DNA from: Lachnospiraceae bacterium
GTDB taxonomy: Bacteria > Bacillota > Clostridia > Lachnospirales > Lachnospiraceae
Reading direction: 5' to 3'
Length of the DNA: 64,000 bases
Assembly: GCA_900769115.1 (NCBI GenBank)
Contig: CAAGFJ010000044.1
Location: 7,140-71,139, forward strand
Part shown: in pieces, positions 1 to 64,000 of the stretch
How the letters are laid out: each line of letters starts with the position of its first letter
Position numbering within the stretch: the first letter of the stretch is position 1
The notes under the pieces: model-generated
The model's database searches: none
What the model was told of the DNA's origin: nothing
The model's input: only the letters and a program-made list of their open reading frames with translations
Made by a program: the position numbers and the translations under genes

Positions 1-1027
1 AAAAAGATACGGAATTCAGACAGGAGAACCGGTGGTATCCGCAATGAAGAAATGTCCGTCACTGATCATGTACAAGCCACATCAGGAATATTATAGGAGA
101 CAATCCAGTCAACTGATGGAATTGTTCAGAAGATATGCGCCAGTTGTGGATCAGTATTCCATCGACGAGGCATTTCTTGATATGACGGGAACGAATAGTC
201 TGTATGGCGAACCGGTTGCATTTGCCCATGAATTAAAGGATGAGATCAGAAATACATTAGGGTTTACGGTAAATATTGGCATTTCATCCAATCGATTACT
301 TGCAAAAATGGCGAGTGATTTTACTAAGCCGGATCGGGTGCATACACTTTTTCCAAATGAGATACAGACAAAAATGTGGCCACTTCCGGTAGAAGATCTG
401 TTTTATGTTGGAAAATCAACCGCGGTTAAATTGCATTCGTTGGGACTGCATACGATCGGGGATATTGCAGGATGTGATCTGGGTATTATGAAGTCCCATT
501 TCAAGAGCCATGGAGAAGTAATCTATAACTTTGCGAATGGAATTGATCTGACATTAGAAGATCGGACGGAGAAAGTGCAAAAAGGATATGGGAATTCCAC
601 TACAATTCCATATGATATTAAGGATAGCGAAGCCGCTTATCATACGATTATGAAGTTGTGTGAATCTGTTTGTGGAAGAATGAGGAAGGACCATGTACAG
701 GCACTGGTGTTGTCAGTGGAATTGAAGGACAGTAATTTTGTGGTGCGGAGACATCAGCGAACGTTGTTGTCTCCGACAGATGTAACAGATGAATGTTTTC
801 TGGTTGCCTGTGAATTATTTGACGAATTATGGGATGGGTCGCCGATCCGGTTGATCGGAGTGACAGCAAATAAAGTGGAAGATGCAGGAAACCGTCAACT
901 CAATCTGTTTGACATGGAAAGTCATGATAAGAAGCACAAATTAGATACGGCGTTAGATTCCATCCGGGAGAAGTATGGTAAGGATGCAATCAAGCGTGGA
1001 AGTCTTTTTGACAGAACATCCGGTTAA
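1..1027 (+). CDS. dinB: DNA polymerase IV (Y-family translesion polymerase), 5' end outside window
   Basis: Frame is open from base 2 (KRYGIQTGEPVVSAMKKCP...), so the listed GTG at 32 is internal. Motifs SIDEAFLDMTG and NIGISSNRLLAKMASDFTKPD are typical of DinB/UmuC family. Stop at 1025-1027. Confidence 0.9.
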   Translation, partial: KRYGIQTGEPVVSAMKKCPSLIMYKPHQEYYRRQSSQLMELFRRYAPVVDQYSIDEAFLDMTGTNSLYGEPVAFAHELKDEIRNTLGFTVNIGISSNRLLAKMASDFTKPDRVHTLFPNEIQTKMWPLPVEDLFYVGKSTAVKLHSLGLHTIGDIAGCDLGIMKSHFKSHGEVIYNFANGIDLTLEDRTEKVQKGYGNSTTIPYDIKDSEAAYHTIMKLCESVCGRMRKDHVQALVLSVELKDSNFVVRRHQRTLLSPTDVTDECFLVACELFDELWDGSPIRLIGVTANKVEDAGNRQLNLFDMESHDKKHKLDTALDSIREKYGKDAIKRGSLFDRTSG

Positions 1028-1053
1028 TTGAAAGGTTCTTCCATATAAAAAGG

Positions 1054-1083
1054 AAGCAGGGCGAGATTATATCAGCCCTGCTT
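1054..1083 (-). terminator. Hairpin terminator between convergent dinB and HD-hydrolase genes
   Basis: 9-bp perfect stem AAGCAGGGC (1054-1062) / GCCCTGCTT (1075-1083) with a 12-nt loop. On the minus strand it is followed by CCTTTTTAT. The stop codon of the minus-strand gene lies in the loop. Confidence 0.5.
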
Positions 1084-1513
1084 GTTGATATTCTGTTAAT
1101 TTTTGAAGAATGACTTTGTGGTATTTCTCATATTTTTGAAAACGTGCTTCATCTTTGGGGGTCGGATAAGGAATGCGGTCACGGTTCAGGTTATCTTCCA
1201 TATCATATAATTTGATCTGGGTTGCCAATGGATTCGCTAAAACCCGGTCAATGAAAGTGCCGTAGGATTCACCCTTGTGCTTGGTGATACAGTCGATTGC
1301 GGCAAGTACTTCCTCTGAAAAGCCTTCTAATCGCAGCATATCTAAGGTGACGGGTGTGTCTTCTACTACGTCATGCAGGATGCCTACGATCATCTCGGTA
1401 TCGTTCCTGCCACGCAGCATAACCCGCATGGGATGAAGGATATATTCCCTGCCTGCTTTGTCGATCTGTCCTCTGTGTGCTTCTACTGCAATCTCAATGG
1501 CTTTCTCTAACAT
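1067..1513 (-). CDS. Stand-alone RelA/SpoT-homologue HD-domain hydrolase (small alarmone hydrolase-like)
   Basis: AVEAHRGQIDKAGREYILHP and ILHDVVEDT match the (p)ppGpp-hydrolase HD motifs of RSH proteins. There is no synthetase domain. I moved the start to ATG 1513 (MLEKAIE...), 5 nt downstream of GGAGG (the ORF-track TTG start at 1525 lies 3 nt upstream of this GGAGG). Confidence 0.7.
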   Translation of the reverse strand: MLEKAIEIAVEAHRGQIDKAGREYILHPMRVMLRGRNDTEMIVGILHDVVEDTPVTLDMLRLEGFSEEVLAAIDCITKHKGESYGTFIDRVLANPLATQIKLYDMEDNLNRDRIPYPTPKDEARFQKYEKYHKVILQKLTEYQQAGLI

Positions 1514-1564
1514 GTTGACCTCCAATGGCTCAAGATGCGTCTGTGTTTGAATTCATCTTCATTC

Positions 1565-1593
1565 ACTATACTATAATTCACATATTTTCTCAA
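1565..1593 (-). promoter_or_regulatory. Candidate sigma-A promoter of the HD-hydrolase gene
   Basis: Minus strand reads TTGAGA (complement of 1588-1593), 17-nt spacer, TATAGT (complement of 1565-1570). Confidence 0.4.
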
Positions 1594-1623
1594 TTTCTTT
1601 TTCTTGGTTTTCAAGAAAAAATT

Positions 1624-1959
1624 TCAATCCAATTCTAATAGCTTATTAATAGCAGGCTGAACCTCCGGATGCTCGCGGTAAGCCTGAATCAGGCGTTTCT
1701 CAAATGCGGTTGCATGCAGCGGTTCGGAATCCTTTGGCAGATAACCGAATGCGGTAAGAATGTCGTCAATGCCATAAAGCTTGCAAAGATATAATAAACG
1801 GTCTGCATCTGGTTGTGTACGACCGGATTCCCAGGCATAAATGGTCTTTGTTGCAGATGGAAGATTGGCATCATTTAGTTTGTCGGATACGTTCTGGACG
1901 GAAAGCTCCCGGAGCGTTCTATAGTATCGGAGTATTCTGCCGATTTGTTCATTTTTCAT
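1624..1959 (-). CDS. XRE-family helix-turn-helix transcriptional regulator
   Basis: N-terminal HTH_3-like LRELSVQNVSDKL...TIYAWESGRTQP. 111 aa. Divergent from the ssp-like operon. Confidence 0.8.
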   Translation of the reverse strand: MKNEQIGRILRYYRTLRELSVQNVSDKLNDANLPSATKTIYAWESGRTQPDADRLLYLCKLYGIDDILTAFGYLPKDSEPLHATAFEKRLIQAYREHPEVQPAINKLLELD

Positions 1960-2068
1960 GGCTAATTCCTTTCGTGGTTCGTTCTTGTGGACGTGCCATC
2001 ATTCATAGTATATGCGGATTTCCAGTGTTTTTTCTATATTAGCCCAGCAAAAAGGGAGTGTCAATTGA

Positions 2069-2159
2069 TTCTCGGAAAAAGAACTTTAATTTAGTTGATA
2101 TTCTCGCCAAATGAGAATATAATGGAAGAATGCGAGAAATAATTCTACGATTCCGAGAA
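2069..2159. promoter_or_regulatory. Nested inverted repeats (TTCTCG / CGAGAA half-sites) around the operon promoter; putative operator
   Basis: Outer pair TTCTCGGAA 2069-2077 and TTCCGAGAA 2151-2159 are perfect reverse complements. Inner pair is TTCTCGC 2101-2107 and GCGAGAA 2132-2138. The inner pair brackets the -10 hexamer. Confidence 0.5.
2095..2123 (+). promoter_or_regulatory. Near-consensus sigma-A promoter for the HTH-ssp-like operon
   Basis: TTGATA 2095-2100, 17-nt spacer, TATAAT 2118-2123, about 50 nt upstream of ATG 2173. Confidence 0.55.
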
Positions 2160-2172
2160 AAGGTGGAGAGGA

Positions 2173-2364
2173 ATGAAGGTAACGAATCGTTTGGCGAACT
2201 ATATAGCACAGCAGCATATTTCACCGGAACGGGTGGCAAAGGATACGGGTGTTGCCATTGAGAAGTTAGTTCCTGAGACGGATCAGATCTTAGAGGCAGA
2301 AGAGTTTCTGGAACTATGCTTATATCTCGGAATTCGACCGGAAGATATGGATGGAAGAGAATGA
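2173..2364 (+). CDS. Small HTH-like protein (63 aa), first gene of the ssp-like operon
   Basis: RBS GGTGGAGAGG precedes ATG 2173. NRLANYIAQQHISPERVAKDTGVAIEKL resembles an XRE-type HTH. Its stop overlaps the next start (ATGA at 2361-2364). Confidence 0.5.
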   Translation: MKVTNRLANYIAQQHISPERVAKDTGVAIEKLVPETDQILEAEEFLELCLYLGIRPEDMDGRE

Positions 2365-4079
2365 TTACGTATCGATGTGAGAGAGACAATATAGAATGTA
2401 CAAGCAGTATTTGCCCGGTTTGCAGGGAACGGACGCAGTTGGTAAGAACAGACATTTTCTGGTGTGAGAATTGTCAGGTGCCGCTTTTTGGAGAACAGTG
2501 TGGATGTTGCGGGAAGACAGGAAAAAGGTTCGGCTCGGATATCCGTCCGGTATTTCCGGAGGAACGGTTATTGATGGAGACGGTATTACATGAACCAATG
2601 AAGTATCACCAGACCTCGGTGTGGAATACAGCAGGAAACCGTTATTATGCAGATGGAAAGCATATTCTTTTTTCGGTCAAACAATTAGCACAGGTGGATG
2701 CAGATGCAATCCGGCGGCAGATCGAAGAGTGTACAGTAGAGAATACATATGAATATTTTGACCGGATGGTAGAACGGTTTGTGAAGGCAAACAGAGACCG
2801 GTATGAAGAGATTGTATCGGAGGCAACGGCGTATATCCGGAATATGGCACAGGGATATGATGCAAAGGATATGTTTGTGTCTTTTAGTGGTGGCAAGGAT
2901 TCGACTGTGACCGGAGATCTGGTGACAAGAGCACTGGCGAATCCGAGAATCTTACATATTTTTGGAGACACGACATTGGAGTTTCCGGAGACTTATGCAT
3001 ATGTAGAGCGTTTCAGGAAAGCACATAGTAAGACGACACCGGTGCTTTCTTCCAGAAATAAAGATAAGGACTTTGAACAGCTATGTAAGCTGCTCGGTCC
3101 GCCAAGTCGTGTTATGCGGTGGTGTTGCACCATTTTTAAGACGGGGGCAATCACAAGAAAGATTCAGACCTTATTTGGAAAAAAGGAACGGATTGTTGCC
3201 TTTTATGGAATTCGTAGGAGTGAATCGGTGAGCCGGAGCAAATATGACCGGGAATCGAATAGTCCGAAGATTGCCAAGCAGATTACCGTGTCGCCGATCA
3301 TTGACTGGCTGGACTTTGATGTGTGGTTATATCTGCTGACGACAGGAATTGATTTCAACCGGGCATATCGTCTGGGGTATTCCCGTGTGGGCTGCTGGTG
3401 TTGTCCGAATAACAGCGGGTGGTCCGAGTTCTTATCCAGAGTTTATATGCCAGAGCAGTCGGCACATTTCCGGCAGATGTTAGTGGACTTTGCGGTATCG
3501 GTAGGCAAGCCGGATGCAGAGGTCTATGTGGATACCGGCAAATGGAAAGCAAGACAAGGTGGTAACGGGATAGAGTATGCCAAGAATGCAGTGGTGGAAT
3601 TTGCGCCGTGTGCAACGGAAGAGAATGCATTTAATTACGAGTTATCAAAGCCGATCACAGAACAGTTGTATGAGCTGTTTAAGCCGTTTGGTACGTTGAA
3701 TTATGAGATGGGTAATGCCCGGCTTGGTGAAGTCTATGTGTTGAACAGCAGGGGTGAAGTGGCACTCAAATTGCAGGGACGTATCGGAACGAATGCGCTT
3801 AAAGTAACAATCTATCAGGTGCATCTGGCAGGTGCAAGATCCCTTAAGACAGCAGAGGAACGGGTGAAATGCCAGCTTACCAAATATCAGATGTGTATGG
3901 GCTGTCTGGCATGTGAGGGCGTTTGTAAGCATGATGCGATCTCTATCCGGGAAGGGGAAGATGGCAGTATCCATTATCAAATATCGGAGGAACACTGTAT
4001 CCGGTGTGGCGAGTGCGTTGGTCATTTTAATTCGGGATGTTATATGAGGAAGGTGTTAGCCACCAAGCGGGGAGTATAG
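2361..4079 (+). CDS. sspD: PAPS-reductase/PP-loop ATP pyrophosphatase family protein (SspD/DndC-like) with N-terminal Cys-rich zinc ribbon and C-terminal 2x[4Fe-4S] ferredoxin domain
   Basis: PP-loop SFSGGKDS and MRWCCTIFK motif. N-terminus CPVCRERT...CENCQ...CGCCGK. C-terminus CMGCLACEGVC and CIRCGECVGHFNSGC. Start moved to ATG 2361 (GGAAGAGA RBS, ATGA coupling). Confidence 0.75.
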   Translation: MITYRCERDNIECTSSICPVCRERTQLVRTDIFWCENCQVPLFGEQCGCCGKTGKRFGSDIRPVFPEERLLMETVLHEPMKYHQTSVWNTAGNRYYADGKHILFSVKQLAQVDADAIRRQIEECTVENTYEYFDRMVERFVKANRDRYEEIVSEATAYIRNMAQGYDAKDMFVSFSGGKDSTVTGDLVTRALANPRILHIFGDTTLEFPETYAYVERFRKAHSKTTPVLSSRNKDKDFEQLCKLLGPPSRVMRWCCTIFKTGAITRKIQTLFGKKERIVAFYGIRRSESVSRSKYDRESNSPKIAKQITVSPIIDWLDFDVWLYLLTTGIDFNRAYRLGYSRVGCWCCPNNSGWSEFLSRVYMPEQSAHFRQMLVDFAVSVGKPDAEVYVDTGKWKARQGGNGIEYAKNAVVEFAPCATEENAFNYELSKPITEQLYELFKPFGTLNYEMGNARLGEVYVLNSRGEVALKLQGRIGTNALKVTIYQVHLAGARSLKTAEERVKCQLTKYQMCMGCLACEGVCKHDAISIREGEDGSIHYQISEEHCIRCGECVGHFNSGCYMRKVLATKRGV

Positions 4080-4212
4080 TGTTTATAGTTTATAGGATGA
4101 GCATAGCGTATGGTCATATTTTAGGGAAAATATTGGGTTTTATATAAAATGGATAGTTACTTGTATTCAATATTTTGTTTTCGTATTACAGGATTAGGAA
4201 GGATTTAGTTAC

Positions 4213-5073
4213 ATGGCAAGAACATATAAGCTTAAGGGACATGAGACATTTATATTAAGGGAAGGCTGGCTGACCAAAGGCTTACAGGCAGTTATAGATG
4301 ATCCGATGGTCTTTGCGGAGAATCACGGTGCAGATGCGCTTGGTGTTGGTACGAACATGGCAAAGGCAATCCGTTACTGGATGAAGGCGGCGGGAATTCT
4401 GCCGGATCGGACCGGTAAGGAGAGCTGCCTGACGGAGCTTGGACAGTTGTTGTATGAATATGATCCTTATATGGAAGATCCCTTTTCTTTATGGCTGGTG
4501 CATCTGGGCATTGCCAGTAACGAGACAGGGGCAACGTCCTGGTATCTGTTCTTTCATAAGATGGAAGAATCGTTTACAAAGGAAGAATTAGTGGAGGAGA
4601 TGACGGGCTGGCTGCTTGCATATACAACGGAGGATAAGTTGTCGGCACGTTCGGTAAGAGATGACTGCAATGCATTGATCGGCATGTATTATGCAGAAAG
4701 GGACCGCAATTATGATCCGGAGGACAAGAAGATCAGTCCGTTTGCAATGCTTGGTCTGCTCCAAAAGACGGGAGACGGCTATCAGAAGTCGCAGCCAGAC
4801 CGGAAATGGCTGCACCGGGATGTAGTCTTATACTGCATGATCCGGATGTTGGGTGCCGATTGGGAGAGCGTGTCGATTGACGATCTGATGACCGGTAACT
4901 GCAGTCCGGGCAGGCTGTTGAATCTAAGCCGTACAACGCTCAATGCATATCTGGATGAATTAGATAATGCAGAATGGATCACAGTGAACCGGACGGCAGG
5001 GTTGGACATGGTGTATCGCGCGAGATCATTTACACCAGAGGAATTAATACAGGAATATTATACACATCGTTAG
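4213..5073 (+). CDS. sspB: DUF4007-family protein (SspB-like)
   Basis: N-terminal KLKGHETFILREGWLTKG matches the GHETF..R.GWL signature I associate with DUF4007. 286 aa. Sits between the PAPS-reductase and large ATPase genes. Confidence 0.6.
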   Translation: MARTYKLKGHETFILREGWLTKGLQAVIDDPMVFAENHGADALGVGTNMAKAIRYWMKAAGILPDRTGKESCLTELGQLLYEYDPYMEDPFSLWLVHLGIASNETGATSWYLFFHKMEESFTKEELVEEMTGWLLAYTTEDKLSARSVRDDCNALIGMYYAERDRNYDPEDKKISPFAMLGLLQKTGDGYQKSQPDRKWLHRDVVLYCMIRMLGADWESVSIDDLMTGNCSPGRLLNLSRTTLNAYLDELDNAEWITVNRTAGLDMVYRARSFTPEELIQEYYTHR

Positions 5074-5084
5074 AGGGAGAGCAT

Positions 5085-8000
5085 ATGGAGTTAAAGAAGG
5101 CTGTACAAGTAGATAATCGATTTCAGAAGTCTGTGAATCTGTTTCTGGATCTGGATAATCCGGATAAGGTGTCGGGGTATATACCGACCTTATCTTCTCT
5201 GGAGATTCTCCGGCAGTATGTGACGAATATTGCAGAGCAGACACACAACCGGGCGAATCTGCTGATTGGGCCGTATGGCAAAGGCAAATCACATCTGATC
5301 CTGTTATTGATGCAGTTGTTCCGGAAGAATCCGCCGGAGCAGGTCTTGGATGCATTAGAGCGGATCGCACAGGTTGATGAGAAGATGGCTTCATACATCC
5401 GTCAGGTGATCGACAGGACACAGCCGCTGCTTCCGGTATTGGTGGATGCAGGAGAAGAATCCCTTGATCAGTCGTTTGCCAAAGCTTTGTATCGTGCGTT
5501 AGAACGGGAAGGATTGCAGGAGATCACACCAGATACCTATTATTCTAAGGCAGTTGATAAGATCGAGGAATGGAAGAAGGATTTTCCGGGAACCTATGAG
5601 CAATTGAGTAGTTGGCTGGGTGAACGGAGCACGACGGTGTCGCAGCTTGTGAAGAAGCTTAAGAAGTTAGATGCAGAGGCGTTACATATCTTTATGGAAT
5701 CATATCCGCTTCTGACAGCAGGAAGTATCTTTGAACCAATGCTGGTAACGAAAGCGCGGGAATTGTATCAGAGTGTAAATGATACCCTTTGCAAGGAATA
5801 TGGATATGGAGGTATCTATATTATCTTTGATGAGTTCAGCAAGTATATCGAGGGATATCAGGGAGACGGTTTTGCGGCAGATATGAAAGTGATCCAGGAT
5901 ATCTGCGAGCTGGCAGACAAGTCTTCCCTAGAACAGCAGCTCCATATTACGCTGATCGCACATAAGAGTATCCGGGAGTATGGCAAGACGTTATCCAAGG
6001 AGAGGATCAATGCGTTCCGTGGTGTAGAGGGAAGATTGAAGGAGATTCTCTTTGTGGTGTCTGCGAAGAATAATTATGAGTTGATCCGTTTGGCGGTCCA
6101 TAAGCAAATGCCGGCTTTTGAGGAGGTCTATGCCCTTTCGTCGTATCGCAGGTTAGTAGAGGACTCGTATCATTTACCGTGCTTTGAGGAATTGTTCCGC
6201 AAGGAGGATTACGAGGAGATTGTGGGGTATGGCTGTTATCCGTTAGTTCCGGCGGCAACTTATCTGCTGCTACGGATCAGTGAGAGAATTGCACAAAATG
6301 AACGGACAATCTTTACCTTTATTGCCGGCAATCAGAAACATTCCCTGCGTGGATATATCGGGGCAGCGAATCATAAGTTAGAGGATTACACCGGGGCAGA
6401 CCTTGTGTACGATTATTTTGACAAGCTTTTGATGGAATCGGATCATAGCAGTCTGATCCATAACGAGTGGCTGAAGGCAGATTATGCATTAGGCAGGGTG
6501 AAGAACCGCAAGGCGCGTAAGGTGATCAAGGCACTTGCGCTGATCCAGATGGTACAGCAGCGGGAGCAGATTCCGGCAAATGATATGGGAATCCGGTTGG
6601 CGGCAGGCCTGTCGGTAGAAGATTATGAGGAAGCAAAGGAGCAGCTTCTTAAGGATGAGATTCTGTTGTACCGGTATGCGTTAGGAACGTACGCTTTTAA
6701 GAATAATGTGGGTGTGGATGTAGAGAAAGAGATTGTAACGATCATGAACCGGAGCTTTCAGAATCTGAATCTTGCAGAGAGTATAAGGAATGTGTCGGAA
6801 TTAGATTATATTCTGCCAAAGCGATATAACCAGTTGTTCTCTATGACCAGATTCTATCAGTATGAGTATATGGGTGTGGAGCAATTCCTTGCCCTGCCAA
6901 GTGCAGAATTGATGTTTCATAATACATCAGATAATGTACTCGGAACGTCGGAGTTTGCGGATGGTAAGATTCTTGCCATTTTGCGGATGCCTGAGGAGGA
7001 TTCAGTGTCGGAAGCGGACGAAGAGACAGCGGCAATCCAGGCTAAGCTGCAGCAGTTGGCGGATGCCAGAGTAATTGTCCTATATCCGGCAAAGGCACGC
7101 TACTATGGGATGCTGCTTCGAAGATTAACGGCAGTTAAAAGTATGCTGTTGGATGAACAGTTCATAGAGGACAATGTCGTGTTAGAGCAGGAACTTCAGC
7201 TCTATGAAGAAGACCTGACGAATGAGATCAATGTGCTGTTGGAACAGGATTACATGATGGGAAAAGAACGTTGTCAGGTATTTCATTGTTCTATGGATCG
7301 GCCGGTAACCATGACCGATCAGGCGGCATTTAATGTGTTCTTAAGTGAAGTCCTGGCAGATTATTATGGAAGCACCCCGAAGGTGAATAATGAGTCCATC
7401 AACCGGGAACATATTTCCGCCCAGATCCGTAAGGCGAGGGATAAGGTGCTTATGCGGATATTGCAGCGGGAATCCTGCGAGGATTACCAGAGAGGAACAG
7501 CACCGGATGCAACAATCTATCGTGCAGTAATGGTACGGACTGGAATTGCGGACGGACAGATCACACCAGAGGTGCAGCAGGTGTTTGACCGGATTCATGA
7601 ATTTGTGGAAGCTTCTTCCTGTGGAAGACAGTCCTTTGCAGCACTTTATCAGACCCTGCAGGGCGAACCGTACGGTGTACGGCGTGGGGTTATCCCGATC
7701 TTTCTTGCCAAGGTATTTGCAGAGCTTATGGATATGCCGGTCATATATGCGAATGGCAAAGAATTATCCTTAGACTGTAATGTCCTTAATAATATCAATG
7801 TGAATCCAATGGAGTATGAGCTGTATGTGGAGGTGGCAACGCTTCAGAAGGAACAATATCTGGCAGAATTAGAGCAGTTGTTTACAGGTCACACAGATGC
7901 AGATGAGGCGAGGAAAGGCAACCGGTTAGAACAGCTTGTTGTGAAGATTCAGCGATGGTATCGCAGTCTGCCACAGTGTGTGCGGATAGCAGATTATGGG

Positions 8001-8744
8001 CAGTTGGAGGACAGAGGATACGAACTGCATTTTGGAGAAGCGGAATGTCGGTTGGTTCGTCTATGGAACCGGAAATTACAGAAATTTGAATTGAATGCCA
8101 GGGATTTTCTGTTTGTGGATATACCGGCGGCAGTGAACGTGGATGTTACAACAGGTGACGTGACGGAATGTGTGACAATATTAACTGCAGTTAAGAATGG
8201 TATGGATTCTCTGCTTGCAAGGATGAAGCGGGAAGCGTTACAGGTAACCAAGACAATCTTCGGTGGCAGGGAAGAAGATAATGTGAATAACTGTCTGAAG
8301 GACTGGTATAGCAGGCAGAGTGAACAGGCAAAAAGTTACCTGCATAACACACAGATCAGCGGATTTATGAATTATGTGGAACATTTAAATACACATGATG
8401 AGGAGCAGATCATCAGTAAGCTTTCAAAAATTGTAATGGATATGTATGTAGAGGATTGGAGCGCGGAATCCTTTGTGCAGTATAAGGAAGCAATGCAGGC
8501 AATCCGGCTTGAGATCGAAGGAATCCGGGATGCAGATATCCATGATCGGAAAGGGCAGCATAGTATTGAATTTACGAATAGTCAGGGACAGCGGATCAAG
8601 AAGTATTTTCAGGCAGAGGAAGATAGTACCAGTTATTTCTTAAAGAATGCCATGGAAGAAGCTATGGATGAATTTGGCGAGACATTGGAGGTGAACCAGA
8701 AGGTGAGCGTTCTCATGTCGATGTTGGAGAATTTGTTAAGTTAG
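5085..8744 (+). CDS. sspC: Large P-loop ATPase, 1219 aa (SspC-like; BrxC/PglY-like DUF499-type head)
   Basis: Walker A GPYGKGKSH (5268-5294) and Walker B IYIIFDEFSKY. Start set at ATG 5085 after GAGGGAGA, 11 nt after the upstream stop. The ORF-track start at 4974 overlaps the previous gene. Confidence 0.65.
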   Translation: MELKKAVQVDNRFQKSVNLFLDLDNPDKVSGYIPTLSSLEILRQYVTNIAEQTHNRANLLIGPYGKGKSHLILLLMQLFRKNPPEQVLDALERIAQVDEKMASYIRQVIDRTQPLLPVLVDAGEESLDQSFAKALYRALEREGLQEITPDTYYSKAVDKIEEWKKDFPGTYEQLSSWLGERSTTVSQLVKKLKKLDAEALHIFMESYPLLTAGSIFEPMLVTKARELYQSVNDTLCKEYGYGGIYIIFDEFSKYIEGYQGDGFAADMKVIQDICELADKSSLEQQLHITLIAHKSIREYGKTLSKERINAFRGVEGRLKEILFVVSAKNNYELIRLAVHKQMPAFEEVYALSSYRRLVEDSYHLPCFEELFRKEDYEEIVGYGCYPLVPAATYLLLRISERIAQNERTIFTFIAGNQKHSLRGYIGAANHKLEDYTGADLVYDYFDKLLMESDHSSLIHNEWLKADYALGRVKNRKARKVIKALALIQMVQQREQIPANDMGIRLAAGLSVEDYEEAKEQLLKDEILLYRYALGTYAFKNNVGVDVEKEIVTIMNRSFQNLNLAESIRNVSELDYILPKRYNQLFSMTRFYQYEYMGVEQFLALPSAELMFHNTSDNVLGTSEFADGKILAILRMPEEDSVSEADEETAAIQAKLQQLADARVIVLYPAKARYYGMLLRRLTAVKSMLLDEQFIEDNVVLEQELQLYEEDLTNEINVLLEQDYMMGKERCQVFHCSMDRPVTMTDQAAFNVFLSEVLADYYGSTPKVNNESINREHISAQIRKARDKVLMRILQRESCEDYQRGTAPDATIYRAVMVRTGIADGQITPEVQQVFDRIHEFVEASSCGRQSFAALYQTLQGEPYGVRRGVIPIFLAKVFAELMDMPVIYANGKELSLDCNVLNNINVNPMEYELYVEVATLQKEQYLAELEQLFTGHTDADEARKGNRLEQLVVKIQRWYRSLPQCVRIADYGQLEDRGYELHFGEAECRLVRLWNRKLQKFELNARDFLFVDIPAAVNVDVTTGDVTECVTILTAVKNGMDSLLARMKREALQVTKTIFGGREEDNVNNCLKDWYSRQSEQAKSYLHNTQISGFMNYVEHLNTHDEEQIISKLSKIVMDMYVEDWSAESFVQYKEAMQAIRLEIEGIRDADIHDRKGQHSIEFTNSQGQRIKKYFQAEEDSTSYFLKNAMEEAMDEFGETLEVNQKVSVLMSMLENLLS

Positions 8745-8771
8745 GATGCAATCCGATAGGCGGTGATGTAG

Positions 8772-9926
8772 ATGAAAGCAGGACTATATTTTGATAATGC
8801 GGCAACCACATATCCGAAGCCGGAGGAGGTCTATCAGGCAATGGACGAAACGGCAAGAACGATGGGAGTTAATGCCGGACGAGGTGGATATGAGGCGGCA
8901 AGACAGGCAAGTCGGTTGATTGAAGATACACGGGAACTGGTATTGCAGATGGTTCGGGCACAGTCCGGTGCACAGGTTGTATTCGCGGCATCTGCAACAC
9001 TTGCCATGAATCTGGTAATCGGTGGAATCGAGTGGAAGGATTCAGATGTGGTGTATGTATCACCATTTGAACATAACGCCGTTGCAAGAACGCTGCATGC
9101 TTATCAGGAGCAATATGGCTTTACCATCTTGGAACTGCCAATCTGTGAGGAACGGTTGCAGCTTGATCTTACGCAGATTCTATATGCATTTACCAAGAAT
9201 CCGCCGGATTATGTATTTATGAGCCATGTCAGCAATGTGACAGGGTACATTTTGGAGATCGAAGAAGTGAGCGGCATGGCACATGATAAAGGGGCAAAGG
9301 TAATCGTGGATGCGTCACAGTCATGTGGATTACTTCCAATCGATATTCGGAGTGGAATGATGGATGTTGTAGTGTTCGCCGGACATAAGACGATGTATGG
9401 ACCATTTGGCATAGGGGGCTATGTGAATAATACCGGTCTTTCCTTGCAGCCGCTTCTATATGGGGGAACCGGAACCGATTCGTTGAATCTTAACATGCCA
9501 CCGGGAATATCCGGACTAGAGCCGGGCAGCCCGAATATTATTGCTCTTGCAGGATTACGGGCGGGGCTTACTTATCTCAAAGAGCATAGAGGAATTGAGA
9601 AGAGGGAATGGGAACTGACGCAGTATCTGGTGTCGTGCATGGAACGTGTGCCACATGTTCACCTATATTTGCCATCCGACCGAGATCGTCATAGCAGTAT
9701 GGCAGCATTTAATATCGAGGGTTACAAGTCAGACGAAGTTGGTATGATATTAGATCAGGACTATGGAATTGCAGTTCGTACCGGATACCATTGTGCACCG
9801 TTCATCCACAAATACCTGAAAGATAAGGAGAGTCTGGGAGTGGTTCGGGCTAGTATCGGCTGCTTTACCACAAAAGAGGATGTGGATGTGTTGGTCGGAG
9901 CGGTGAAGGAGATTGCGGAGGAGTAG
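8772..9926 (+). CDS. sspA: Class V aminotransferase-fold cysteine desulfurase (SspA/DndA-like)
   Basis: FDNAATT start region, PLP-lysine context FAGHKTMYGPFGIGG and active-site-Cys context RTGYHCAP, as in SufS/NifS-type desulfurases. Confidence 0.8.
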   Translation: MKAGLYFDNAATTYPKPEEVYQAMDETARTMGVNAGRGGYEAARQASRLIEDTRELVLQMVRAQSGAQVVFAASATLAMNLVIGGIEWKDSDVVYVSPFEHNAVARTLHAYQEQYGFTILELPICEERLQLDLTQILYAFTKNPPDYVFMSHVSNVTGYILEIEEVSGMAHDKGAKVIVDASQSCGLLPIDIRSGMMDVVVFAGHKTMYGPFGIGGYVNNTGLSLQPLLYGGTGTDSLNLNMPPGISGLEPGSPNIIALAGLRAGLTYLKEHRGIEKREWELTQYLVSCMERVPHVHLYLPSDRDRHSSMAAFNIEGYKSDEVGMILDQDYGIAVRTGYHCAPFIHKYLKDKESLGVVRASIGCFTTKEDVDVLVGAVKEIAEE

Positions 9927-9953
9927 TAAGGAGAAAACGAAGGAGGAATCATT

Positions 9954-12245
9954 ATGGATTTAAAGGGAGCAGAGATTCGTAACATTATTGATTTGTGCAA
10001 GGATATTGGTGGGAAAGGAGAGGTTCCGCTATGCATTAATATTCCTTATTATCAGCGTCCTTATAAGTGGACGGAAGATCAGGTTGGCAATTTAATATCT
10101 GACTTTTATAAGAATAAGGCAGAAAATAAGGTAGAGGATAAGAAGGATAATGAGGCGGCAAAGTATTTTGTGGGATCAGTTGTGCTGGTCAAGAACGCAA
10201 GGGGAACAGATAGACATGATGTGATTGACGGACAGCAGAGATTAACGACGGTATTTTTGATGAATTATTTGCGTTTTCTATTGTTACGTTCATATATTCA
10301 AGAATTGTTAAGCGCGGGAAGAATTATAAGGGAGAGTGTATTGACGGATTTTGCACAAAGCTACGGGCAGTTATTTGGGCAAAAACATATGAATGCAATT
10401 AATCAGGTTAATGAGACAATTTTGGATGAAATGGAGACAATTACAGATAAAGATAAGGATCCTTGGGAATCTGTGTATAAGCATTTGTTACAACAATATG
10501 AGACAGCAGTATCATTGCCAACGAAAGATTTGTCAGATATGCGGCAATATTATTCGCAATATATTACAAGTCTATCTGGTTTTTTATCTCAAGACGAATT
10601 AGCATTGCGTTATAGTAGGGAAACATTTAATAAGAACTTAAAAGATGCATTGTCAAGGATTGTGGTAATTGTGTCAAAGGATAAAAATCCAGAAATTCAT
10701 GTAGATTATGATGTAAAGAAGGAAACCTGTCTGTCAAGCTATATTGAAGCAGTCAAATGTCAATTTACCTGTGTGTATGACAATGTGGTAAATGATGCAA
10801 AGGATTCATTGGATATGGTAAAGAAAATGATTGATGGCATTTCTGAAATGATTAATAATATTAATTTTTGTATGATTATGACTGGAAATGAAAGAGATGC
10901 CTATACGCTTTTTGAGGTGTTAAATGATCGTGCGCTTAAGATTGAAGATTTAGATCTGATTAAGAATCTTTACTATAAAGAATACTGTACCAAATCGAAT
11001 GATGACGATAACTACATAGATGCCAGAATACAGGAGCTAGACGAAATATGGGGAGATAAGGTATTTTCAAGAGATTTGCCGGATGCCAAGATCAAATTGA
11101 TCTCTTATCTGGGGACCATTTATCTGACTGCAGACGAAGATGTGTTTATTAATAAGGTTGAGAAATATCGGGAGATATTAGAGAAGAAGTATTTTGACTG
11201 TCACTACCATAAACAGACCAATCCTTATACATATGATAAGGTACTACGGGATGTCTGCATTTATCAAATGGTGAAAATTATAATTGGTGTATTCGATCTA
11301 CCCGTGAACAATGCAGCAGCAGAGGCAATTAAGGCAGAATGTGACATGGAGAAATCTATTACCTATAAGACGTTCCATTTGTTGAATGCGCTGAAGTTGC
11401 AGGGCGTAATGCCGGCTCTTGTAAATCTAATCATTAAGAAATATTTTATGTATTGTGAAGCGAAACAGCAGGAAGTGACAATGGAGGAATTTGAACAGTA
11501 TGTTTTAAAGATTGCAAAGGATAAGAATCATGAAAATGAAGATTTTCAAGATATTCATGTATGGTCACATAAGCTTTGGAAAATCGCATTGTATGCGGAT
11601 GGATATAAGATTCCAAGGGAAGTAGCTAAGAATATTGTTGCACGGGTATATGTGGATAAGTATGATCTGGATTCGTACGAGATTAAAAATGATCTGATTG
11701 AGGAGGCACAAGTGCAATTCAAGAACTGGACTTCAAATTGGATGTATAGTAAACCTGTTGAAGATTTGAAAATTAAGATACTACTGATTAATTTATTCCG
11801 GATGGAAAAGGTAGGCGAGACTTTAAAAACATGTTCGACAACGTATAGTTTTAAGACAGAACGATTACATTTGGATCATCTGGAAGCGGATAAGTATGAT
11901 AAGGTAAATGAGGAAAAATATTTTAAACCGAGTGATCCGAATGAGGAACGGGAAAAGTATACAAATGGTCTTGGTAATTTTATGATCTTAGACTATGAAA
12001 ATAATAATGAAAAAGATAACAAGCCATTATCAGACGGTTTAGAATATTATAATAATATGCGTCCAGGTCATTGGATGATTCAGGAGATAAGAGATATGCT
12101 GAATGATGATCATTATTCACAGATCAAGATGGGGAGTTATCGTGTGCCAACAGAAGCATTTTTCAATGAACGAAAAAGCAGATTGCAGGGTTATTTTATG
12201 TCTTTGTTGAATGGTAAATTGGATGAAGAGGAATTGGCTTTGTAG
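9954..12245 (+). CDS. sspE: DUF262 (ParB/DGQQR NTPase-like) + DUF1524 (His-Me finger nuclease) protein, SspE/GmrSD-like effector
   Basis: IPYYQRPYKW and DGQQRLTT at the N-terminus. LHLDHLEAD ... GNFMILDYENNNEKDNKP at the C-terminus. AGGAGG RBS before ATG 9954. Markedly AT-richer than the upstream genes. Confidence 0.65.
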   Translation: MDLKGAEIRNIIDLCKDIGGKGEVPLCINIPYYQRPYKWTEDQVGNLISDFYKNKAENKVEDKKDNEAAKYFVGSVVLVKNARGTDRHDVIDGQQRLTTVFLMNYLRFLLLRSYIQELLSAGRIIRESVLTDFAQSYGQLFGQKHMNAINQVNETILDEMETITDKDKDPWESVYKHLLQQYETAVSLPTKDLSDMRQYYSQYITSLSGFLSQDELALRYSRETFNKNLKDALSRIVVIVSKDKNPEIHVDYDVKKETCLSSYIEAVKCQFTCVYDNVVNDAKDSLDMVKKMIDGISEMINNINFCMIMTGNERDAYTLFEVLNDRALKIEDLDLIKNLYYKEYCTKSNDDDNYIDARIQELDEIWGDKVFSRDLPDAKIKLISYLGTIYLTADEDVFINKVEKYREILEKKYFDCHYHKQTNPYTYDKVLRDVCIYQMVKIIIGVFDLPVNNAAAEAIKAECDMEKSITYKTFHLLNALKLQGVMPALVNLIIKKYFMYCEAKQQEVTMEEFEQYVLKIAKDKNHENEDFQDIHVWSHKLWKIALYADGYKIPREVAKNIVARVYVDKYDLDSYEIKNDLIEEAQVQFKNWTSNWMYSKPVEDLKIKILLINLFRMEKVGETLKTCSTTYSFKTERLHLDHLEADKYDKVNEEKYFKPSDPNEEREKYTNGLGNFMILDYENNNEKDNKPLSDGLEYYNNMRPGHWMIQEIRDMLNDDHYSQIKMGSYRVPTEAFFNERKSRLQGYFMSLLNGKLDEEELAL

Positions 12246-12260
12246 AATTTTAGCTGCACT

Positions 12261-12305
12261 GCACTCAATGTTATTTACCTGTTATTTAGCACTCAATGTT
12301 ATTTA
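12261..12305. repeat. Two direct copies of GCACTCAATGTTATTTA
   Basis: Copies at 12261-12277 and 12289-12305, identical, 28-nt period. Confidence 0.85.
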
Positions 12306-12394
12306 GGTCGGAAAAAGTGTATATTTTATATTAAAACAGGTCGGAAAAAATGTATAAAACTATGTTGAATAGGTCGGAAAAAATGTGTTATACT
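12305..12394. repeat. Three phased direct repeats AGGTCGGAAAAA(A/G)TGT(A/G)T, the last abutting an extended -10
   Basis: Copies start at 12305, 12338 and 12371, an exact 33-nt period. TGtTATACT sits at 12386-12394, 28 nt upstream of ATG 12423. Confidence 0.85.
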
Positions 12395-12422
12395 ATAAAT
12401 AACATGGAAAGAGGGTGTTGGT

Positions 12423-13712
12423 ATGCAGCGGTTTGCTATGGATCAATTGTTACGTTGGAAAGATAAGGATAATCGAAAACCATTAGTTATTATGGGTGCA
12501 AGACAGGTTGGTAAGACCTGGTTAATGAAGGAATTTGGCAGGACCTGTTATAAGAAGGTGGCATACATTTCTTTTTATAATAACAGTCGTATGGACCAAG
12601 TGTTTCAGATGGATTTTGATGTGGAACGAATTCTTATGAATCTTAATATCGAAGCGGGTGTAACGATTACACCAGAGGATACACTTGTTATATTGGATGA
12701 GATACAGAATTCGCCGAAAGCATTAGAATCACTAAAATATTTCTGTGAAGAAGCACCACAATATCATATAGTGGCAGCAGGGTCACTGCTTGGAGTGGCA
12801 ATTCATGAAGGAGTGTCCTATCCGGTAGGTAAAGTTGATCTGTTAGATTTGTATCCTCTTAATTTCAGAGAATTTCTTTGTGCAATGGAAGAAAATGCTT
12901 TGTCAGATGCTCTGGCAACGAAGGATTATACGATTATTGATAATTTCTCAGAAAAATATCTATTTTGGATGAAGAACTATTATTATGTAGGCGGCATGCC
13001 GGGGGTAGTTGAGGAATTCCGGATGCACAAGGATTATAATGAGGTGCGCCAGATTCAGAGTGATATTGTTCGGCAGTATGAGGGAGATTTTGGAAAACAT
13101 ATTGATGCTAAGACATTGCCAAGAATTAGGATGGTATGGGATTCTATTCCAATACAGCTTGCAAAAGAGAATAAGAAATTCTTCTTTGGACAGATTAAAA
13201 AGGGTGCTCGTAGCAGTGATTATGAAATTGCCATCCAGTGGCTGGTTGATTGCGGTTTAATATATAAAGTAAATCGTGTAAACGAACCGCATATGCCACT
13301 CAAGGCATATAAGAGCATGAATGCCTATAAGTTGTTTCTGTTGGATGTAGGATTGTTAGGGGCATTGAGTGAATTGACTGCAGAATCCATTTTGGAAGGA
13401 AATGATATTTTTGTCGAGTTTAAAGGGGCATTGACAGAACAATATGTTTTACAACAACTAATCTCGGATACAGAATATACGCCGTATTATTTTGGTACAG
13501 AGAAATCGACATTTGAACAGGACTTTTTAATTCAAAAAGGAAAGAATGTTATTCCAATTGAAGTGAAGGCAGAAGGAAATACTCGATCCCAAAGTTTGAA
13601 AGTATATTGCGATAAATATCACCCGGAGAAAGCAGTTCGATTTTCTACTTTGAATTATATGGATCAAGGATGGATGGTCAATATACCGTTGTATGCAGTG
13701 TGCAATTTGTAA
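12423..13712 (+). CDS. AAA-family ATPase with DUF4143-type C-terminal region
   Basis: Walker A GARQVGKTW and Walker B LVILDEIQN. 429 aa, the typical size and architecture of AAA_14/DUF4143 proteins. Confidence 0.8.
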   Translation: MQRFAMDQLLRWKDKDNRKPLVIMGARQVGKTWLMKEFGRTCYKKVAYISFYNNSRMDQVFQMDFDVERILMNLNIEAGVTITPEDTLVILDEIQNSPKALESLKYFCEEAPQYHIVAAGSLLGVAIHEGVSYPVGKVDLLDLYPLNFREFLCAMEENALSDALATKDYTIIDNFSEKYLFWMKNYYYVGGMPGVVEEFRMHKDYNEVRQIQSDIVRQYEGDFGKHIDAKTLPRIRMVWDSIPIQLAKENKKFFFGQIKKGARSSDYEIAIQWLVDCGLIYKVNRVNEPHMPLKAYKSMNAYKLFLLDVGLLGALSELTAESILEGNDIFVEFKGALTEQYVLQQLISDTEYTPYYFGTEKSTFEQDFLIQKGKNVIPIEVKAEGNTRSQSLKVYCDKYHPEKAVRFSTLNYMDQGWMVNIPLYAVCNL

Positions 13713-13714
13713 AG

Positions 13715-13740
13715 AAAGGGAGCAAGGCTCTCTTTTATAT
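13715..13740 (+). terminator. Possible intrinsic terminator after the AAA ATPase gene
   Basis: AAAGGGAGC-AAG-GCTCTCTTT hairpin (9 bp with one G.U) running into TTTTATATTTT. Confidence 0.4.
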
Positions 13741-13940
13741 TTTGCACACATTCCCTTTTTGCGCATACTATAAGGATATAGATTGCCTCATTAGTCGGTA
13801 TGAAAATTCGTCCTGAATCTATTACAGAGTCATTGTCATTTGCGCGCATTTGTGAGAAAATACACAAGGGTGTGCGTTTCCCGTCGGTGGCGGGATTCGC
13901 ATAGCCGATTCAGGACTTTATAATAGGAGAAAAGGATAAG

Positions 13941-14246
13941 ATGGAAGAAACGGCATACACCTATATGGTGGAATGTGGGGATGGAAGTTTATATACGGGC
14001 TGGACGAATCATTTAGCAAAGAGGATTCAGAATCATAACCAGGGAAAAGGTGCTAAATATACCAGATCGAGACTTCCGGTGCATCTTGTGTATTATGAAG
14101 TGTTTGCAACGAAGCAGGAGGCTATGCAGCGGGAGTGTGCGATTAAGAAGTTGAAGCATAAGGACAAGCTGCAATTGATTGAGCAGCTGCAGAAAGATAA
14201 GAGTGATATGATTCAGCGGATTAACGAGACATTAACAGACGATTAA
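13941..14246 (+). CDS. GIY-YIG nuclease-family protein (UPF0213-like)
   Basis: YTYMVECGDGSLYTGWTNHLAKRIQNHN...AKYT. 101 aa. Confidence 0.85.
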   Translation: MEETAYTYMVECGDGSLYTGWTNHLAKRIQNHNQGKGAKYTRSRLPVHLVYYEVFATKQEAMQRECAIKKLKHKDKLQLIEQLQKDKSDMIQRINETLTDD

Positions 14247-14354
14247 AGGATGTTACAAATGTGATACAATCAGTTGATAAGAGTGTATTATATGATAATG
14301 AATTTTGAAAATGCAATAAGAACAGATAAGATATAACGATAAGAAGTGACAGAA

Positions 14355-15128
14355 ATGAACAAGAGATATCAGAAGTTTTATAAGAAACAGGGGAATAGAA
14401 GAGCGGGAAAAGGGAGAATCATGGATGCAAAGGAACGCAAGAGACGTTTGCTGGCAACCGGTATTTTTATGATTTCTGCTTTTTTTGTCATGTTAGCAGT
14501 GATCTATGCATTTCGCTATTTTTATAAGCAGGCACATATAGAAGAGGAAATGGTAACGACCGAAGAGGTGATTCAGGTACCTCCGCTTTCCGGCGTAGCA
14601 GAACAGTTTACGGATCTTCCTATTACAGAGGAATTCTTAGATGTCAACCAGTATTCCAGACCGGGGATTGCACTGTCAACGAATCCGGAGTATGTGGTCA
14701 TTCATTATACAGCGAATCCGGGATCAACGGCCGAACAGAACCGGAATTATTTTGAGAATCTGAAGGATACCGGGGAGACTTATGCGAGTGCGCAGTTTGT
14801 GATTGGATTAGAGGGTGAGATCATTCAGTGTGTGCCTTGTGACGAGATGGCGTATTGTTCCAATAGTCTCAATGACCGCTGCATATCTATTGAGATGTGC
14901 CATCCGGACGATACCGGGAATTTCAATGATGCAACGTATAATAATTGCGTGTATTTAGTAGCGCAACTCATGAATTATTATCATTTGGACATGGATCATT
15001 TGATCCGGCATTATGATGTGACGGGGAAGAATTGTCCGAAATATTTTGTGGAGCATGAAGACCGTTGGGAGGTCTTTAAAGACTTTGTGAAACAGTATCG
15101 GGAGAAATACCAAAATGGCGAAAAATAA
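14355..15128 (+). CDS. N-acetylmuramoyl-L-alanine amidase (Amidase_2/PGRP-type) with N-terminal membrane anchor
   Basis: YVVIHYTANPGSTAEQNRNYF...ISIEMCHPD and a TM helix LLATGIFMISAFFVMLAVIYAF. Start is ambiguous: GTG 14346, ATG 14355, or ATG 14421 preceded by GGGAG. Confidence 0.8.
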   Translation: MNKRYQKFYKKQGNRRAGKGRIMDAKERKRRLLATGIFMISAFFVMLAVIYAFRYFYKQAHIEEEMVTTEEVIQVPPLSGVAEQFTDLPITEEFLDVNQYSRPGIALSTNPEYVVIHYTANPGSTAEQNRNYFENLKDTGETYASAQFVIGLEGEIIQCVPCDEMAYCSNSLNDRCISIEMCHPDDTGNFNDATYNNCVYLVAQLMNYYHLDMDHLIRHYDVTGKNCPKYFVEHEDRWEVFKDFVKQYREKYQNGEK

Positions 15129-15319
15129 TTGAATATTATCTTGCAATATAATACGCTAGCAAGTATGATAGATATAGTGTTTCCGTAAGAAGGGAAACGC
15201 AACACATTGTAGTTGTGACAGAATAAGGGGATGGAATTTTTGAGGTGTGCCGATGTAGAAGAGGGGATGCTGATGGAAGAACGCCGTTGTCACGACATGC
15301 CTAAGAGAAGGGAGATATT

Positions 15320-16648
15320 ATGAGCAAATCAACAATCAACAAAGAGGCGATCTATGACGCAAGACAGCTTGGTGTACCAAGAATGTTAATTCTTGGTCTC
15401 CAGCATATGTTTGCCATGTTTGGTGCTACTGTATTAGTACCGCAGCTTACCGGGTTAAGCATTTCTGCAACTCTTTTGTTTGCAGGATTAGGAACTTTAT
15501 TATTTCATTTTCTGACCAAAGGAAAAGTACCGGCATTTCTGGGTTCATCCTTTGCGTTTTTGGCAGGATATGGTGCAATTGCACCGAATGGAGAACGGGA
15601 GCTTCTTCCATATGCCTGTTTTGGTGTTGTATTTGCATCATTGTTATATTTTGTGTTAGCCGCCTTGATCAAGATTTTCGGAATCAAGAAGGTTATGAAG
15701 TTCTTCCCACCAGTTGTAACCGGACCGATCATTATCTCGATCGGATTGACCTTATCACAGTCAGCGGTGGATAATTGTTCAGTGAACTGGATCGTTGCAT
15801 TAGTGGCTATCTTGATCGTTGTAATCTGTAACATCTGGGGGAAAGGAATGATCCGCGTTATTCCGATCATCTTAGGTGCGGTTGGTTCCTATGCGGCAGC
15901 GGTTGCATTTGGTGATGTGGATTTTACGGCAGTGAAAGAAGCAGCCTGGTTTGGAGCACCATTTGCTATGCAGGATACGGTATTCCATATTTTCGAAGCA
16001 CCGGACACTTCTTTAATGATCACGGCAATCATTACGATCATGCCAATTGCGATTGCTACAATGATGGAACATATTGGAGATATCGCAGCGATTTCTTCTA
16101 CGGTTGGTCAGAATTTCTTAGAAGATCCGGGACTTCATCGTACCCTGGTTGGCGATGGATTGGCAACCTTGGTGGCTTCTTTGTTTGGAGCACCTGCCAA
16201 TACAACATATGGAGAGAATACAGGTGTATTAACACTTTCGCGTGTGTATGATCCTAGAGTGATCCGGATTGCAGCATGTTTTGCAGTTCTGTTATCATTT
16301 TCGCCGAAATTTGCAGCAGTGATCAGCTCAATGCCGGCAGCAACCTGTGGTGGTATTTCAATCGTATTATATGGTATGATCTCAGCGGTTGGTGTCCGTA
16401 ATGTGGTTGAGAATCAGGTAGACTTCAAGGAGTCAAGAAATGTTATCATTGCAGCATTGATCTTAGTGTTGTCAATCGGTATCAAGTATAGTGCGGCAGG
16501 TGCCATCAACATTACGATAGGAGAAGTCAACATTGGATTGAGTGGTCTGGCTGTTGGAGCATTAGTAGGAATTATCTTAAATGCAGTATTGCCGGATTTC
16601 TCAACAGAAGAAGTGGTAGAGGGCAAGGAGCCAAAGTCATTAAAGTAG
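15320..16648 (+). CDS. pyrP: Uracil/xanthine permease (NCS2 family)
   Basis: LGLQHMFAMFGATVLVP NCS2 signature region. Polytopic, 442 aa. Located directly upstream of upp. Confidence 0.85.
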   Translation: MSKSTINKEAIYDARQLGVPRMLILGLQHMFAMFGATVLVPQLTGLSISATLLFAGLGTLLFHFLTKGKVPAFLGSSFAFLAGYGAIAPNGERELLPYACFGVVFASLLYFVLAALIKIFGIKKVMKFFPPVVTGPIIISIGLTLSQSAVDNCSVNWIVALVAILIVVICNIWGKGMIRVIPIILGAVGSYAAAVAFGDVDFTAVKEAAWFGAPFAMQDTVFHIFEAPDTSLMITAIITIMPIAIATMMEHIGDIAAISSTVGQNFLEDPGLHRTLVGDGLATLVASLFGAPANTTYGENTGVLTLSRVYDPRVIRIAACFAVLLSFSPKFAAVISSMPAATCGGISIVLYGMISAVGVRNVVENQVDFKESRNVIIAALILVLSIGIKYSAAGAINITIGEVNIGLSGLAVGALVGIILNAVLPDFSTEEVVEGKEPKSLK

Positions 16649-16758
16649 GAAGTTTGTAACAAGAGAGTTTTATATTATAGAAATATATAGAATAGGGTAA
16701 AGTATTTTGTGAACTTTAATACAGAACGAGAATGAAACCGGAGAGAAGGAGTATAATT

Positions 16759-17394
16759 ATGGAGAGAGAGAATGTAACAATTTTAGATCATCCGTTGATT
16801 CAGCATAAGATATCTATGCTGAGAGATGAGAGAACTGGAACGAATGAGTTCCGTAAGTTGGTAGAGGAGATTGCAACCCTGATGGGATTCGAGGCGTTGC
16901 GTGATCTTCCGTTAGAGGATGTTGAGGTGAAGACACCGATTGAGACTTGCATGACACCAATGATTGCAGGTAAGAAATTAGCAGTTGTACCGATTCTTCG
17001 TGCCGGACTTGGTATGGTCAATGGAATCTTAACTCTGGTTCCGTCAGCCAAAGTAGGTCATATTGGACTCTGTAGAAATGAAGAGACACATGAACCGGAA
17101 GAATATTACTGCAAGCTGCCACACCCAATTGATCAGCGTACAATTGTTGTTGTAGATCCGATGCTGGCAACTGGCGGTTCTGCAGTTGCTGCTGTGGATT
17201 TCATTAAGGCAAGAGGTGGTAAGAACATTAAGTTTATGTGCATTATTGCAGCACCGGAAGGAATTGATCGTCTGATGGAAGCACATCCGGATATTCATCT
17301 GTATGTTGGACATCTTGACAGATGCTTGAATGAAAATGCCTATATTATGCCGGGCCTTGGGGATGCAGGAGATCGAATCTTCGGAACGAAATAG
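16759..17394 (+). CDS. upp: Uracil phosphoribosyltransferase
   Basis: [18 protein letters not shown] loop [12 protein letters not shown] and C-terminal [17 protein letters not shown]. Start moved to ATG 16759 after GGAGAGAAGGAG. Confidence 0.92.
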
Positions 17395-17409
17395 ACTTAT
17401 ATAAAAAGA

Positions 17410-17493
17410 GCCATATCTGTTATGTCTTTATGGTACGCAGGCACGTTTGCACTTATACTGCCTACTTAACTATATAAGACAAACAGATATGGC
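17410..17493. terminator. Long imperfect hairpin between convergent upp and secreted-protein genes
   Basis: GCCATATCTGTT (17410-17421) pairs with AACAGATATGGC (17482-17493), with extended imperfect arms. Followed by TTAATTTATGTTTTTT. Confidence 0.45.
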
Positions 17494-17568
17494 TTAATTT
17501 ATGTTTTTTAGCATGTGTCATCTGCGTTATCTTCGAATAATATTATGCTATGCAAGCGGGAGACGTTA

Positions 17569-19254
17569 CTAAAGATCATTTTTCCATGTGTGCCAGTCAA
17601 ATGGATCATATTTAGTAATATCAATACCATAATCTCCGTTCATTAACTGGCTAATAGTTTGATATTCATTAAGCAAAAAATTATTTGATGTAAAATGTAA
17701 TGCATCTTCCATACTGTTTTGAGGCTTGCTCCATCCGTCAGGATTAAATACAAATTGTTCGGATGAAGATGCCCATCCTTGGACTTCGCAATACAGGAAC
17801 TTGTTCTGCTCCATGAAAATTAATGTAATCATGTGACCTAACGGATAATGAGTTTGCTTGCTTCGAGGAGAATAATATCGACTATAATCATTATATAAAT
17901 CGTTGGTATCGTTATCCAAGTAAGAGCAATAAAGAGGAATATATGGGTAACCTAGCATAGTCATGGTTTCTGCGACTGTTGCTGCACCCCAACAGGTATA
18001 TTCAGAATAGCTGTGACTTTTAATCCAGTACGCAATAGCTGTATATGTTTCATAATCTGTCATATTTGATGAACATTGAGCAACATCGTTTAAGATACTT
18101 TTAAGTTTTGATTCGGTATGGTAGTCGTAAGCGGGACTAAGAAATGGATTGTAGTTATAGTATTTTATATAGTCATAGCTTGCTGATGATGAAAATCCAT
18201 TGGAAATTAATGTGACAACTTTTTCATCACCAAAATATAAGTCAACGGATTGTTTTTCGTTTAATAAGCAGCTTACGTTTACAAGAATATATCCGATATA
18301 TCCCTGTTTATAAAGAGATTGTTGCATCTTGTCATTTTCTGGCATCTTATCATAGTAAGTCAAAGATATATCAGAGACTACCTGTGCATCCTTTCTATTT
18401 GGAATATATTGTGTGTTTGAAAAATTGTTAAAGCCACAGCTTCCGTTATATTGCGTATGAATCACAAATTCATTGCTTAGTCGTTCTTTGATGAAGATTG
18501 GGAAATAACATTGAGCGAAACTCATTTTTTCTGTATTATCAAAGGTAGTAGCAGTATATTTAAAGAATGGAAACTCGTTGCAGTTATAAGCAATAGATAC
18601 TCCATTTATGGTATTTGTGGTCATTTGGTAATTAGGAGAGGGGATTTGTACTGTTATTGTTGACCAATCAGAGTAATATGTTTTTTTACCTATTTTTTGA
18701 TAGGAACGAACACGGCATGTGTAATTTACTTCCCACTCTTTAATATTAAATTGATAGAAAGGGTGTTGCGAATTTAAATCCTCTTTCTTGAGTTCTGTAT
18801 CCAATGTTCCGTTGTTGCTCACCTCTATGTTGTATCCGGTTACATTTTTGTCGCTACTCCAATAAAATGTCAGATAGTCTTCATAAATATTGTGAGACAA
18901 ATTTTGGATTTTGGGAATGCTTATCTTATATTTTATATATTTTTTCCCATGTAGCTTCTTTCCCTTATATTTGCCGGTTAAAGTTACTTTAATCTTGTAG
19001 GAACCGGGAGCCACAGGATTTTTAGCATATGTGAGTTTATAATTCTTTTGCTTTAACTTTTTTCCCTGATATTTAACGGTAACTTTGGGTTTTACCTTTT
19101 TTCCGGTATAAGAGTATTCCTTTTTTGAAATAGATACTGCCCATTTAGGAGTTTTCCCTTTTGCGTAAGCATTGATATGGGTGCAATTTGGTAATAGTAT
19201 ATATATCAATAATATAATAAACAATATTTTTAGAGTGAACTTTCTACATTTCAT
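17569..19254 (-). CDS. Secreted multidomain protein; Ig/FN3-like repeats and a C-terminal transglutaminase-like (Cys...His) region
   Basis: Signal peptide MKCRKFTLKILFIILLIYILLPNCTHINAYA. Lys-rich beta-repeat N-terminus. YTCWGAATVAETMTMLGYPY ... GHMITLIFME resembles a papain/transglutaminase-fold core. AT-richer than its neighbours. Confidence 0.45.
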   Translation of the reverse strand: MKCRKFTLKILFIILLIYILLPNCTHINAYAKGKTPKWAVSISKKEYSYTGKKVKPKVTVKYQGKKLKQKNYKLTYAKNPVAPGSYKIKVTLTGKYKGKKLHGKKYIKYKISIPKIQNLSHNIYEDYLTFYWSSDKNVTGYNIEVSNNGTLDTELKKEDLNSQHPFYQFNIKEWEVNYTCRVRSYQKIGKKTYYSDWSTITVQIPSPNYQMTTNTINGVSIAYNCNEFPFFKYTATTFDNTEKMSFAQCYFPIFIKERLSNEFVIHTQYNGSCGFNNFSNTQYIPNRKDAQVVSDISLTYYDKMPENDKMQQSLYKQGYIGYILVNVSCLLNEKQSVDLYFGDEKVVTLISNGFSSSASYDYIKYYNYNPFLSPAYDYHTESKLKSILNDVAQCSSNMTDYETYTAIAYWIKSHSYSEYTCWGAATVAETMTMLGYPYIPLYCSYLDNDTNDLYNDYSRYYSPRSKQTHYPLGHMITLIFMEQNKFLYCEVQGWASSSEQFVFNPDGWSKPQNSMEDALHFTSNNFLLNEYQTISQLMNGDYGIDITKYDPFDWHTWKNDL

Positions 19255-19312
19255 AATTGAATTCTCCTATTAGTTTACATAAATTTTGTTTTATATAAAG
19301 AACAGTATAAAT

Positions 19313-19344
19313 GCCACATCAAGAATGGAATTCATTGATGTGGC
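19313..19344 (-). terminator. Hairpin downstream of the 113-aa gene
   Basis: GCCACATCAA (19313-19322) / TTGATGTGGC (19335-19344), a 10-bp perfect stem. A/T runs flank it on both sides. Confidence 0.45.
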
Positions 19345-19351
19345 AACTTTT

Positions 19352-19693
19352 TTATAATCGGAATTTTACCTGAATCGGTTCCTTCAGGTGTTGTCCTCCG
19401 CGAGACTTCACTCTTGTTGTTATATTCAGATAATAATCGGTATCTTTGGCATATGCCTCCAATGGTTCTACCTCGATCTCCATATCAGCATCGTTATAGT
19501 TGAACTTCGTTGCCATCCGCATACCGGTTTCGCTCTCTACATATAAGTTGTCTGAAGTAATTGTAGAAGGATCTAAGGCGGTTGTAAAACGACATTTCCA
19601 TACGAACCTGCCTGTCTTAAAACTAAGGTTCTGCTTCACACGGCTCTCATATCCTTTTGGTACATCTTCAATCTCTATATAATCACGTGCCAT
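19352..19693 (-). CDS. Hypothetical small beta-rich protein (113 aa)
   Basis: Start moved to ATG (complement of 19691-19693), 8 nt after GGAGG. No recognisable catalytic motif. Confidence 0.5.
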   Translation of the reverse strand: MARDYIEIEDVPKGYESRVKQNLSFKTGRFVWKCRFTTALDPSTITSDNLYVESETGMRMATKFNYNDADMEIEVEPLEAYAKDTDYYLNITTRVKSRGGQHLKEPIQVKFRL

Positions 19694-19827
19694 CTTATAC
19701 ACCTCCTGTCGGATCTGCTTGTTTCAATATTCTGTGGCGCATACAGGTGATGCACCTTACAATTGCATATTGTAACATACAAACCTTACAAAATCCATTA
19801 GGATTACAATTCCTGTCAGAAAAGGTA

Positions 19828-20400
19828 TTACATCTCGTAGCCAACCAGAAATGCTTTCTGATTGATCTCAATTGTCTTAGGAGGAACGGTCTTGGCAATG
19901 ACATCCAACCAGTCTTCCTTAGAGAAGTCCATATGCTGTGCAGCAACACCTAATACAATGTTGTTAAAGACTCTGGAATTGCCTAATTTCAAAGCCTCAG
20001 CGGCAGCATCGACAGAGTATACCTTATATGTCTTAGACAGATCTTCAATGATATTCTCCGGATACTGTGCAGCACCGGTTACTACTGTGATCGGATCAAT
20101 CCGCTGGTCGTTAATGACTAAGGCTCCGCCCGGTTTTAAGAAGTGTGCATAACGAAGAGCTTCTAACCGCTCAAATGCGATCAGCACGTCAGCCTGTCCG
20201 GCTTCTACAATCGGCTCAGCCACCTTTTCACCATAGCGGACAAATGTAACAACGGAACCTCCACGCTGTGCCATTCCATGAACCTCTGATAACTTTACAT
20301 CATATCCGGCAGTTAAAATGATTCCACCAAGAATACGGCTTGTAAGCAGCGTACCCTGACCACCAACGCCGACGATCATAATATTCTTTGTTTCAGCCAT
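19828..20400 (-). CDS. iorB: Indolepyruvate:ferredoxin oxidoreductase, beta subunit
   Basis: IMIVGVGGQGTLLTSRILG N-terminus. 190 aa. Overlaps the iorA stop by 1 nt. Confidence 0.85.
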   Translation of the reverse strand: MAETKNIMIVGVGGQGTLLTSRILGGIILTAGYDVKLSEVHGMAQRGGSVVTFVRYGEKVAEPIVEAGQADVLIAFERLEALRYAHFLKPGGALVINDQRIDPITVVTGAAQYPENIIEDLSKTYKVYSVDAAAEALKLGNSRVFNNIVLGVAAQHMDFSKEDWLDVIAKTVPPKTIEINQKAFLVGYEM

Positions 20401-22172
20401 TATTTAGCCACCTCCTCAATTGCATCAAACGGACAAAGATTCTTACATAATCCACAGCCGTTACACATCGTTGCATCAATGGAAATGGTTCCGTCCTCAT
20501 TCTTTGTAAGTGCAGGACATCCTGGCTTTAAGCACATGCCACACTTCTTACATTTCTCAGGAACAGGAACGCATTTGTTCGGGAAGTGAACTTCCTTAAG
20601 CAATGCACAAGGAGACTTTGTAATAATAACAGATACGGCATCTCTGGCAACTTCTTCCTTGATAACCTTCTCTAATTCTTTGATATCGAAAGCATTCACC
20701 TCTGTGACATGCTCAATTCCCATGGACTTACACAGATGGTAAATGTTGATTGCAGGAACAACCTTACCCTGCAAGGTCTTACCGGTAGCAGCATGATCCT
20801 GATGACCGGTCATACCGGTGGTGGAGTTATCCAAGATGATAACCGTTCCGGTACCCTGATTGTATACCATGTTCATTAAAGAATTCACACCGGTATGCAT
20901 AAATGTGGAATCACCGATAACGGCAACCCAGTTCTTAATATATTCTTTGCCTTTTGCCATCTCCATACCATGTAAAGAAGAGATAGATGCACCCATACAG
21001 ATTGTGGTATCAACGACACTTAATGGAGCAACGGCACCTAATGTATAGCATCCGATATCTCCTGCTGCATGAATCTTTAACTTGTTAAGAACCGTATAGA
21101 CACTTCTGTGCGGACATCCCGGACAGAGAAGCGGTGGTCTTGCAGGAACCTCGGCTGGTGTATTGATTGAAAGATTCTCTTTCAATACAACCTTGCGGAT
21201 CATGTTGGCACTATATTCGCCCTGTACGGTAAATGCTTCCTTACCGATGCAGTCAATGCCCCAGGCACGAACCTGTTCCTCGATCACTGGCTCTAATTCT
21301 TCAAAAATGTATAACGTATCTACTTTAGAAGCAAATTCTTCAATTAACTTCTTAGGAAGTGGATGAACCATACCCAGCTTCAATACGGAAGCGTCCGGAC
21401 ATGCTTCTTTTACATAGGTGTAAGGAATTCCACTTGTGATGAATCCAATCTTTGTATCATTCATCTCCACACGGTTCAGTGGTACATCCTTAGAAAATCC
21501 CTCTTTGGCAACGACCAATGTGTTAGCCGCTTCTGCCATGTCCTTCAGACGCTGTTCTACGAATACATGACGTTTGATCGCATTACCAGGCATCATAACA
21601 TTCTTGGCAATGTTACGTTCGTACACTTTATCTTCCGGTACAACACGGTCTTCCAGAGCTACAACGCCCTGTGAGTGCGCCAATCTGGTTGTAGTACGAA
21701 GAACCATTGGGGTATCAAACTGTTCACTTAAGTCAAATGCAAGCTTCATGAAATCCTTGGCTTCCTGTGAGTCAGATGGCTCTAATACAGGAACCTGGGC
21801 GGCACGGCAGATCTGACGGGTATCCTGCTCGTTCTGGGAGCTGTACATTCCCGGGTCATCTGCAACAACGGCAACCAGACCGCCATTTGCACCAATATAA
21901 GCTGCGGTATACATTGGGTCTGCAGCTACATTGAAACCTACATGTTTCATGGAAGCCATTGCACGTACACCACTGATGGATGCGCCGACAGCAACCTCCA
22001 TTGCAACCTTCTCATTCGGTGCCCATTCACAATATACTTCCGGGTATTTTACTAAATTCTCACTGATCTCGGTACTTGGTGTTCCCGGATAAGCAGATGA
22101 TACCTTGACACCTGCTTCGTACGCACCACGGGCAATTGCCTCGTTACCGAGCATAACTTTCTTCTCTGACAT
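20400..22172 (-). CDS. iorA: Indolepyruvate:ferredoxin oxidoreductase, alpha subunit (TPP and 2x[4Fe-4S])
   Basis: LGNEAIARGAYEAGVKVSSAYPGTPSTEI. TPP-binding GDSTFMHTG. C-terminal CKKCGMC...CNGCGLCKNLCP. Confidence 0.9.
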   Translation of the reverse strand: MSEKKVMLGNEAIARGAYEAGVKVSSAYPGTPSTEISENLVKYPEVYCEWAPNEKVAMEVAVGASISGVRAMASMKHVGFNVAADPMYTAAYIGANGGLVAVVADDPGMYSSQNEQDTRQICRAAQVPVLEPSDSQEAKDFMKLAFDLSEQFDTPMVLRTTTRLAHSQGVVALEDRVVPEDKVYERNIAKNVMMPGNAIKRHVFVEQRLKDMAEAANTLVVAKEGFSKDVPLNRVEMNDTKIGFITSGIPYTYVKEACPDASVLKLGMVHPLPKKLIEEFASKVDTLYIFEELEPVIEEQVRAWGIDCIGKEAFTVQGEYSANMIRKVVLKENLSINTPAEVPARPPLLCPGCPHRSVYTVLNKLKIHAAGDIGCYTLGAVAPLSVVDTTICMGASISSLHGMEMAKGKEYIKNWVAVIGDSTFMHTGVNSLMNMVYNQGTGTVIILDNSTTGMTGHQDHAATGKTLQGKVVPAINIYHLCKSMGIEHVTEVNAFDIKELEKVIKEEVARDAVSVIITKSPCALLKEVHFPNKCVPVPEKCKKCGMCLKPGCPALTKNEDGTISIDATMCNGCGLCKNLCPFDAIEEVAK

Positions 22173-22206
22173 GAGAGTCCTCCTTTTGTAACATCAATTA
22201 GAGTCT

Positions 22207-22235
22207 ATTATAGCGGAAATGAGAAGATTTGTCAT
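22207..22235 (-). promoter_or_regulatory. Candidate promoter of iorAB
   Basis: Minus strand reads ATGACA (complement of 22230-22235), 17-nt spacer, TATAAT (complement of 22207-22212). Confidence 0.45.
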
Positions 22236-22246
22236 TAACAGAATGC

Positions 22247-22299
22247 AAAAAAATGGATTCCAAATGAGCATTTTGCTTGATGTCTCAAATGGAATCCAT
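22247..22299 (-). terminator. Rho-independent terminator of the GH25 gene
   Basis: ATGGATTCCA (22253-22262) / TGGAATCCAT (22290-22299), a 10-bp stem. On the minus strand it is followed by a T7 run (complement of 22247-22253). Confidence 0.7.
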
Positions 22300-22340
22300 A
22301 TCTGGTTCAGTTATGCATTCAATAAATGAAATCTTGCTGA

Positions 22341-24155
22341 TTATTTAATCTTCACATAGGCAGAAGAGATATAGCCGTTATAGGTCTTGCCATTTTTATT
22401 GAAACGAACCTTGTACCAGGTAATGCCGCCTCTTTTCTTGGAGGATAACACAGTAACTACTTTGCCTTTATTTAATCTTGTCAGGCGTTTGGAAAGAACA
22501 GAACGGGATTTGCGTACATTTACTCTGGAGGTTTTGATCTGTCCTTTCTTTCCGGTCTTTACCTGATATCCGGGAACATAGCCTTTGACAGAACCATGCG
22601 AGACATAATACCATCTGGTACCGTTATCGTCATAGGTTCCGTAAATGATCTGTAACGGATCATTTTTCTTCGGAGCTGCCACAACAGAGGCATCAATGGA
22701 CTTGTCTGCATACAGATTCACACGATATTTTGGCAGAGCCATCTTTGTCGGATTCGGCTTTGTATAAGAAGATACAACCGGGGAGTAGTCACTGTAATTT
22801 GTGCCACCGCCGCTGTTTTTCATATACATTCGAATCTTATAATAGTAACATTCTGAAGAAGAAAGACCGCTGTTTTTGAAGCTTGTTGTATTCCTGCTTG
22901 AAATGGTCGCAACCTTCTTGTAAGAGCCATTTGCGGAGGATGCCCGGTAGATCTCATAGCCGGATGCGGAATTGTGTTTGTCCCAGCTTAATGTAATCGC
23001 GCTCTTAGAACGGGCTGCGATCGACAGAGAAGTCATTGCTTCCGGTACAATATTAAATGTAATGTAACGGGTGCCGGTGATGCCATTTAACCCGGTGATT
23101 GTTGCTTTTGCGGTTCCGATATCCGTATTGTATTCGTAGGTCACACTATAATCGGTTCCGGCGGTGAGAACTTTATCTTTCATAGTAACGGTAAATGCCG
23201 GGGTGATCGGACTTCCGGTGTAGATCTGATCCGGAATCGGAGTAATCGTAGCACTGGCAAGGTTGTCACCGGCAACATTATAATAGAAATTCATGTCTAC
23301 CTTGGTAGGAATACCGGATACCGTTCCCTGACTGGAATATTGCCAATAAGTAAAGGTTCCATTATAGGAGGTATTGGTTGTGTAGTTTGCTAACCAGATG
23401 GGATAGCTGTTACTGATTGTTGCAGCATTCAGGTGATTATTCAGCATATCCGGGTTGGCATATACCATTGGAGTATATCCAGCGGCTGCAATCTTGTTAC
23501 AGAAAGCAAGACATACATTAGTGGCAGCCTCTTTTGACAAGTTTGCATTCTTTAAACGTCCACCATTGGAAGAACCGGATGCGAACTCATAATCTAAGAT
23601 CAAAGGCATTGTAACATGATAGGTACCGATACGGTCTAGAATGAACTGCGCTTCCTCTTCGGCTTCGGCAGGGGTAATGGCCTGTGAGAATACATAGATG
23701 CCGACATTCACACCGGCAGCAATAGCGTTCTGCATATTTGCCGCATAGGTGGAGTCATTGTACATGCCGCCGGATGCTCCCCAGCCCCGGCCGCCTACAC
23801 GGATAAATGCAAAATCAATGCCGGAGGCTTTCACGGTTGTCCAGTCAATGCTTTTTTGGTATTCGCTCACATCAACACCATTTATGATAGGAATTCCTGT
23901 AAACTGGTCCTGATGGGTATAATAGGCATTGGTATAAGGGCTATAGGTTTGAAATCCACCATAGCGCCTGATCAAGGTTGAATCGGATGTATCCGGGTTG
24001 GCATCCTCATAGAATTCCTTTGGAATATCTATTCCGGATAAACGTCCGGCTCCGGGATCATCCTTTGCGGCAGCCTGTACACAGAATGGAGTGCATGCGG
24101 CAAAGAATGTAAGTGATAATAATAATGTGTGAGCTAGAAAATTCTTTTTCATCAA
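22341..24155 (-). CDS. Secreted GH25 muramidase (lysozyme) with Ig/FN3-like and C-terminal SH3-like repeats
   Basis: Signal peptide. GIDVSEYQKSIDWTTVKASGIDFAFIRVG GH25 signature. FN3-like SLSIAARSKSAITLSWDK. C-terminal SH3b-like repeats. Confidence 0.85.
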   Translation of the reverse strand: MMKKNFLAHTLLLSLTFFAACTPFCVQAAAKDDPGAGRLSGIDIPKEFYEDANPDTSDSTLIRRYGGFQTYSPYTNAYYTHQDQFTGIPIINGVDVSEYQKSIDWTTVKASGIDFAFIRVGGRGWGASGGMYNDSTYAANMQNAIAAGVNVGIYVFSQAITPAEAEEEAQFILDRIGTYHVTMPLILDYEFASGSSNGGRLKNANLSKEAATNVCLAFCNKIAAAGYTPMVYANPDMLNNHLNAATISNSYPIWLANYTTNTSYNGTFTYWQYSSQGTVSGIPTKVDMNFYYNVAGDNLASATITPIPDQIYTGSPITPAFTVTMKDKVLTAGTDYSVTYEYNTDIGTAKATITGLNGITGTRYITFNIVPEAMTSLSIAARSKSAITLSWDKHNSASGYEIYRASSANGSYKKVATISSRNTTSFKNSGLSSSECYYYKIRMYMKNSGGGTNYSDYSPVVSSYTKPNPTKMALPKYRVNLYADKSIDASVVAAPKKNDPLQIIYGTYDDNGTRWYYVSHGSVKGYVPGYQVKTGKKGQIKTSRVNVRKSRSVLSKRLTRLNKGKVVTVLSSKKRGGITWYKVRFNKNGKTYNGYISSAYVKIK

Positions 24156-24442
24156 TATAATCTTACTGTAAGATACAGCTTTCTCCTTTCGTTTCGTAAT
24201 TTCCGGCAGTCATGAAATAACCGCTTTCCTGTAATCAATATTCACATACGTTTTATCATTATAAAACAAGTTGACATAAAATTCTATACAATAATGTAAC
24301 AGATTTGTAAATTCTATAAAGAAAGTATGAAATCGTAGTGAAAAGAATATAAAGTGAAAAAATATTTACCTAAAAAAACCTAATAAAATCAAGGGGTTGC
24401 GGAGTTTTGTAAAATTTTTTTAAAAAAAGTTGAAAAAAGTAC

Positions 24443-24471
24443 TTGCAATTTGTTTCAGCATCATATATAAT
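24443..24471 (+). promoter_or_regulatory. Near-consensus promoter of tRNA-Lys
   Basis: TTGCAA 24443-24448, 17-nt spacer, TATAAT 24466-24471, preceded by an AT-rich UP-like tract. Confidence 0.6.
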
Positions 24472-24511
24472 CGTCATTGTTGCTGAGGTAAGCAGCAAGA
24501 ACTTAATACAC

Positions 24512-24584
24512 GGGCCGCTAGCTCATTTGGTAGAGCACCTGACTCTTAATCAGGGTGTGCGGGGTTCGAGCCCCCGGCGGCCCA
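24512..24584 (+). tRNA. tRNA-Lys (anticodon CTT)
   Basis: Cloverleaf folded by hand. Acceptor GGGCCGC/GCGGCCC, D stem GCTC/GAGC, anticodon stem CCTGA/TCAGG with loop CTCTTAA (CTT at 24545-24547), T arm CGGGG-TTCGAGC-CCCCG, discriminator A. CCA is not encoded. Confidence 0.93.
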
Positions 24585-24660
24585 CTCACAAAGGAATCGA
24601 TTTGATGTCATAGAACATTGGGTTGGTTCTTTTTCATTATACGGCAAAGGAATTCATACC

Positions 24661-26187
24661 ATGGCAGAGAAGTACATTATGATTCACGATATTCTAAGTG
24701 AACATAAGGATCGAATGTTGAACTTAAAAAAGTATTATCCATTTTTCGTGTTATGCGATACGACATTTTCCCAGTATAAGGAAGGTAAGTATTCGAATCT
24801 GGACATGGGTTATATTACCATGGCAACTTTGCGTTTCCTGATCAATGAGAACAATTTCCATGAAAGTGAAATTACATATGAGCAGTACGAGGCATTCTTA
24901 TTAGAGATTCTGCACCGTGAGTTTGGATTGGCAGAACCGGAAGAGGAAGAACGGGAGCTTTGCGGCTATATTTTTGATAAGATCAAGAATGATGGTAAGG
25001 CGTTCACCTTTCCGTACTTCGATCCGGAAGAGAAGAAGAAAAAGACAAGCCGGGTGAAGCTCATCGACAGCCGGATCGTGGATGGTGTCGTATTATATCA
25101 TGTGACAACGGATGGGATTGAATTCTATCTGGATACGAAGGAGATCAAGGAGGAGAGTAATATTTCCGTGCAACAGCTCCTGCTTGAGAAGATGATCCGG
25201 TCCGAGAACTTTGCAGGCGGTATTGAGGTTGTTAAGAGAATCAATAATGAAGTAGGGAAGCTTTCCTTAAAGAAGAAGGAAGTGTTAGACCTGTTAGGAT
25301 ATGATGTGTTTGCCGGAGCGAAAGCCAGTGAGGAATATATGGCAACGGTGGCAAAGTGGTTTGAAGAAGAATCGAAACTGTTTGAGAAGAACCGTGCATT
25401 GATCGATAAGGCATACAGTAAAGCGAACTCGGAATCCGGTTCCGTTGTGTTAAAAGAGATACATAAGTTAGATACGGAGCTTAAGAAGACGATCATCCGG
25501 CATGGAGAACTGATCCGGGAGACGATCGAACTGCAGAATATTGCGGATGAGATGATCGGACGTGCGAAGCTTCGCAAACTTCGTCCGGTATTCCAGTTCC
25601 GGGATGCTTTACAGAAGGCAATGAAGCAGGATAGGGCAGACCGGCTGGGGATGTTGATGGCACCACTTTTCATGCCAAAGCTTACGAAGTCATTTGCTGT
25701 GGAATCGGTCGACCGCATGTTAGAGAGCAAAGCAGACAATTCTGATTATGGAGAGAAGATCGAGAAGAAACAGGTTGATGCAGATTATGTATATGAGGAT
25801 GAGGTAGAGGAAGAACGAATTGGCGAGAACTTCGGACGACTGTTTGAAGAATTGTTAGAGCAGCTTTGGAAACATGGTAAGACGACGCTGCCGGAACTGA
25901 TGGCAATTTATGAGATCAAGTTTGGAAAAGAGATCTATCGCAATGGAGATGTCTATTCGTTTCTGGTGCATTTAGCCCAGAAGAACCGTTATGAGTTCAA
26001 GCATATGCAGGATAAGCAGGACACCTTCTTAGAGGGCATTGTGATGAACCGGCTGAGTGTGGAGAAGAAGGACAAGTATGGGAATATGGTATTTGAGATC
26101 TTCTTTGATGTTGGCAATATTCTGAACTTCGGCGACACGAAGGATGAGTCATTCAGTATTACGGACATGCGGTTCGAGACGGTGTAG
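24661..26187 (+). CDS. Hypothetical 508-aa protein; putative kleisin-like (MukF/JetA-position) subunit of the SMC-like module
   Basis: First gene after the tRNA. Layout is an N-terminal globular part, a long helical region, an acidic linker (DADYVYEDEVEEERIGE) and a small C-terminal domain. The assignment rests on operon position, size and this layout only. Confidence 0.35.
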   Translation: MAEKYIMIHDILSEHKDRMLNLKKYYPFFVLCDTTFSQYKEGKYSNLDMGYITMATLRFLINENNFHESEITYEQYEAFLLEILHREFGLAEPEEEERELCGYIFDKIKNDGKAFTFPYFDPEEKKKKTSRVKLIDSRIVDGVVLYHVTTDGIEFYLDTKEIKEESNISVQQLLLEKMIRSENFAGGIEVVKRINNEVGKLSLKKKEVLDLLGYDVFAGAKASEEYMATVAKWFEEESKLFEKNRALIDKAYSKANSESGSVVLKEIHKLDTELKKTIIRHGELIRETIELQNIADEMIGRAKLRKLRPVFQFRDALQKAMKQDRADRLGMLMAPLFMPKLTKSFAVESVDRMLESKADNSDYGEKIEKKQVDADYVYEDEVEEERIGENFGRLFEELLEQLWKHGKTTLPELMAIYEIKFGKEIYRNGDVYSFLVHLAQKNRYEFKHMQDKQDTFLEGIVMNRLSVEKKDKYGNMVFEIFFDVGNILNFGDTKDESFSITDMRFETV

Positions 26188-26223
26188 GATCATTTGACTA
26201 GGGGATTGGTTATAATATAGTAG

Positions 26224-26253
26224 TTGCCTAATCAGCTGGTTCGGTCGTATAAT
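26224..26253 (+). promoter_or_regulatory. Candidate autonomous promoter of the MNT-HEPN pair
   Basis: TTGCCT 26224-26229, 18-nt spacer, TATAAT 26248-26253, within the 113-nt gap after 26187. Confidence 0.45.
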
Positions 26254-26300
26254 GAAAAGAAAAGATTGGCTATGTAATGAGTAAGATGGAGGTGATTGTT

Positions 26301-26642
26301 ATGTGTACACAAGCGCAGTTAAATGTTGTTTCTCAATTGATGGTTGCATGCTATCGCAAAGTGTATGGCATAGATCGAATTAAATCCATTATTCTTTATG
26401 GATCCTATGCAAGAGGAGACTATGATTCAGAGTCGGATATCGATATTACAGCAGTAGTTTCGGGAAATAGAGAAGAATTGCAGGAGAAGCTGAAGTTAGT
26501 GTGGGATGAGTCAGCAGAGATTGGGTTAGAGAATGATGTAGTTGTTTCTCCGACAGTAATTCCGGAAGACGAATACGAACAATATCGGAATGTATTACCA
26601 TATTATAGAAATATCAGTATGGAGGGCAGAAAGATTGGATGA
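26301..26642 (+). CDS. Minimal nucleotidyltransferase (MNT) domain protein, antitoxin-type
   Basis: LYGSYARGDYDSESDIDI (GS-X9-DxD) motif. Start moved to ATG 26301, 8 nt after GGAGG (26288-26292). Confidence 0.8.
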   Translation: MCTQAQLNVVSQLMVACYRKVYGIDRIKSIILYGSYARGDYDSESDIDITAVVSGNREELQEKLKLVWDESAEIGLENDVVVSPTVIPEDEYEQYRNVLPYYRNISMEGRKIG

Positions 26643-27027
26643 TTTGATTCAATACCGTTTAGCGATGGCGGAGGAGAAGTTAATATCGGCAAAGATACTT
26701 ATGGACGCTGGACAGAATAAAGATTCTGTGGGGCGTTCTTATTATGCTATTTTTTCTGCCGTAAGAGCGGTATTAGCCCGTGATGAAGTGGATTTTTCGA
26801 AACACGCGGGAGTGATTGCATATTTTCAAAAGAATTACATCAAAACAGGAATTTTTGATAAAAAGTATTCGAAGTATTTACAAGGCGCATTTCAGATCCG
26901 TAACAACTGTGATTATAATGATTTCTATATTGTGTCTAAGAATGATACACAGGAACAATATGATCATGCAGTAGAGATGTTAGAAGTGATTAAGAGGTAT
27001 TTACAATCGGATACAGAAGAAAGATAA
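26635..27027 (+). CDS. HEPN-domain protein, toxin-type partner of the MNT
   Basis: RSYYAIFSAVRAVL helix and FQIRNNCDYND (R-X4-Y/H position). Probable TTG start at 26635, 8 nt after GGAGGG, overlapping the MNT stop by 8 nt. Alternative ATG at 26665. Confidence 0.7.
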   Translation: MDDLIQYRLAMAEEKLISAKILMDAGQNKDSVGRSYYAIFSAVRAVLARDEVDFSKHAGVIAYFQKNYIKTGIFDKKYSKYLQGAFQIRNNCDYNDFYIVSKNDTQEQYDHAVEMLEVIKRYLQSDTEER

Positions 27028-27047
27028 ATATAAGGATATAAGATACT

Positions 27048-27767
27048 ATGGAAATGAAGAATTTAGAGAAAGCAACGGACATCTATGCGAAACTGATCAC
27101 GGGAGAAGAGATCAAGCGTGGCGGAGTAAATGGCAGTCTGTATGACGATTATTACGGCAATGCCGAGGTGTATGAGATTGTTGGTGTCTTGCTTAAGAAG
27201 TTGAATCTGAATATATATGAATACAAGGACAGTCTGTTCCTGTCAGCAGGAGAAGGGAACCGGATTTTCGGTTATACGAATGAAGAATTGAAGCGTGCGA
27301 TGAATCTGCGGTATAATAAGGAATTGTATCTGTGTTATTTCATTATGTATGAGATCCTGTTGTCGTTCTATTCTGATTCGGCATCGTATCAGTTCAAGGA
27401 ATATGTCCGGTTAGAGGATGTTTGTGAGGATGTGACGAAGGCACTGGCAGTTTACACGAAGGATATCGCCATATATGACACCGACAATGAGCAGGAAGAA
27501 AGCTTCCGCACAATCGCCCTGTTATGGGATGAGCTTCCGGCAAGCAGTAATGAGAACCAGGATGAGATTCGTGCATCAAGGGCATCGAAAGTAAGTTTCG
27601 TGAAGCTGACATTTAACTTTCTCGTTGGCGAGAAGTTGTTTGTAGAGGTCAATAAGCGTTATTATCCGACCGACCGATTCCAGGCAATCGTAGAACACTA
27701 TTTTGAAGACTATCGTGGACAGATCTATGATGCGTTATCGTCAGAACCGGATGCATCAGAGGAATAA
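27048..27767 (+). CDS. Hypothetical 239-aa protein; putative KITE-like (MukE/JetB-position) subunit
   Basis: Size and position between the 508-aa gene and the SMC-like ATPase mirror mukE/jetB. Acidic C-terminus. No motif-level support. Confidence 0.3.
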   Translation: MEMKNLEKATDIYAKLITGEEIKRGGVNGSLYDDYYGNAEVYEIVGVLLKKLNLNIYEYKDSLFLSAGEGNRIFGYTNEELKRAMNLRYNKELYLCYFIMYEILLSFYSDSASYQFKEYVRLEDVCEDVTKALAVYTKDIAIYDTDNEQEESFRTIALLWDELPASSNENQDEIRASRASKVSFVKLTFNFLVGEKLFVEVNKRYYPTDRFQAIVEHYFEDYRGQIYDALSSEPDASEE

Positions 27768-27844
27768 CAGATTGCAAGATTTCGTCCTGGCATATGCACA
27801 TCATTGTGCAGGGAACGGACACTATATACAAGGAAAGGAAAACC

Positions 27845-30800
27845 ATGCCGAATATTAATCGAATTCGAGTCAACAATGTAAAATATAACTTTGGAACGCA
27901 AGGGTATGATGATTTTTCCATGCGTATGTATGGAAAGAATACACTGTACGATCTTGCCAACGGTGGAGGTAAGAGTGTGCTCATGCTCTTATTGTTACAG
28001 AACCTGATCCCGAATTGTACCTTAGATGAGAAGCAGCCGATCGAGAAGCTGTTCCGTAACGGTGGAGGGAATACGACGATTCATTCTTTAGTAGAGTGGA
28101 AGTTGGATGATAAGGATATCAAAGAGGGATTTCGTTATATGACAACGGGTTTCTGTGCCAGAAAGGCGAAGGACAGCGATGCAGACCAGTTAGCAATACC
28201 CGGAGCAGAGCAGAGTACGTCGGAGCATACCGGGGCGAAGGACAGTGCATCGATTGAATACTTCAATTACTGTATTTTCTACCGGGATTATAATGATAAC
28301 GATATCGTGAATCTCCCGTTGCAAAACAGCAAGGAACGGATCACCTATAGTGGACTTAAGAATTATCTGAAGGATCTGGCAAGACGGAACCTGAATCTTA
28401 AGGTGCATATTTTTGAACGCAAAGGGGAGTACCAGCGTTTTATCAGCCAGTATGGATTGTTTGAAAGCCAGTGGGAGATTATCCGGGGTATTAACAAGAC
28501 AGAGGGACATGTGCGTACTTATTTTGAGACGCATTATAAGACGACCCGTAAAGTAGTGGAAGATCTGCTGATCGAGGAGATCATTGAGAAGGCTTTTTTG
28601 GTTAAGACTGAACAAAATGATGTCAATGAGGATATGGCAAAGACACTGCTTGACATTAAGGACAAGTTAGTAGAACTTTCCCGTAAGAAGAGTGAGATCG
28701 CCAATTATGACAAAGAGACAGAGTTGATGCATCTGTTAGAAGGCCGTGTATCATCTTTTCTTTCTTTATATGAAGCGAAAGATAAAGTGGCAGGAACGCT
28801 TGCGGATATCTATGTGACAGGGGAACATTTATTAGAGCAGGGCGAGTCGGAGATTGCTGCAAGAGAAGAAAAGAAAGCGGCATATGATAAGCGGCAGCTA
28901 TTTGAGAGAAAACGGATTGAAGGATTGAAGATCATCCGGGATCAGTATGACCTGATGAAGGTGCAGGAGAATGGAGAGACTCTTTTGCGTTATGTGGAGC
29001 AGGCAGAGCAGGAGTTGTCGGCAGCCAAGCAGGAGTTAGATCTCAAAGAAAGTATGAATGACTATCTGCGGTATCTGCAGGATAAGGCACAGATGGATGA
29101 AAACCAGGCGATGATTGATGCCTCGATGGATTCGAATACGGATCAGCTTGCCCGGCTTCATCAGTATGCTTATACAAAGAAGCAGTTAGATGACCGGAAA
29201 CTTGCCGATATCCGGAAACAGTTAGAACAGCGTAAGAAGGAGTTTGTAGCATTGCAGGAGGAGGTAACCCGCCTTACGCATGTAGCAGAGGAAGGAAATG
29301 TTGCCTTGGCGGTTGCAAGAAGTCACAAGGAGCATTTTGAACAGGAATATCACAAGTATATGGAAGAGATTGCAGTGGTGCGAAAAGATATCTCAATCTT
29401 AGTGTTGAGCGATCTCGCAGATCTGGAACGTACCCTGCAGGAAGAGGAGCAGGAGCTTGTTGAGAAGAAGGCGGCATTGGATGCCGGTTATATGGAAGAT
29501 CTTGCAGAAGTCAGTGCGTTAGAAAAGCAACAATATATGGAACAGGAAACGCTAGAGCATGCGCGGGTACAGTTGACGACAGCAGAAGAGAACCACAAAG
29601 AATATGTAGAGAATCAGGAACGCCTTAAGAAGATGACGCAGATATATGGGGTCAGAGACATGGGTGATCTGTATGAGACGATCAAGGAACGCGCATTTCA
29701 GCAGAAGGTGGCGGTGGCCGAGCTTGGAAAGAAGATTGCAGCCGGTAACCGGCATTTAGAGCAGGTGCAGGAAGGACGTATTCTGGAAGAGTCAGAGGCA
29801 GTTACCAGGGTAAAGGATTATCTTGAAAGCCGTCATGGGGACTTTGCACTTTCTGGTGTGGACTATCTGTCTGCATTGCCGAAGGCGAACCGGGAGGAAT
29901 TATTACAATGCTTCCCGATGCTTCCGTATGGCGTTGTGACTAATCGGTTCAAAGAAGTGGAAGAGGATGAACGGATTGATACGTTAGAGCTTGGCAATCA
30001 GGCAGTTATGATCTACGACCAGAAAGTATTAGAGACACCGCATCTGCCGGAAAAGATGGATGGCGTGAAATTACTTGCCAAGAATCCGCAGACCTTTGTG
30101 GAAGAAGATGCACTCGCAATGGAAGCAAACCGACTTCAGAAGCAGCTGGCGGAGCTTAAAGAAGAGATGGAACGTGCCAGAGAATTAGATGCGACTTATG
30201 AGGAAGATCTGGATTACACGGCAAAGCTTACCGATGCCGTATTCTTAAATGCTGAGCGGGATGTACAGGAACTCCGGGAACAGATATTAGAGCATGAGCG
30301 CACTTTAGAGACACTTAAAAAGAATAAAGAACAGGTTCAGACGCATTGTGAACAGCAAAAAGCAGAGGTTGCAGCATGTGAGGAGACGCTTCATTCCAAT
30401 CAGAAAGAACAACTGAAGCTCGCAGGAATCCGCGCGAAGAGTGATCTGGCGGAAGAGACGAAGACGCAGTTGGACTTCTATGAGGCGGAGGTGAAGCGTT
30501 TATCGAATGACACTACGAATGCAGACAGCAGGCTGGAGAATGCCAAACTCAAAGTATCAGAGTTAGAGGGACAGATCCATCACATGGAGTCGCAGATTGC
30601 AGAGGTGACAAGTGATTGGGAGACGCTCTATAAGGATTATTATGTAGAAGACAATTTAACTGTGGTTAATATTCCGGAGGAACAGTTAAAGGCAGAGTTT
30701 CTGGCTGCAAAGGCGGTAGTAGAACAGGCAACGATCGTATTAGAGGATAAGAAGAAGCTGATTGCAGCACTTCGCGAGAGCATGGAACGGGGACTGAAGC

Positions 30801-32320
30801 TGATACGTCGGCGTGGTATATCGGTGGAACAGATTGCAGCACTACAGCAGACGGAAGGCTTACATCCGGTGGAGGAAGAACTGCTTAACCGGATGAGTGC
30901 ACAGTTATCACAGATCTCGGTGCGTTGTGATCAGCTGCGTGCAGATTATAAGAAGAAAGAACAGGAAAGCTCCCGTTTGGAAGGACGAATCGAGCAGGCG
31001 ACACAGGCATTGAAGGATCGTTTTGGACAGGATGCCTTTGCAGAACTGAATCTGATGTCTGCCGAAGGAGTGCCTTCTGTTACAAGAGAGGATGCCGTGC
31101 AGGCAATTGCCGAAGGAGACCGGCTGCTTGCCTCATTACAGGAAGAGATCCGTGCATTTGATAAGGAATATAAGCAGTACGTGAAGAATCACAGTGTGAT
31201 TATTGACCTTTACAAAGATGTGAAGCGTATTGTGGAAAGCGAAGAGTTAGAAGTGACAGGAGCGAGCCTTTTGTCAGAGAATCAGAACCGGATCCGTGAG
31301 ATCTTTGAGGAGAGTCTGCTTTCCTACGATAAGAGTAACAAAGCGCTTGCCCGTGCCAGACAGGAATTGCTTAACTATAAGACACAGACAGCGAATACGT
31401 TCTACACAATGGGCGCTTATGAGCTGTCGGATTCCGTGAAGGAAGATATTGCGATACCGGAGACTTATGAGGATGCAAAGACACTGCTTGCCAATATCCG
31501 GGAGATGATCTCGTATATTGCCTTAGAGAAAGAACGGGTTGAGCAGGGAATCGAGGACATGGAGGCGATCAAGAATAACTTTGAGAATCAGTGTATTGAA
31601 CGCTGTAAGGATGTCCGGACAGAGCTTGACAAGCTGCCAAAGCTGTCCCGTATCCAGTTGGATGGGGAGATGATCCAGATGGTGAACCTGACTATTCCGT
31701 ACGTGAAGGATGAATTTATCAAACAGCGTATGTCTGATTACATTGATGAGGTAGTAAATGGTGCCGATCAGTTCCAGGATAACAATGACCGGATCAAATA
31801 TATGAAGAACCGGCTATTGTTAAAGAAGCTGTTTAGTGTTATGGTAACAGATATGAATGCAATCCGGCTGAAGCTTTATAAGAGGGAGCGTATGAAAGAA
31901 CAGAGCCGTTATCTGCGGTATGAGGAAGCGGTTGGAAGTACCGGGCAATCACAGGGTATCTATATTCAGTTCCTGGTATCGATCATCAATTATATCTCGG
32001 GCATGTATGCACCGGAAGTGGAAGCGAATGAACTGAAGAAGGTCATCTTTATTGATAATCCGTTTGGTGCGGCGAAGGATATCTATATCTGGGAGCCGAT
32101 CTTTGCCCTGCTTAAGACCAATAATGTACAGCTGATCGTTCCGGCACGTGGAGCGACACCAGCGATCACGAACCGGTTTGATGTCAATTACATCTTAGGG
32201 CAGCAGCTTGTGAATGGCAGACAGCAGACGGTTGTGGTAGATTACCGCAGTCAGGTAGCGCAGGATGAGGTAGAGTACCAGAACTTAGAGTATAGTCAGG
32301 GAACATTTGACTTCATATAA
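27845..32320 (+). CDS. SMC/MukB/JetC-like ABC ATPase with long antiparallel coiled coil, 1491 aa
   Basis: Walker A LANGGGKSV (27956-27979). Two coiled-coil-type E/K/Q/L-rich stretches of ~440 and ~550 aa flank a central non-coiled segment (LPKANREELLQCFPMLPYGVVTNRF...). Signature-like GSTGQSQG (31934-31957). Walker B VIFIDN (32042-32059). Start at ATG 27845. Confidence 0.7.
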   Translation: MPNINRIRVNNVKYNFGTQGYDDFSMRMYGKNTLYDLANGGGKSVLMLLLLQNLIPNCTLDEKQPIEKLFRNGGGNTTIHSLVEWKLDDKDIKEGFRYMTTGFCARKAKDSDADQLAIPGAEQSTSEHTGAKDSASIEYFNYCIFYRDYNDNDIVNLPLQNSKERITYSGLKNYLKDLARRNLNLKVHIFERKGEYQRFISQYGLFESQWEIIRGINKTEGHVRTYFETHYKTTRKVVEDLLIEEIIEKAFLVKTEQNDVNEDMAKTLLDIKDKLVELSRKKSEIANYDKETELMHLLEGRVSSFLSLYEAKDKVAGTLADIYVTGEHLLEQGESEIAAREEKKAAYDKRQLFERKRIEGLKIIRDQYDLMKVQENGETLLRYVEQAEQELSAAKQELDLKESMNDYLRYLQDKAQMDENQAMIDASMDSNTDQLARLHQYAYTKKQLDDRKLADIRKQLEQRKKEFVALQEEVTRLTHVAEEGNVALAVARSHKEHFEQEYHKYMEEIAVVRKDISILVLSDLADLERTLQEEEQELVEKKAALDAGYMEDLAEVSALEKQQYMEQETLEHARVQLTTAEENHKEYVENQERLKKMTQIYGVRDMGDLYETIKERAFQQKVAVAELGKKIAAGNRHLEQVQEGRILEESEAVTRVKDYLESRHGDFALSGVDYLSALPKANREELLQCFPMLPYGVVTNRFKEVEEDERIDTLELGNQAVMIYDQKVLETPHLPEKMDGVKLLAKNPQTFVEEDALAMEANRLQKQLAELKEEMERARELDATYEEDLDYTAKLTDAVFLNAERDVQELREQILEHERTLETLKKNKEQVQTHCEQQKAEVAACEETLHSNQKEQLKLAGIRAKSDLAEETKTQLDFYEAEVKRLSNDTTNADSRLENAKLKVSELEGQIHHMESQIAEVTSDWETLYKDYYVEDNLTVVNIPEEQLKAEFLAAKAVVEQATIVLEDKKKLIAALRESMERGLKLIRRRGISVEQIAALQQTEGLHPVEEELLNRMSAQLSQISVRCDQLRADYKKKEQESSRLEGRIEQATQALKDRFGQDAFAELNLMSAEGVPSVTREDAVQAIAEGDRLLASLQEEIRAFDKEYKQYVKNHSVIIDLYKDVKRIVESEELEVTGASLLSENQNRIREIFEESLLSYDKSNKALARARQELLNYKTQTANTFYTMGAYELSDSVKEDIAIPETYEDAKTLLANIREMISYIALEKERVEQGIEDMEAIKNNFENQCIERCKDVRTELDKLPKLSRIQLDGEMIQMVNLTIPYVKDEFIKQRMSDYIDEVVNGADQFQDNNDRIKYMKNRLLLKKLFSVMVTDMNAIRLKLYKRERMKEQSRYLRYEEAVGSTGQSQGIYIQFLVSIINYISGMYAPEVEANELKKVIFIDNPFGAAKDIYIWEPIFALLKTNNVQLIVPARGATPAITNRFDVNYILGQQLVNGRQQTVVVDYRSQVAQDEVEYQNLEYSQGTFDFI

Positions 32321-32442
32321 GCGGATGGGCTATCGGATCTTGTGTGTAATGCGTTATTAAAAATAGTGAGCAAGATGTGAAGCGTTTTGCGAGCTTTAAC
32401 AGGATGAGTTTCATCCATATACAAGGTAGGAGGAATGTGTGT

Positions 32443-33318
32443 ATGCAGGTAGTATTGGAAAATGATCAATTGAGGGTAGCAATCAACTATTTTGGCGCAG
32501 AGCTTGCCAGTATGGTGAAGAAGGAAACGGGGGAAGAATATATCTGGAATGCGGATGAGAAGTTCTGGAAACGCAGTGCTCCGGTATTGTTTCCTTTTGT
32601 CGGAAGCCTGAAGAATAAGGAATATAAGTACGATGGAAAGGTATATCCGATGGGGCAACACGGATTTGCCAGAGATATGGAATTTGCGCTTGTGTTCCAG
32701 ACAGAGGATGAGGTATGGTTTTCGCTGACAGCAGATGAACAGACCTATGAGAAGTATCCGTTTACCTTTACCTTAGAGATCGGTTACAAGTTAGTAGGCA
32801 ATGAGCTGCAGGTTATCTGGAATGTGAGCAATGAAGACGATAAGAAGATGTATTTTTCAATCGGCGGGCATCCGGCATTTATGTGTCCACTCGGTGGCAG
32901 GGGCAAACAGACCGATTACTATATTGCTTTTGACAGTGACAAAGATCTGACATATTCGAAAATAAACGGGAATGGACTTGTCTATAAGAAGGATAATGTG
33001 CTGGCAACCAATGGTGGTATGATGAAGATCGATGCACATTTATTTGATGAGGATGCATTAGTGATCGAGGGAGATCAGGTGCATGAAATCAGTCTGTGTG
33101 ATCCGGAACAGAAACCGTATGTGACCGTGATATGTGATCAGCCATTATTCGGATTATGGTCCCCGGCAAAGAAGAATGCACCATTTGTGTGTATTGAGCC
33201 ATGGTCCGGAAGATGTGATGCAGAGGAATTCGAGGGTACGCTTGAAGAAAGAGAATACGGACATGAATTGGATGTAAATGAGAGCTTTGTGATGGCGTAT
33301 ACGATTGTTGTGGCATAA
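32443..33318 (+). CDS. Aldose 1-epimerase-family protein (LacX/galactose mutarotase-like)
   Basis: APVLFPFVGSLKN..YKYDGKVYPMGQHGFAR and GGHPAF motifs. Start moved to ATG 32443 after AGGAGG. Confidence 0.8.
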   Translation: MQVVLENDQLRVAINYFGAELASMVKKETGEEYIWNADEKFWKRSAPVLFPFVGSLKNKEYKYDGKVYPMGQHGFARDMEFALVFQTEDEVWFSLTADEQTYEKYPFTFTLEIGYKLVGNELQVIWNVSNEDDKKMYFSIGGHPAFMCPLGGRGKQTDYYIAFDSDKDLTYSKINGNGLVYKKDNVLATNGGMMKIDAHLFDEDALVIEGDQVHEISLCDPEQKPYVTVICDQPLFGLWSPAKKNAPFVCIEPWSGRCDAEEFEGTLEEREYGHELDVNESFVMAYTIVVA

Positions 33319-33422
33319 TATACAGAAGATGGCGGGTGGTAATATACTGCGTGCCATTTTTGCTTTATAGGAAAGTTCTTTGATTCATATTGAAAGAAAA
33401 AGCAGAGTATGATATACTTGAT

Positions 33423-33441
33423 GCAACTAGAAAACAGTTGC
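33423..33441. promoter_or_regulatory. Palindrome GCAACT-N7-AGTTGC upstream of hicA; possible operator
   Basis: GCAACT 33423-33428 and AGTTGC 33436-33441, 26 nt upstream of ATG 33467. Confidence 0.35.
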
Positions 33442-33466
33442 AATATGGAAGAGGTGATGTATATAG

Positions 33467-33727
33467 ATGCCAAAGAAAAAGGAACTGCTTGAGAAACTAT
33501 GCAGGAAACCAAGTCCTAAGAATTTTACAGTGCGGGATTTGGATTTACTGATGAGTAAATGTGGTTGTGAGAAGTTTTCAGGAGGAAGGGGATCTGGTAT
33601 TGGTTACGTTCATGAGGAATCAAAGAGGATCTTGCAATTTGATCAACCTCATCCAGGAAAAGAATTATATAGATATCAGATCAGTAAGACAATAGATTAT
33701 TTAAAGGATATAGGCGAATTGGATTGA
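33467..33727 (+). CDS. hicA: HicA-family mRNA interferase toxin
   Basis: 86 aa. GGRGSGIGYVHEES...FDQPHPGKELYRYQI resembles the HicA (YcfA-like) fold signature. Followed by hicB after 16 nt. Confidence 0.75.
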   Translation: MPKKKELLEKLCRKPSPKNFTVRDLDLLMSKCGCEKFSGGRGSGIGYVHEESKRILQFDQPHPGKELYRYQISKTIDYLKDIGELD

Positions 33728-33743
33728 AAAGGAGGGATGATGT

Positions 33744-34085
33744 ATGACTTCAATGATGGAATATAAGGGTTATCACGCATTTATTGAATATGATGCGGAG
33801 GATAATATTTTTGTTGGAGAGGTGTTTGGAGTTGCAGATTCATTGAATTTTCATGGAACAAATGTTGAAGAATTAAGACAAATGTTTGAACAGAGTATTG
33901 ATAATTATCTTGATTTATGTGCAAAGATTGGTAAGAATCCGGAAAAGGAATTTAAGGGGACATTTAATGTTCGGATACCACCGGAAATGCACAAGAAAGT
34001 ATCATTAGAGGCAGCAAAACAGAACATAACACTGAATCAATATATTGTAAGGGCGATTGATCAATCTATTAAAATGACCGGCTGA
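33744..34085 (+). CDS. hicB: HicB-family antitoxin with C-terminal ribbon-helix-helix
   Basis: YKGYHAFIEYDAEDNIFVGEVFGVADSLNFHGTNVEEL (HicB N-domain) and FNVRIPPEMHKKVSLEAAKQNITLNQYIVRAI (RHH). Confidence 0.8.
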   Translation: MTSMMEYKGYHAFIEYDAEDNIFVGEVFGVADSLNFHGTNVEELRQMFEQSIDNYLDLCAKIGKNPEKEFKGTFNVRIPPEMHKKVSLEAAKQNITLNQYIVRAIDQSIKMTG

Positions 34086-34143
34086 TGATCGGACATCATT
34101 TATACAATTATAATAATATCAGGAACAAACAAGGAGAACAAGA

Positions 34144-35523
34144 ATGAGCGCAAGAGCAACGATTGCTGTATGGGCGGGTAAATTTACAACAAAATTATTG
34201 CGGTTGGCAGGCAGCGGAGGAACCTCCCTTCCGGGTAAGGTGGTATTGAAGATCTGTCCGGATATCCTGGGACATCTGGCAAAAGATGTGAAGATCATCT
34301 GTGTAACGGGTACGAACGGTAAGACGACAACCTGTCATATTATAAGAGATATGATCGAGGCAGAGGGTAAGACAGTATTTTGTAATGATGCCGGAGCGAA
34401 CCTGCTTGGCGGTGTTGTCTCAGCCTTTGTTGGCGCGGCAACACCGGGCGGTAAGATCAACACGGACTATGCATTGTTGGAATGTGACGAGGCCGCATTG
34501 AAAAGTATTGTGGAACATTTTGGCAATCTGGATGTGACCGCAGTTGTGACGAATGTATTCCGGGATCAGTTAGACCGGTATGGTGAAGTATTAACGACAG
34601 TGAATAAGATCCGGGCGGGGCTTTCCCAATTGCCGAATGTGAAGCTGGTGCTGAATGCGGATTGTTCGCTGACAAGTTCGTTGAGTGATCTGCCACACAG
34701 CGAGATTCATTACTTTGGAGTGAATGGTCCTCTCTATGAAGGAACTTCATCCGATATTTCGGATGCCGTATATTGTATTCATTGTAAGACGAAGTACCAA
34801 TATCATTATCATACATTTGGGCATCTCGGAGGTTTCTATTGTGAGAAGTGCGGCTATCACAGACAGGAGCCGGAGGTGGCATTAACGAAGGTAATCGAAT
34901 GGAAAGATGCATCTTCTGTGATCGCAATGGATGTATTTGGCGAGAAGGTGGAAGCGGAGGTTATGCTTCCGGGTGGTTACAATCTGTATAACGCATTGGC
35001 GGCAACGGAAGTAGCGCATCTGCTCGGATTACCGAATGAACAGATTGTTAAGGTGTTGGGAGGACTTACCACACACTTTGGACGAATGGAGCAGGTGACA
35101 CTTGGCAATGCACCGCTTCATCTGGTACTGGTGAAGAATCCGGCGGGGTTCAATGAAGTATTGCAATTTCTGATCCAACAGCGTCCAACCGGTAATATTG
35201 TTTTCGGATTGAATGACAACTATGCCGATGGAAAGGATATCTCCTGGATCTATGATGTAGAATTTGAACGGCTGACCGAAGCGGCTTCCGGTGCAAAGCA
35301 TTTCTATTTTACCGGAAAGCGTGCTTATGATATGCAGTTAAGATTAAAATACGCAGACTTTGATACGACGAAGTTCAGCGTAGAGAAGGATTATAAGACA
35401 CTGATCACGCAGTTACAGCAGAGTGGACAGGAGACATTTCTGGTGCTGTCCTATACCTGTATGCTGGAGTTCCGTGACAAACTGGCGGAATTTGTACCGC
35501 TTAAGAAGTATGATGCATCCTAA
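34144..35523 (+). CDS. murT: Lipid II isoglutaminyl synthase, Mur-ligase-like subunit
   Basis: VTGTNGKTTT P-loop, Cys4 ribbon CIHCKTKY...CEKCGY and a DUF1727-like C-terminus. Followed by gatD. Confidence 0.88.
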   Translation: MSARATIAVWAGKFTTKLLRLAGSGGTSLPGKVVLKICPDILGHLAKDVKIICVTGTNGKTTTCHIIRDMIEAEGKTVFCNDAGANLLGGVVSAFVGAATPGGKINTDYALLECDEAALKSIVEHFGNLDVTAVVTNVFRDQLDRYGEVLTTVNKIRAGLSQLPNVKLVLNADCSLTSSLSDLPHSEIHYFGVNGPLYEGTSSDISDAVYCIHCKTKYQYHYHTFGHLGGFYCEKCGYHRQEPEVALTKVIEWKDASSVIAMDVFGEKVEAEVMLPGGYNLYNALAATEVAHLLGLPNEQIVKVLGGLTTHFGRMEQVTLGNAPLHLVLVKNPAGFNEVLQFLIQQRPTGNIVFGLNDNYADGKDISWIYDVEFERLTEAASGAKHFYFTGKRAYDMQLRLKYADFDTTKFSVEKDYKTLITQLQQSGQETFLVLSYTCMLEFRDKLAEFVPLKKYDAS

Positions 35524-35593
35524 AAGGTGAAAAGAAATAGTGAAGCAGGGTGTATGACCTTTAAGTCTGACATCCGATCAGAAAGGAAAAAGC

Positions 35594-36331
35594 ATGGATC
35601 GAGAATTACACATATGTCATCTGTATTATGATATATTGAATCTGTATGGTGATAATGGGAATATCCGTACATTAGAGAAGAGGCTTGCATGGCGGGGCAT
35701 TGGTTCCAAGGTGACACAGCTTTCGTTTGGAGAAGTGAACCGTGAAGACGATTACGATATCATTTTCATTGGGGGAGGACAGGACTTTGAGCAGGAGATA
35801 CTGGTGAAGGATCTGTTTGATCATAAGGAGCAGTGGCTCAAGGAAGAGATCGAGAAGGGAACAGTCATTCTTGGAATCTGCGGCGGATACCAGATGCTTG
35901 GTAAGTATTACGAGGCGGCAGACGGCACCAGAGTGGATTTCTTAGGTGGAATTGATGTCTATACAACGGCGTCTGATAAGCGGATGATTGGTAACTTTGT
36001 GTATGAATATACGAAGGAGAATGGGGAGACATTTCCGATTGTTGGATTTGAGAATCACAATGGTCAGACGTGGCTTGGCGACGGCGTGAAGCCGATGGGT
36101 AAGATCATTAAGGGATACGGCAACAATGGAGAGGACGGAACCGAAGGTGCCCGCTACAAGAATGTATTTGCAACTTACTCACACGGACCGCTGCTGCCGA
36201 AGAATGCACGGATTGCGGATGAATTGCTGGCGATCGCTTATGAGCGCAAGTATGGAGAGCAGCTCCCTCCATTAGAGCATGAGATGGAAGATGCAGCATT
36301 GGATGATATCAGACAGCAGCTGGGGTGCTGA
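35594..36331 (+). CDS. gatD: Lipid II isoglutaminyl synthase, glutaminase subunit (CobQ-type GATase)
   Basis: IFIGGGQDFEQ and the catalytic-Cys context GICGGYQMLG. 245 aa. Confidence 0.88.
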   Translation: MDRELHICHLYYDILNLYGDNGNIRTLEKRLAWRGIGSKVTQLSFGEVNREDDYDIIFIGGGQDFEQEILVKDLFDHKEQWLKEEIEKGTVILGICGGYQMLGKYYEAADGTRVDFLGGIDVYTTASDKRMIGNFVYEYTKENGETFPIVGFENHNGQTWLGDGVKPMGKIIKGYGNNGEDGTEGARYKNVFATYSHGPLLPKNARIADELLAIAYERKYGEQLPPLEHEMEDAALDDIRQQLGC

Positions 36332-36343
36332 CGGATTGAAAGA

Positions 36344-37351
36344 GTGGAGGGTTATTTGCGAAACGAGACACACAGATTAAAGCTGCTATATATAGCAAAG
36401 CTGTTATATGAGGAGACGGATGAACAACATATGCTGACTGCAGATCACATTGTGAAACGTCTGCAGGATAAGGGGATTGTCTGCGAACGGAAGAGTGTCT
36501 ATCGGGATCTGGAGACACTTTCAGCATTTGGCATGGATATCGTGAGGGAATCAAGAGGTGCCTATCTGGCATCAAGAATGTTTGAATTGCCGGAACTGAA
36601 GCTGCTAGTGGATGCGGTACAGTCGTCGAAGTTCATTACGGAGGCGAAGTCTCGGGAACTGATCGCAAAGCTGTCGCATCTGGCGAATCAGCAGGAGGCG
36701 GCAAAGCTGACCAATCAGGTGGTAGTGCACAACCGGGTGAAAGCAATGAATGAGAGCATCTACTATAATGTAGATACGATCCATGAGGCGATCCGGGATA
36801 ATAAGCAGATCACATTTACTTATTATATGTGGAATGAAGATAAGCAGCTGGTGCCGAGGAGAGACGGTGCTAAGTATATACTTTCTCCGTGGTTCTTTGA
36901 GTGGGACAATGATAAGTATTATATGGTTGGATATGAGGAATATTCTGCACAGATGCGGCATTACCGGGTTGATAAGATGAAGTCGATCGAAGTAAATGAT
37001 ACGGCGAGACTGGGACGGGATATATATGAGGCTATTGATCTCAGTGCATATGGAAGCCGGACATTTGGCATGTTTGGTGGAGAGCCTACGACGGTACAGC
37101 TGTCTGTGGATACATCACTTGCAGGGGCGATGATCGATCATTTTGGAACGGATGTATGGATGCACAAGACGCTGCATGAGACGGAGGATGTAAGATTATC
37201 CGTTGTGGTAGATACGGTTGTCAGTGACCGCTTTTTTGGCTGGATCTTTGGTTTTGGAAATAAGATAGAGATCGTGGGGCCGGACTGGGTGCGGCAGAGG
37301 TATGAGCAGATGCTTCACAATGTATTGGATGGTATGAACCAGGATGTTTGA
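36344..37351 (+). CDS. HTH + WYL-domain transcriptional regulator
   Basis: N-terminal wHTH (LLYIAKLLYEETDEQHMLTADHIVKRL) and a WYL region (ITFTYYMWNEDKQLVPRRDGAKYILSPWFFEWDNDKYYMVGY). The start codon (GTG 36344 or TTG 36356) is uncertain. Confidence 0.75.
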   Translation: MEGYLRNETHRLKLLYIAKLLYEETDEQHMLTADHIVKRLQDKGIVCERKSVYRDLETLSAFGMDIVRESRGAYLASRMFELPELKLLVDAVQSSKFITEAKSRELIAKLSHLANQQEAAKLTNQVVVHNRVKAMNESIYYNVDTIHEAIRDNKQITFTYYMWNEDKQLVPRRDGAKYILSPWFFEWDNDKYYMVGYEEYSAQMRHYRVDKMKSIEVNDTARLGRDIYEAIDLSAYGSRTFGMFGGEPTTVQLSVDTSLAGAMIDHFGTDVWMHKTLHETEDVRLSVVVDTVVSDRFFGWIFGFGNKIEIVGPDWVRQRYEQMLHNVLDGMNQDV

Positions 37352-37403
37352 ACCAGAAACCAGGCTGTCTGGGCTGGCATCCAACCGGAGAAGAAAGGGG
37401 TAA

Positions 37404-38885
<1,482 letters not shown>

Positions 38886-39060
38886 CGTTTGGCATATTCC
38901 ATGGAGAACAGGAATCGTAATCAATGGAATTTGAAGCGTGTGTACACACAATCAACACATATTTGTATTAAGGTTACTATTTAACCAGAAGATCTAAGTA
39001 AGAGTGTCTGCCTGTGGGTGTGACATTCTGGTTGAGAAAGAATAATCAGGAGGGATTATT

Positions 39061-39870
39061 ATGACAGGAATAACAATGCAGATGTTAACGGGAATGGGAA
39101 GCTCGTTGTGTGATATGGCGATGGGACTTTATTCCCATTATGGTTATGGCGGTTATGGTTACGGATATGGATATGGTTATCTGTCCTATCTGATCTTTAT
39201 GCTGCCGGCATTGCTGCTTGGCTTGTGGGCGCAGTTTAAAGTGAAGTCTACATTTAATAAGTATAATAATGTACGTAATTCCAGAGGGATTACCGGCGCA
39301 GAGGCCGCAAGGATGATATTGGATCAGAATGGACTTTCCTATGTGCGGATTGAACATATATCCGGTTCCCTTACGGATCATTATGATCCAAGGGACAATG
39401 TGATCCGCCTGTCCTCTTCGGTATATAATTCCACCTCAATCGGGGCCGTTGGGGTTGCGGCACATGAGGCAGGTCATGCCGTACAGCATGCGGAAGAGTA
39501 CGCACCGATCAAGCTGCGGAATGCGATCATTCCGATCTGTAATTTTGGCTCCAGTGTAGGGCCGATTATGATCGTGATCGGATGTTTCTTCTCCGGACAG
39601 TTTGGAAGAAGTCTGATCTTCTTTGGAATTCTGCTGTTTTCGTTGGTTGCACTGTTTCAGCTTGTGACACTTCCGGTGGAATTCGATGCATCAAGCCGTG
39701 CACTTTCTGTTATCCGTGATAGTGGAATGTTTGCGGATGATGATTATAAGGGCGCAAAGAAGGTGCTCTCGGCTGCAGCTATGACATATGTGGCGGCTTT
39801 GGTCACATCCATTATGCAGATCCTTTACTATGTAACCCGTTTCTTAGGTAATGGACGGGATCGGGATTAA
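39061..39870 (+). CDS. Membrane zinc metallopeptidase (Zn_peptidase_2 family) with Gly-Tyr-repeat N-terminal extension
   Basis: HEAGHAVQH HExxH motif and flanking TM helices. AGGAGGG RBS 7 nt before ATG 39061. N-terminal YGYGGYGYGYGYGY. Confidence 0.75.
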   Translation: MTGITMQMLTGMGSSLCDMAMGLYSHYGYGGYGYGYGYGYLSYLIFMLPALLLGLWAQFKVKSTFNKYNNVRNSRGITGAEAARMILDQNGLSYVRIEHISGSLTDHYDPRDNVIRLSSSVYNSTSIGAVGVAAHEAGHAVQHAEEYAPIKLRNAIIPICNFGSSVGPIMIVIGCFFSGQFGRSLIFFGILLFSLVALFQLVTLPVEFDASSRALSVIRDSGMFADDDYKGAKKVLSAAAMTYVAALVTSIMQILYYVTRFLGNGRDRD

Positions 39871-39999
39871 GAAAGTCTTTATTTGACGTAATGTTGGATA
39901 TAGTGATAATATGTAACATATAATGGAATCAGAGAACCGGGATGCATGACACCCGGTTGGAGATTCATATCAATTGACAGGGAAGAAAGGAAAAGAACA

Positions 40000-40905
40000 A
40001 TGAGAAGATTATATAAGAGAGTAACAACAGTAGCACTTGCAGCGGCTATGGTGCTGAGCCTTCCGGCAGCGGGAATGACCGTGAAAGCAGATGCGGCAGC
40101 AGGAACACAGTCCGGTGATGTATATGTATCATTTGGTGCCGATCTGTCATCGGACGAGAAGAAGACCGTTATGGATCTGATGGGAATTACCGAGGATGAT
40201 CTGGAGGATTATACAGTTGGTGAGATTACCAATGAGGAAGAACACGAATATCTGGGTGATTACTTGGATTCCAGCGTGATCGGTTCGAGAGCATTATCTT
40301 CCGTTATGGTAGAGCTGGGAGATGACGGCGATGGAATCAATGTAGAGACGAAGAACATATCCTATTGTACAAAGGGAATGTATACCAATGCATTGATCAC
40401 AGCAGGTATTGAGAATGCAGATGTTACGGTAGCAGGACCATTTGAGATCACAGGTACAGCGGCATTGGTAGGTGCAATGAAAGCTTATTCGGAGCTGACC
40501 GGAGAAGAGGTGTCCGAGGAGAGCATGGATGCAGCGGTTAATGAGCTGGTTGTTACCAGTCAGATGGCACAGGACATTAATTCGGATGATGTAGAACAAT
40601 TGATGGCATTTGTAAAAGCGAAGGTTGTAGAAGAGGGACTGGATAACGACGAGGCAATCGGCAAAGCCATTGATGAGGGTGCCAAAGAATTAGGCATTTC
40701 TATAACAGATGAGGAGAAGCAGACCATTATCTCTTTGATGAAGAAGATCAGTAAGCTGGATCTTAATATCGACAGCATGAAAGAGCAGGCGAAGGACTTA
40801 TTCAACAAGTTAGAGGATATGGGAATTGACAAGGAGCAGGCAAAGAACTTCTTCCAGAAGATCATAGATGCATTGCAGAGTTTCTTTAATAGTATTTTTG
40901 GATAA
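40000..40905 (+). CDS. Secreted DUF1002-family protein
   Basis: Signal peptide MRRLYKRVTTVALAAAMVLSLPAAGMTVKA. SFGADLSSDEKKTVMDLMGI... repeats typical of DUF1002. Start moved to ATG 40000. Confidence 0.6.
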   Translation: MRRLYKRVTTVALAAAMVLSLPAAGMTVKADAAAGTQSGDVYVSFGADLSSDEKKTVMDLMGITEDDLEDYTVGEITNEEEHEYLGDYLDSSVIGSRALSSVMVELGDDGDGINVETKNISYCTKGMYTNALITAGIENADVTVAGPFEITGTAALVGAMKAYSELTGEEVSEESMDAAVNELVVTSQMAQDINSDDVEQLMAFVKAKVVEEGLDNDEAIGKAIDEGAKELGISITDEEKQTIISLMKKISKLDLNIDSMKEQAKDLFNKLEDMGIDKEQAKNFFQKIIDALQSFFNSIFG

Positions 40906-40986
40906 GATATTGCTATTTGCCGTTATGCAGGAGATTTCCGTGATTGATTATACCAAGGCAGCATAAATTGGAAATATAGAATAAAT

Positions 40987-41040
40987 AAGGAAATGAGTTT
41001 CATCACATTTTATTGTGGTGAGCTTCTCATTTCCTTTTTT
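40987..41040 (+). terminator. Rho-independent terminator
   Basis: AAGGAAATGAG (40987-40997) / CTCATTTCCTT (41026-41036), with an inner CATCAC/GTGGTG stem, followed by a T run. Confidence 0.7.
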
Positions 41041-41196
41041 ATTTCCGAACATTATGTGAATTTCATTGTATTTTTTACAATAAGTGGTAAAATGGGGCTA
41101 TCGTGTGTAAAAACAGGGCATACTATCCGTAAAAGTAAGAAGTGACCGGAGCGGGGAAGCAGGATGTTCCGGCATTGGGAATACGGAGAATAGACC

Positions 41197-42174
41197 ATGT
41201 TTTATGAAATGAAAAGGGGCAGAGTGGGATATATCACCTTTGCCGAATTACAGGATGATGCAGTTATGTATGGATTCCCGGAGGAGACGATACGGGCATG
41301 CAGGGAGAATCTGCACAACTTCCGGAGTGATACGATTGTAACAGGGAATCTGGTATTTACGGTGTTAGATCTGATCAATCTGTTGCAGGTGTTTGATGAG
41401 AAGGACCGGTTAGCGATCTATGTACAGAGTGATCTGTGTCTGTTTGTGGAGATTCAGGATGAGGATGGAAGTATCAGAGGCTTGTTTGACCGCGTACTTG
41501 ACAGCTATCGGACAGAGAATGTAAGACCGGCTGTGTTAATGTATGCAGAACCAGGAAGAATAAGGGAGTCCAGGGTTGGGACGGGGGCAATTGATCTTCA
41601 CCACACAGTTCCGGAGAAGTTCCTGTACCGGTTTCTGGATCTGCTGATTCAGGAGGACCGCAAGTTCTTAGAGAATATGGAATTTAACATGAGTGCGTTG
41701 GAGACCAGAATTCTGAAGGAACGGGTGGATGCCGCATTTATTAATGAGATTCTTGTCATGAAGAAAGAACTCATGTATATGTGGAATTATTATGACCAGT
41801 TGATCGATATCGGGGAAGTACTTCGCGATAACGACAATGAGATGTTTCCGCCGGAGAATGTAAGACGGTTTGCAACTTTTACCGAGCGGACGATGCGCCT
41901 TTCTGAGAATGTGAAACATCTGAAGGAATATGCAGTGCAGCTGCGGGAGACACACGATGCCATGTTAGATTATAATTTGAACAACATTATGAAGCTGTTT
42001 ACAGTGATTACGACCATATTCCTGCCATTAACGCTGATCGTTGGCTGGTATGGAATGAATTTTGCTGACATGCCGGAATTGACATGGAAGTATGGGTATC
42101 CGGGAGTAATCGTATTCTCGGTGATCGTGGTTGGAATCTGTATCATAGCTTTCAAAAAATATAAGTTGTTTTAA
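41197..42174 (+). CDS. corA: CorA-family divalent-cation transporter
   Basis: GWYGMNF (GMN) motif before the last TM helices. 325 aa. Confidence 0.85.
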   Translation: MFYEMKRGRVGYITFAELQDDAVMYGFPEETIRACRENLHNFRSDTIVTGNLVFTVLDLINLLQVFDEKDRLAIYVQSDLCLFVEIQDEDGSIRGLFDRVLDSYRTENVRPAVLMYAEPGRIRESRVGTGAIDLHHTVPEKFLYRFLDLLIQEDRKFLENMEFNMSALETRILKERVDAAFINEILVMKKELMYMWNYYDQLIDIGEVLRDNDNEMFPPENVRRFATFTERTMRLSENVKHLKEYAVQLRETHDAMLDYNLNNIMKLFTVITTIFLPLTLIVGWYGMNFADMPELTWKYGYPGVIVFSVIVVGICIIAFKKYKLF

Positions 42175-42188
42175 GCAAGGAGGAACAC

Positions 42189-42875
42189 ATGCTAAGCAAA
42201 ATATTAATTTCAGTTGCGGCTTTGCTTATACTGGCCGGACTACTAGGACTTAAGATGAAGACGGTTGGAAAGAGACTTCTCTTTGTGTGCATTGCGGCGG
42301 CCGGTACTGTTATGTTGTCCGTTGCGGAGATGAACACATATGGGTTAGTTGGAGGATGTTTTCAGGGAATTTACCGGATTCTTGCGATTGTGCCGGGAAT
42401 CCTGTTGTTTCACAGCATCTGTAAGCGGAATCAGGTTACAGATCTGGAAGGGCTGAATGGTATCGGACGCAGGATGCCATATACATATGCGCTTCTCGTA
42501 TTCCTGTGTATGGTGATGATCGGTATTCCGGTTACGGGAACGTTTACCGGTATGATCTATTCAGAGATTGGCTTGTTAGCAGGTGGATACGGTATCTTTA
42601 CTTATGTTGGTCTGGTCGGCAATGTGTTAGGAATCGTGGTTCCGATTATGTTGATGTTTCCGATGCTTCGCCGGATGTATTTCCCTGAGAAGGAAAAAGA
42701 TTCCGATGCAGATACAATCGTCCGTACAGAAGAAGCAGTGGTAACCGTTCCTTCTCCGGCTAAGAGTCTGCTTACAATCAGCTGGCTGCTTGCAGCAGTG
42801 TTGTTTGTGTTTTCTTTATATCAGCAGCCGGTGCTTGTTGTGATCAGTACGGTTATGCAGAAGTTCTTTAGTTAG
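42189..42875 (+). CDS. Polytopic membrane protein resembling the C-terminal part of NuoL/M/N-MrpD antiporter-like subunits
   Basis: GLNGIGRRMPYTYALLVFLCMVMIGIPVTGTFTG matches the TM11-12 region pattern of the Proton_antipo_M family. 228 aa. Confidence 0.45.
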   Translation: MLSKILISVAALLILAGLLGLKMKTVGKRLLFVCIAAAGTVMLSVAEMNTYGLVGGCFQGIYRILAIVPGILLFHSICKRNQVTDLEGLNGIGRRMPYTYALLVFLCMVMIGIPVTGTFTGMIYSEIGLLAGGYGIFTYVGLVGNVLGIVVPIMLMFPMLRRMYFPEKEKDSDADTIVRTEEAVVTVPSPAKSLLTISWLLAAVLFVFSLYQQPVLVVISTVMQKFFS

Positions 42876-42887
42876 GTGGTGGATGAG

Positions 42888-44615
42888 ATGGCGAATAATT
42901 ATGGCGTATTGTTAATCTTTTTGTTTCCGGTTCTGGGTGGTATCATAGGGTTCTTTCTTGGTAAGAAGGATAAAGGCACACGCAATGACTGGATTGATAT
43001 TGTTGTCATTGTACAGCTTGCCATGCTTGCGTATCTGGCCTATATGACGATTGGCAAGGGCGAGACATTTGAGCTGTCACTTGGCAGTTTTCTGGGATTG
43101 GGTCTTTCCCTTACGATGGATGTTGTAACGGTGTTGCTGAGTATTCTGACAACTGTGATCGTTGCAATCGTGACACAGTTTATGAAAGAGTCTATGAAGA
43201 AGGAAGAGAGCAGTAACCGGTTCTATCTGCTGTTTATGTGCACATTTGGCATGGTGCTTGGTGCATGTATGACGGATAATCTGTTTAACTTCTTTATGTT
43301 TATCACGTTGGCATTGTTGTTTGCATGGCCATTGATCATGCATCGCAGAGACCGGATGGCGCTTCGTAATGCCAATATTTATATTGGATTCGTAACGGCT
43401 GGAATGGTATTGATCTTAACAGGGATTGTGATCCTGTTTGGTTATCTTGGCAGCGTGAATTATTCCGGTATGTATTCCTCTATTATGTCAAGAGGCGGAA
43501 GTGGAGCCTTGTTGATCGGTGGGCTGCTGGCAAGTCTTGGATTTGCAATGACGGCAGGTGTATTCCCGGTACAGTTCCAGGTGACAAGAGGATGTTCTTA
43601 CGGATTGATCGAGATATCAACGGTGTTATCCTCTCTCATATCCAAGCTTGGCATCTATGGTATTCTGGTTATAGCGGTAGATCTGTTTGTGGATAATAAG
43701 TTCCATGGAAGGATTCTTCTGGTTGCAGCATTGATGACAGCCATCTGGGGTCTGCTGATTACGTTATCTGCTACGGATATCCGTAAGATTCTGATGGGGA
43801 TTGATGTTGCGACCAATGGGTTCAATCTGTTAGCAGTCAGCCTTCTGGTGTTAGGCGGCAGTTCTAACCAGTATGGAGTGCGCAGTGTCGTATATCTCTT
43901 GTTTGCGGGAGCGTTATCTATTGCGGTCTTATATATGGTGTCTTTGGAACTGGTTCGCCGTAACCAGACATATGAGATCAAGGGGCTGGTTGCAGCGGGC
44001 AAAGGCAATCCGCTGCTTGGAGCAGCGACGCTGCTTGCTGGTGCCAGTCTTGCAGGTGTTCCGGGAACACTTGGTTATCTTGGTTATGCAATCCTGTTTA
44101 AGTCTATCTCAACCGGTGTCGGCTGGAAATGGCTGGTCGTTGTATATATAATTCTCTGGGGCTTCCTGATGACAGCAGTGCTTCGCATCTTCATGAAGTT
44201 CTTTGTGAGCAAACCGGAAGAAGCACTTCGCATCCTGACTTCGGAAGAAGAGCAGCTGGTTGGAGAGAACAGCCTGGAAGAGAAAGGAAAGGATGACCAC
44301 AAGGCATATCGTTTTGGAGAGGTTCTGCTTCTTCTGGCTGGCATTGCCCAGGTTATTATGGGTATCATTCCACAGTGGACGGCAAACCGGGAGGAGGTTA
44401 TTAATAAGTTCATTACCTTCTGCAATATGAATGAGACGGTACATCTGGACATCAATGTATTATCTAAGAGTATTCTGTTAGCGGTTGGCATTGCGGTGTT
44501 ACTTTGCATTGTATTCTATACGAATCTGGTGCATGGAATACTTCTCCGTGTGATCCGGAATCGCAAGAATAAGAAGCTAAAGGAAGAAGCAGAGCAAAAT
44601 AAAGAAAATATGTAA
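42888..44615 (+). CDS. Divergent NuoL/M/N-MrpD-type (proton-antiporter-like) membrane protein
   Basis: Family-like TM pattern, including ...TDIRKILMGIDVATNGF... and GNPLLGAATLLAGASLAGVPGTLGY. The conserved WE and K..P.H.WLP contexts read FAWPLIM and AMTAGVFPVQFQV. Start taken at ATG 42888. Confidence 0.55.
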   Translation: MANNYGVLLIFLFPVLGGIIGFFLGKKDKGTRNDWIDIVVIVQLAMLAYLAYMTIGKGETFELSLGSFLGLGLSLTMDVVTVLLSILTTVIVAIVTQFMKESMKKEESSNRFYLLFMCTFGMVLGACMTDNLFNFFMFITLALLFAWPLIMHRRDRMALRNANIYIGFVTAGMVLILTGIVILFGYLGSVNYSGMYSSIMSRGGSGALLIGGLLASLGFAMTAGVFPVQFQVTRGCSYGLIEISTVLSSLISKLGIYGILVIAVDLFVDNKFHGRILLVAALMTAIWGLLITLSATDIRKILMGIDVATNGFNLLAVSLLVLGGSSNQYGVRSVVYLLFAGALSIAVLYMVSLELVRRNQTYEIKGLVAAGKGNPLLGAATLLAGASLAGVPGTLGYLGYAILFKSISTGVGWKWLVVVYIILWGFLMTAVLRIFMKFFVSKPEEALRILTSEEEQLVGENSLEEKGKDDHKAYRFGEVLLLLAGIAQVIMGIIPQWTANREEVINKFITFCNMNETVHLDINVLSKSILLAVGIAVLLCIVFYTNLVHGILLRVIRNRKNKKLKEEAEQNKENM

Positions 44616-44736
44616 GGATTTACTAAAATAATTGTTGAAGATTATGGGTATTCGTATTAAAATAGAAGTAGCACTGCGAGGGAAGAACCGATTTCTGCCT
44701 GAGCAGTAACTAATTATAACGGAGGTTACAGAATAT

Positions 44737-44985
44737 ATGGATAAGAATGAGATCAAAGACAGGTTGTTAGAGATCATTGAAGAAGAGATGCCGGAAGTGG
44801 ATAAGGCAAGCATTGATACCACAGCATCCCTTGCAGATGATGGATTGGATTCTGTATCCCTGATCAAGGTGATCGTGGATGCGGAGAAGACATTTGATGT
44901 TGCATTTGATGATAGAGAGCTTGCACTCAATAAGTATGAGAATTTAGATGACATGGTGGATTTGATTGAAGAGAAGTTACAATAG
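44737..44985 (+). CDS. Acyl/peptidyl carrier protein
   Basis: 82 aa. Phosphopantetheine-attachment context DDGLDSVSLIKV. Own promoter candidate upstream: TTGAAG, 17-nt spacer, TAAAAT. Confidence 0.8.
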   Translation: MDKNEIKDRLLEIIEEEMPEVDKASIDTTASLADDGLDSVSLIKVIVDAEKTFDVAFDDRELALNKYENLDDMVDLIEEKLQ

Positions 44986-45004
44986 TTGAGGAGGATTACA
45001 TATT

Positions 45005-46051
45005 ATGGCGAACAAAGTAGTATTACCTGTTAAGTATCCTGCCGTTACTTCATGGCAGTGGCATGCAACCCTGTTTTCTATTTTAGGGGATGATGAGAAT
45101 GCGAAGAGATGGATTTATAGTAACTATATTCAGTTACGTTGTTATAATATTGCAGAGTATACGACCGGGGATGAGATCTTATTATGTGATATGATGCCAG
45201 GTTCCAGTGCAATGAAGGAATGCCCTTATCTGATCTTTTCCCTGATCACAAAGCCACAGATTGAGAGCTATTGTGGAGATGTGATTGACTTCATCGTGAA
45301 GACCATTGATCTTGGTGGATACGTGTATGGAGCATTTGATGAGGCTAAGATGTTATGTGATATCAGCGTAGACTATAAGTTCTCGCATGAGTTATTTATC
45401 TATGGCTACAATATGGAAGAAGAAGTATTCTATGTGGGTGACTTTACATTTAAGGATAAGTATTCTTATACAACCGTATCCTTCGACAAGGTGAAGTCTG
45501 GATTTGATGCATTGACAGCCGGAGAAGATCATGTATTTAAGGATGATTATAAGGGAACCCGTGGACTTTATGTCATTCAGAAGAATACGGATAACCGTTA
45601 TTATGATATTGATCCTGCTTTGATCAAGGACACTTTGAGAGAGTACCTGAATGGGGATGATACCAAGAATCATTTCCGTATGATGCGTAATCGTTTTGAT
45701 GATACTGTATTTGGTGTGAATGTATATGATGCACTTCTTGCCAGAGTAGATAAGCAGCTGCATGAGGAAGAACCGGACTTTGATATCCGTGCCCTTCACA
45801 TTGCTTACGATCATAAGGTGTTGATGGCAGATCGTCTGAAGTATCTGATGGCGAATGAAGTGATTCCGTTTGAACAGGATCTGTTGGATGAGTATGAAGT
45901 TGTGGTTGACAACATGTTAGCTGCACGTAACCTGCTTGTTCGTATCTCTGTGACAGGCGAGATTGAGGCTGGTGCCAGAATCAAGACCTACCTTAATGAT
46001 GCGAAAGCCAAAGAGATGGCAATCCTAAGTCATGTAGTGAATGAGTTATAG
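45005..46051 (+). CDS. Hypothetical 348-aa protein between the carrier protein and PPTase genes
   Basis: GAGGAGG RBS before ATG 45005. No motif I can assign. Soluble. Confidence 0.6.
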   Translation: MANKVVLPVKYPAVTSWQWHATLFSILGDDENAKRWIYSNYIQLRCYNIAEYTTGDEILLCDMMPGSSAMKECPYLIFSLITKPQIESYCGDVIDFIVKTIDLGGYVYGAFDEAKMLCDISVDYKFSHELFIYGYNMEEEVFYVGDFTFKDKYSYTTVSFDKVKSGFDALTAGEDHVFKDDYKGTRGLYVIQKNTDNRYYDIDPALIKDTLREYLNGDDTKNHFRMMRNRFDDTVFGVNVYDALLARVDKQLHEEEPDFDIRALHIAYDHKVLMADRLKYLMANEVIPFEQDLLDEYEVVVDNMLAARNLLVRISVTGEIEAGARIKTYLNDAKAKEMAILSHVVNEL

Positions 46052-46781
46052 AAAGAACAGACTGATGTTACATTGTTATTATATGAATTTATGCTGTGAC
46101 TGCTCGAAGGAGCAGTCACAAGCTTTTTATGAAGAATTGCCGGAGGAGCGTCAGGAGAGGATCCGGCATATGAAGAATCCGGTACTGGCAAAGAAGAAGA
46201 TTCTGACGGGACATTTCCTGCAGGTAATCTTACAGGAAGAGACGGGGATAGAACTTAGAAAGCAGCGCTATGTATATAATGAGATTGGAAGACCGTCGTT
46301 AGCAGATCGTACAGTGGATTTCAATCTGTCAGACTCTGGGGACTATGTGGTATTGGCAGTCAGTGACCGGGCAGTAGGGATTGATATAGAACGCCGGAAG
46401 AAGAATCATCTGACCATCGCGAAGCGGTGCTTCTGTCCGGAGGAATATGAGGATATTGCAGCGGCAGGTGGTCCGGAACAACAGGAATTGCGGTTCCGGA
46501 AGTATTGGACGATGAAGGAAGCATATGTGAAGTGCATGGGAAGTGGATTGACAATCCCGCTTCATTCCTTCCGGGTTGTGTGGGATGAGGGTTATACCAG
46601 ATCACATATTATAATAGAAGAAAGCAGCGAATCTGCAGTTGTGGCATATGGCTATACGACATTGTTGCCTGGGCAGGAAGAAGAGTACTGTGTATCAGTG
46701 TGTCAGCAGGAGCCAGTGGAAGAAGTATCCTTAACGGGGATAAGGAAAGGATGCTTGCATGATAGAAATTTTTCGGCATGA
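46041..46781 (+). CDS. Sfp-type 4'-phosphopantetheinyl transferase
   Basis: GIDIERRKK and WTMKEAYVKCMGSGL motifs. ATG 46041 overlaps the previous gene by 11 nt. The alternative start ATG 46065 (MLHCYYMNL) aligns better with Sfp N-termini. Confidence 0.8.
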   Translation: MSYRKNRLMLHCYYMNLCCDCSKEQSQAFYEELPEERQERIRHMKNPVLAKKKILTGHFLQVILQEETGIELRKQRYVYNEIGRPSLADRTVDFNLSDSGDYVVLAVSDRAVGIDIERRKKNHLTIAKRCFCPEEYEDIAAAGGPEQQELRFRKYWTMKEAYVKCMGSGLTIPLHSFRVVWDEGYTRSHIIIEESSESAVVAYGYTTLLPGQEEEYCVSVCQQEPVEEVSLTGIRKGCLHDRNFSA

Positions 46782-47051
46782 TACCCGTTTCATTCGGTGG
46801 AAATAACGACAGATTTCAATTACATAACTATGTTATATGCAATGTGCCTAATAAAATGCCGGAAGGGGTGCGAAACTATTCATAATACACAAATGGGAAA
46901 AAAATCCAGTTATGTGAATGGAAATTCATCTACAAAAAGAGTTTGCTTTTTCTGTTTTTCGTGATATAATGACACCGAAATGCAATGATAGATGATGTAT
47001 CACTATGTAATGAGAAGAATCTTAAGTTTTATGAATAGATTCCATCTGAGG

Positions 47052-47080
47052 TTGACAGATGTAGGGAATGTGTGTATGAT
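47052..47080 (+). promoter_or_regulatory. Candidate promoter of the cps operon
   Basis: TTGACA 47052-47057, 17-nt spacer, TATGAT 47075-47080. A second candidate is TTGCTT 46943-46948 / TGaTATAAT 46962-46970. Confidence 0.45.
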
Positions 47081-47147
47081 ACAACATGTGCATTGCATGA
47101 AGGACGTAATTGTTATAGGTTTACAGGATACTATGGAGGAATGAAGT

Positions 47148-47870
47148 ATGGAGCAAGATCAGGGACTTATTGATTTTCACAGCCATATTCTTCCGGGTAT
47201 CGATGACGGGAGTAGGAGTACAGCACAGTCTTTGGAGATGATGAAGTTAGAACTTGATCAAGGTGTTAGAACGATTGTTGCGACTCCTCATTTTTATGCA
47301 GATAAGGTTTCTGTTGATACGTTTCTGACGAGACGGCAGCATGCATATGATAAGGTGATGCATGCAATCGAAGAACAGGAGCTGGATGCTCCGAGGTTCC
47401 ACTTGGGTGCAGAAGTCTATTATTTTGGCGGAATTGGCAAGGCAGAGATGCTTCCGAAGTTATGTATGGGAGACAGTGATATTGTGCTGTTGGAGATGCC
47501 TTTTTGCCAGTGGACGAAGGACATGTTAGAGAATGTGGAACAGATTCTGAATAAGCAGAAGTTACATATTATATTGGCACATATTGAACGATATTATGAT
47601 TATCAGAAGAAGAAGGATATCTGGAATGCCATCTTTGATCTGCCGCTGTATGCACAGATCAATGCAGGAAGCTTTCTTAACTGGAAGAAGCGTGGCAGAT
47701 GTCTGAAGTTCCTGAAGGAAGACTGGGACATTGTGCTTGGCAGTGATTGTCATAATACGGAGACACGGGTTCCGAACTTAGAACCCGGACGAGAAGTCAT
47801 TGCGAATAAGCTTGGCGGTGAACGTCTGGCTGCAATTGATGCATTAGGAGAAAGGATTATACCAGGATGA
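47148..47870 (+). CDS. cpsB: PHP-family protein-tyrosine phosphatase (CpsB/CapC type)
   Basis: IDFHSHILPGIDDGS N-terminus. 240 aa. Confidence 0.88.
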   Translation: MEQDQGLIDFHSHILPGIDDGSRSTAQSLEMMKLELDQGVRTIVATPHFYADKVSVDTFLTRRQHAYDKVMHAIEEQELDAPRFHLGAEVYYFGGIGKAEMLPKLCMGDSDIVLLEMPFCQWTKDMLENVEQILNKQKLHIILAHIERYYDYQKKKDIWNAIFDLPLYAQINAGSFLNWKKRGRCLKFLKEDWDIVLGSDCHNTETRVPNLEPGREVIANKLGGERLAAIDALGERIIPG

Positions 47871-48910
47871 ACCGCAGACAGAAGATGAAGATTGCAGGAC
47901 AGATTGGTCTCGTAATTCTTGGAATAGTTATTGTATATTTCGCAGTAAGGGTGATAGATAGTCAGCTGGGAATCTTTGATTCGGATGACGAAGATGATTT
48001 CGATTATGAAGAAGAACAGCTACCGATTGAGATAGATGGGCAGGAGTATGAACTCGCCCATGATATGAAGACGTACCTGATCATGGGTACGGATGCCAGC
48101 GGTAACGAGGATGCCGAAGACCGGGATTCGTATGAAGGTTCCATGGCAGACTTCATGTTATTAGTTGTAATCGATGACACAGACAGTACATACCGGTTCA
48201 TTCAGCTCAACCGGGATACGATTACGGAAGTGCCATTCCTGCTGAAGGACGGAACGTCTTATGCAAGCGCTGATATCCAGATGTGCTGTGCACACTGGTA
48301 CGGTGGAAGTAAGGAAGAGAGCTGTGAGAATACCGTAAGGACAGTATCCATGTTCATGAAGGGAATCCCGATTGATGGATATTATGCCCTACAGATGGAG
48401 GCAATGCCGGAGCTTAACCATGCAGTTGGAGGAGTGACGGTTACAATAGAAGATGATTTCACTGCCATTGATCCGGAGATGAAGCCGGGGACAACCTTGA
48501 AGCTTACTGATGAGCAGGCTTATACATTTGTTCATTCCAGAATGGATGTGGGCGATGGCGAGAATACATCGAGAATGCGTCGTCATAGAGAATTCATGAA
48601 TGCCTTGATGGATACGGCTAAGCAGAAGGCCAATGAGGACAAGAAGTTTGTGAACACCTTGTATAGTGAGTTGTCAGATTATTCGACAACGGATATGGGA
48701 AGCAAGACGCTGAGCAACATTGCCACGAAGATGAATTCGTATGAGTATAAGGGTCTGGTAACTCCGGAGGGAGAGACGAAGTTAGGAACTGCCCTGCATG
48801 ATGGATTGGAACACACCGAGTTCTATCCGGATGAGGAAGCCCTTATTACATTGATTCGGGACGTATACCCTCTGAATGAGGTTCCAGATACAGAAGATGG
48901 AGAGGAATAG
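47867..48910 (+). CDS. LytR-CpsA-Psr (LCP) family glycopolymer transferase
   Basis: N-terminal TM helix. ADFMLLVVIDD...IQLNRDT...IPIDGYYALQMEAMPELNHAVGGVTV. ATGA overlap with cpsB. Confidence 0.8.
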   Translation: MNRRQKMKIAGQIGLVILGIVIVYFAVRVIDSQLGIFDSDDEDDFDYEEEQLPIEIDGQEYELAHDMKTYLIMGTDASGNEDAEDRDSYEGSMADFMLLVVIDDTDSTYRFIQLNRDTITEVPFLLKDGTSYASADIQMCCAHWYGGSKEESCENTVRTVSMFMKGIPIDGYYALQMEAMPELNHAVGGVTVTIEDDFTAIDPEMKPGTTLKLTDEQAYTFVHSRMDVGDGENTSRMRRHREFMNALMDTAKQKANEDKKFVNTLYSELSDYSTTDMGSKTLSNIATKMNSYEYKGLVTPEGETKLGTALHDGLEHTEFYPDEEALITLIRDVYPLNEVPDTEDGEE

Positions 48911-48916
48911 GAAGAT

Positions 48917-49714
48917 ATGAACCAGGAGACATTAACAACACAGGCAGAGAATGACGAGATGGAGATTGATCTGCTTGAAGTATTTTATTATCTGAAGGCG
49001 AGACTCTTATGGCTGATTCTTGCATTTGTAATTGGTGCTGTTGTGGCGGGAGGATTCACTGCTGCATTCATCACACCGAAGTATGAAGCAACTTCTAAGG
49101 TATATATGGTGGCTTCATCGAGTGATTCAGTCGTAGATCTGACAGACTTGAACATCGGTACTTCTCTTTCGCAGGATTATGTGGAATTGATGAAGATACG
49201 TCCGGTATTTGAAGATGTTATTGCAGATCTGGATCTGGAGTATGATTATGACACTCTGCTTGATATGACAAACATTGGAACCGTTGGCGATACCCGTTTG
49301 ATGAGCATTACCGTAACGGATACCGATCCGGTTGAGGCAAGAGATATTGCCAATGCACTAGCTAAGCAGGCAGTAACATATGTGCCGAAGGTTATGGCAG
49401 TACAGAAGCCGCGTATTGCTGAGAAAGCAATCACCCCGAAGCATAAGAGTTCTCCAAGCTTAGCGAAGAACTCTGTATTAGGCGGTCTGGTTATATTTGT
49501 GATCGTTGCGGCTGTATTCGTTGTACAGTTGTTGATGGATGATACATTCAAGTCTGCAGAAGATGTAGAGAAGATGCTTGGTGTTATGCCTCTTACCGTT
49601 ATCCCTGAGGGTAACTTAGAGACTATCGATGATAAGGCTGAGGAAGAGATCAAGAAGCAGAAGCGCAAAGAAAGAAAACAACGTAAGAAAGAGGGGAAGA
49701 ATGATGCCAAGTAA
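48917..49714 (+). CDS. Wzz/CpsC-type chain-length determinant, BY-kinase transmembrane modulator
   Basis: Wzz N-terminal pattern EIDLLEVFYYLKARLLWLIL..., two TM helices and a Lys-rich tail. Confidence 0.8.
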   Translation: MNQETLTTQAENDEMEIDLLEVFYYLKARLLWLILAFVIGAVVAGGFTAAFITPKYEATSKVYMVASSSDSVVDLTDLNIGTSLSQDYVELMKIRPVFEDVIADLDLEYDYDTLLDMTNIGTVGDTRLMSITVTDTDPVEARDIANALAKQAVTYVPKVMAVQKPRIAEKAITPKHKSSPSLAKNSVLGGLVIFVIVAAVFVVQLLMDDTFKSAEDVEKMLGVMPLTVIPEGNLETIDDKAEEEIKKQKRKERKQRKKEGKNDAK

Positions 49715-50456
49715 GAATTATGTGAGAGCAACCGTCGGCAATATGCCGGAACTTCCCTATGCAATAGAGGAGGCAGTCAATCGTCTCCGTGTCAACATCG
49801 GATTCTTAGGAGAAGATGTGAAGAAGATCATGGTAATCAGTACCACACCAGATGAGGGTAAGAGTTTTGTTACGATGCAGTTGTGGAGACAGCTTGCAGA
49901 GGCAGGAACACCAACCGCATTGGTGGATATGGATCTTCGTAAGTCCGTTATGGTAGATAAGTATCAGATTGCCAGAGAAGATGGTAAGAAGATTCAGGGA
50001 ACTTCTTATTACTTAGCGAACAAGATGCCGATTGAGCAGGCAATCCTGCAGACCAATATTGGTGAGGGAGCAGTGCTTCCGAATGTAGATAATGTGGTGA
50101 ACCCTTCGATGCTCTTAGAGAGTAAGAAGTTAGAAGATACATTGAATGAATTGGCAGAAGAATTCCGGTATGTCGTGTTGGACTGCCCGCCGCTTGACCT
50201 TGTGTCAGACGGAGAACGAATTGGTGCATTGTGTGATGGTGCCATCTTAGTTGTCCGTGGTGGTGAGACACCGAAGAGTATGATCCGTAACTCCATCCGC
50301 CAGTTAGAACGTGCCAACTGCCCATTACTGGGTGTGGTACTTAACCGTGTGAAGGGTTCCGGTAGTGGTTATTATTATAAGCAGTATGGTGGTAAGTATG
50401 GCTATTATGGCAAGAGTGGCTATGGTTACGGCAAAGAGGGTTACTACTACAATTAA
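49701..50456 (+). CDS. CpsD/CapB-type bacterial tyrosine (BY) kinase
   Basis: Walker A STTPDEGKSFV, A' VVLDCPP, B ILVVRGGET and a C-terminal Tyr cluster YYYKQYGGKYGYYGKSGYGYGKEGYYYN. Start at ATG 49701 overlaps the previous gene by 14 nt. Confidence 0.88.
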   Translation: MMPSKNYVRATVGNMPELPYAIEEAVNRLRVNIGFLGEDVKKIMVISTTPDEGKSFVTMQLWRQLAEAGTPTALVDMDLRKSVMVDKYQIAREDGKKIQGTSYYLANKMPIEQAILQTNIGEGAVLPNVDNVVNPSMLLESKKLEDTLNELAEEFRYVVLDCPPLDLVSDGERIGALCDGAILVVRGGETPKSMIRNSIRQLERANCPLLGVVLNRVKGSGSGYYYKQYGGKYGYYGKSGYGYGKEGYYYN

Positions 50457-50467
50457 GCTGTGAGTCC

Positions 50468-50489
50468 CCTACATACGCAAGTATGTGGG
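50468..50489 (+). other. Stable GCAA-tetraloop hairpin after the BY-kinase gene
   Basis: CCTACATAC-GCAA-GTATGTGGG, 9 bp including one U.G. No clear U tract follows. Confidence 0.4.
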
Positions 50490-50527
50490 CTCTAATATAA
50501 AATATTCAAGGAAGGAGGATATTTACC

Positions 50528-50995
50528 GTGAAATCATTAAAGAAAATGTTAGCAGGCGTCTTAGCTATGACTATGTTAGTTGGTGCAGCAGCTTCTGCTG
50601 CAAACAGCCCAGTGAAGGCTCCTACTGCAACAGCTCAGACAGCAACTGTTTCTAATGTTACTGTTACAACTACTGCTGAAGGTACAGCTACTGTAAGCAA
50701 GGTTAAGACAAACAAGAAGAAGGTTACTGTTCCTACAACTGTTGAGGTTAAGGGTGTTAAATACACTGTTACAGCAATCGCTAAGGGAACTTTCAAAGGC
50801 TTAAAGAAGAATGCTGTTATTAGCATTAACACAAAGAAGTCTTTGAAGGTAGCTAAGAATACTTTCAAGGGTCTTAAGACCAAGAAGGTTGTTATTAAAG
50901 TCAACAAGAAGATGTCTAAGAAGCAGCTGAAAGCATTCAAGAAGAATCTTAAGAAGGCTGGATTCAAGGGTACTGTTAAGGCGACTTTAAAATAA
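50528..50995 (+). CDS. Small secreted, very Lys-rich protein (155 aa)
   Basis: GGAAGGAGG RBS and GTG start. Signal peptide MKSLKKMLAGVLAMTMLVGAAASA. Repeated KGTFKGLKK / KNTFKGLKTKK units. Confidence 0.55.
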   Translation: MKSLKKMLAGVLAMTMLVGAAASAANSPVKAPTATAQTATVSNVTVTTTAEGTATVSKVKTNKKKVTVPTTVEVKGVKYTVTAIAKGTFKGLKKNAVISINTKKSLKVAKNTFKGLKTKKVVIKVNKKMSKKQLKAFKKNLKKAGFKGTVKATLK

Positions 50996-51304
50996 TCGCT
51001 TGTTAACGGACTACCATCGGACGGGTAGAATCTGCTGCCTGTCCGGGGGTGTGTTCCCCTTGAAAAGTAAAGGATAAGGAATGTACTCTTACCGAATGTT
51101 GAATGCAATCATTCGACGAAGGAGTAGGAATATATTCCTTATTTTTTACCAATTAATGGAGTTATATCCGTTATGAATAGTCATTGATATTTCTCGTTAT
51201 GTGAGATAGACTATTAACGGTAAAAAGAATTACAATATGAATTAAGAAGTTTCGGAAGAGAATCGTCGCCTGGTGCGCGTTTTGTGAAGGGATGGATACA
51301 TAAG

Positions 51305-51370
51305 ATACCCTGTTCAAGGTGCGTTTGCCATGTTGGAATGGCGAAGCTTACCCTTGAATGGGGTATTTTT
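51305..51370 (+). terminator. Strong intrinsic-terminator-like hairpin inside the cps intergenic gap
   Basis: ATACCCTGTTCAAGG (51305-51319) pairs with CCTTGAATGGGGTAT (51352-51366), 13 of 15 positions, with an inner GCCAT/ATGGC stem. Followed by TTTTTGCTGTTTT. Confidence 0.6.
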
Positions 51371-51707
51371 GCTGTTTTGAGATTAGATAGAATGTAGTTC
51401 ATATTCTATTTGATGCATGTGCTGCAACGTATATAATAACAGGATGCTTGTTTCGGGCGGATTCTGCCAGACTACTTCAAAGACCAATGAGGTTGGAAAG
51501 ATGTATAAGAAGAGTGAGTCGGAAAAGGTGCTGTTTCTTTAGAGTCTTTTTGTGGTTGGATATATGACTTTGATGAAGAACAATTAATTTTGGAATGTGT
51601 TTTAAGTAGGTTGTTGTACATATTTTTTTAGAGGAATAAGAAGTGAAGGAGAACATCGGTTATCAATAAAAAATAGGAAATCGTTTTCGGAAAGGCAGTA
51701 ATTTAGT

Positions 51708-53114
51708 ATGAAACAAAAGAAAAAATATAGCGTATTAAAACATGTTGATTTTTTATTATTAGATATTGTATGTATACAACTTTGCTTTTTTGGTGCATGT
51801 ATGGTTCGAAGGGATACTTTTATAGATTTTTTTAATCGGTATATATATATATCCGGGATTTTGTTAGGTACGACTTTATTAGTTGCTGCATTTTGGAATG
51901 TGTATTCAGGTATTTTACGCCGTAATATTCTAGATGAATTTAAAAATGTATTTGCACTCACGGCGGGATTGTTTGTTTCCTTGACGGGTTACTGTTTTGC
52001 TACTAAGACAAGTGCAAGTTATTCACGTGCAATTTTATTTACTTATATAATAATTGTAATTCCCGTTTTGTTTGTTGTACGGGTAGGACGGAAAGAAATT
52101 GTGCGTAAGAGAGTTAGAAATTCATTGGGCGAAATACTTCTTTTTATACGAGAAGAAGATATTGAAAAAAAAATAGAACAATTTACAGATAGAGCCTATT
52201 CAGGTGTTGTAGTTACGGGAATTATTACATATGACAAAGCGGATAGAAAACAAGTGCAAGGAATTCCGATTGTAGGTAGTCGTGAAGATTTATATAACTA
52301 TGTTGAAAATCATAATGTAGAATGTGTATATATCTATTTAAAAGGTGTACAGAATCTGCATAAATATATAGATTATCTTGTGCGTAAAGATATTCTTGTA
52401 TACCGTGCGCTGAGAAACTTGGAAAAAAGTTCATTTCGCTATAGTGTGGTTGAAATGAATGGATATAAAACTTTATGTGTGCGAGAAAGAGAACAATCTT
52501 TAGGATTTGCATTCACAAAACGGGTAGCCGACATTGTGATTGCATTAGGTGCATTAATTGTTTCATTACCAATTATGGCTGTGACAGCAATTGCAATTAA
52601 AATGGAGGATGGGGGAACTGTCTTCTATAAATCGGAGCGTATCGGACAGTATGGAAAAAAATTTTATATATATAAATTTCGTAGCATGAAATTGAATGCA
52701 GATAGACTTGAAGATATGTTAACACCTGAAGAGTTGGCACGATATTACAAGGAATTTAAATTAGATAATGATCCGCGCATAACTAGGGTTGGGAATTTTA
52801 TCCGGCGGCATAGTATAGATGAATTACCTCAATTTTTTAATATACTAAAGGGAGATATGGCAATGATAGGACCACGCCCATTGATTGAACGCGAAGTGGA
52901 AGTTAATTATCCTAATAATAAGGATTTATTGTTGAGTTTGAAGCCGGGATTGACAGGATATTGGCAGGCATATGCTAGAAATAATGTGGGTTATGAAAAT
53001 GGAGAAAGGCAAAAAATGGAGTTATACTATATCGAACATTCGTGTTGGAATTTAGATATTCACATTATATTTAAAACAGTGAAGGTTGTTTTGACGGGAG
53101 ATGGGGCTCAATAG
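51708..53114 (+). CDS. Polyprenyl-phosphate hexose-1-phosphate transferase (WbaP/CpsE-type priming transferase)
   Basis: N-terminal TM bundle. C-terminal KFRSMKLNAD and DELPQFFNILKGDMAMIGPRP motifs. Confidence 0.88.
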   Translation: MKQKKKYSVLKHVDFLLLDIVCIQLCFFGACMVRRDTFIDFFNRYIYISGILLGTTLLVAAFWNVYSGILRRNILDEFKNVFALTAGLFVSLTGYCFATKTSASYSRAILFTYIIIVIPVLFVVRVGRKEIVRKRVRNSLGEILLFIREEDIEKKIEQFTDRAYSGVVVTGIITYDKADRKQVQGIPIVGSREDLYNYVENHNVECVYIYLKGVQNLHKYIDYLVRKDILVYRALRNLEKSSFRYSVVEMNGYKTLCVREREQSLGFAFTKRVADIVIALGALIVSLPIMAVTAIAIKMEDGGTVFYKSERIGQYGKKFYIYKFRSMKLNADRLEDMLTPEELARYYKEFKLDNDPRITRVGNFIRRHSIDELPQFFNILKGDMAMIGPRPLIEREVEVNYPNNKDLLLSLKPGLTGYWQAYARNNVGYENGERQKMELYYIEHSCWNLDIHIIFKTVKVVLTGDGAQ

Positions 53115-53115
53115 A

Positions 53116-53976
53116 ATGGAGAAAATTAGTGTTATTATAATGACGTTAAATGCTGAATTATATATTCGGAATATGTTAGAAATGTTAAAAGTGCAAACTG
53201 TAGCACCAGATGAAATTATTGTTGCTGATTCTGAATCGGATGATCAGACATTGTCTATTGTAAAAGAGTATAAAGGAACAAAAATTATTAATATAAAAAG
53301 AAACGAATTTGATCACGGTGGAAGTAGAGACAAAGCATTACGTGTATCTAATGGGTATTTTGTTTTGTTTTTGACGCAAGATGCGCAAATAGGTAATAAT
53401 CATTATATTGAGAACATTCTTAAACCATTTGAAAATAACGAGATTGCAATGGTTTGTGGACGTCAGATTGCAAAGAATAATGCGCCTAGTTATGAGAAAT
53501 TAATTCGTGAATTTAATTACCCTGACAGGAGTATGATAAAATCTAAAGAAGATATAGTTCGGTTAGGAATAAAAGCATATTATATGTCAGATGTATGTTC
53601 TGCATACAGGAGGGACCTATATTTGAAAATAGGAGGATTTAAACATCCCTTGAATACTAATGAAGATATGTTAATAGCAGCTACTGCACTTCGGTCTGGA
53701 TACAAGATTGCATACGAGTCCAGTGCCTTTGTGTTTCATTCGCATGTTTTTACGTTAAAGCAAGAATTTATTAGAAATAAAAATGTTGCTGTTTTTATGA
53801 AAAAACATAAGGATGATTTGGGAACTATCAATGTTGATTCAGAGGGAATAGCATTGGTAAGATATGTGTCGGAAAGATTATTGAAAGATCATAAATATAT
53901 TGATTTCTTGAAATTTGGCTTTGTTTGTGTATCAAAATATATGGGGAATAAGTATGGAAAGTATATTGCAAAATAA
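53116..53976 (+). CDS. Family 2 glycosyltransferase
   Basis: ISVIIMTLNAE...VADSESDD...FLTQDA pattern. Start at ATG 53116. Confidence 0.75.
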   Translation: MEKISVIIMTLNAELYIRNMLEMLKVQTVAPDEIIVADSESDDQTLSIVKEYKGTKIINIKRNEFDHGGSRDKALRVSNGYFVLFLTQDAQIGNNHYIENILKPFENNEIAMVCGRQIAKNNAPSYEKLIREFNYPDRSMIKSKEDIVRLGIKAYYMSDVCSAYRRDLYLKIGGFKHPLNTNEDMLIAATALRSGYKIAYESSAFVFHSHVFTLKQEFIRNKNVAVFMKKHKDDLGTINVDSEGIALVRYVSERLLKDHKYIDFLKFGFVCVSKYMGNKYGKYIAK

Positions 53977-54688
53977 AAAAATATCTGTTTGTATGGCAAC
54001 GTATAATGGTGAAAAATATTTAAAAAAGCAATTGGATTCAGTTCTAAAGAATCTTACGGAATGTGATGAATTGATAATTTCAGATGATGGATCAAGTGAT
54101 AGAAGTGTACGAATTTTAACAGAATATGCTCAAAAATATAAACAAATAAGGATTTTAAAAGGACCACAAAGGGGTGTGGTAAAAAATTTTGAAAATGCCT
54201 TACAAAATGTGAATGGAGAATTTGTGTTTTTGTGCGATCAAGATGATGAGTGGGAAGAAGATAAGGTAAAAATGGTTATTGAACAGTTTGAATTAAATAA
54301 AGACATATGTTTAATTATTCATGATGCAGTTGTGATTGATTCAAATGGAAAAAAAATAAATTCTTCTTTTTTTAGTATTCGTAGTTCAAAATCTGGATTT
54401 ATAAAAAATATATATAAAAATTCTTATATAGGGTGTTGCATGGCTTTTAAAAAACAACTATTAGATTGTATTTTACCTATACCTGAAAAAGTAGAAATGC
54501 ATGATTGGTGGATTGGGCTGCTTGCTGAATGTGAAGGAAAAAGCTTGTTTATAAATGATAAGTTGATAAAATATAGAAGGCATGAAAACAATGTTAGTAA
54601 GATGGAACATTATGGATTGAGTAGAATGATCAAAAATAGGTGTGTAATGTTGTTCTATATTATTAAAAGAAGGTTAAAAATTGATTAA
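53954..54688 (+). CDS. Family 2 glycosyltransferase
   Basis: ISVCMATYNGEKYL...ISDDGSSD...CDQDDEW. Start at ATG 53954 overlaps the upstream gene by 23 nt. Confidence 0.75.
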   Translation: MESILQNKKISVCMATYNGEKYLKKQLDSVLKNLTECDELIISDDGSSDRSVRILTEYAQKYKQIRILKGPQRGVVKNFENALQNVNGEFVFLCDQDDEWEEDKVKMVIEQFELNKDICLIIHDAVVIDSNGKKINSSFFSIRSSKSGFIKNIYKNSYIGCCMAFKKQLLDCILPIPEKVEMHDWWIGLLAECEGKSLFINDKLIKYRRHENNVSKMEHYGLSRMIKNRCVMLFYIIKRRLKID

Positions 54689-54704
54689 TGAGGGGAAGAC
54701 TTAT

Positions 54705-55676
54705 ATGATGGATCTAATTTCGGTAATAGTGCCTGTTTACAATGTAGAATCATATCTTCAAAAATGTCTTGATTCTATCATTGACCAAACATATTCTAAT
54801 TTGGAGATTATAATTATTGATGATGGATCTAAGGATCGATCAGGTGAGATATGTGATTATTATAAAAATATAGATTCAAGAATAAAAGTTGTTCATAAAC
54901 AAAATGGTGGACTTTCGGATGCACGAAATATCGGTATTGATATTTCTGTTGGAGAATATATATGTTTTGTTGATTCAGATGATTATTTAGAAAAAAATTA
55001 TGTATTAAAAATGTATGAAAAGATAAAAGATAAAGATATAGATATATGTTGTTGTGGTAAATTTATAGAGTCTGAGAATATTTGTAAAGTGGTAAATTCG
55101 GACTCGGATTTTATATTAGATTCTGTTGAGGCACTTAAATATTATCTTCAAAAAAAAGAAATTGATAATTCTGCAGTTGATAAACTTTATAGGAAAAAAA
55201 TGTTTGATGATGTACGGTTTCCTGCTGGAATGTATTATGAAGATATTGGAACTATATACAAGCTGTTTTTAAAAGCTAAAAAAATTGCACATATAGATAT
55301 ACCTTTATATCATTATGTTATGCGTAAGGGAAGCATAAGTCATGGGGTGTTTTCTAAAAAACAATTAGAATCATTATATATGACAAGAGAAGCGGTTAAG
55401 TGCATCAATCAAGTATATCCTGAATTAAATGAATATTTAGCTGCATATTATGGATTAGAAATGGTTACCACGATTAGGCAGATGTATTATTACTGGGGAA
55501 AAAAAGAGACTGTTGCGAAATATAGTGACATTATTCAAGAATATAAAAATAATTTTAAATCTTTTATACATAGTCCATACATCCCATTTTTTAAAAAGAT
55601 TATGATGTGGTTGATAAAATTTCAAATGTATAGGGTGGTAAATTTAATGATTATATTATTTAAAAAGGAATTTTAA
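54705..55676 (+). CDS. Family 2 glycosyltransferase
   Basis: ISVIVPVYNVESYL...IIDDGSKD...FVDSDD. Start at ATG 54705 after GAGGGGA. Confidence 0.8.
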   Translation: MMDLISVIVPVYNVESYLQKCLDSIIDQTYSNLEIIIIDDGSKDRSGEICDYYKNIDSRIKVVHKQNGGLSDARNIGIDISVGEYICFVDSDDYLEKNYVLKMYEKIKDKDIDICCCGKFIESENICKVVNSDSDFILDSVEALKYYLQKKEIDNSAVDKLYRKKMFDDVRFPAGMYYEDIGTIYKLFLKAKKIAHIDIPLYHYVMRKGSISHGVFSKKQLESLYMTREAVKCINQVYPELNEYLAAYYGLEMVTTIRQMYYYWGKKETVAKYSDIIQEYKNNFKSFIHSPYIPFFKKIMMWLIKFQMYRVVNLMIILFKKEF

Positions 55677-55685
55677 GAGGGACAG

Positions 55686-56774
55686 ATGTTAGTATATTAT
55701 ATAATTTTTATTGTAAGTAGTATTCTCGTATATTTAGCTGATAAAAAAATGCGTGGATTAAGAGGAAAAAAAATATGTTGGTTATTAGCTGTTTTGATTC
55801 CTTCATTATTGGCAGGCTTGAGAGCCGAATCCGTGGGAACTGATACAAGTGGATATATTAAAGCTATTCATCATTTATGTGTTAATGATGTTGATTGGAA
55901 AGTAGTTGTTGGAGCATATCAATGTGAAATAGGATATTATTTTGTTAATTTTCTAGTTACACGTATTTCTGATTCGTTTCAATTATTGCTGTTTGTATTA
56001 CAAATTTTAATTCTGGCACCAGTATTGCTTGCATGTAAAGATAATGCCGATTTAGTTGAACCGTATTTATCGTATTTCTTGTTTTTAATTTTATTTTATA
56101 ATAGAAGTTTAAATATGTGTAGGCAATCAATAGCTATTGCTATTTGTATATATTCTGTTCAATATGTAAGGAGCGAAAAGATTGTTAAATTTTTGGTATG
56201 CTTGATGCTTGCAATTTCAATACACAAAATTGCTTTTATATTTTTAACAATTTATATAATTTCTCATTTTCTTCAAAAAAAGGAAGGCGTGTATTACAAG
56301 CTTTCTTTTCTTGCGGCTGTGTGTTGTTTAATAATTTTTTATAAAGTTATTTTAAATAAATTAATAAGCATGGGGTATTTAGGTTCAAGATATTTATATT
56401 ATGTCAATAGTGGAAACCAGAATATTTCAACAATAGAATTAACTACAAAAATTCTTTATTTAATTTTAATATTATGTGTTGCATCTATATTGAAGAAAAA
56501 AAATAGATATAATGAAATACTAATATTTTTTCTTGTTTTAGATTTTCTTATATATTGTATAGGTTTTTATGCAAATTATGCGCAAAGAATTTCATATTAT
56601 ATAGGTATTTTTACAATTTTTGTAGTTCCGCAAATAGCAAATTGTGTCAACAAAAGACAAAAATATATATGTTTATTTGTATTACTGTTTATTGCTTTTG
56701 CATTTTCGTATAAGTATTATGGAATAAGTGGATGTGATGGAACTGTGCCATATATTTTATCAACAAGTATGTGA
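55686..56774 (+). CDS. EpsG-family membrane protein (Wzy-type repeat-unit polymerase candidate)
   Basis: 362 aa, about 10 TM helices, EpsG-like N-terminus. Position is within the GT block. Confidence 0.65.
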   Translation: MLVYYIIFIVSSILVYLADKKMRGLRGKKICWLLAVLIPSLLAGLRAESVGTDTSGYIKAIHHLCVNDVDWKVVVGAYQCEIGYYFVNFLVTRISDSFQLLLFVLQILILAPVLLACKDNADLVEPYLSYFLFLILFYNRSLNMCRQSIAIAICIYSVQYVRSEKIVKFLVCLMLAISIHKIAFIFLTIYIISHFLQKKEGVYYKLSFLAAVCCLIIFYKVILNKLISMGYLGSRYLYYVNSGNQNISTIELTTKILYLILILCVASILKKKNRYNEILIFFLVLDFLIYCIGFYANYAQRISYYIGIFTIFVVPQIANCVNKRQKYICLFVLLFIAFAFSYKYYGISGCDGTVPYILSTSM

Positions 56775-56820
56775 AATATTTTAATATAATAATGTGGTTT
56801 GGATTACAAAGGGGAAAATA

Positions 56821-57747
56821 ATGATAAAATTAAGCGTGATAATTCCTGTATATAATGCGGAGAAATATTTAGATGAATGTCTTAGGAGTGTTTCTAATCA
56901 AAGCTATAAAAATATTGAGATTATTATTATAAATGATGGATCGACGGATTTTTCGGATGAAATAATAAGCAAATGGAAAAAGAATGACAATCGAATTACA
57001 GTAATATCTCAGAGAAACAGCGGAGTTTCTGTTGCTAGAAATAAGGGATTAGAAATTGCTCAAGGTGAATGGGTTACATTTGTTGATGCAGATGACTATA
57101 TAGCTTCAAATTATTTCCAAAGGGTGTTAAGTATTATAGAAAATCAAAATGTCCAAATGTTTACTTATAATATGTATAATTCAGGAAAATATGATAGGAA
57201 AATATTTTCAAAAATAGAAATGGCGAGTATATGTGTTGGGAATGGAGGGGCATTAGGATATGTTTGGAATAAGTTTTTTCAAAATGAGATTATACGTAAA
57301 AAAAACATAAAATTTGATTCTAATATTTCTATATGTGAAGATTTATTGTTTTGCTTAGAGTATATTCAACATATCAAAATAGGTATATATTGTATGTTTG
57401 ACATACAGAATTTATATATGTATAGGATTCATGCGGAAAGTGCAACACAAAATATTCAAAGTAACAAATTAGTGACAGCATTGGAGGCGTATCAACATAT
57501 ACTTGAATTGGAATATTTGTCAGAAAAAATTAGAAGATCCTTATATAAGGGTTATAATAGCATTGCTATTAATTGTATGTTATTAGAGTGGATTGAAAAT
57601 GGGGGATATGATAAACAAATAAGAGATAAATACTTTAGAATAATTAGAAATCAAAAAATGTATATGAGTTTAAAAGATTATATTAAGTTTTTAATTATTT
57701 TGATAGCGCCATGGTTTATGTACAAATTTAGAATGAATAAATTATAA
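56821..57747 (+). CDS. Family 2 glycosyltransferase
   Basis: LSVIIPVYNAEKYL...INDGSTD...FVDADD. Start at ATG 56821. Confidence 0.8.
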   Translation: MIKLSVIIPVYNAEKYLDECLRSVSNQSYKNIEIIIINDGSTDFSDEIISKWKKNDNRITVISQRNSGVSVARNKGLEIAQGEWVTFVDADDYIASNYFQRVLSIIENQNVQMFTYNMYNSGKYDRKIFSKIEMASICVGNGGALGYVWNKFFQNEIIRKKNIKFDSNISICEDLLFCLEYIQHIKIGIYCMFDIQNLYMYRIHAESATQNIQSNKLVTALEAYQHILELEYLSEKIRRSLYKGYNSIAINCMLLEWIENGGYDKQIRDKYFRIIRNQKMYMSLKDYIKFLIILIAPWFMYKFRMNKL

Positions 57748-57833
57748 TTTTTGTTTCATTGTTTGAAAGTTTATGTACATTCGTTATAAGAGAGTAAATT
57801 GGTTTATTAATTGATTTTGGGAAAATAAGTAAA

Positions 57834-58790
57834 ATGGAAAAAGTTAGTATAATTGTGCCAATATATAATAAGGAAGAATATTTAATTAAATGTTTGAAGT
57901 CGTTAAGTGATCAAACTTATCCAGAAATAGAAATTATATTAATCAATGACGGATCAGGTGACAATTCGATCGAGATATGTAATAAATGGGAGAAATTAGA
58001 TAAGAGGGTTAAAGTTATCTCTAAAGCTAATGGTGGAGTAGCATCGGCACGTAATTGTGGATTGTGTTGTTCTAGTGGCAATTATATTATGTTTGTTGAT
58101 CCGGATGATTATTTAAAAGAGGATTGTGTAGAAGTACTTATGAAAGCCTTTGAAATTGATAATGTTGATATAGCATATTGCTATGCTTTTGACGTTTATG
58201 AAGGTGAGGAAAAAGTTTGTACAAGTAGTAAAGAATCAGGTCAATATCACAGCTTGAGTACAAAGGAATATAATTGGATTGGAAAACAAGCACATACTGT
58301 TTGTTGGGGGGCAATATATAAAAAGTGCATTATAAATAATGTATTGTTTGATGATGATTTAACAATTGGAGAAGATACTTTGTTTTTTGCAAAGTGTGTA
58401 GCGAATGCAAATAAAATGATGTATGTTGATAAAGCTGAGTATTTTTATTTTATTAATTCGAATTCTGTGACTAGAAATATGATTTGGAAAAACTGTGAAA
58501 GTGAGTTAAAAGCTTGGAAAAGAGTCGCTGAGTTATATGAAAGGGATACGTATGCATTTTTATCAGCAAAAGCTGTTTATGCATTGAAATGTAAGATGAT
58601 GGCATTGGGATGCTATCAAGATAGTAAAGAAAGGACTCAATTTTTAAAAAATGAGTATATTAGAAATTCTAGTTTTTTGATAAAAGCACTGTTAAAGGAA
58701 AGAAAGTATATACATATTTTAAAGAATTTTATTAATATTGTATTTTGGAAATGGTGGATTAATTTTAATTCAAGTAGGATAGGTAATTAA
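57834..58790 (+). CDS. Family 2 glycosyltransferase
   Basis: VSIIVPIYNKEEYL...INDGSGD...FVDPDD. Confidence 0.8.
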   Translation: MEKVSIIVPIYNKEEYLIKCLKSLSDQTYPEIEIILINDGSGDNSIEICNKWEKLDKRVKVISKANGGVASARNCGLCCSSGNYIMFVDPDDYLKEDCVEVLMKAFEIDNVDIAYCYAFDVYEGEEKVCTSSKESGQYHSLSTKEYNWIGKQAHTVCWGAIYKKCIINNVLFDDDLTIGEDTLFFAKCVANANKMMYVDKAEYFYFINSNSVTRNMIWKNCESELKAWKRVAELYERDTYAFLSAKAVYALKCKMMALGCYQDSKERTQFLKNEYIRNSSFLIKALLKERKYIHILKNFINIVFWKWWINFNSSRIGN

Positions 58791-58860
58791 TATTAGATAA
58801 AAAGCAAATTAACGAAAGGAATGTATGAGTATTAGTTAACTAAGTATCATACAGATAAAG

Positions 58861-59925
58861 ATGATGAATAAATATCAAATAGTTGAATGTACAGTAGATG
58901 GAAATAATGCGGGAGCCAAGGCACCTCAGGATATTGTGGTGATTGCTGATCAAATTGGTTTTGAGAGGATTTTAATTCATAGATTGAATAAAAAGAATGG
59001 TGTGATAGGGAAAATACAACGGCAAATATCATACTTTGCAAATTGGTATAGGAATTATACTAATATAGCTGACAATTCTATTCTTTTAATACAAAACCCG
59101 CTATATTATAAAGAATTAGGAAGAAAATTTATATTAAAGAAATTAAAGAAAAGAAAGAAATTGAAAATAATTTCGTTAGTTCATGATGTTGAGAAATTGA
59201 GAGAGGTTTATTATACAAAATATTGGAAAAATGAATTTGAAAACATGATAGAATTGGCAGATATTATTATTGTACATAATAAAATTATGTTGGATTGGTT
59301 TGTGAAACAGGGAGTTCCGGAAGAAAAGTTGATTTCTTTGCAAATATTTGATTATCTGCAGCAAGATAATCAGATTAAAAATCCTATGTTTGCTAAGTCG
59401 ATAACTATAGCCGGTAATTTGGATACTAATAAATGTAAATATATAGGTGAATTAAAAAAACTTAAAAATGTACAGATTAACTTGTTTGGTGGAAATTTTG
59501 ATAAGTCATTAGAAAAATATAGTAATATAAAGTATCATGGTTCTTATTCGATTGACGTTATTCATACTAAACTGGTAGAAGGTTTTGGATTGGTTTGGGA
59601 TGGTGAAAGTATAGATAGTTGCCGAGGGGCATTTGGAAATTATTTAAGATATAATAATCCACATAAATTGTCGTTATATTTGTCTTCAGGATTGCCAGTT
59701 ATTATATGGTCGGAAGCGGCTGAAGCGTTATTTGTGAAAAAATATAATGTTGGAATATGTGTTAATAATTTGTATGAATTGAAAGATATTATGGACAATT
59801 TGACAGAAGATAAATACTATGAAATGGTTGCGAATGTTCAAGGTATACGTTCGCAATTAATTAGTGGTGGATTTACAAAAAAAAGCATTGGTGAGGCATG
59901 TAAAAGGATTATATATGATGAATAG
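58861..59925 (+). CDS. WbbI-like galactofuranosyltransferase candidate
   Basis: N-terminus NAGAKAPQDIVVIAD... and ISLVHDVEKLR resemble E. coli WbbI as I recall it (DAGFKARKDALDIAS..., LIHDIDELRG). Adjacent to glf. Confidence 0.55.
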   Translation: MMNKYQIVECTVDGNNAGAKAPQDIVVIADQIGFERILIHRLNKKNGVIGKIQRQISYFANWYRNYTNIADNSILLIQNPLYYKELGRKFILKKLKKRKKLKIISLVHDVEKLREVYYTKYWKNEFENMIELADIIIVHNKIMLDWFVKQGVPEEKLISLQIFDYLQQDNQIKNPMFAKSITIAGNLDTNKCKYIGELKKLKNVQINLFGGNFDKSLEKYSNIKYHGSYSIDVIHTKLVEGFGLVWDGESIDSCRGAFGNYLRYNNPHKLSLYLSSGLPVIIWSEAAEALFVKKYNVGICVNNLYELKDIMDNLTEDKYYEMVANVQGIRSQLISGGFTKKSIGEACKRIIYDE

Positions 59926-59963
59926 TGATAGATTAATTTCCAGAATAGAGGAGGGAAAAGCAT

Positions 59964-61073
59964 ATGTATAATTATTTAATTGTCGGCTCTGGCTTATATG
60001 GTGCCGTTTTTGCACATGAGGCGAAAAAAAGAGGAAAATCTGTATTAGTGGTAGAAAAGAGATCTAATGTAGCAGGGAATGTGTATACAGAAAAACAAGA
60101 AGGAATTAATGTACATATGTATGGAGCACATATTTTCCATACGAATAATAAGAAAGTATGGGATTATATTACACAATTTGCTGACTTTAACAGGTTTACG
60201 AATAGTCCGGTAGCGAATTACAAAGGGGAATTATATTCCATGCCGTTTAATATGTACACATTTAATAAGATGTGGGGAGTAGTAACCCCGGAAGAGGCGG
60301 CTGCCAAGATTGAAGAACAGAAGAAAGAGATTATTGGTGAGCCAAAGAATTTGGAAGAACAGGCTATTTCCCTTGTTGGTCGAGATATTTATGAAAAGCT
60401 GGTAAAAGGCTATACGGAAAAGCAATGGGGAAGAGATTGCAAAGATTTACCTGCATTTATTATTAAACGACTTCCGGTTCGGCTTACCTTTGATAATAAT
60501 TATTTTAACGCATTATATCAGGGAATTCCAATCGGAGGATATACTAAGTTAGTTCAGAATTTGTTAGGTGGTATAGAGGTTCGATTGAATACAAATTATC
60601 TGGAACATAAGCAGGAATTGGATGCATTAGCAGATAAAGTAGTCTATACAGGACCGATTGATGCATACTTTGGATATCAATTAGGAGCACTTGAGTATCG
60701 TTCTGTTCGATTCGAGAATGAGACGTTGGATATTTCGAATTTTCAGGGAAATGCTGCGGTGAACTATACAGATCGGGAAACGCCGTGGACACGTATCATT
60801 GAGCATAAGTGGTTTGAGTTTGGCAAGGATGAGAAAGGCAATGATCTGCCTAAGACGATTATCAGCAGAGAGTATTCATCGGAGTGGAATTTAGGAGACG
60901 AACCTTATTATCCTGTAAATGATGACAAGAATGGCAAGCTGTATGAACAGTATAAAAAGTTAGCTGATGTTGAATCTAAAGTAATATTTGGTGGACGTCT
61001 AGGTGAATATAAGTATTATGATATGGACGCAGTAATCGCAGCGGCATTAGAGAAGTGTGAGGATATATTATAA
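59964..61073 (+). CDS. glf: UDP-galactopyranose mutase
   Basis: FAD fold YLIVGSGLYGAVFAHE. GAHIFHTN. RFENE...YPVND. 369 aa. Confidence 0.93.
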   Translation: MYNYLIVGSGLYGAVFAHEAKKRGKSVLVVEKRSNVAGNVYTEKQEGINVHMYGAHIFHTNNKKVWDYITQFADFNRFTNSPVANYKGELYSMPFNMYTFNKMWGVVTPEEAAAKIEEQKKEIIGEPKNLEEQAISLVGRDIYEKLVKGYTEKQWGRDCKDLPAFIIKRLPVRLTFDNNYFNALYQGIPIGGYTKLVQNLLGGIEVRLNTNYLEHKQELDALADKVVYTGPIDAYFGYQLGALEYRSVRFENETLDISNFQGNAAVNYTDRETPWTRIIEHKWFEFGKDEKGNDLPKTIISREYSSEWNLGDEPYYPVNDDKNGKLYEQYKKLADVESKVIFGGRLGEYKYYDMDAVIAAALEKCEDIL

Positions 61074-62521
61074 TGGGAAAAAATGTACCTAGTGTAAAGA
61101 AAAATTATATATATAGCCTGTCATTTCAGATATTATCAATGATTACTCCGTTTATTACAGCGCCTTATATAGCTCGTGTATTAGGTGCGGACGGAGTCGG
61201 TATATATAGTTATACGCAATCATATATGACCTATTTTACAATGTTTGCATCACTAGGAACTGCAGCTTATGGCATGAGAGAAATAGCGCAGTGCAGAGAT
61301 GACCAGAAACAATATTCTAAAAAATTCTGGGAGATAGAATTACTTACCGTATTCACAACAATAATATGTCTTATCATATGGTTAGGTATGTTATTGTTTA
61401 CTCATGAGTATAGAATATATTTCATAGCACTTATTCCCTCTTTGTTTGCGGTAATGTTTGATATTTCATGGTTTTATACCGGTCATGAAAGAATTGGATA
61501 TACGGTATTTTGGAATGCATTGTGTAAGATCTTAGGTATAATTTTAATCTTTTCATTTGTAAAGAAGAGAGAAGATCTTTTTTTGTATATCTTAATAAAT
61601 ACGACTATGACATTATTGGGAAATATGTCGATGTGGATTTTTTTACCCAAAATGCTAACAAAGGTAAATTGGAAAAAATTACAGTTTAGGAATCATTTCA
61701 AGGAAACATTAATATATTTCGTTCCGACTATAGCGACTTCGATTTATACAGTACTTGATAAGACTTTGATAGGTGCAATTACCCATAACCAATATCAAAA
61801 CGGGTATTATGAGCAGGCAACGAAAATAGTTAATATGGCTAAAACAGCCGTTTTTGTGTCAATAAATTCTGTTATGGGTGCGCGAATTTCTTATTTATTT
61901 GTTGAAAATAAAATAGATGAAATAAAAAATAGAATAAAAAATTCAATGGATTTTATATTGTTGTTAGGAATAGGGGCAATGTTTGGAATTATTGGAATTG
62001 CCAAGTCGTTTGTTCCACTTTTTTTTGGAAAAGGGTATGATGAGGTTATATACTTATTATATTGGATGGCACCATTAATAGTGATAATTGGGGTAAGTAA
62101 TTGCCTGGGATCGCAATATTATACTCCGGCAGGACTAAGAGGAAAGAGTGCAAAATATATTATTTCCGGTTCTTGTGTGAATTTGATTATGAATTTGATA
62201 TGTATTCCACAATTTGGTGCGACTGGTGCAATAATAGGGTCTATTGTTGCAGAATTAACGATTACAGTGTTATATTTAATAAATTGCTCAGGAATGATAA
62301 CATTCAAGACTATCTGTAAAATGGGTTATAAAAAGTTAATTGCAGGTGTAATAATGGCGATATTGGTATATTGGGTAGGTAACAGTGTTTTATCTGTGGC
62401 TGGGTTAGTATTGCAGATTATTGTAGGCGGAGGAATATATTTATTAATATTGTTTGTGTGGAAGGATGCTATACTAAAGGAATTGGCATTGATGATAAAA
62501 GGAAGGGTAAGAAATGGTTGA
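61073..62521 (+). CDS. wzx: Wzx-type oligosaccharide flippase (MOP superfamily)
   Basis: 482 aa, about 12-14 TM helices, N-terminus NYIYSLSFQILSMITPFITAPYIARVLG. Confidence 0.8.
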   Translation: MGKNVPSVKKNYIYSLSFQILSMITPFITAPYIARVLGADGVGIYSYTQSYMTYFTMFASLGTAAYGMREIAQCRDDQKQYSKKFWEIELLTVFTTIICLIIWLGMLLFTHEYRIYFIALIPSLFAVMFDISWFYTGHERIGYTVFWNALCKILGIILIFSFVKKREDLFLYILINTTMTLLGNMSMWIFLPKMLTKVNWKKLQFRNHFKETLIYFVPTIATSIYTVLDKTLIGAITHNQYQNGYYEQATKIVNMAKTAVFVSINSVMGARISYLFVENKIDEIKNRIKNSMDFILLLGIGAMFGIIGIAKSFVPLFFGKGYDEVIYLLYWMAPLIVIIGVSNCLGSQYYTPAGLRGKSAKYIISGSCVNLIMNLICIPQFGATGAIIGSIVAELTITVLYLINCSGMITFKTICKMGYKKLIAGVIMAILVYWVGNSVLSVAGLVLQIIVGGGIYLLILFVWKDAILKELALMIKGRVRNG

Positions 62522-63455
62522 TTTAAATATTGATTTGCCAGCGGGATTTCTCGAAGAAGAAACAAGATGGGATTATAAAATAACTAGGCAGATGAAGGAA
62601 GTTTGGGCAATTGAGTTAGATTTATTAAGTGAACTTTTGCGAGTGTGTAATAAGCATAATATCAAAATATTTGCAAGCGGTGGAACAATGCTAGGAGCGG
62701 TTAGGCATAAAGGATTTATTCCGTGGGATGATGATATTGATATGATGATGTTTCGGGCAGATTATGAAAAGTTGTGTAGAGTGGCTAAAGATGAATTTGC
62801 AGAGCCATATTTTTTTCAAACGGAATATACAGATTCAGGTTCTTTGCGTGGACATGCTCAATTTAGAAATTCAAGTACAACAGCGATATTAAAAGGAGAA
62901 TGTGATCAAAATACTCATATACCGTGCTTTCATTTTAACCAAGGAATTTTTATTGATATTTTTCCTTTGGACAATGTTGTGGAAGATGGTAATTTAATAT
63001 TAAAACAACAAAAGAAAGTTCAAAAAGCACGATGGTGGACATATAAAATTTCTAATATTACTAGTAGATATGAGAAGGGGAAAACAAGTGGAATAAAGGG
63101 CTGGATAAAAGATATTGTTTATTTAGCTTTGCAAAAATTTGATATCGGGATAAGCCTTGAAAAAAATATATATTGTCGATTCGAAAAAGAATGTCAGACT
63201 TTTAATGATAGAGAAACAAAAGAAGTTTCGTCGCTTTCTTTAGATGTTATTAATAAACAATTTTATAAGGACAGAAAAGATTATGAAGAGATAATCATGA
63301 TGCCGTTTGAATTTATGGAAATACCAGTAGGAAAAAATTATGATCATGCGTTAAAGAAACGATATGGGGATTATAAAGAGATTGTAAAAGGGGGGAGTTT
63401 ACATGGGGGGGTATTTTTTGATACGGATAAATCATATACAAATTATTTTATATGA
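62514..63455 (+). CDS. LicD-family phosphotransferase
   Basis: GGTMLGAVRHKGFIPWDDDIDMMM LicD signature. Confidence 0.85.
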   Translation: MVDLNIDLPAGFLEEETRWDYKITRQMKEVWAIELDLLSELLRVCNKHNIKIFASGGTMLGAVRHKGFIPWDDDIDMMMFRADYEKLCRVAKDEFAEPYFFQTEYTDSGSLRGHAQFRNSSTTAILKGECDQNTHIPCFHFNQGIFIDIFPLDNVVEDGNLILKQQKKVQKARWWTYKISNITSRYEKGKTSGIKGWIKDIVYLALQKFDIGISLEKNIYCRFEKECQTFNDRETKEVSSLSLDVINKQFYKDRKDYEEIIMMPFEFMEIPVGKNYDHALKKRYGDYKEIVKGGSLHGGVFFDTDKSYTNYFI

Positions 63456-63484
63456 TTAATGGACATGAAAGGAGATAAAGAGGG

Positions 63485-64000
63485 ATGGCTAATATAGCAA
63501 TTTTAACAGCCGGTGGTATTGGAAGTCGAACACATCAGGATATTCCGAAACAATTTATCAATGTGGATAATAAACCAATAATAATATATACATTAGAAGC
63601 ATTTCAACAGCATCCGAACATTGATGAAATATGTGTTGTTATTCTCGAAGGTTGGGATCAGATATTACGGGCTTATGCTAAACAGTTTAATATAACAAAG
63701 TTAAAATATGTAGTTACTGGAGGAGAAACAGGTCAACAGTCAATTTTCAATGGATTGAAAGCAATTCGGGATAATCATAATGATGATGATATTGTTATGA
63801 TTCATGATGGAAACCGTCCAATGGTTGGTCAAGATTTAATCACTGATAACCTGGTTAAACAAAAAAAGTATGGATCTGCAGTTGCAACAATACCATGTAC
63901 CGAAGTGGTATTTGTTTCTGAAAATAAGAAGGATTCTATGCAATCCATTCCTAGAGAGAATTTGCAACGTACACAAACACCACACTCATATTATCTGAAA
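63485..64000 (+). CDS. IspD/TarI-family sugar-/alditol-phosphate cytidylyltransferase, 3' end outside window
   Basis: Hand translation from ATG 63485 gives MANIAILTAGGIGSRTHQDIPKQFINVDNKPII...IHDGNRPMV. It is open to base 64000 (172 codons). Not in the ORF track because it has no stop in the window. Confidence 0.8.
   Translation, partial: MANIAILTAGGIGSRTHQDIPKQFINVDNKPIIIYTLEAFQQHPNIDEICVVILEGWDQILRAYAKQFNITKLKYVVTGGETGQQSIFNGLKAIRDNHNDDDIVMIHDGNRPMVGQDLITDNLVKQKKYGSAVATIPCTEVVFVSENKKDSMQSIPRENLQRTQTPHSYYLK

Follow-up and report, generated by a model that had tools for sequence, protein, structure and literature searches.

A likely Ssp-type DNA phosphorothioation island with a DUF262-HNH effector in a Lachnospiraceae-like Clostridium

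Gene content of the island

The window, by which we mean the whole stretch of 64,000 nucleotides that was analysed, likely carries a chromosomal Ssp-type DNA phosphorothioation (PT) restriction-modification island of a Lachnospiraceae-like Clostridium, formed by an intact cluster of writer genes together with a nuclease that probably reads the PT marks to attack phage DNA. The gene content, the motifs, the homology, the D-B-C-A synteny of the writer genes and the cassette nature of the nuclease gene E are documented below. Six intact genes, all on the + strand, span positions 2173-12245 with intergenic spacings of -4, 133, 11, 27 and 27 nt, and encode in order a small HTH protein, an SspD-like protein, SspB, SspC, SspA and a DUF262-HNH nuclease (the last five being D, B, C, A and E). 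The ORF listing agrees with the co-directional, closely set HTH-D-B-C-A-E order given in a preliminary description of this DNA, and the motifs quoted there for D, B, A and E were all found in the translations. Pfam domain matches lie far above chance for PAPS_reduct (3e-35), DUF4007 (9e-90), Aminotran_5 (9e-75) and GmrSD_N (2e-27); two others, HTH_26 in the small HTH protein (E=0.006) and GmrSD_C in the DUF1524 part of E (E=0.0017), are below the cut-off. The closest relatives of the island belong to the Lachnospiraceae and other Clostridia, and therefore the Gram-positive context initially claimed stands. The features are the following:

1624..1959, - strand: divergent Xre-type HTH regulator, 111 aa, candidate operon controller (Pfam HTH_31 1.5e-5 and HTH_3 1.8e-4, scores slightly below the Pfam cut-offs)
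1960..2172, no strand: putative control region holding a perfect palindrome and promoter-like sites arranged back to back (promoter and repeat scans)
2173-2364, + strand: small HTH protein, 63 aa (Pfam HTH_26, weak)
2361-4079, + strand: D, SspD-like PP-loop ATP pyrophosphatase/sulfurtransferase of BrxP type, 572 aa (Pfam PAPS_reduct 3.2e-35, Fer4_7 5e-6)
4213-5073, + strand: B, SspB (DUF4007), DNA-binding/nicking subunit, 286 aa (Pfam DUF4007 9.1e-90, full length)
5085-8744, + strand: C, SspC, large P-loop ATPase, 1219 aa (PADLOC SspC 2.2e-106)
8772-9926, + strand: A, class V cysteine desulfurase at the SspA position, SufS/EF2568-like, 384 aa (Pfam Aminotran_5 9.1e-75)
9954-12245, + strand: E, SspE-like effector, 763 aa, with DUF262, helical middle and HNH (Pfam GmrSD_N 1.9e-27, GmrSD_C 0.0017)
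12423..13712, + strand: AAA_14 and DUF4143 ATPase, PADLOC candidate PDC-S01 (3.6e-184)

Writer genes

The earlier proposal of an Ssp-type writer with an SspE-like DUF262/DUF1524 effector is borne out, with B identified as SspB, C as SspC and A as a desulfurase, and with the key residues of E kept; PADLOC and Pfam profile searches assigned SspB/DUF4007 and SspC and found neither PglZ nor BrxL among the ORFs tested. B, which carries GHETF and REGWL, matches the PADLOC SspB model at 2e-58, the DUF4007 part of BrxP at 1.3e-9 and the solved SspB (6JUF/6LB9) at 5.5e-17. C, whose start was set at the second ATG of the ORF 4974-8744, carries the Walker A motif GPYGKGKS (aa 62-69) and IIFDE (aa 246-250), and matches SspC at 355 bits (the top of 12 SspC models) and BrxC at 5.8e-26, or 88 bits. 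No Pfam match was obtained for C of the window; its homologues have recorded BrxC-PglY_N matches. A has the PLP lysine (GHK) and GYHCAP, and scores 1.7e-104 against NCBIfam TIGR01977 (349.8 bits for a cut-off of 377), 9e-69 against SufS, and 9e-40 and 2e-37 against the PADLOC SspA and DndA models. In the NCBIfam search A resembled SufS/EF2568 and gave no specific SspA signal, unlike the SspABCD prototypes.

D contains SFSGGKDS (aa 174-181), RWCC (aa 253-256) and CWCC, followed in its ferredoxin region by CxxCxxCxxxC (aa 512-522) and CxxCxxC (aa 546-552), and these cysteines are invariant across 9 homologues. An N-terminal stretch rich in cysteines, probably a zinc ribbon, precedes the PAPS-reductase core, and a ferredoxin region with two 4Fe-4S clusters forms the C-terminal end; the AF2 model, of low confidence (pLDDT 64), resembles TtuA, NcsA and APS/PAPS reductases. 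Among PADLOC models, D matches BrxP at 6.6e-89 (model positions 20-514 of 779), SspD at 4e-15 and DndC at 4e-11, and the PAPS core by itself scores 204 bits against BrxP versus 57 bits against SspD. Since BrxP outscores SspD even on this core, D is of BrxP type but lacks the fused DUF4007 domain. Such a separation of DUF4007 has already been recorded for 'a subset of SspD' (PMC12839542).

In common with the SspABCD-SspE prototypes of Vibrio cyclitrophicus FF75, E. coli 3234/A and Streptomyces yokosukanensis, the window has a class-V desulfurase, a DUF4007 protein, an SspC-type ATPase, a PAPS-reductase-like PP-loop enzyme and, directly downstream, an effector of 750-800 aa with DUF262 (DGQQR) and HNH domains. 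The preliminary description was right in stating that the gene order and the extra domains of the SspD-like protein depart from the proteobacterial prototypes: the order is D-B-C-A-E instead of A-B-C-D-E, and D, with 572 aa against the 277 positions of the PADLOC SspD model, is about twice as long, its additional N-terminal Cys-rich and C-terminal two-cluster ferredoxin regions bringing it nearer to BrxP. The operon of the window is further set apart by the two Xre-type HTH genes at its upstream end.

Upstream region

By tblastn, 34 of 80 related species-level loci have a homologue of the 1624..1959 protein, identically placed and oriented; L001-L006, L087 and L091 have one there as well. Members of the family of the 63-aa protein end at the start of D in 33 of 72 related loci, window included (jackhmmer), and the L089 orthologue has a recorded HTH_26 match. 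The start codon of D overlaps the HTH stop as ATGA, an arrangement predicted to couple the two genes translationally. The small HTH gene reported earlier is present at its place, with weak, sub-cut-off Pfam backing, and the HTH assignments of both small regulators are weak.

Between the two genes, TTGATA-17-TATAAT at 2095-2123 (11/12) is the top promoter match across 1500-14400, and a second promoter-like site lies on the - strand at 2064-2036. The spacer of the + strand promoter contains a perfect palindrome, ATATTCTC-N7-GAGAATAT, at 2098-2120 (repeat I9), which occurs once in the window and is by itself not significant, at least one match with one mismatch permitted being found in 31 of 100 shuffles. 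The 1960..2172 interval is 92-95% identical to L087, L091 and L007, and both flanking HTH genes are 81-85% identical in most comparisons. These features are consistent with a putative control function, and the two divergently encoded Xre-type proteins would probably control the operon via the palindrome in its main promoter.

Effector and the slot after sspA

E opens with a DUF262 domain (ParB-like NTPase, DGQQR at aa 92-96), continues through a long helical section and ends in an HNH nuclease of DUF1524 type (H642, N675, N684). The DUF1524 domain proposed earlier falls short of the Pfam cut-off and is backed by family conservation and fold. Residues P31, Y33, Q34, R35, D92-R96, H642, N675 and N684 are invariant across 43 E-family members, the YQR and DGQQR motifs being general to DUF262 and no proof of PT sensing. 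In a profile alignment to E. coli SspE, P31/Y33/Q34 align with P61/Y63/Q64 of the PT pocket, R96 with R133 and N684 with N724, residues whose roles have been described (PMC13251355, PMC9646914); the SspE-important P-x-Y-Q pocket, DGQQR arginine and H..N..N are therefore kept in E.

Against the PDB (Foldseek), the AF2 model of E (pLDDT 87) has the PT-sensing effectors DndI (2e-9) and SspE (1e-8) as its only significant structural neighbours, ahead of type IV BrxU (6.5e-4), and the family profile gives DndI at 1.8e-16, EcSspE at 7e-10 and StSspE at 1.9e-7. The PADLOC matches are HEC-06 (1e-27), Orf5 (8e-24) and SspE (2e-10, N-terminal part only). E is not an orthologue of SspE, as these PADLOC scores, the DUF1524 match below the Pfam cut-off and the identity of 11-15% to SspE and DndI of known structure indicate, so that the 'SspE' label first given to E holds for architecture, context and key residues and not for orthology; E belongs to a family of its own, about equidistant from SspE and DndI. 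The top solved relative in sequence, profile and fold is DndI of Salmonella enterica Cerro 87 (PDB 9JFL), which has the same DUF262 (DGQQR) and DUF1524 HNH layout and whose PT-sensing tyrosine Y25 aligns with Y33 of E (PMC11662687). DndI is shorter (596 versus 763 aa), the helical middle section being longer in E, and its partner is the double-strand PT writer dndBCDE, whereas E accompanies an Ssp-type writer. DndI becomes toxic when PT is missing; SspE does not. We assume that E is functionally matched to the D-B-C-A writer.

The D-B-C-A module was found again in hundreds of Clostridia genomes; B follows D in 75 of 77 related species-level loci, with C and A next wherever the available DNA extends. 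E-family genes lie immediately 3' of sspA in 5/5 E-centred look-ups, in five D-centred species loci and in L003/L004, always on the same strand and with gaps of 13-62 nt in the tabulated loci; this adjacency holds in every context examined. Homology of the window to a close relative stops at the sspA stop codon, where GC drops from 0.47 to 0.35. Since the base composition of E (0.35) is unlike that of D to A (0.46-0.48), E was acquired separately. In relatives this slot holds PbeABCD, a CxC ABC-ATPase-anchored module, SspFG or several DUF262 nucleases, with PbeA and PbeC in the close relatives L007 and L005 and in 20 of 61 loci, and SspF in 8 of 61. Of the 60 related species-level loci whose DNA extends far enough beyond sspA, 57 have a recognisable restriction-type cassette at this place. 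PbeABCD and SspFGH, neither of which was found in the window, share the position of E in close relatives and are therefore interchangeable with it as writer partners, although as multi-gene modules they differ from E in enzymology (an HKD nuclease-helicase and an ABC ATPase for Pbe, an ATPase and an FtsK-like translocase for SspFGH). E is a cassette-like, swappable unit.

Downstream of E, the 12423..13712 protein matches Pfam AAA_14 (3.5e-28) and DUF4143 (6.6e-36), and a terminator-like hairpin lies just 3' of its gene (13714-13736). MNT-HEPN-type genes replace it in strains with a near-identical right flank, complete in L087 and with the nucleotidyltransferase alone recognisable in L091. Although located in the same island, PDC-S01 is probably a variable passenger in its own right and no part of Ssp.

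Alternative readings

The locus could belong to BREX type 4 or derive from it, giving BREX-like defence without a PT-sensing nuclease. The preliminary description had foreseen that profiles might place the PAPS-reductase and ATPase genes in another system, and this is what was found for D (BrxP 6.6e-89, SspD 4e-15) and not for C (SspC 2e-106, BrxC 6e-26). BREX type 4, as in Bacteroides salyersiae, is defined by PglZ (BrxZ) and BrxL with BrxP and BrxC; D shares with BrxP a PAPS reductase, an additional domain and a 4Fe-4S Cys-rich region (PMC12914056, PMC12839542). BrxP amounts to SspD fused with SspB, BrxC is homologous to SspC (PMC12914056), and the PT-writing chemistry is presumably common to both systems. 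However, no Pfam or PADLOC match to PglZ or BrxL was obtained among the genes from 1 to ~24 kb and the other large ORFs tested, and none was seen in the downstream parts of those related loci that were surveyed; in their stead the window has a dedicated desulfurase along with a DUF262-HNH nuclease; DUF4007 is unfused, in a gene of its own that matches SspB at 2e-58 against 1e-9 for BrxP, and C scores 355 bits with SspC against 88 with BrxC. We consider the BREX reading very unlikely.

An Ssp-type writer could also stand beside an independent type IV enzyme of GmrSD/BrxU type, E then cutting modified phage DNA without reading PT. The Pfam family of E (GmrSD_N), its top PADLOC matches (HEC-06 and 'Orf5', not SspE), the detectable structural relationship to BrxU and the foreign base composition of a swappable cassette are in agreement with this. 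Yet E matches DndI and SspE orders of magnitude better than BrxU in structure and profile, it keeps the PT-pocket residues, its family adjoins sspA throughout, and the alternative cassettes at that junction are the PT-linked modules Pbe and SspFG, which makes this explanation unlikely. That the writer serves chiefly epigenetic regulation or redox buffering by PT, with E a decaying or unrelated passenger, seems extremely improbable: many dnd modification clusters do lack restriction partners in a comparative analysis (PMC10853773), and PT marks are partial and tied to gene regulation (PMC9239176) and enriched in rRNA genes (PMC12914056), but E is intact with its full set of catalytic residues, nearly all related loci carry a restriction-type cassette after sspA, and the island holds other defence-type genes, PDC-S01 or MNT-HEPN.

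Proposed working and distribution

For the Ssp-type island that we favour, the biochemical steps, the PT motif, the anti-phage effect and the regulation can be proposed from characterised homologues. Desulfurase A would draw sulfur off cysteine as a persulfide, and D, with its Fe-S clusters, would activate the DNA backbone phosphate and add the sulfur, while B and C would provide DNA binding, site choice and nicking. Such a writer would be expected to place PT sparsely and on one strand, in a sequence context that most likely resembles CpsC(A); as D is nearer to BrxP than to canonical SspD, a motif other than CpsCA could be written. CpsA, ApsC, ApsA and TpsC are further products of Brx systems. 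The DUF262 NTPase domain of E would scan DNA and its P-x-Y-Q pocket detect PT on self DNA, NTP hydrolysis flipping the conformation of E, and the HNH domain would nick unmarked phage DNA.

The minimal PT-writing gene set is sspBCD, clusters of which are found in gut Clostridiales, and CpsC was detected by LC-MS in 34 gut isolates, of which all except two have sspBCD, sspE being present or absent (PMC12914056). BrxP and BrxC, homologous to D plus B and to C, are enough for PT synthesis given a desulfurase (PMC12914056). Ssp-type islands are widespread and already known among gut Clostridia, where the clade is very common.

Composition of the gene cluster

An operon-like unit of six co-directional genes at 2173-12245, as the preliminary description had it, is borne out by the ORF table of the window, in which all six genes are present on the + strand, the D-B-C-A-E genes and the small HTH gene before them being separated by gaps of -4 to 133 nt. 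D, B, C and A form the predicted writer module of phosphorothioation (PT), a sulfur mark on the DNA backbone, and E is the presumed reader and effector.

Genes of the island (coordinates, strand, product)
2173-2364, +, small HTH protein, 63 aa (Pfam HTH_26 E=0.006, under the Pfam cut-off)
2361-4079, +, D, SspD-like, 572 aa (its ATG overlaps the HTH stop codon as ATGA)
4213-5073, +, B, SspB, 286 aa
5085-8744, +, C, SspC, 1219 aa (counted from the second ATG of ORF 4974-8744)
8772-9926, +, A, SspA, 384 aa
9954-12245, +, E, DUF262-HNH effector, 763 aa

The ORF of gene C opens just past the stop of gene B. The motifs quoted for these proteins were all found (SFSGGKDS, RWCC, GHETF/REGWL, GHK, GYHCAP, DGQQR and H..N..N), and the Walker A of C reads GPYGKGKS. 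The Pfam matches are unambiguous for D (PAPS_reduct 3.2e-35, with Fer4_7), B (DUF4007 9.1e-90, spanning the full length), A (Aminotran_5 9.1e-75) and E (GmrSD_N 1.9e-27); two weak matches fall under the cut-offs, the HTH_26 match of the small HTH protein and GmrSD_C in the DUF1524 half of E (E=0.0017). The 133-nt spacer between D and B (4080-4212) is AT-rich, with a GC of 0.28, and may hold an internal promoter. It is likewise present in L087, the locus of another strain, and measures only 4 nt in the Eubacterium loci L001-L004.

Predicted writer proteins and the type of system

Among the PADLOC profiles, B is matched by SspB at 2e-58 and by the DUF4007 part of BrxP at 1.3e-9, and it is clearly related to the solved SspB structure (5.5e-17). 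C, a large P-loop ATPase resembling BrxC/DUF499 and carrying Walker A and Walker B motifs, is matched by SspC at 2.2e-106 and by BrxC at 5.8e-26; a search of the PDB with its sequence gave nothing useful. The scores of A for SspA (9e-40) and DndA (2e-37) are nearly the same and identify it at the family level only; its nearest relatives are the EF2568/SufS-type desulfurases (TIGR01977 1.7e-104, just under the NCBIfam cut-off), and it has both the PLP lysine and the catalytic cysteine motif. SspA is a dedicated cluster desulfurase, dispensable where IscS substitutes. No NCBIfam model names B, C or E.

The best PADLOC match of D is BrxP (6.6e-89, model positions 20-514 of 779), followed by SspD (4e-15) and DndC (4e-11). 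This preference does not come just from the extra domains, since the PAPS core alone (aa 160-375) also scores 204 bits with BrxP vs 57 bits with SspD. The C-terminal 197 aa match BrxP as well (5.8e-16), and the first 159 aa gave no profile match. D retains the PP-loop (SGGKDS), the RWCC and CWCC cysteines and the N-terminal CxxC pairs, and its C-terminus carries CxxCxxCxxxC ... CxxCxxC...C, spanning C512-C522 and C546-C560, as is usual in two-cluster ferredoxins; nine homologues share most of these cysteines without variation. The AF2 model of D, built from a 9-sequence alignment, is of low confidence (pLDDT 64) and was not used for domain boundaries. Foldseek with this model returned TtuA and NcsA, which are Fe-S-dependent PP-loop sulfurtransferases, and APS/PAPS reductases; these matches of a predicted fold agree with the sequence evidence and are not independent proof. 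The same architecture is already recorded in a subset of SspD proteins (PMC12839542).

The affinity of D raises the question of BREX type 4, which is defined by brxP, brxC, pglZ and brxL, and in which BrxP amounts to a fusion of SspD with SspB and BrxC is homologous to SspC (PMC12914056). The preliminary description had considered that the PAPS reductase and the ATPase might belong there; of the two, D scores better with BrxP, and C is far closer to SspC than to BrxC. In BREX type 4 BrxP fuses the PAPS reductase to DUF4007, whereas here DUF4007 is a separate gene with SspB scoring far above BrxP. Neither PglZ (BrxZ) nor BrxL/Lon was matched by Pfam or PADLOC profiles in any of the neighbouring or large window ORFs scanned, and neither is among the called genes of the related loci. 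The upstream neighbours are DinB, an HD-like protein and the HTH genes, the downstream ones an AAA_14/DUF4143 ATPase, a GIY-YIG protein, an amidase, a uracil permease and upp, with a pyruvate:ferredoxin oxidoreductase and a GH25 lysozyme farther from the island. Since DUF4007 is separate and SspB-type, the ATPase is SspC-type and PglZ and BrxL are absent nearby, BREX type 4 is rejected as the label of the system, which is Ssp with a BrxP-type D. The Ssp assignment made earlier thus stands, with B and C best on SspB and SspC, A a desulfurase, D a PP-loop ATP pyrophosphatase of the PAPS-reductase fold, and the clustering and synteny of an Ssp module. Judging from the single-protein scores, profile-based annotation tools may call D BrxP and E HEC-06, so that loci of this kind would end up in a mixed or 'other' category of DNA modification.

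Relationships of the presumed effector E

A search with E gave 424 homologues at E<=1e-5, of which 43, with 39-94% identity to the window protein, were aligned; P31, Y33, Q34, R35, D92-G-Q-Q-R96, H642, N675 and N684 are among the residues invariant in all 43. The only solved relative reached in the PDB with the sequence of E itself is DndI (9JFL, 6.7e-10), a DUF262+DUF1524 effector by which the Dnd system senses PT (PMC11662687), SspE not being reached directly. With the profile of the E family, DndI was found at 1.8e-16, E. coli SspE (20YV) at 7e-10 and Streptomyces SspE at 1.9e-7, both SspE structures being reached only with this profile. The AF2 model of E from the 43-member alignment is good (pLDDT 87), and its only significant PDB matches are DndI (2e-9) and Streptomyces SspE (1e-8 and 3.5e-8), both over their full length, and, more weakly, the type IV protein BrxU (6.5e-4).

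In the profile alignment, P31-Y32-Y33-Q34-R35 of the window protein falls on P61-A62-Y63-Q64-R65 of EcSspE, R96 on its GTPase arginine R133 and N684 on its nuclease residue N724. The P61/Y63/Q64 pocket of EcSspE recognises PT (PMC13251355), and its equivalent in StSspE is Y30/Q31 (PMC9646914). The putative PT-pocket residues are therefore kept in E as a matter of sequence conservation only, the YQR motif being widespread in DUF262.

E had been described as SspE-like, and it does match SspE in architecture, in length and in the validated residues (DUF262 with DGQQR, H..N..N and the pocket); orthology with SspE did not hold. Its PADLOC score for SspE is weak (2e-10, over the N-terminal part only, against 1e-27 for HEC-06 and 8e-24 for Orf5), its identity to the solved structures is 11-15%, and its family is discrete, with about 146 clusters at 50% identity (E<=1e-30, exhaustive search) that stand apart from the wider DUF262 superfamily of 4402 at E<=1e-3; for these reasons E is not an SspE orthologue. 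EcSspE and StSspE are 40% identical to each other. DndI is the closest solved relative of E, although E does not qualify as a DndI: DndI has about 600 aa and is encoded with dndBCDE(FGH), whereas E has 763 aa and follows an Ssp-type writer, and no dndB, dndD or dndE was found in the window. E had no match among phage records.

Distribution in other genomes

D relatives occur in at least 539 genomes, almost all of them Clostridia, in a scan of one genome per species. Gut Eubacterium and Lachnospiraceae very commonly carry proteins with at least 66% identity to the D of the window; one such protein was found on about 1000 contigs, and the nearest relative (90%) belongs to a rumen Lachnospiraceae MAG. 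B follows D in 75 of the 77 species-level loci with sequence beyond D (the exceptions are L039 and L057), with C and A next wherever the sequence extends. A small HTH gene ends at the start of D in 33 of 72 loci, the window itself counted, and the divergent Xre-type gene is detectable by tblastn in 34 of 80. D-like proteins are rare in plasmid records (6 records, best identity 43.5%), and nothing suggests a plasmid or prophage location of the island.

Exchangeable parts of the island

The gene content after sspA was surveyed in 61 loci with at least 2.5 kb beyond this gene, namely 60 related species-level loci and the window.

Genes found after sspA (loci out of 61)
20/61, PbeA and PbeC
13/61, a different DUF262 protein of 730-790 aa, with or without PbeC
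8/61, SspF (with SspG)
6/61, E of the window type, window included
5/61, PbeC directly
5/61, a 620-aa DndI-like DUF262-DUF1524 protein, with or without PbeC
1/61, a truncated DUF262 protein and PbeC
3/61, something else

In the Clostridial D-B-C-A clade, effectors are swapped at the position right after sspA, a slot filled in the relatives (loci L007-L086) by PbeA/B/C(D), SspF/G, E, or a DndI-like or other DUF262 protein, often with a PbeC-type ABC ATPase added (for example L007 16667-20811, L044 17796-21061, L024 17602-21623 and L011 17480-19705). SspFGH and PbeABCD, sought as candidates in the window, were rejected there and are confined to relatives; no description of an Ssp writer paired with PbeABCD was found in the literature searched. 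The boundary of the slot is seen in L007, a locus at the same chromosomal site with a D 90% identical to that of the window: the two are homologous at the nucleotide level from the DinB flank up to base 9923, which immediately precedes the sspA stop codon, and after this L007 has PbeA. The GC content drops from 0.46-0.48 in the four genes D, B, C and A to 0.35 in E, and the gene after E has 0.37.

E-family genes adjoin sspA in all five E-centred look-ups, and Pbe-like genes lie downstream of E in two of them. Downstream of the E-family protein, L093 (9001-15410) has a helicase-only gene and genes for a 57-aa protein, an AAA_23 ATPase and a DNA_S_mod_dnd_assoc_4 protein; L094 (9001-13977) has genes for a 49-aa protein, an AAA_23 ATPase and a further protein, of 172 aa, without family match. 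Judging from these partners, E can stand in for the HKD nuclease of PbeA within a module of the Pbe type. Both loci have a type II CRISPR-Cas9 locus immediately downstream.

A second variable slot of the island follows E, where the window has the following gene:
12423-13712, +, AAA_14 and DUF4143 ATPase directly after E, GC 0.37 (PADLOC defence candidate PDC-S01, 3.6e-184)
MNT-HEPN-type genes stand in its place in the loci of two strains, L087 (complete) and L091. Between the window and these two strains, the permease and upp of the right flank have 99-100% protein identity and E is kept at 90-94%, while the writers are more divergent (D 89%, B 83-85%, C 78-83%); over window 1-17400, the left flank (DinB, HD-like) and the Ssp genes reach only 78-91%, SspC and SspB diverging most. 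The island therefore changes faster than the flank to its right and is a composite of exchangeable pieces. The low identity of the Ssp genes and left flank suggests recombination or diversifying selection across the island, and the divergence of C and B above all would fit a diversification of target specificity.

Region between the two HTH genes

The 63-aa HTH gene and the divergent 111-aa HTH gene (1624..1959, -) form an Xre-type pair separated by a 213-nt region (1960-2172), which keeps 92-95% nucleotide identity across strains, the HTH genes showing 81-85% in most comparisons. It contains the best sigma-70-like site of 1500-14400, TTGATA-17-TATAAT (2095-2123), with an opposing site at 2064-2036, and the spacer of the + promoter contains a perfect 8-nt palindrome, ATATTCTC-N7-GAGAATAT (2098-2120), which is among the TTCTCG/CGAGAA-type repeats that the region carries. 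For the ATTCTCG heptamer the window shows no enrichment (11 occurrences against 8.7 expected), and the palindrome pattern, unique in the window, had at least one chance match in 31 of 100 shuffles. The palindrome being statistically unremarkable on its own, it is position and conservation that point to a putative operator, and the HTH pair looks like a putative controller-protein arrangement.

Other features of the window

Wadjet type III-like genes lie on the + strand at 24661-32320, beside a tRNA-Lys(ctt) at 24512-24585.

24661-26187, +, JetA3 (PADLOC 3.7e-217)
27048-27767, +, JetB3 (PADLOC 4e-103)
27794-32320, +, JetC3 (PADLOC 1884 bits)

Two small ORFs (26277-26642 and 26590-27027) stand between JetA and JetB. 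No JetD nuclease subunit is seen, since the gene after JetC (32377-33318) is an aldose 1-epimerase, and the set may represent an MksBEF-like condensin or else a Wadjet that is incomplete. A polysaccharide biosynthesis cluster at 51708-63455 (+) is ordinary yet compositionally foreign (GC 0.26-0.34); it includes a priming sugar transferase, five GT2 glycosyltransferases, an EpsG-type polymerase, a UDP-galactopyranose mutase and a flippase. At 17569-19254 (-), in a region of lower GC (0.34) and reversed strand bias, lies a 561-aa ORF that neither Pfam nor PADLOC matched significantly.

Proposed mechanism and significance

By analogy with characterised systems, A would supply persulfide sulfur, D would adenylate the backbone phosphate and then thiolate it via its PP-loop and Fe-S clusters, and B and C would act in site selection, binding and nicking. 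E would bind DNA, sense PT through its P-x-Y-Q pocket, undergo a conformational switch with NTP hydrolysis and nick PT-free DNA; this scheme of sensing, hydrolysis and nicking is the model of PMC9646914 and PMC13251355. In SspE the GTPase is stimulated by PT, the DNA nicked is non-PT DNA, and protection against phage depends on SspBCD. sspBCD is the minimal PT-writing set, and BrxP, BrxC and a desulfurase suffice for PT synthesis (PMC12914056). Gut isolates with sspBCD clusters contained CpsC (PMC12914056). The marks written by the window's module would be expected on a single strand. Ssp systems give CpsC(A) and Brx systems several other motifs (PMC12914056); with a Brx-type D, the PT motif here may be CpsC(A) or a Brx-like one (CpsA, ApsC, TpsC).

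Each element of the locus has a published precedent, and little is conceptually new: Ssp systems with sspBCD, with or without sspE, are known in gut isolates with measured CpsC, and gut Clostridiales carry sspBCD clusters (PMC12914056); Fe-S-bearing SspD proteins (PMC12839542) and several DUF262-HNH PT readers (PMC9646914, PMC11662687) have been published. What is specific here is modest, namely the fixed D-B-C-A order in the clade, the Xre-type pair, an E family apart from SspE and DndI, and the bounded effector slot. We tentatively propose, in a reading nearly as likely to be right as wrong, that Clostridial D-B-C-A may stand midway in evolution between Ssp and BREX type 4 (a BrxP-type Fe-S writer, DUF4007 split off, an SspC-type ATPase, no PglZ/BrxL) with a plug-in slot after sspA, and that E may represent, next to SspE and DndI, a third and uncharacterised lineage of DUF262-HNH effectors that sense PT, perhaps adapted to a non-CpsCA motif and kept in check by the Xre-type pair.

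Compact and intact, the island exemplifies, in a Firmicute clade abundant in gut and rumen, the pairing of a BrxP-type writer with a single-gene effector. This combination suits testing CpsCA against another motif for a BrxP-type SspD, and the bounded slot after sspA is a natural experiment in matching different readers to one PT writer.

Follow-up and report, generated by a model that had tools for sequence, protein, structure and literature searches.

The 64-kb stretch of DNA analysed here (the window) carries jetA, jetB and jetC of the type III Wadjet family, and jetD is absent both from the window and from all related loci examined. The locus is probably a vertically inherited, JetD-less type III JetABC system, analogous to MksBEF, which acts on DNA but does not cleave it. 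It belongs to a large and old JetABC lineage of Lachnospiraceae-type gut Clostridia, situated among housekeeping genes.

Locus organization and family assignment

All features of the locus lie on the forward strand. A tRNA-Lys gene (anticodon CTT, 24512-24585, predicted by ARAGORN) is the left neighbour of jetA3 (24661-26187, 508 aa), jetB3 (27048-27767, 239 aa) and jetC3 (27845-32320, 1491 aa) follow, and an aldose 1-epimerase gene (32443-33318, Pfam Aldose_epim, E 3e-28) marks the end of the module. An earlier note on this DNA had described the tRNA-Lys, same-strand ORFs of these three lengths and the epimerase, all of which are present. It had also spoken of a three-gene module, which does not hold, as the 860-nt spacer between jetA and jetB contains two further genes on the same strand. 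A longer jetC ORF of 1508 aa is possible from an upstream ATG (27794), but homologues as well as the PADLOC model begin at 27845. About 11 kb upstream of the jet genes there is a phosphorothioate (Ssp) defence cluster, so the locus does not entirely lack a defence context.

According to PADLOC, JetA matches JetA3 (PDLC00560, E 3.7e-217, residues 1-507 on model positions 1-507 of 511), JetB matches JetB3 (E 4.3e-103) and JetC matches JetC3 (PDLC00581, 1884 bits, model positions 1-1473 of 1473). Since all three matches are full length, the family is one already described, type III Wadjet, and the proposal of an undescribed system falls, while the identification of an SMC-type ATPase with two small partners of Wadjet/Mks kind stands. 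Pfam matched no model in the Jet proteins except DUF6063 in JetB (PF19539, E 3e-46), and PDB profile searches with them matched no Jet or Muk chain. As for a repair ATPase, a possibility that the note had wished to see checked, JetC matched JetC3 models only in PADLOC, no family in Pfam, and no SbcC, Rad50 or RecN among the PDB profiles.

The Jet proteins are homologous to those of jetD-jetA-DUF6063-jetC operons in Pontibacillus, Clostridium perfringens pJFP838A and Bacillus mycoides p481. The identity is only 22-26% to the jetD-linked type III proteins, with JetA 22% identical to its counterpart in the C. perfringens operon (BLASTP E 3.9e-10).

Architecture of JetC, JetB and JetA

The composition and conservation profile of JetC support the order head, coiled coil, hinge, coiled coil, head that had been suggested for it. 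The motifs named in the earlier note were all found in the translation: Walker A LANGGGKSV (residues 37-45, 27953-27979), LPKANREELLQCFPMLPYGVV (residues 678-698), the signature-like GSTGQSQG (residues 1364-1371, 31934-31957; invariant in 30 sequences), and Walker B VIFIDN (residues 1400-1405, 32042-32059). The two arms, at residues ~290-640 and ~750-1200, have 0-6% Pro+Gly and 48-68% EKQLAR, and weakly match tropomyosin and myosin coiled-coil profiles in the PDB profile search. Pro+Gly content reaches 10-12% at residues 601-750, with a conserved core at 651-700; on this composition and conservation the central non-coiled segment (residues ~641-750, 29765-30094) is read as a putative hinge. 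Conservation is 0.84-0.98 at both ends of the protein and 0.38-0.68 in the arms.

Walker A residues G40-S44 are invariant in the 30 sequences, as are D1404 and N1405 of Walker B, which thus has Asp followed by Asn and not Glu. This variant, hhhhD-N-P-F, is common to the window JetC and all three jetD-linked type III JetC proteins. Because Asn stands where ABC ATPases usually carry the catalytic Glu, the ATPase cycle may be unusual.

For JetB3, the AF2 model (pLDDT 77, pTM 0.68) gives as top Foldseek PDB matches JetB of the E. coli and P. aeruginosa JetABC complexes, Nse1-Nse3-Nse4, MukE, MAGE-G1/NSE1 and ScpB. The entries concerned (8as8_C, 8dk1_F, 7dg2_A, 3euh_C, 5hvq_C and 6juv_A) all come from KITE-containing SMC complexes. 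The first five have probabilities of 0.89-0.99; E values, however, are only 4e-3 to 0.15 and TM scores 0.32-0.40. The predicted fold of JetB3 is therefore KITE-like, the outcome for which the earlier note had proposed a check of the 239-aa protein. As for JetA3, its model (pLDDT 62, pTM 0.31) is confident only in the C-terminal domain (residues 379-508), with long helices predicted at 182-337 and low confidence at 339-372. With this low-confidence model, MukF-containing entries appear in Foldseek at ranks 11-12 only (E ~0.8), and hhalign against MukF gives a probability of 0.4%. JetA is presumed to be the kleisin subunit.

Absence of JetD

In the three canonical plasmid type III operons examined, the gene order is jetD-jetA-jetB-jetC, with jetD abutting jetA in each. 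The nuclease gene is thus expected upstream of jetA, where tRNA-Lys sits in this genome. The earlier note had reported no fourth gene after looking only downstream of jetC; its observation extends to the correct, upstream side, as jetD is absent there too.

The search covered 64 kb here and flanks of up to 8-10 kb in ~120 related loci, whose JetC is 36-96% identical to that of the window. PADLOC found no JetD among 82 ORFs of the window, and for 70 flank proteins chosen to represent 38 loci, the 25 families listed out of 75 include no JetD model. No match to type III JetD was obtained by tblastn in the window or in related loci. A JetD3 HMM built from three sequences and run with --max against 15,628 six-frame pieces from the window and 122 loci reached an E value of 0.6 at best. 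As a positive control, Pontibacillus JetD matches Pfam JetD_C with E 7e-8. In genomes where jetA lies apart from jetBC, no jetD was found beside the unlinked jetA copies. The question raised earlier, whether homologous loci carry jetD, is thereby answered in the negative for the ~120 related loci. JetD may have been lost in the Lachnospiraceae-type lineage, or type III systems on plasmids may have acquired it.

Synteny, selection and vertical descent

The jetABC genes are vertically inherited in this lineage and under strong purifying selection. In 11 related species or loci the gene immediately before jetA is again tRNA-Lys. The order tRNA-Lys-jetABC-epimerase-murT-gatD is conserved, and a cluster containing aldose 1-epimerase follows jetC in 24 of 38 related loci. 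Kept in 11 related species, the tRNA adjacency is old synteny and not the integration site at which the title of the earlier note had hinted. In other clades the jet genes stand after dnaX-ybaB-recR (one clade), a gene for a rhomboid protease or one for an aldolase. The identity of the Jet proteins to their window counterparts rises with that of MurT (Spearman 0.60-0.68, p<=0.003), and the GC3 of the jet genes (0.52-0.55) equals that of their neighbours. The dN/dS values are 0.023-0.030 for jetA, 0.045-0.071 for jetC and 0.023-0.071 for jetA, jetB and jetC overall; those of the adjacent murT and gatD are 0.013-0.028. Among loci holding the whole jetC gene, the ~1500-aa ORF is intact in all but two (L019 and L062), where it is split into two ORFs.

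The only genes common to all related loci are jetABC, whose linkage varies. In several loci jetA was not found adjoining jetBC; where unlinked, it is kept elsewhere, either on a different contig (GCA_030533405, ERZ14208515) or separated from jetB by 3.5-7.4 kb (L007, L011, L022). A TPR/AAA-like protein of 650-1080 aa is encoded immediately after jetC in 33 distant loci, irrespective of the upstream genes; JetC of these loci has 36-40% identity to that of the window. No homologue of the TPR/AAA-like protein was found in the window or its clade.

The MNT-HEPN cassette

A toxin-antitoxin-like cassette inside the operon (26277-27027), overlooked in the earlier note, occupies the jetA-jetB spacer. 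Its first gene encodes an MNT-type nucleotidyltransferase of 121 aa (26277-26642; Pfam NTP_transf_2, E 1.9e-10; PADLOC PDC-S09, E 1.1e-23). The second encodes a HEPN-domain protein (Pfam HEPN, E 5.9e-16); its ORF (26590-27027) opens at ATG 26590, and the likely start is TTG 26635, preceded by GGAGG, which places the gene at 26635-27027. The pair, whose composition is foreign, was inserted recently and is no part of the Jet machine. GC3 is 0.35 for the nucleotidyltransferase and 0.34 for HEPN, versus 0.52-0.55 for the jet genes, and beyond the window the pair is limited to its closest relatives (L002, L021, L044-L046). In other species the slot holds unrelated cargo or is empty, with a spacer of 16 nt in L017.

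In comparison with TA pairs of the MntA-HepT type, the cassette likewise has its NTP_transf_2 and HEPN genes (~120-145 aa) side by side and overlapping. The HEPN catalytic motif is Rx4-6H. In sequence, the cassette protein lacks it: QIRNNCDYNDF (R-NNCD-Y) has Tyr where His is expected, unlike the MntA-HepT type. Placement within a jet operon is also unusual for MNT-HEPN pairs.

Proposed mechanism and alternative explanations

JetC would dimerise via its central hinge-like segment, and ATP would be bound at its heads by Walker A, the signature motif and Walker B. JetA, as the kleisin, would bridge the heads and carry a dimer of JetB (KITE). Type I and II JetABC and MukBEF suggest, by analogy, that the complex would load onto DNA and extrude loops; for want of JetD, captured DNA would not be cut by JetABC, so the output would be DNA compaction or organisation. 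One possibility is an accessory part in folding and segregating the chromosome, a role also suggested for P. aeruginosa MksBEF, which lacks JetD; another is non-destructive handling of small circular DNA. Loop extrusion by JetABC, JetA as a kleisin and the function in the cell are what we infer. No studies of type III Wadjet were found in the literature searched, so loop extrusion here is an extrapolation from types I and II; a 2025 preprint on type II mentions type III once, where the legend of a figure names an operon of B. thuringiensis. The core-like conservation and the housekeeping neighbours, including dnaX-ybaB-recR, give indirect support to a role in chromosome organisation.

An ordinary plasmid-restricting Wadjet, joined in trans by JetD, another Toprim or some other nuclease encoded elsewhere, is unlikely. 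Subunit genes can indeed be unlinked, as jetA shows, and the part of this genome inspected amounts to 64 kb. However, no JetD was detected in those 64 kb, in the flanks of the ~120 loci or near unlinked jetA; jetD abuts jetA in the three canonical operons examined, and both the core-like conservation and the housekeeping surroundings are atypical of defence. Improbable, too, is a JetABC that senses DNA for a different effector, such as the HEPN RNase of the MNT-HEPN pair or another neighbour. The position of the pair within the operon, and the conserved TPR/AAA-like protein directly after jetC in the 33 distant loci, would suit such an effector; yet the pair is foreign in GC3 and confined to the window and its nearest relatives, its slot holds other cargo or nothing in other species, the TPR protein lacks a homologue in the window or its clade, and nothing besides jetABC is shared by all loci.

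As for a type III remnant drifting to pseudogenes after the loss of jetD, the missing jetD, the inserted cassette and the loci in which jetA was not found beside jetBC are what decay would leave behind. The selection analysis contradicts it, since dN/dS of 0.02-0.07 is like that of murT and gatD, the neighbouring essential cell-wall genes. The jetC ORFs are intact apart from the two split ones, the ATPase motifs are invariant and unlinked jetA is retained elsewhere, which makes decay highly improbable. To return to a JetABC that acts without cutting, it is conceivable, if somewhat short of probable, that the gut Lachnospiraceae lineage is nuclease-free throughout and constitutes a core, vertically inherited DNA organiser beside Smc-ScpAB, or else silences small circular DNA much as Smc5/6 does.

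Comparison with known systems

Plasmid cutting is what Wadjet is known for, and its relation to the chromosome-folding MukBEF and MksBEF is an open evolutionary question. The lineage described here offers natural diversity in type III JetABC long without JetD, with JetC diverging to 36% identity, and in it a defence machine may have become a nuclease-free chromosomal one. If true, this would be a second independent switch between defence and chromosome maintenance, after MukBEF/MksBEF, and one that is testable in another lineage, of abundant gut bacteria. Since finders that demand all four jet genes would presumably not report such loci, they are probably absent from defence censuses.

Canonical type III Wadjet (pJFP838A, p481 and the plasmid of Pontibacillus sp. 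ALD_SL1) has homologous JetA3, JetB3 and JetC3 of equal order and sizes. It is, however, plasmid-borne and has jetD, whereas the window locus is chromosomal, syntenic, vertically inherited and without jetD, and its operon is interrupted by the TA cassette. P. aeruginosa MksBEF, a relative of type I Wadjet with three subunits and no nuclease, shares the architecture of SMC, kleisin (presumed here) and KITE without a Toprim nuclease, a trait that the present lineage displays across ~120 loci. The Jet proteins nevertheless form another sequence lineage than the type I MksB, MksE and MksF, with Pfam matching DUF6063 only, and the host, unlike P. aeruginosa, is a Firmicute, where Smc-ScpAB is expected. 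From E. coli MukBEF the system differs in having no detectable profile similarity to MukF or MukE and a JetC Walker B without Glu; it resembles MukBEF in the order of its genes (presumed kleisin, KITE, SMC), an SMC protein of ~1490 aa and the predicted fold of JetB3, which is similar to that of MukE.

Gene content and family assignment

The only tRNA gene of the window, tRNA-Lys(CTT) (24512-24585, ARAGORN), is followed by five ORFs on the same strand. The earlier note had described a three-gene module at this place, and its three large ORFs (508, 239, and 1491 aa) are indeed found downstream of tRNA-Lys by ARAGORN and ORF calling; the observation is, however, only partly confirmed because two small ORFs were overlooked. 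The full order is jetA3 (24661-26187, 508 aa), a nucleotidyltransferase (MNT) gene (26277-26642, 121 aa; Pfam NTP_transf_2, E 1.9e-10), a HEPN gene (ORF 26590-27027, 145 aa, likely start TTG 26635 behind GGAGG; Pfam HEPN, E 5.9e-16), jetB3 (27048-27767, 239 aa), and jetC3 (27794 or 27845 to 32320, 1508 or 1491 aa, respectively). The next gene after jetC encodes an aldose 1-epimerase (Pfam, 3e-28). A promoter and terminator scan of 24150-32500 revealed no excess over shuffled sequences, with 12 promoter-like sites versus 17.9 expected.

All three large proteins match PADLOC models over their full length: JetA3 with E 3.7e-217 (residues 1-507 on model positions 1-507 of 511), JetB3 with E 4.3e-103 (end to end), and JetC3 with 1884 bits (model positions 1-1473 of 1473). 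Pfam assigns the 239-aa protein to DUF6063 (E 3e-46) and reports no family for the 508- and 1491-aa proteins. The DUF6063/JetB3 family is small, a search of 1.84 billion representative proteins yielding only 228 clusters (50% identity) at E <= 1e-3. Protein homologue search returned relatives of at least 56% identity, with a single match below 60% (JetA at 56%), and distant type III systems were reached by tblastn against plasmids. Three annotated operons found in this way, from Pontibacillus sp. ALD_SL1, Clostridium perfringens pJFP838A, and Bacillus mycoides p481, have the order jetD-jetA-DUF6063(jetB)-jetC. The annotation of their jetD products names a JetD domain, and the Pontibacillus one matches Pfam JetD_C (E 7e-8). 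Identity between the window proteins and their counterparts in the jetD-linked operons is 22-26% (E 4e-10 to 6e-17). Judging by the PADLOC and DUF6063 matches, this homology, and a common Walker B variant, the module corresponds to the JetABC portion of a type III Wadjet. The suggestion that the family is undescribed thus does not hold, since type III Wadjet has been described and all three proteins have full-length PADLOC matches. As for published work, literature searches found no biochemical study of type III Wadjet, and a 2025 preprint on type II mentions type III once, in a figure legend with a B. thuringiensis operon as an example.

Protein architecture

All motifs previously quoted for the 1491-aa protein are found in its translation, and the proposed layout of head, arm, central segment, arm, and head agrees with the composition and conservation profiles. 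Across 30 orthologues, both ends of JetC show strong conservation (identity 0.84-0.98). The most variable parts are two long Pro/Gly-poor segments rich in E, K, Q, L, A, and R (approximately residues 290-640 and 750-1200), and the central region (approximately 641-750) is Pro/Gly-rich with a conserved core. The arms show weak profile matches to the coiled coils of tropomyosin, myosin, and chemoreceptors. In the Walker B motif (32042-32059, residues 1400-1405) Asp is followed by Asn-Pro-Phe, not by the catalytic Glu; this variant is invariant in the lineage of the window and is carried by all three jetD-linked type III JetC proteins. The JetC translation thus displays predicted nucleotide-binding motifs that are intact and invariant, together with an SMC layout.

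The AlphaFold2 model of JetB3, built on 38 sequences, has pLDDT 77 and pTM 0.68. Its best Foldseek matches in PDB are E. coli JetABC (8as8_C), P. aeruginosa JetABC (8dk1_F), and Nse1-Nse3-Nse4, along with MukE-MukF (3euh_C), MAGE-G1/NSE1, and ScpB (probability 0.89-0.99 for the first five, E 4e-3 to 0.15, TM-scores 0.32-0.40). Since each top entry is a KITE-containing SMC complex, the model supports a KITE-like fold for JetB3. The JetA3 model, in contrast, was obtained from a shallow alignment (73-94% identity) and is confident only at the C-terminal domain (379-508); with a pLDDT of 62 it made Foldseek uninformative. JetA3 is a presumed kleisin, belonging to the family that accompanies JetB and JetC in Wadjet. 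Alignment profiles of JetA, JetB, and JetC gave only coiled-coil or chance matches among PDB sequences and no Jet or Muk chain, and the JetA3 and JetB3 profiles gave no signal in hhalign comparisons with MukF and MukE of E. coli.

Search for JetD

In the three annotated plasmid operons jetD sits upstream of jetA, and therefore the tRNA-Lys side is the place to inspect in the window. This position is occupied by tRNA-Lys and then, on the opposite strand, a gene for a GH25 lysozyme. PADLOC JetD models matched none of the 82 ORFs spanning the whole window. The comparison set included 38 genome loci (JetC 39-96% identical to that of the window) and 80 metagenome loci (36-96%); four further loci around unlinked jetA genes brought these 118 jetC loci to 122. 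Neither the window nor the 118 jetC loci gave any tblastn match to type III JetD, and for 70 representative flank proteins none of the 25 PADLOC families listed, out of 75, was a JetD. The three type III JetD sequences were combined into an HMM (JetD3), which reached a best E of 0.6 in an unfiltered search of the window and 122 loci (15,628 six-frame pieces). Weak JetD matches were ruled out by the full-window PADLOC scan and this HMM, and no jetD pseudogene remnant was visible in the six-frame search. The absence of JetD from the module, claimed in the earlier note, is thus borne out by tblastn in the window and the 118 jetC loci and by the JetD3 HMM in the window and 122 loci.

In each clade the immediate neighbours of the jet genes are identifiable housekeeping genes. 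RecR, a Toprim protein, holds in one clade (L106-L123, e.g., L108:2790-12512) the position of JetD in canonical type III operons. It was rejected as a stand-in for JetD: the placement is a probable coincidence, because the dnaX-ybaB-recR operon is universal.

Selection, descent, and synteny

According to Nei-Gojobori estimates against the closest relatives, dN/dS is 0.023-0.030 for jetA, 0.025 for jetB, and 0.045-0.071 for jetC, with 0.013-0.028 for the adjoining murT and gatD. JetA, JetB, and JetC diverge from the window proteins in step with MurT (correlation of identities across 23 species: Spearman 0.60-0.68, p<=0.003). GC3 of the jet genes (0.52-0.55) can be described as equal to that of murT, gatD, and glpK (0.49-0.52). 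The majority of the 38 genome loci keep the order jetABC-epimerase-murT-gatD-WYL regulator-sugar kinase, and 11 of the 38 have tRNA-Lys immediately upstream of jetA. Since this adjacency is conserved across species, tRNA-Lys was rejected as an integration site. Other clades have dnaX-ybaB-recR, a rhomboid protease gene, or a fructose-bisphosphate aldolase gene before jetA (JetC 36%, 45-46%, and 44% identical to the window protein, respectively); in the first of these jetA, jetB, and jetC follow directly. In some genomes jetA is unlinked from jetBC, intact elsewhere and likewise without jetD; in some it neighbours a DUF1877 gene on a separate contig, with jetBC remaining together. Constraint, co-divergence, GC3, and synteny argue that function has been retained, and on this sequence evidence the locus belongs to a stable, old, JetD-less lineage and is not a broken copy.

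Several other features surround the locus. Upstream of jetA, at a distance of about 11 kb, lies an Ssp-type DNA phosphorothioation defence cluster (2316-13712; BrxP/SspD-like, SspB, SspC, SspA/DndA-like, and SspE/HEC-06-like genes), which is followed by the candidate defence gene PDC-S01. A HicA-HicB toxin-antitoxin pair (33467-34085) separates the aldose epimerase gene from murT; only a few relatives (L001, L023, and L044) have a HicB-like ORF. The WYL/WCX-domain regulator gene (36344-37351) also follows murT and gatD in many of the related loci, and a gene cluster for polysaccharide (EPS or capsule) biosynthesis with initiating sugar transferase, EpsG-like polymerase, UDP-galactopyranose mutase, and flippase genes occupies 51708-63455.

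Accessory genes

The distance from the jetA stop to the jetB start is 16 nt in the related locus L017 versus 860 nt in the window, where the extra DNA (26277-27027) is the MNT-HEPN gene pair. With a GC3 of 0.34-0.35, this cassette falls below the jet genes (0.52-0.55); outside the window, it is restricted to the nearest relatives (L002, L021, and L044-L046). The HEPN motif reads R-NNCD-Y, without the His that is usual in it. What fills the junction in other species varies: a gene for a lipoprotein, genes of ABC transporters, or other DNA of up to 7.4 kb (loci with varied cargo or unlinked jetA: L004-L007, L011, L016, L022, and L026; L040-L043). Because cargo differs by species, the spacer is a recurrent insertion site.

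A TPR-containing protein of 650-1080 aa, homologous across 33 loci (L033, L035, and L090-L123), is encoded after jetC, in most cases starting approximately 40-150 nt past it; in L033 an ABC-ATPase gene intervenes. One member weakly matches AAA_22. The gene occurs in clades with JetC 36-40% identical to that of the window, regardless of upstream genes, and is a candidate conserved fourth gene of these deep clades. The window has no homologue.

Possible role

By analogy with type I/II JetABC and MukBEF, the complex would load on DNA and extrude loops powered by ATP, and without JetD captured DNA would be left uncut. The estimated constraint on the jet genes is at housekeeping level and the loci searched contain no nuclease. 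Most likely, the complex would help to organise or segregate the chromosome alongside Smc-ScpAB; a second possibility is that it compacts or sequesters small circular DNA without destroying it.

A nuclease might also be encoded elsewhere in the genome, which we regard as unlikely. It is considerably less probable that JetABC works with another effector: among the loci compared, no gene inserted at the jetA-jetB junction is common to the whole lineage, which argues against any of them being the effector. That the locus is a decaying remnant is highly improbable, given its low dN/dS, co-divergence with MurT, matching GC3, and conserved synteny, and the unlinked jetA genes that are kept intact.

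Comparison with known systems

No paper on this lineage came up in literature searches on DUF6063, on Wadjet without JetD, or on Wadjet in Lachnospiraceae. As far as the searchable literature goes, a large, vertically inherited, JetD-less type III Wadjet branch in core-genome contexts of Lachnospiraceae-type gut bacteria appears to be undescribed. It is not, however, a new kind of system, since models of the JetA3, JetB3, and JetC3 families already exist in PADLOC and, as DUF6063, in Pfam, and nuclease-less Mks-type complexes are already known.
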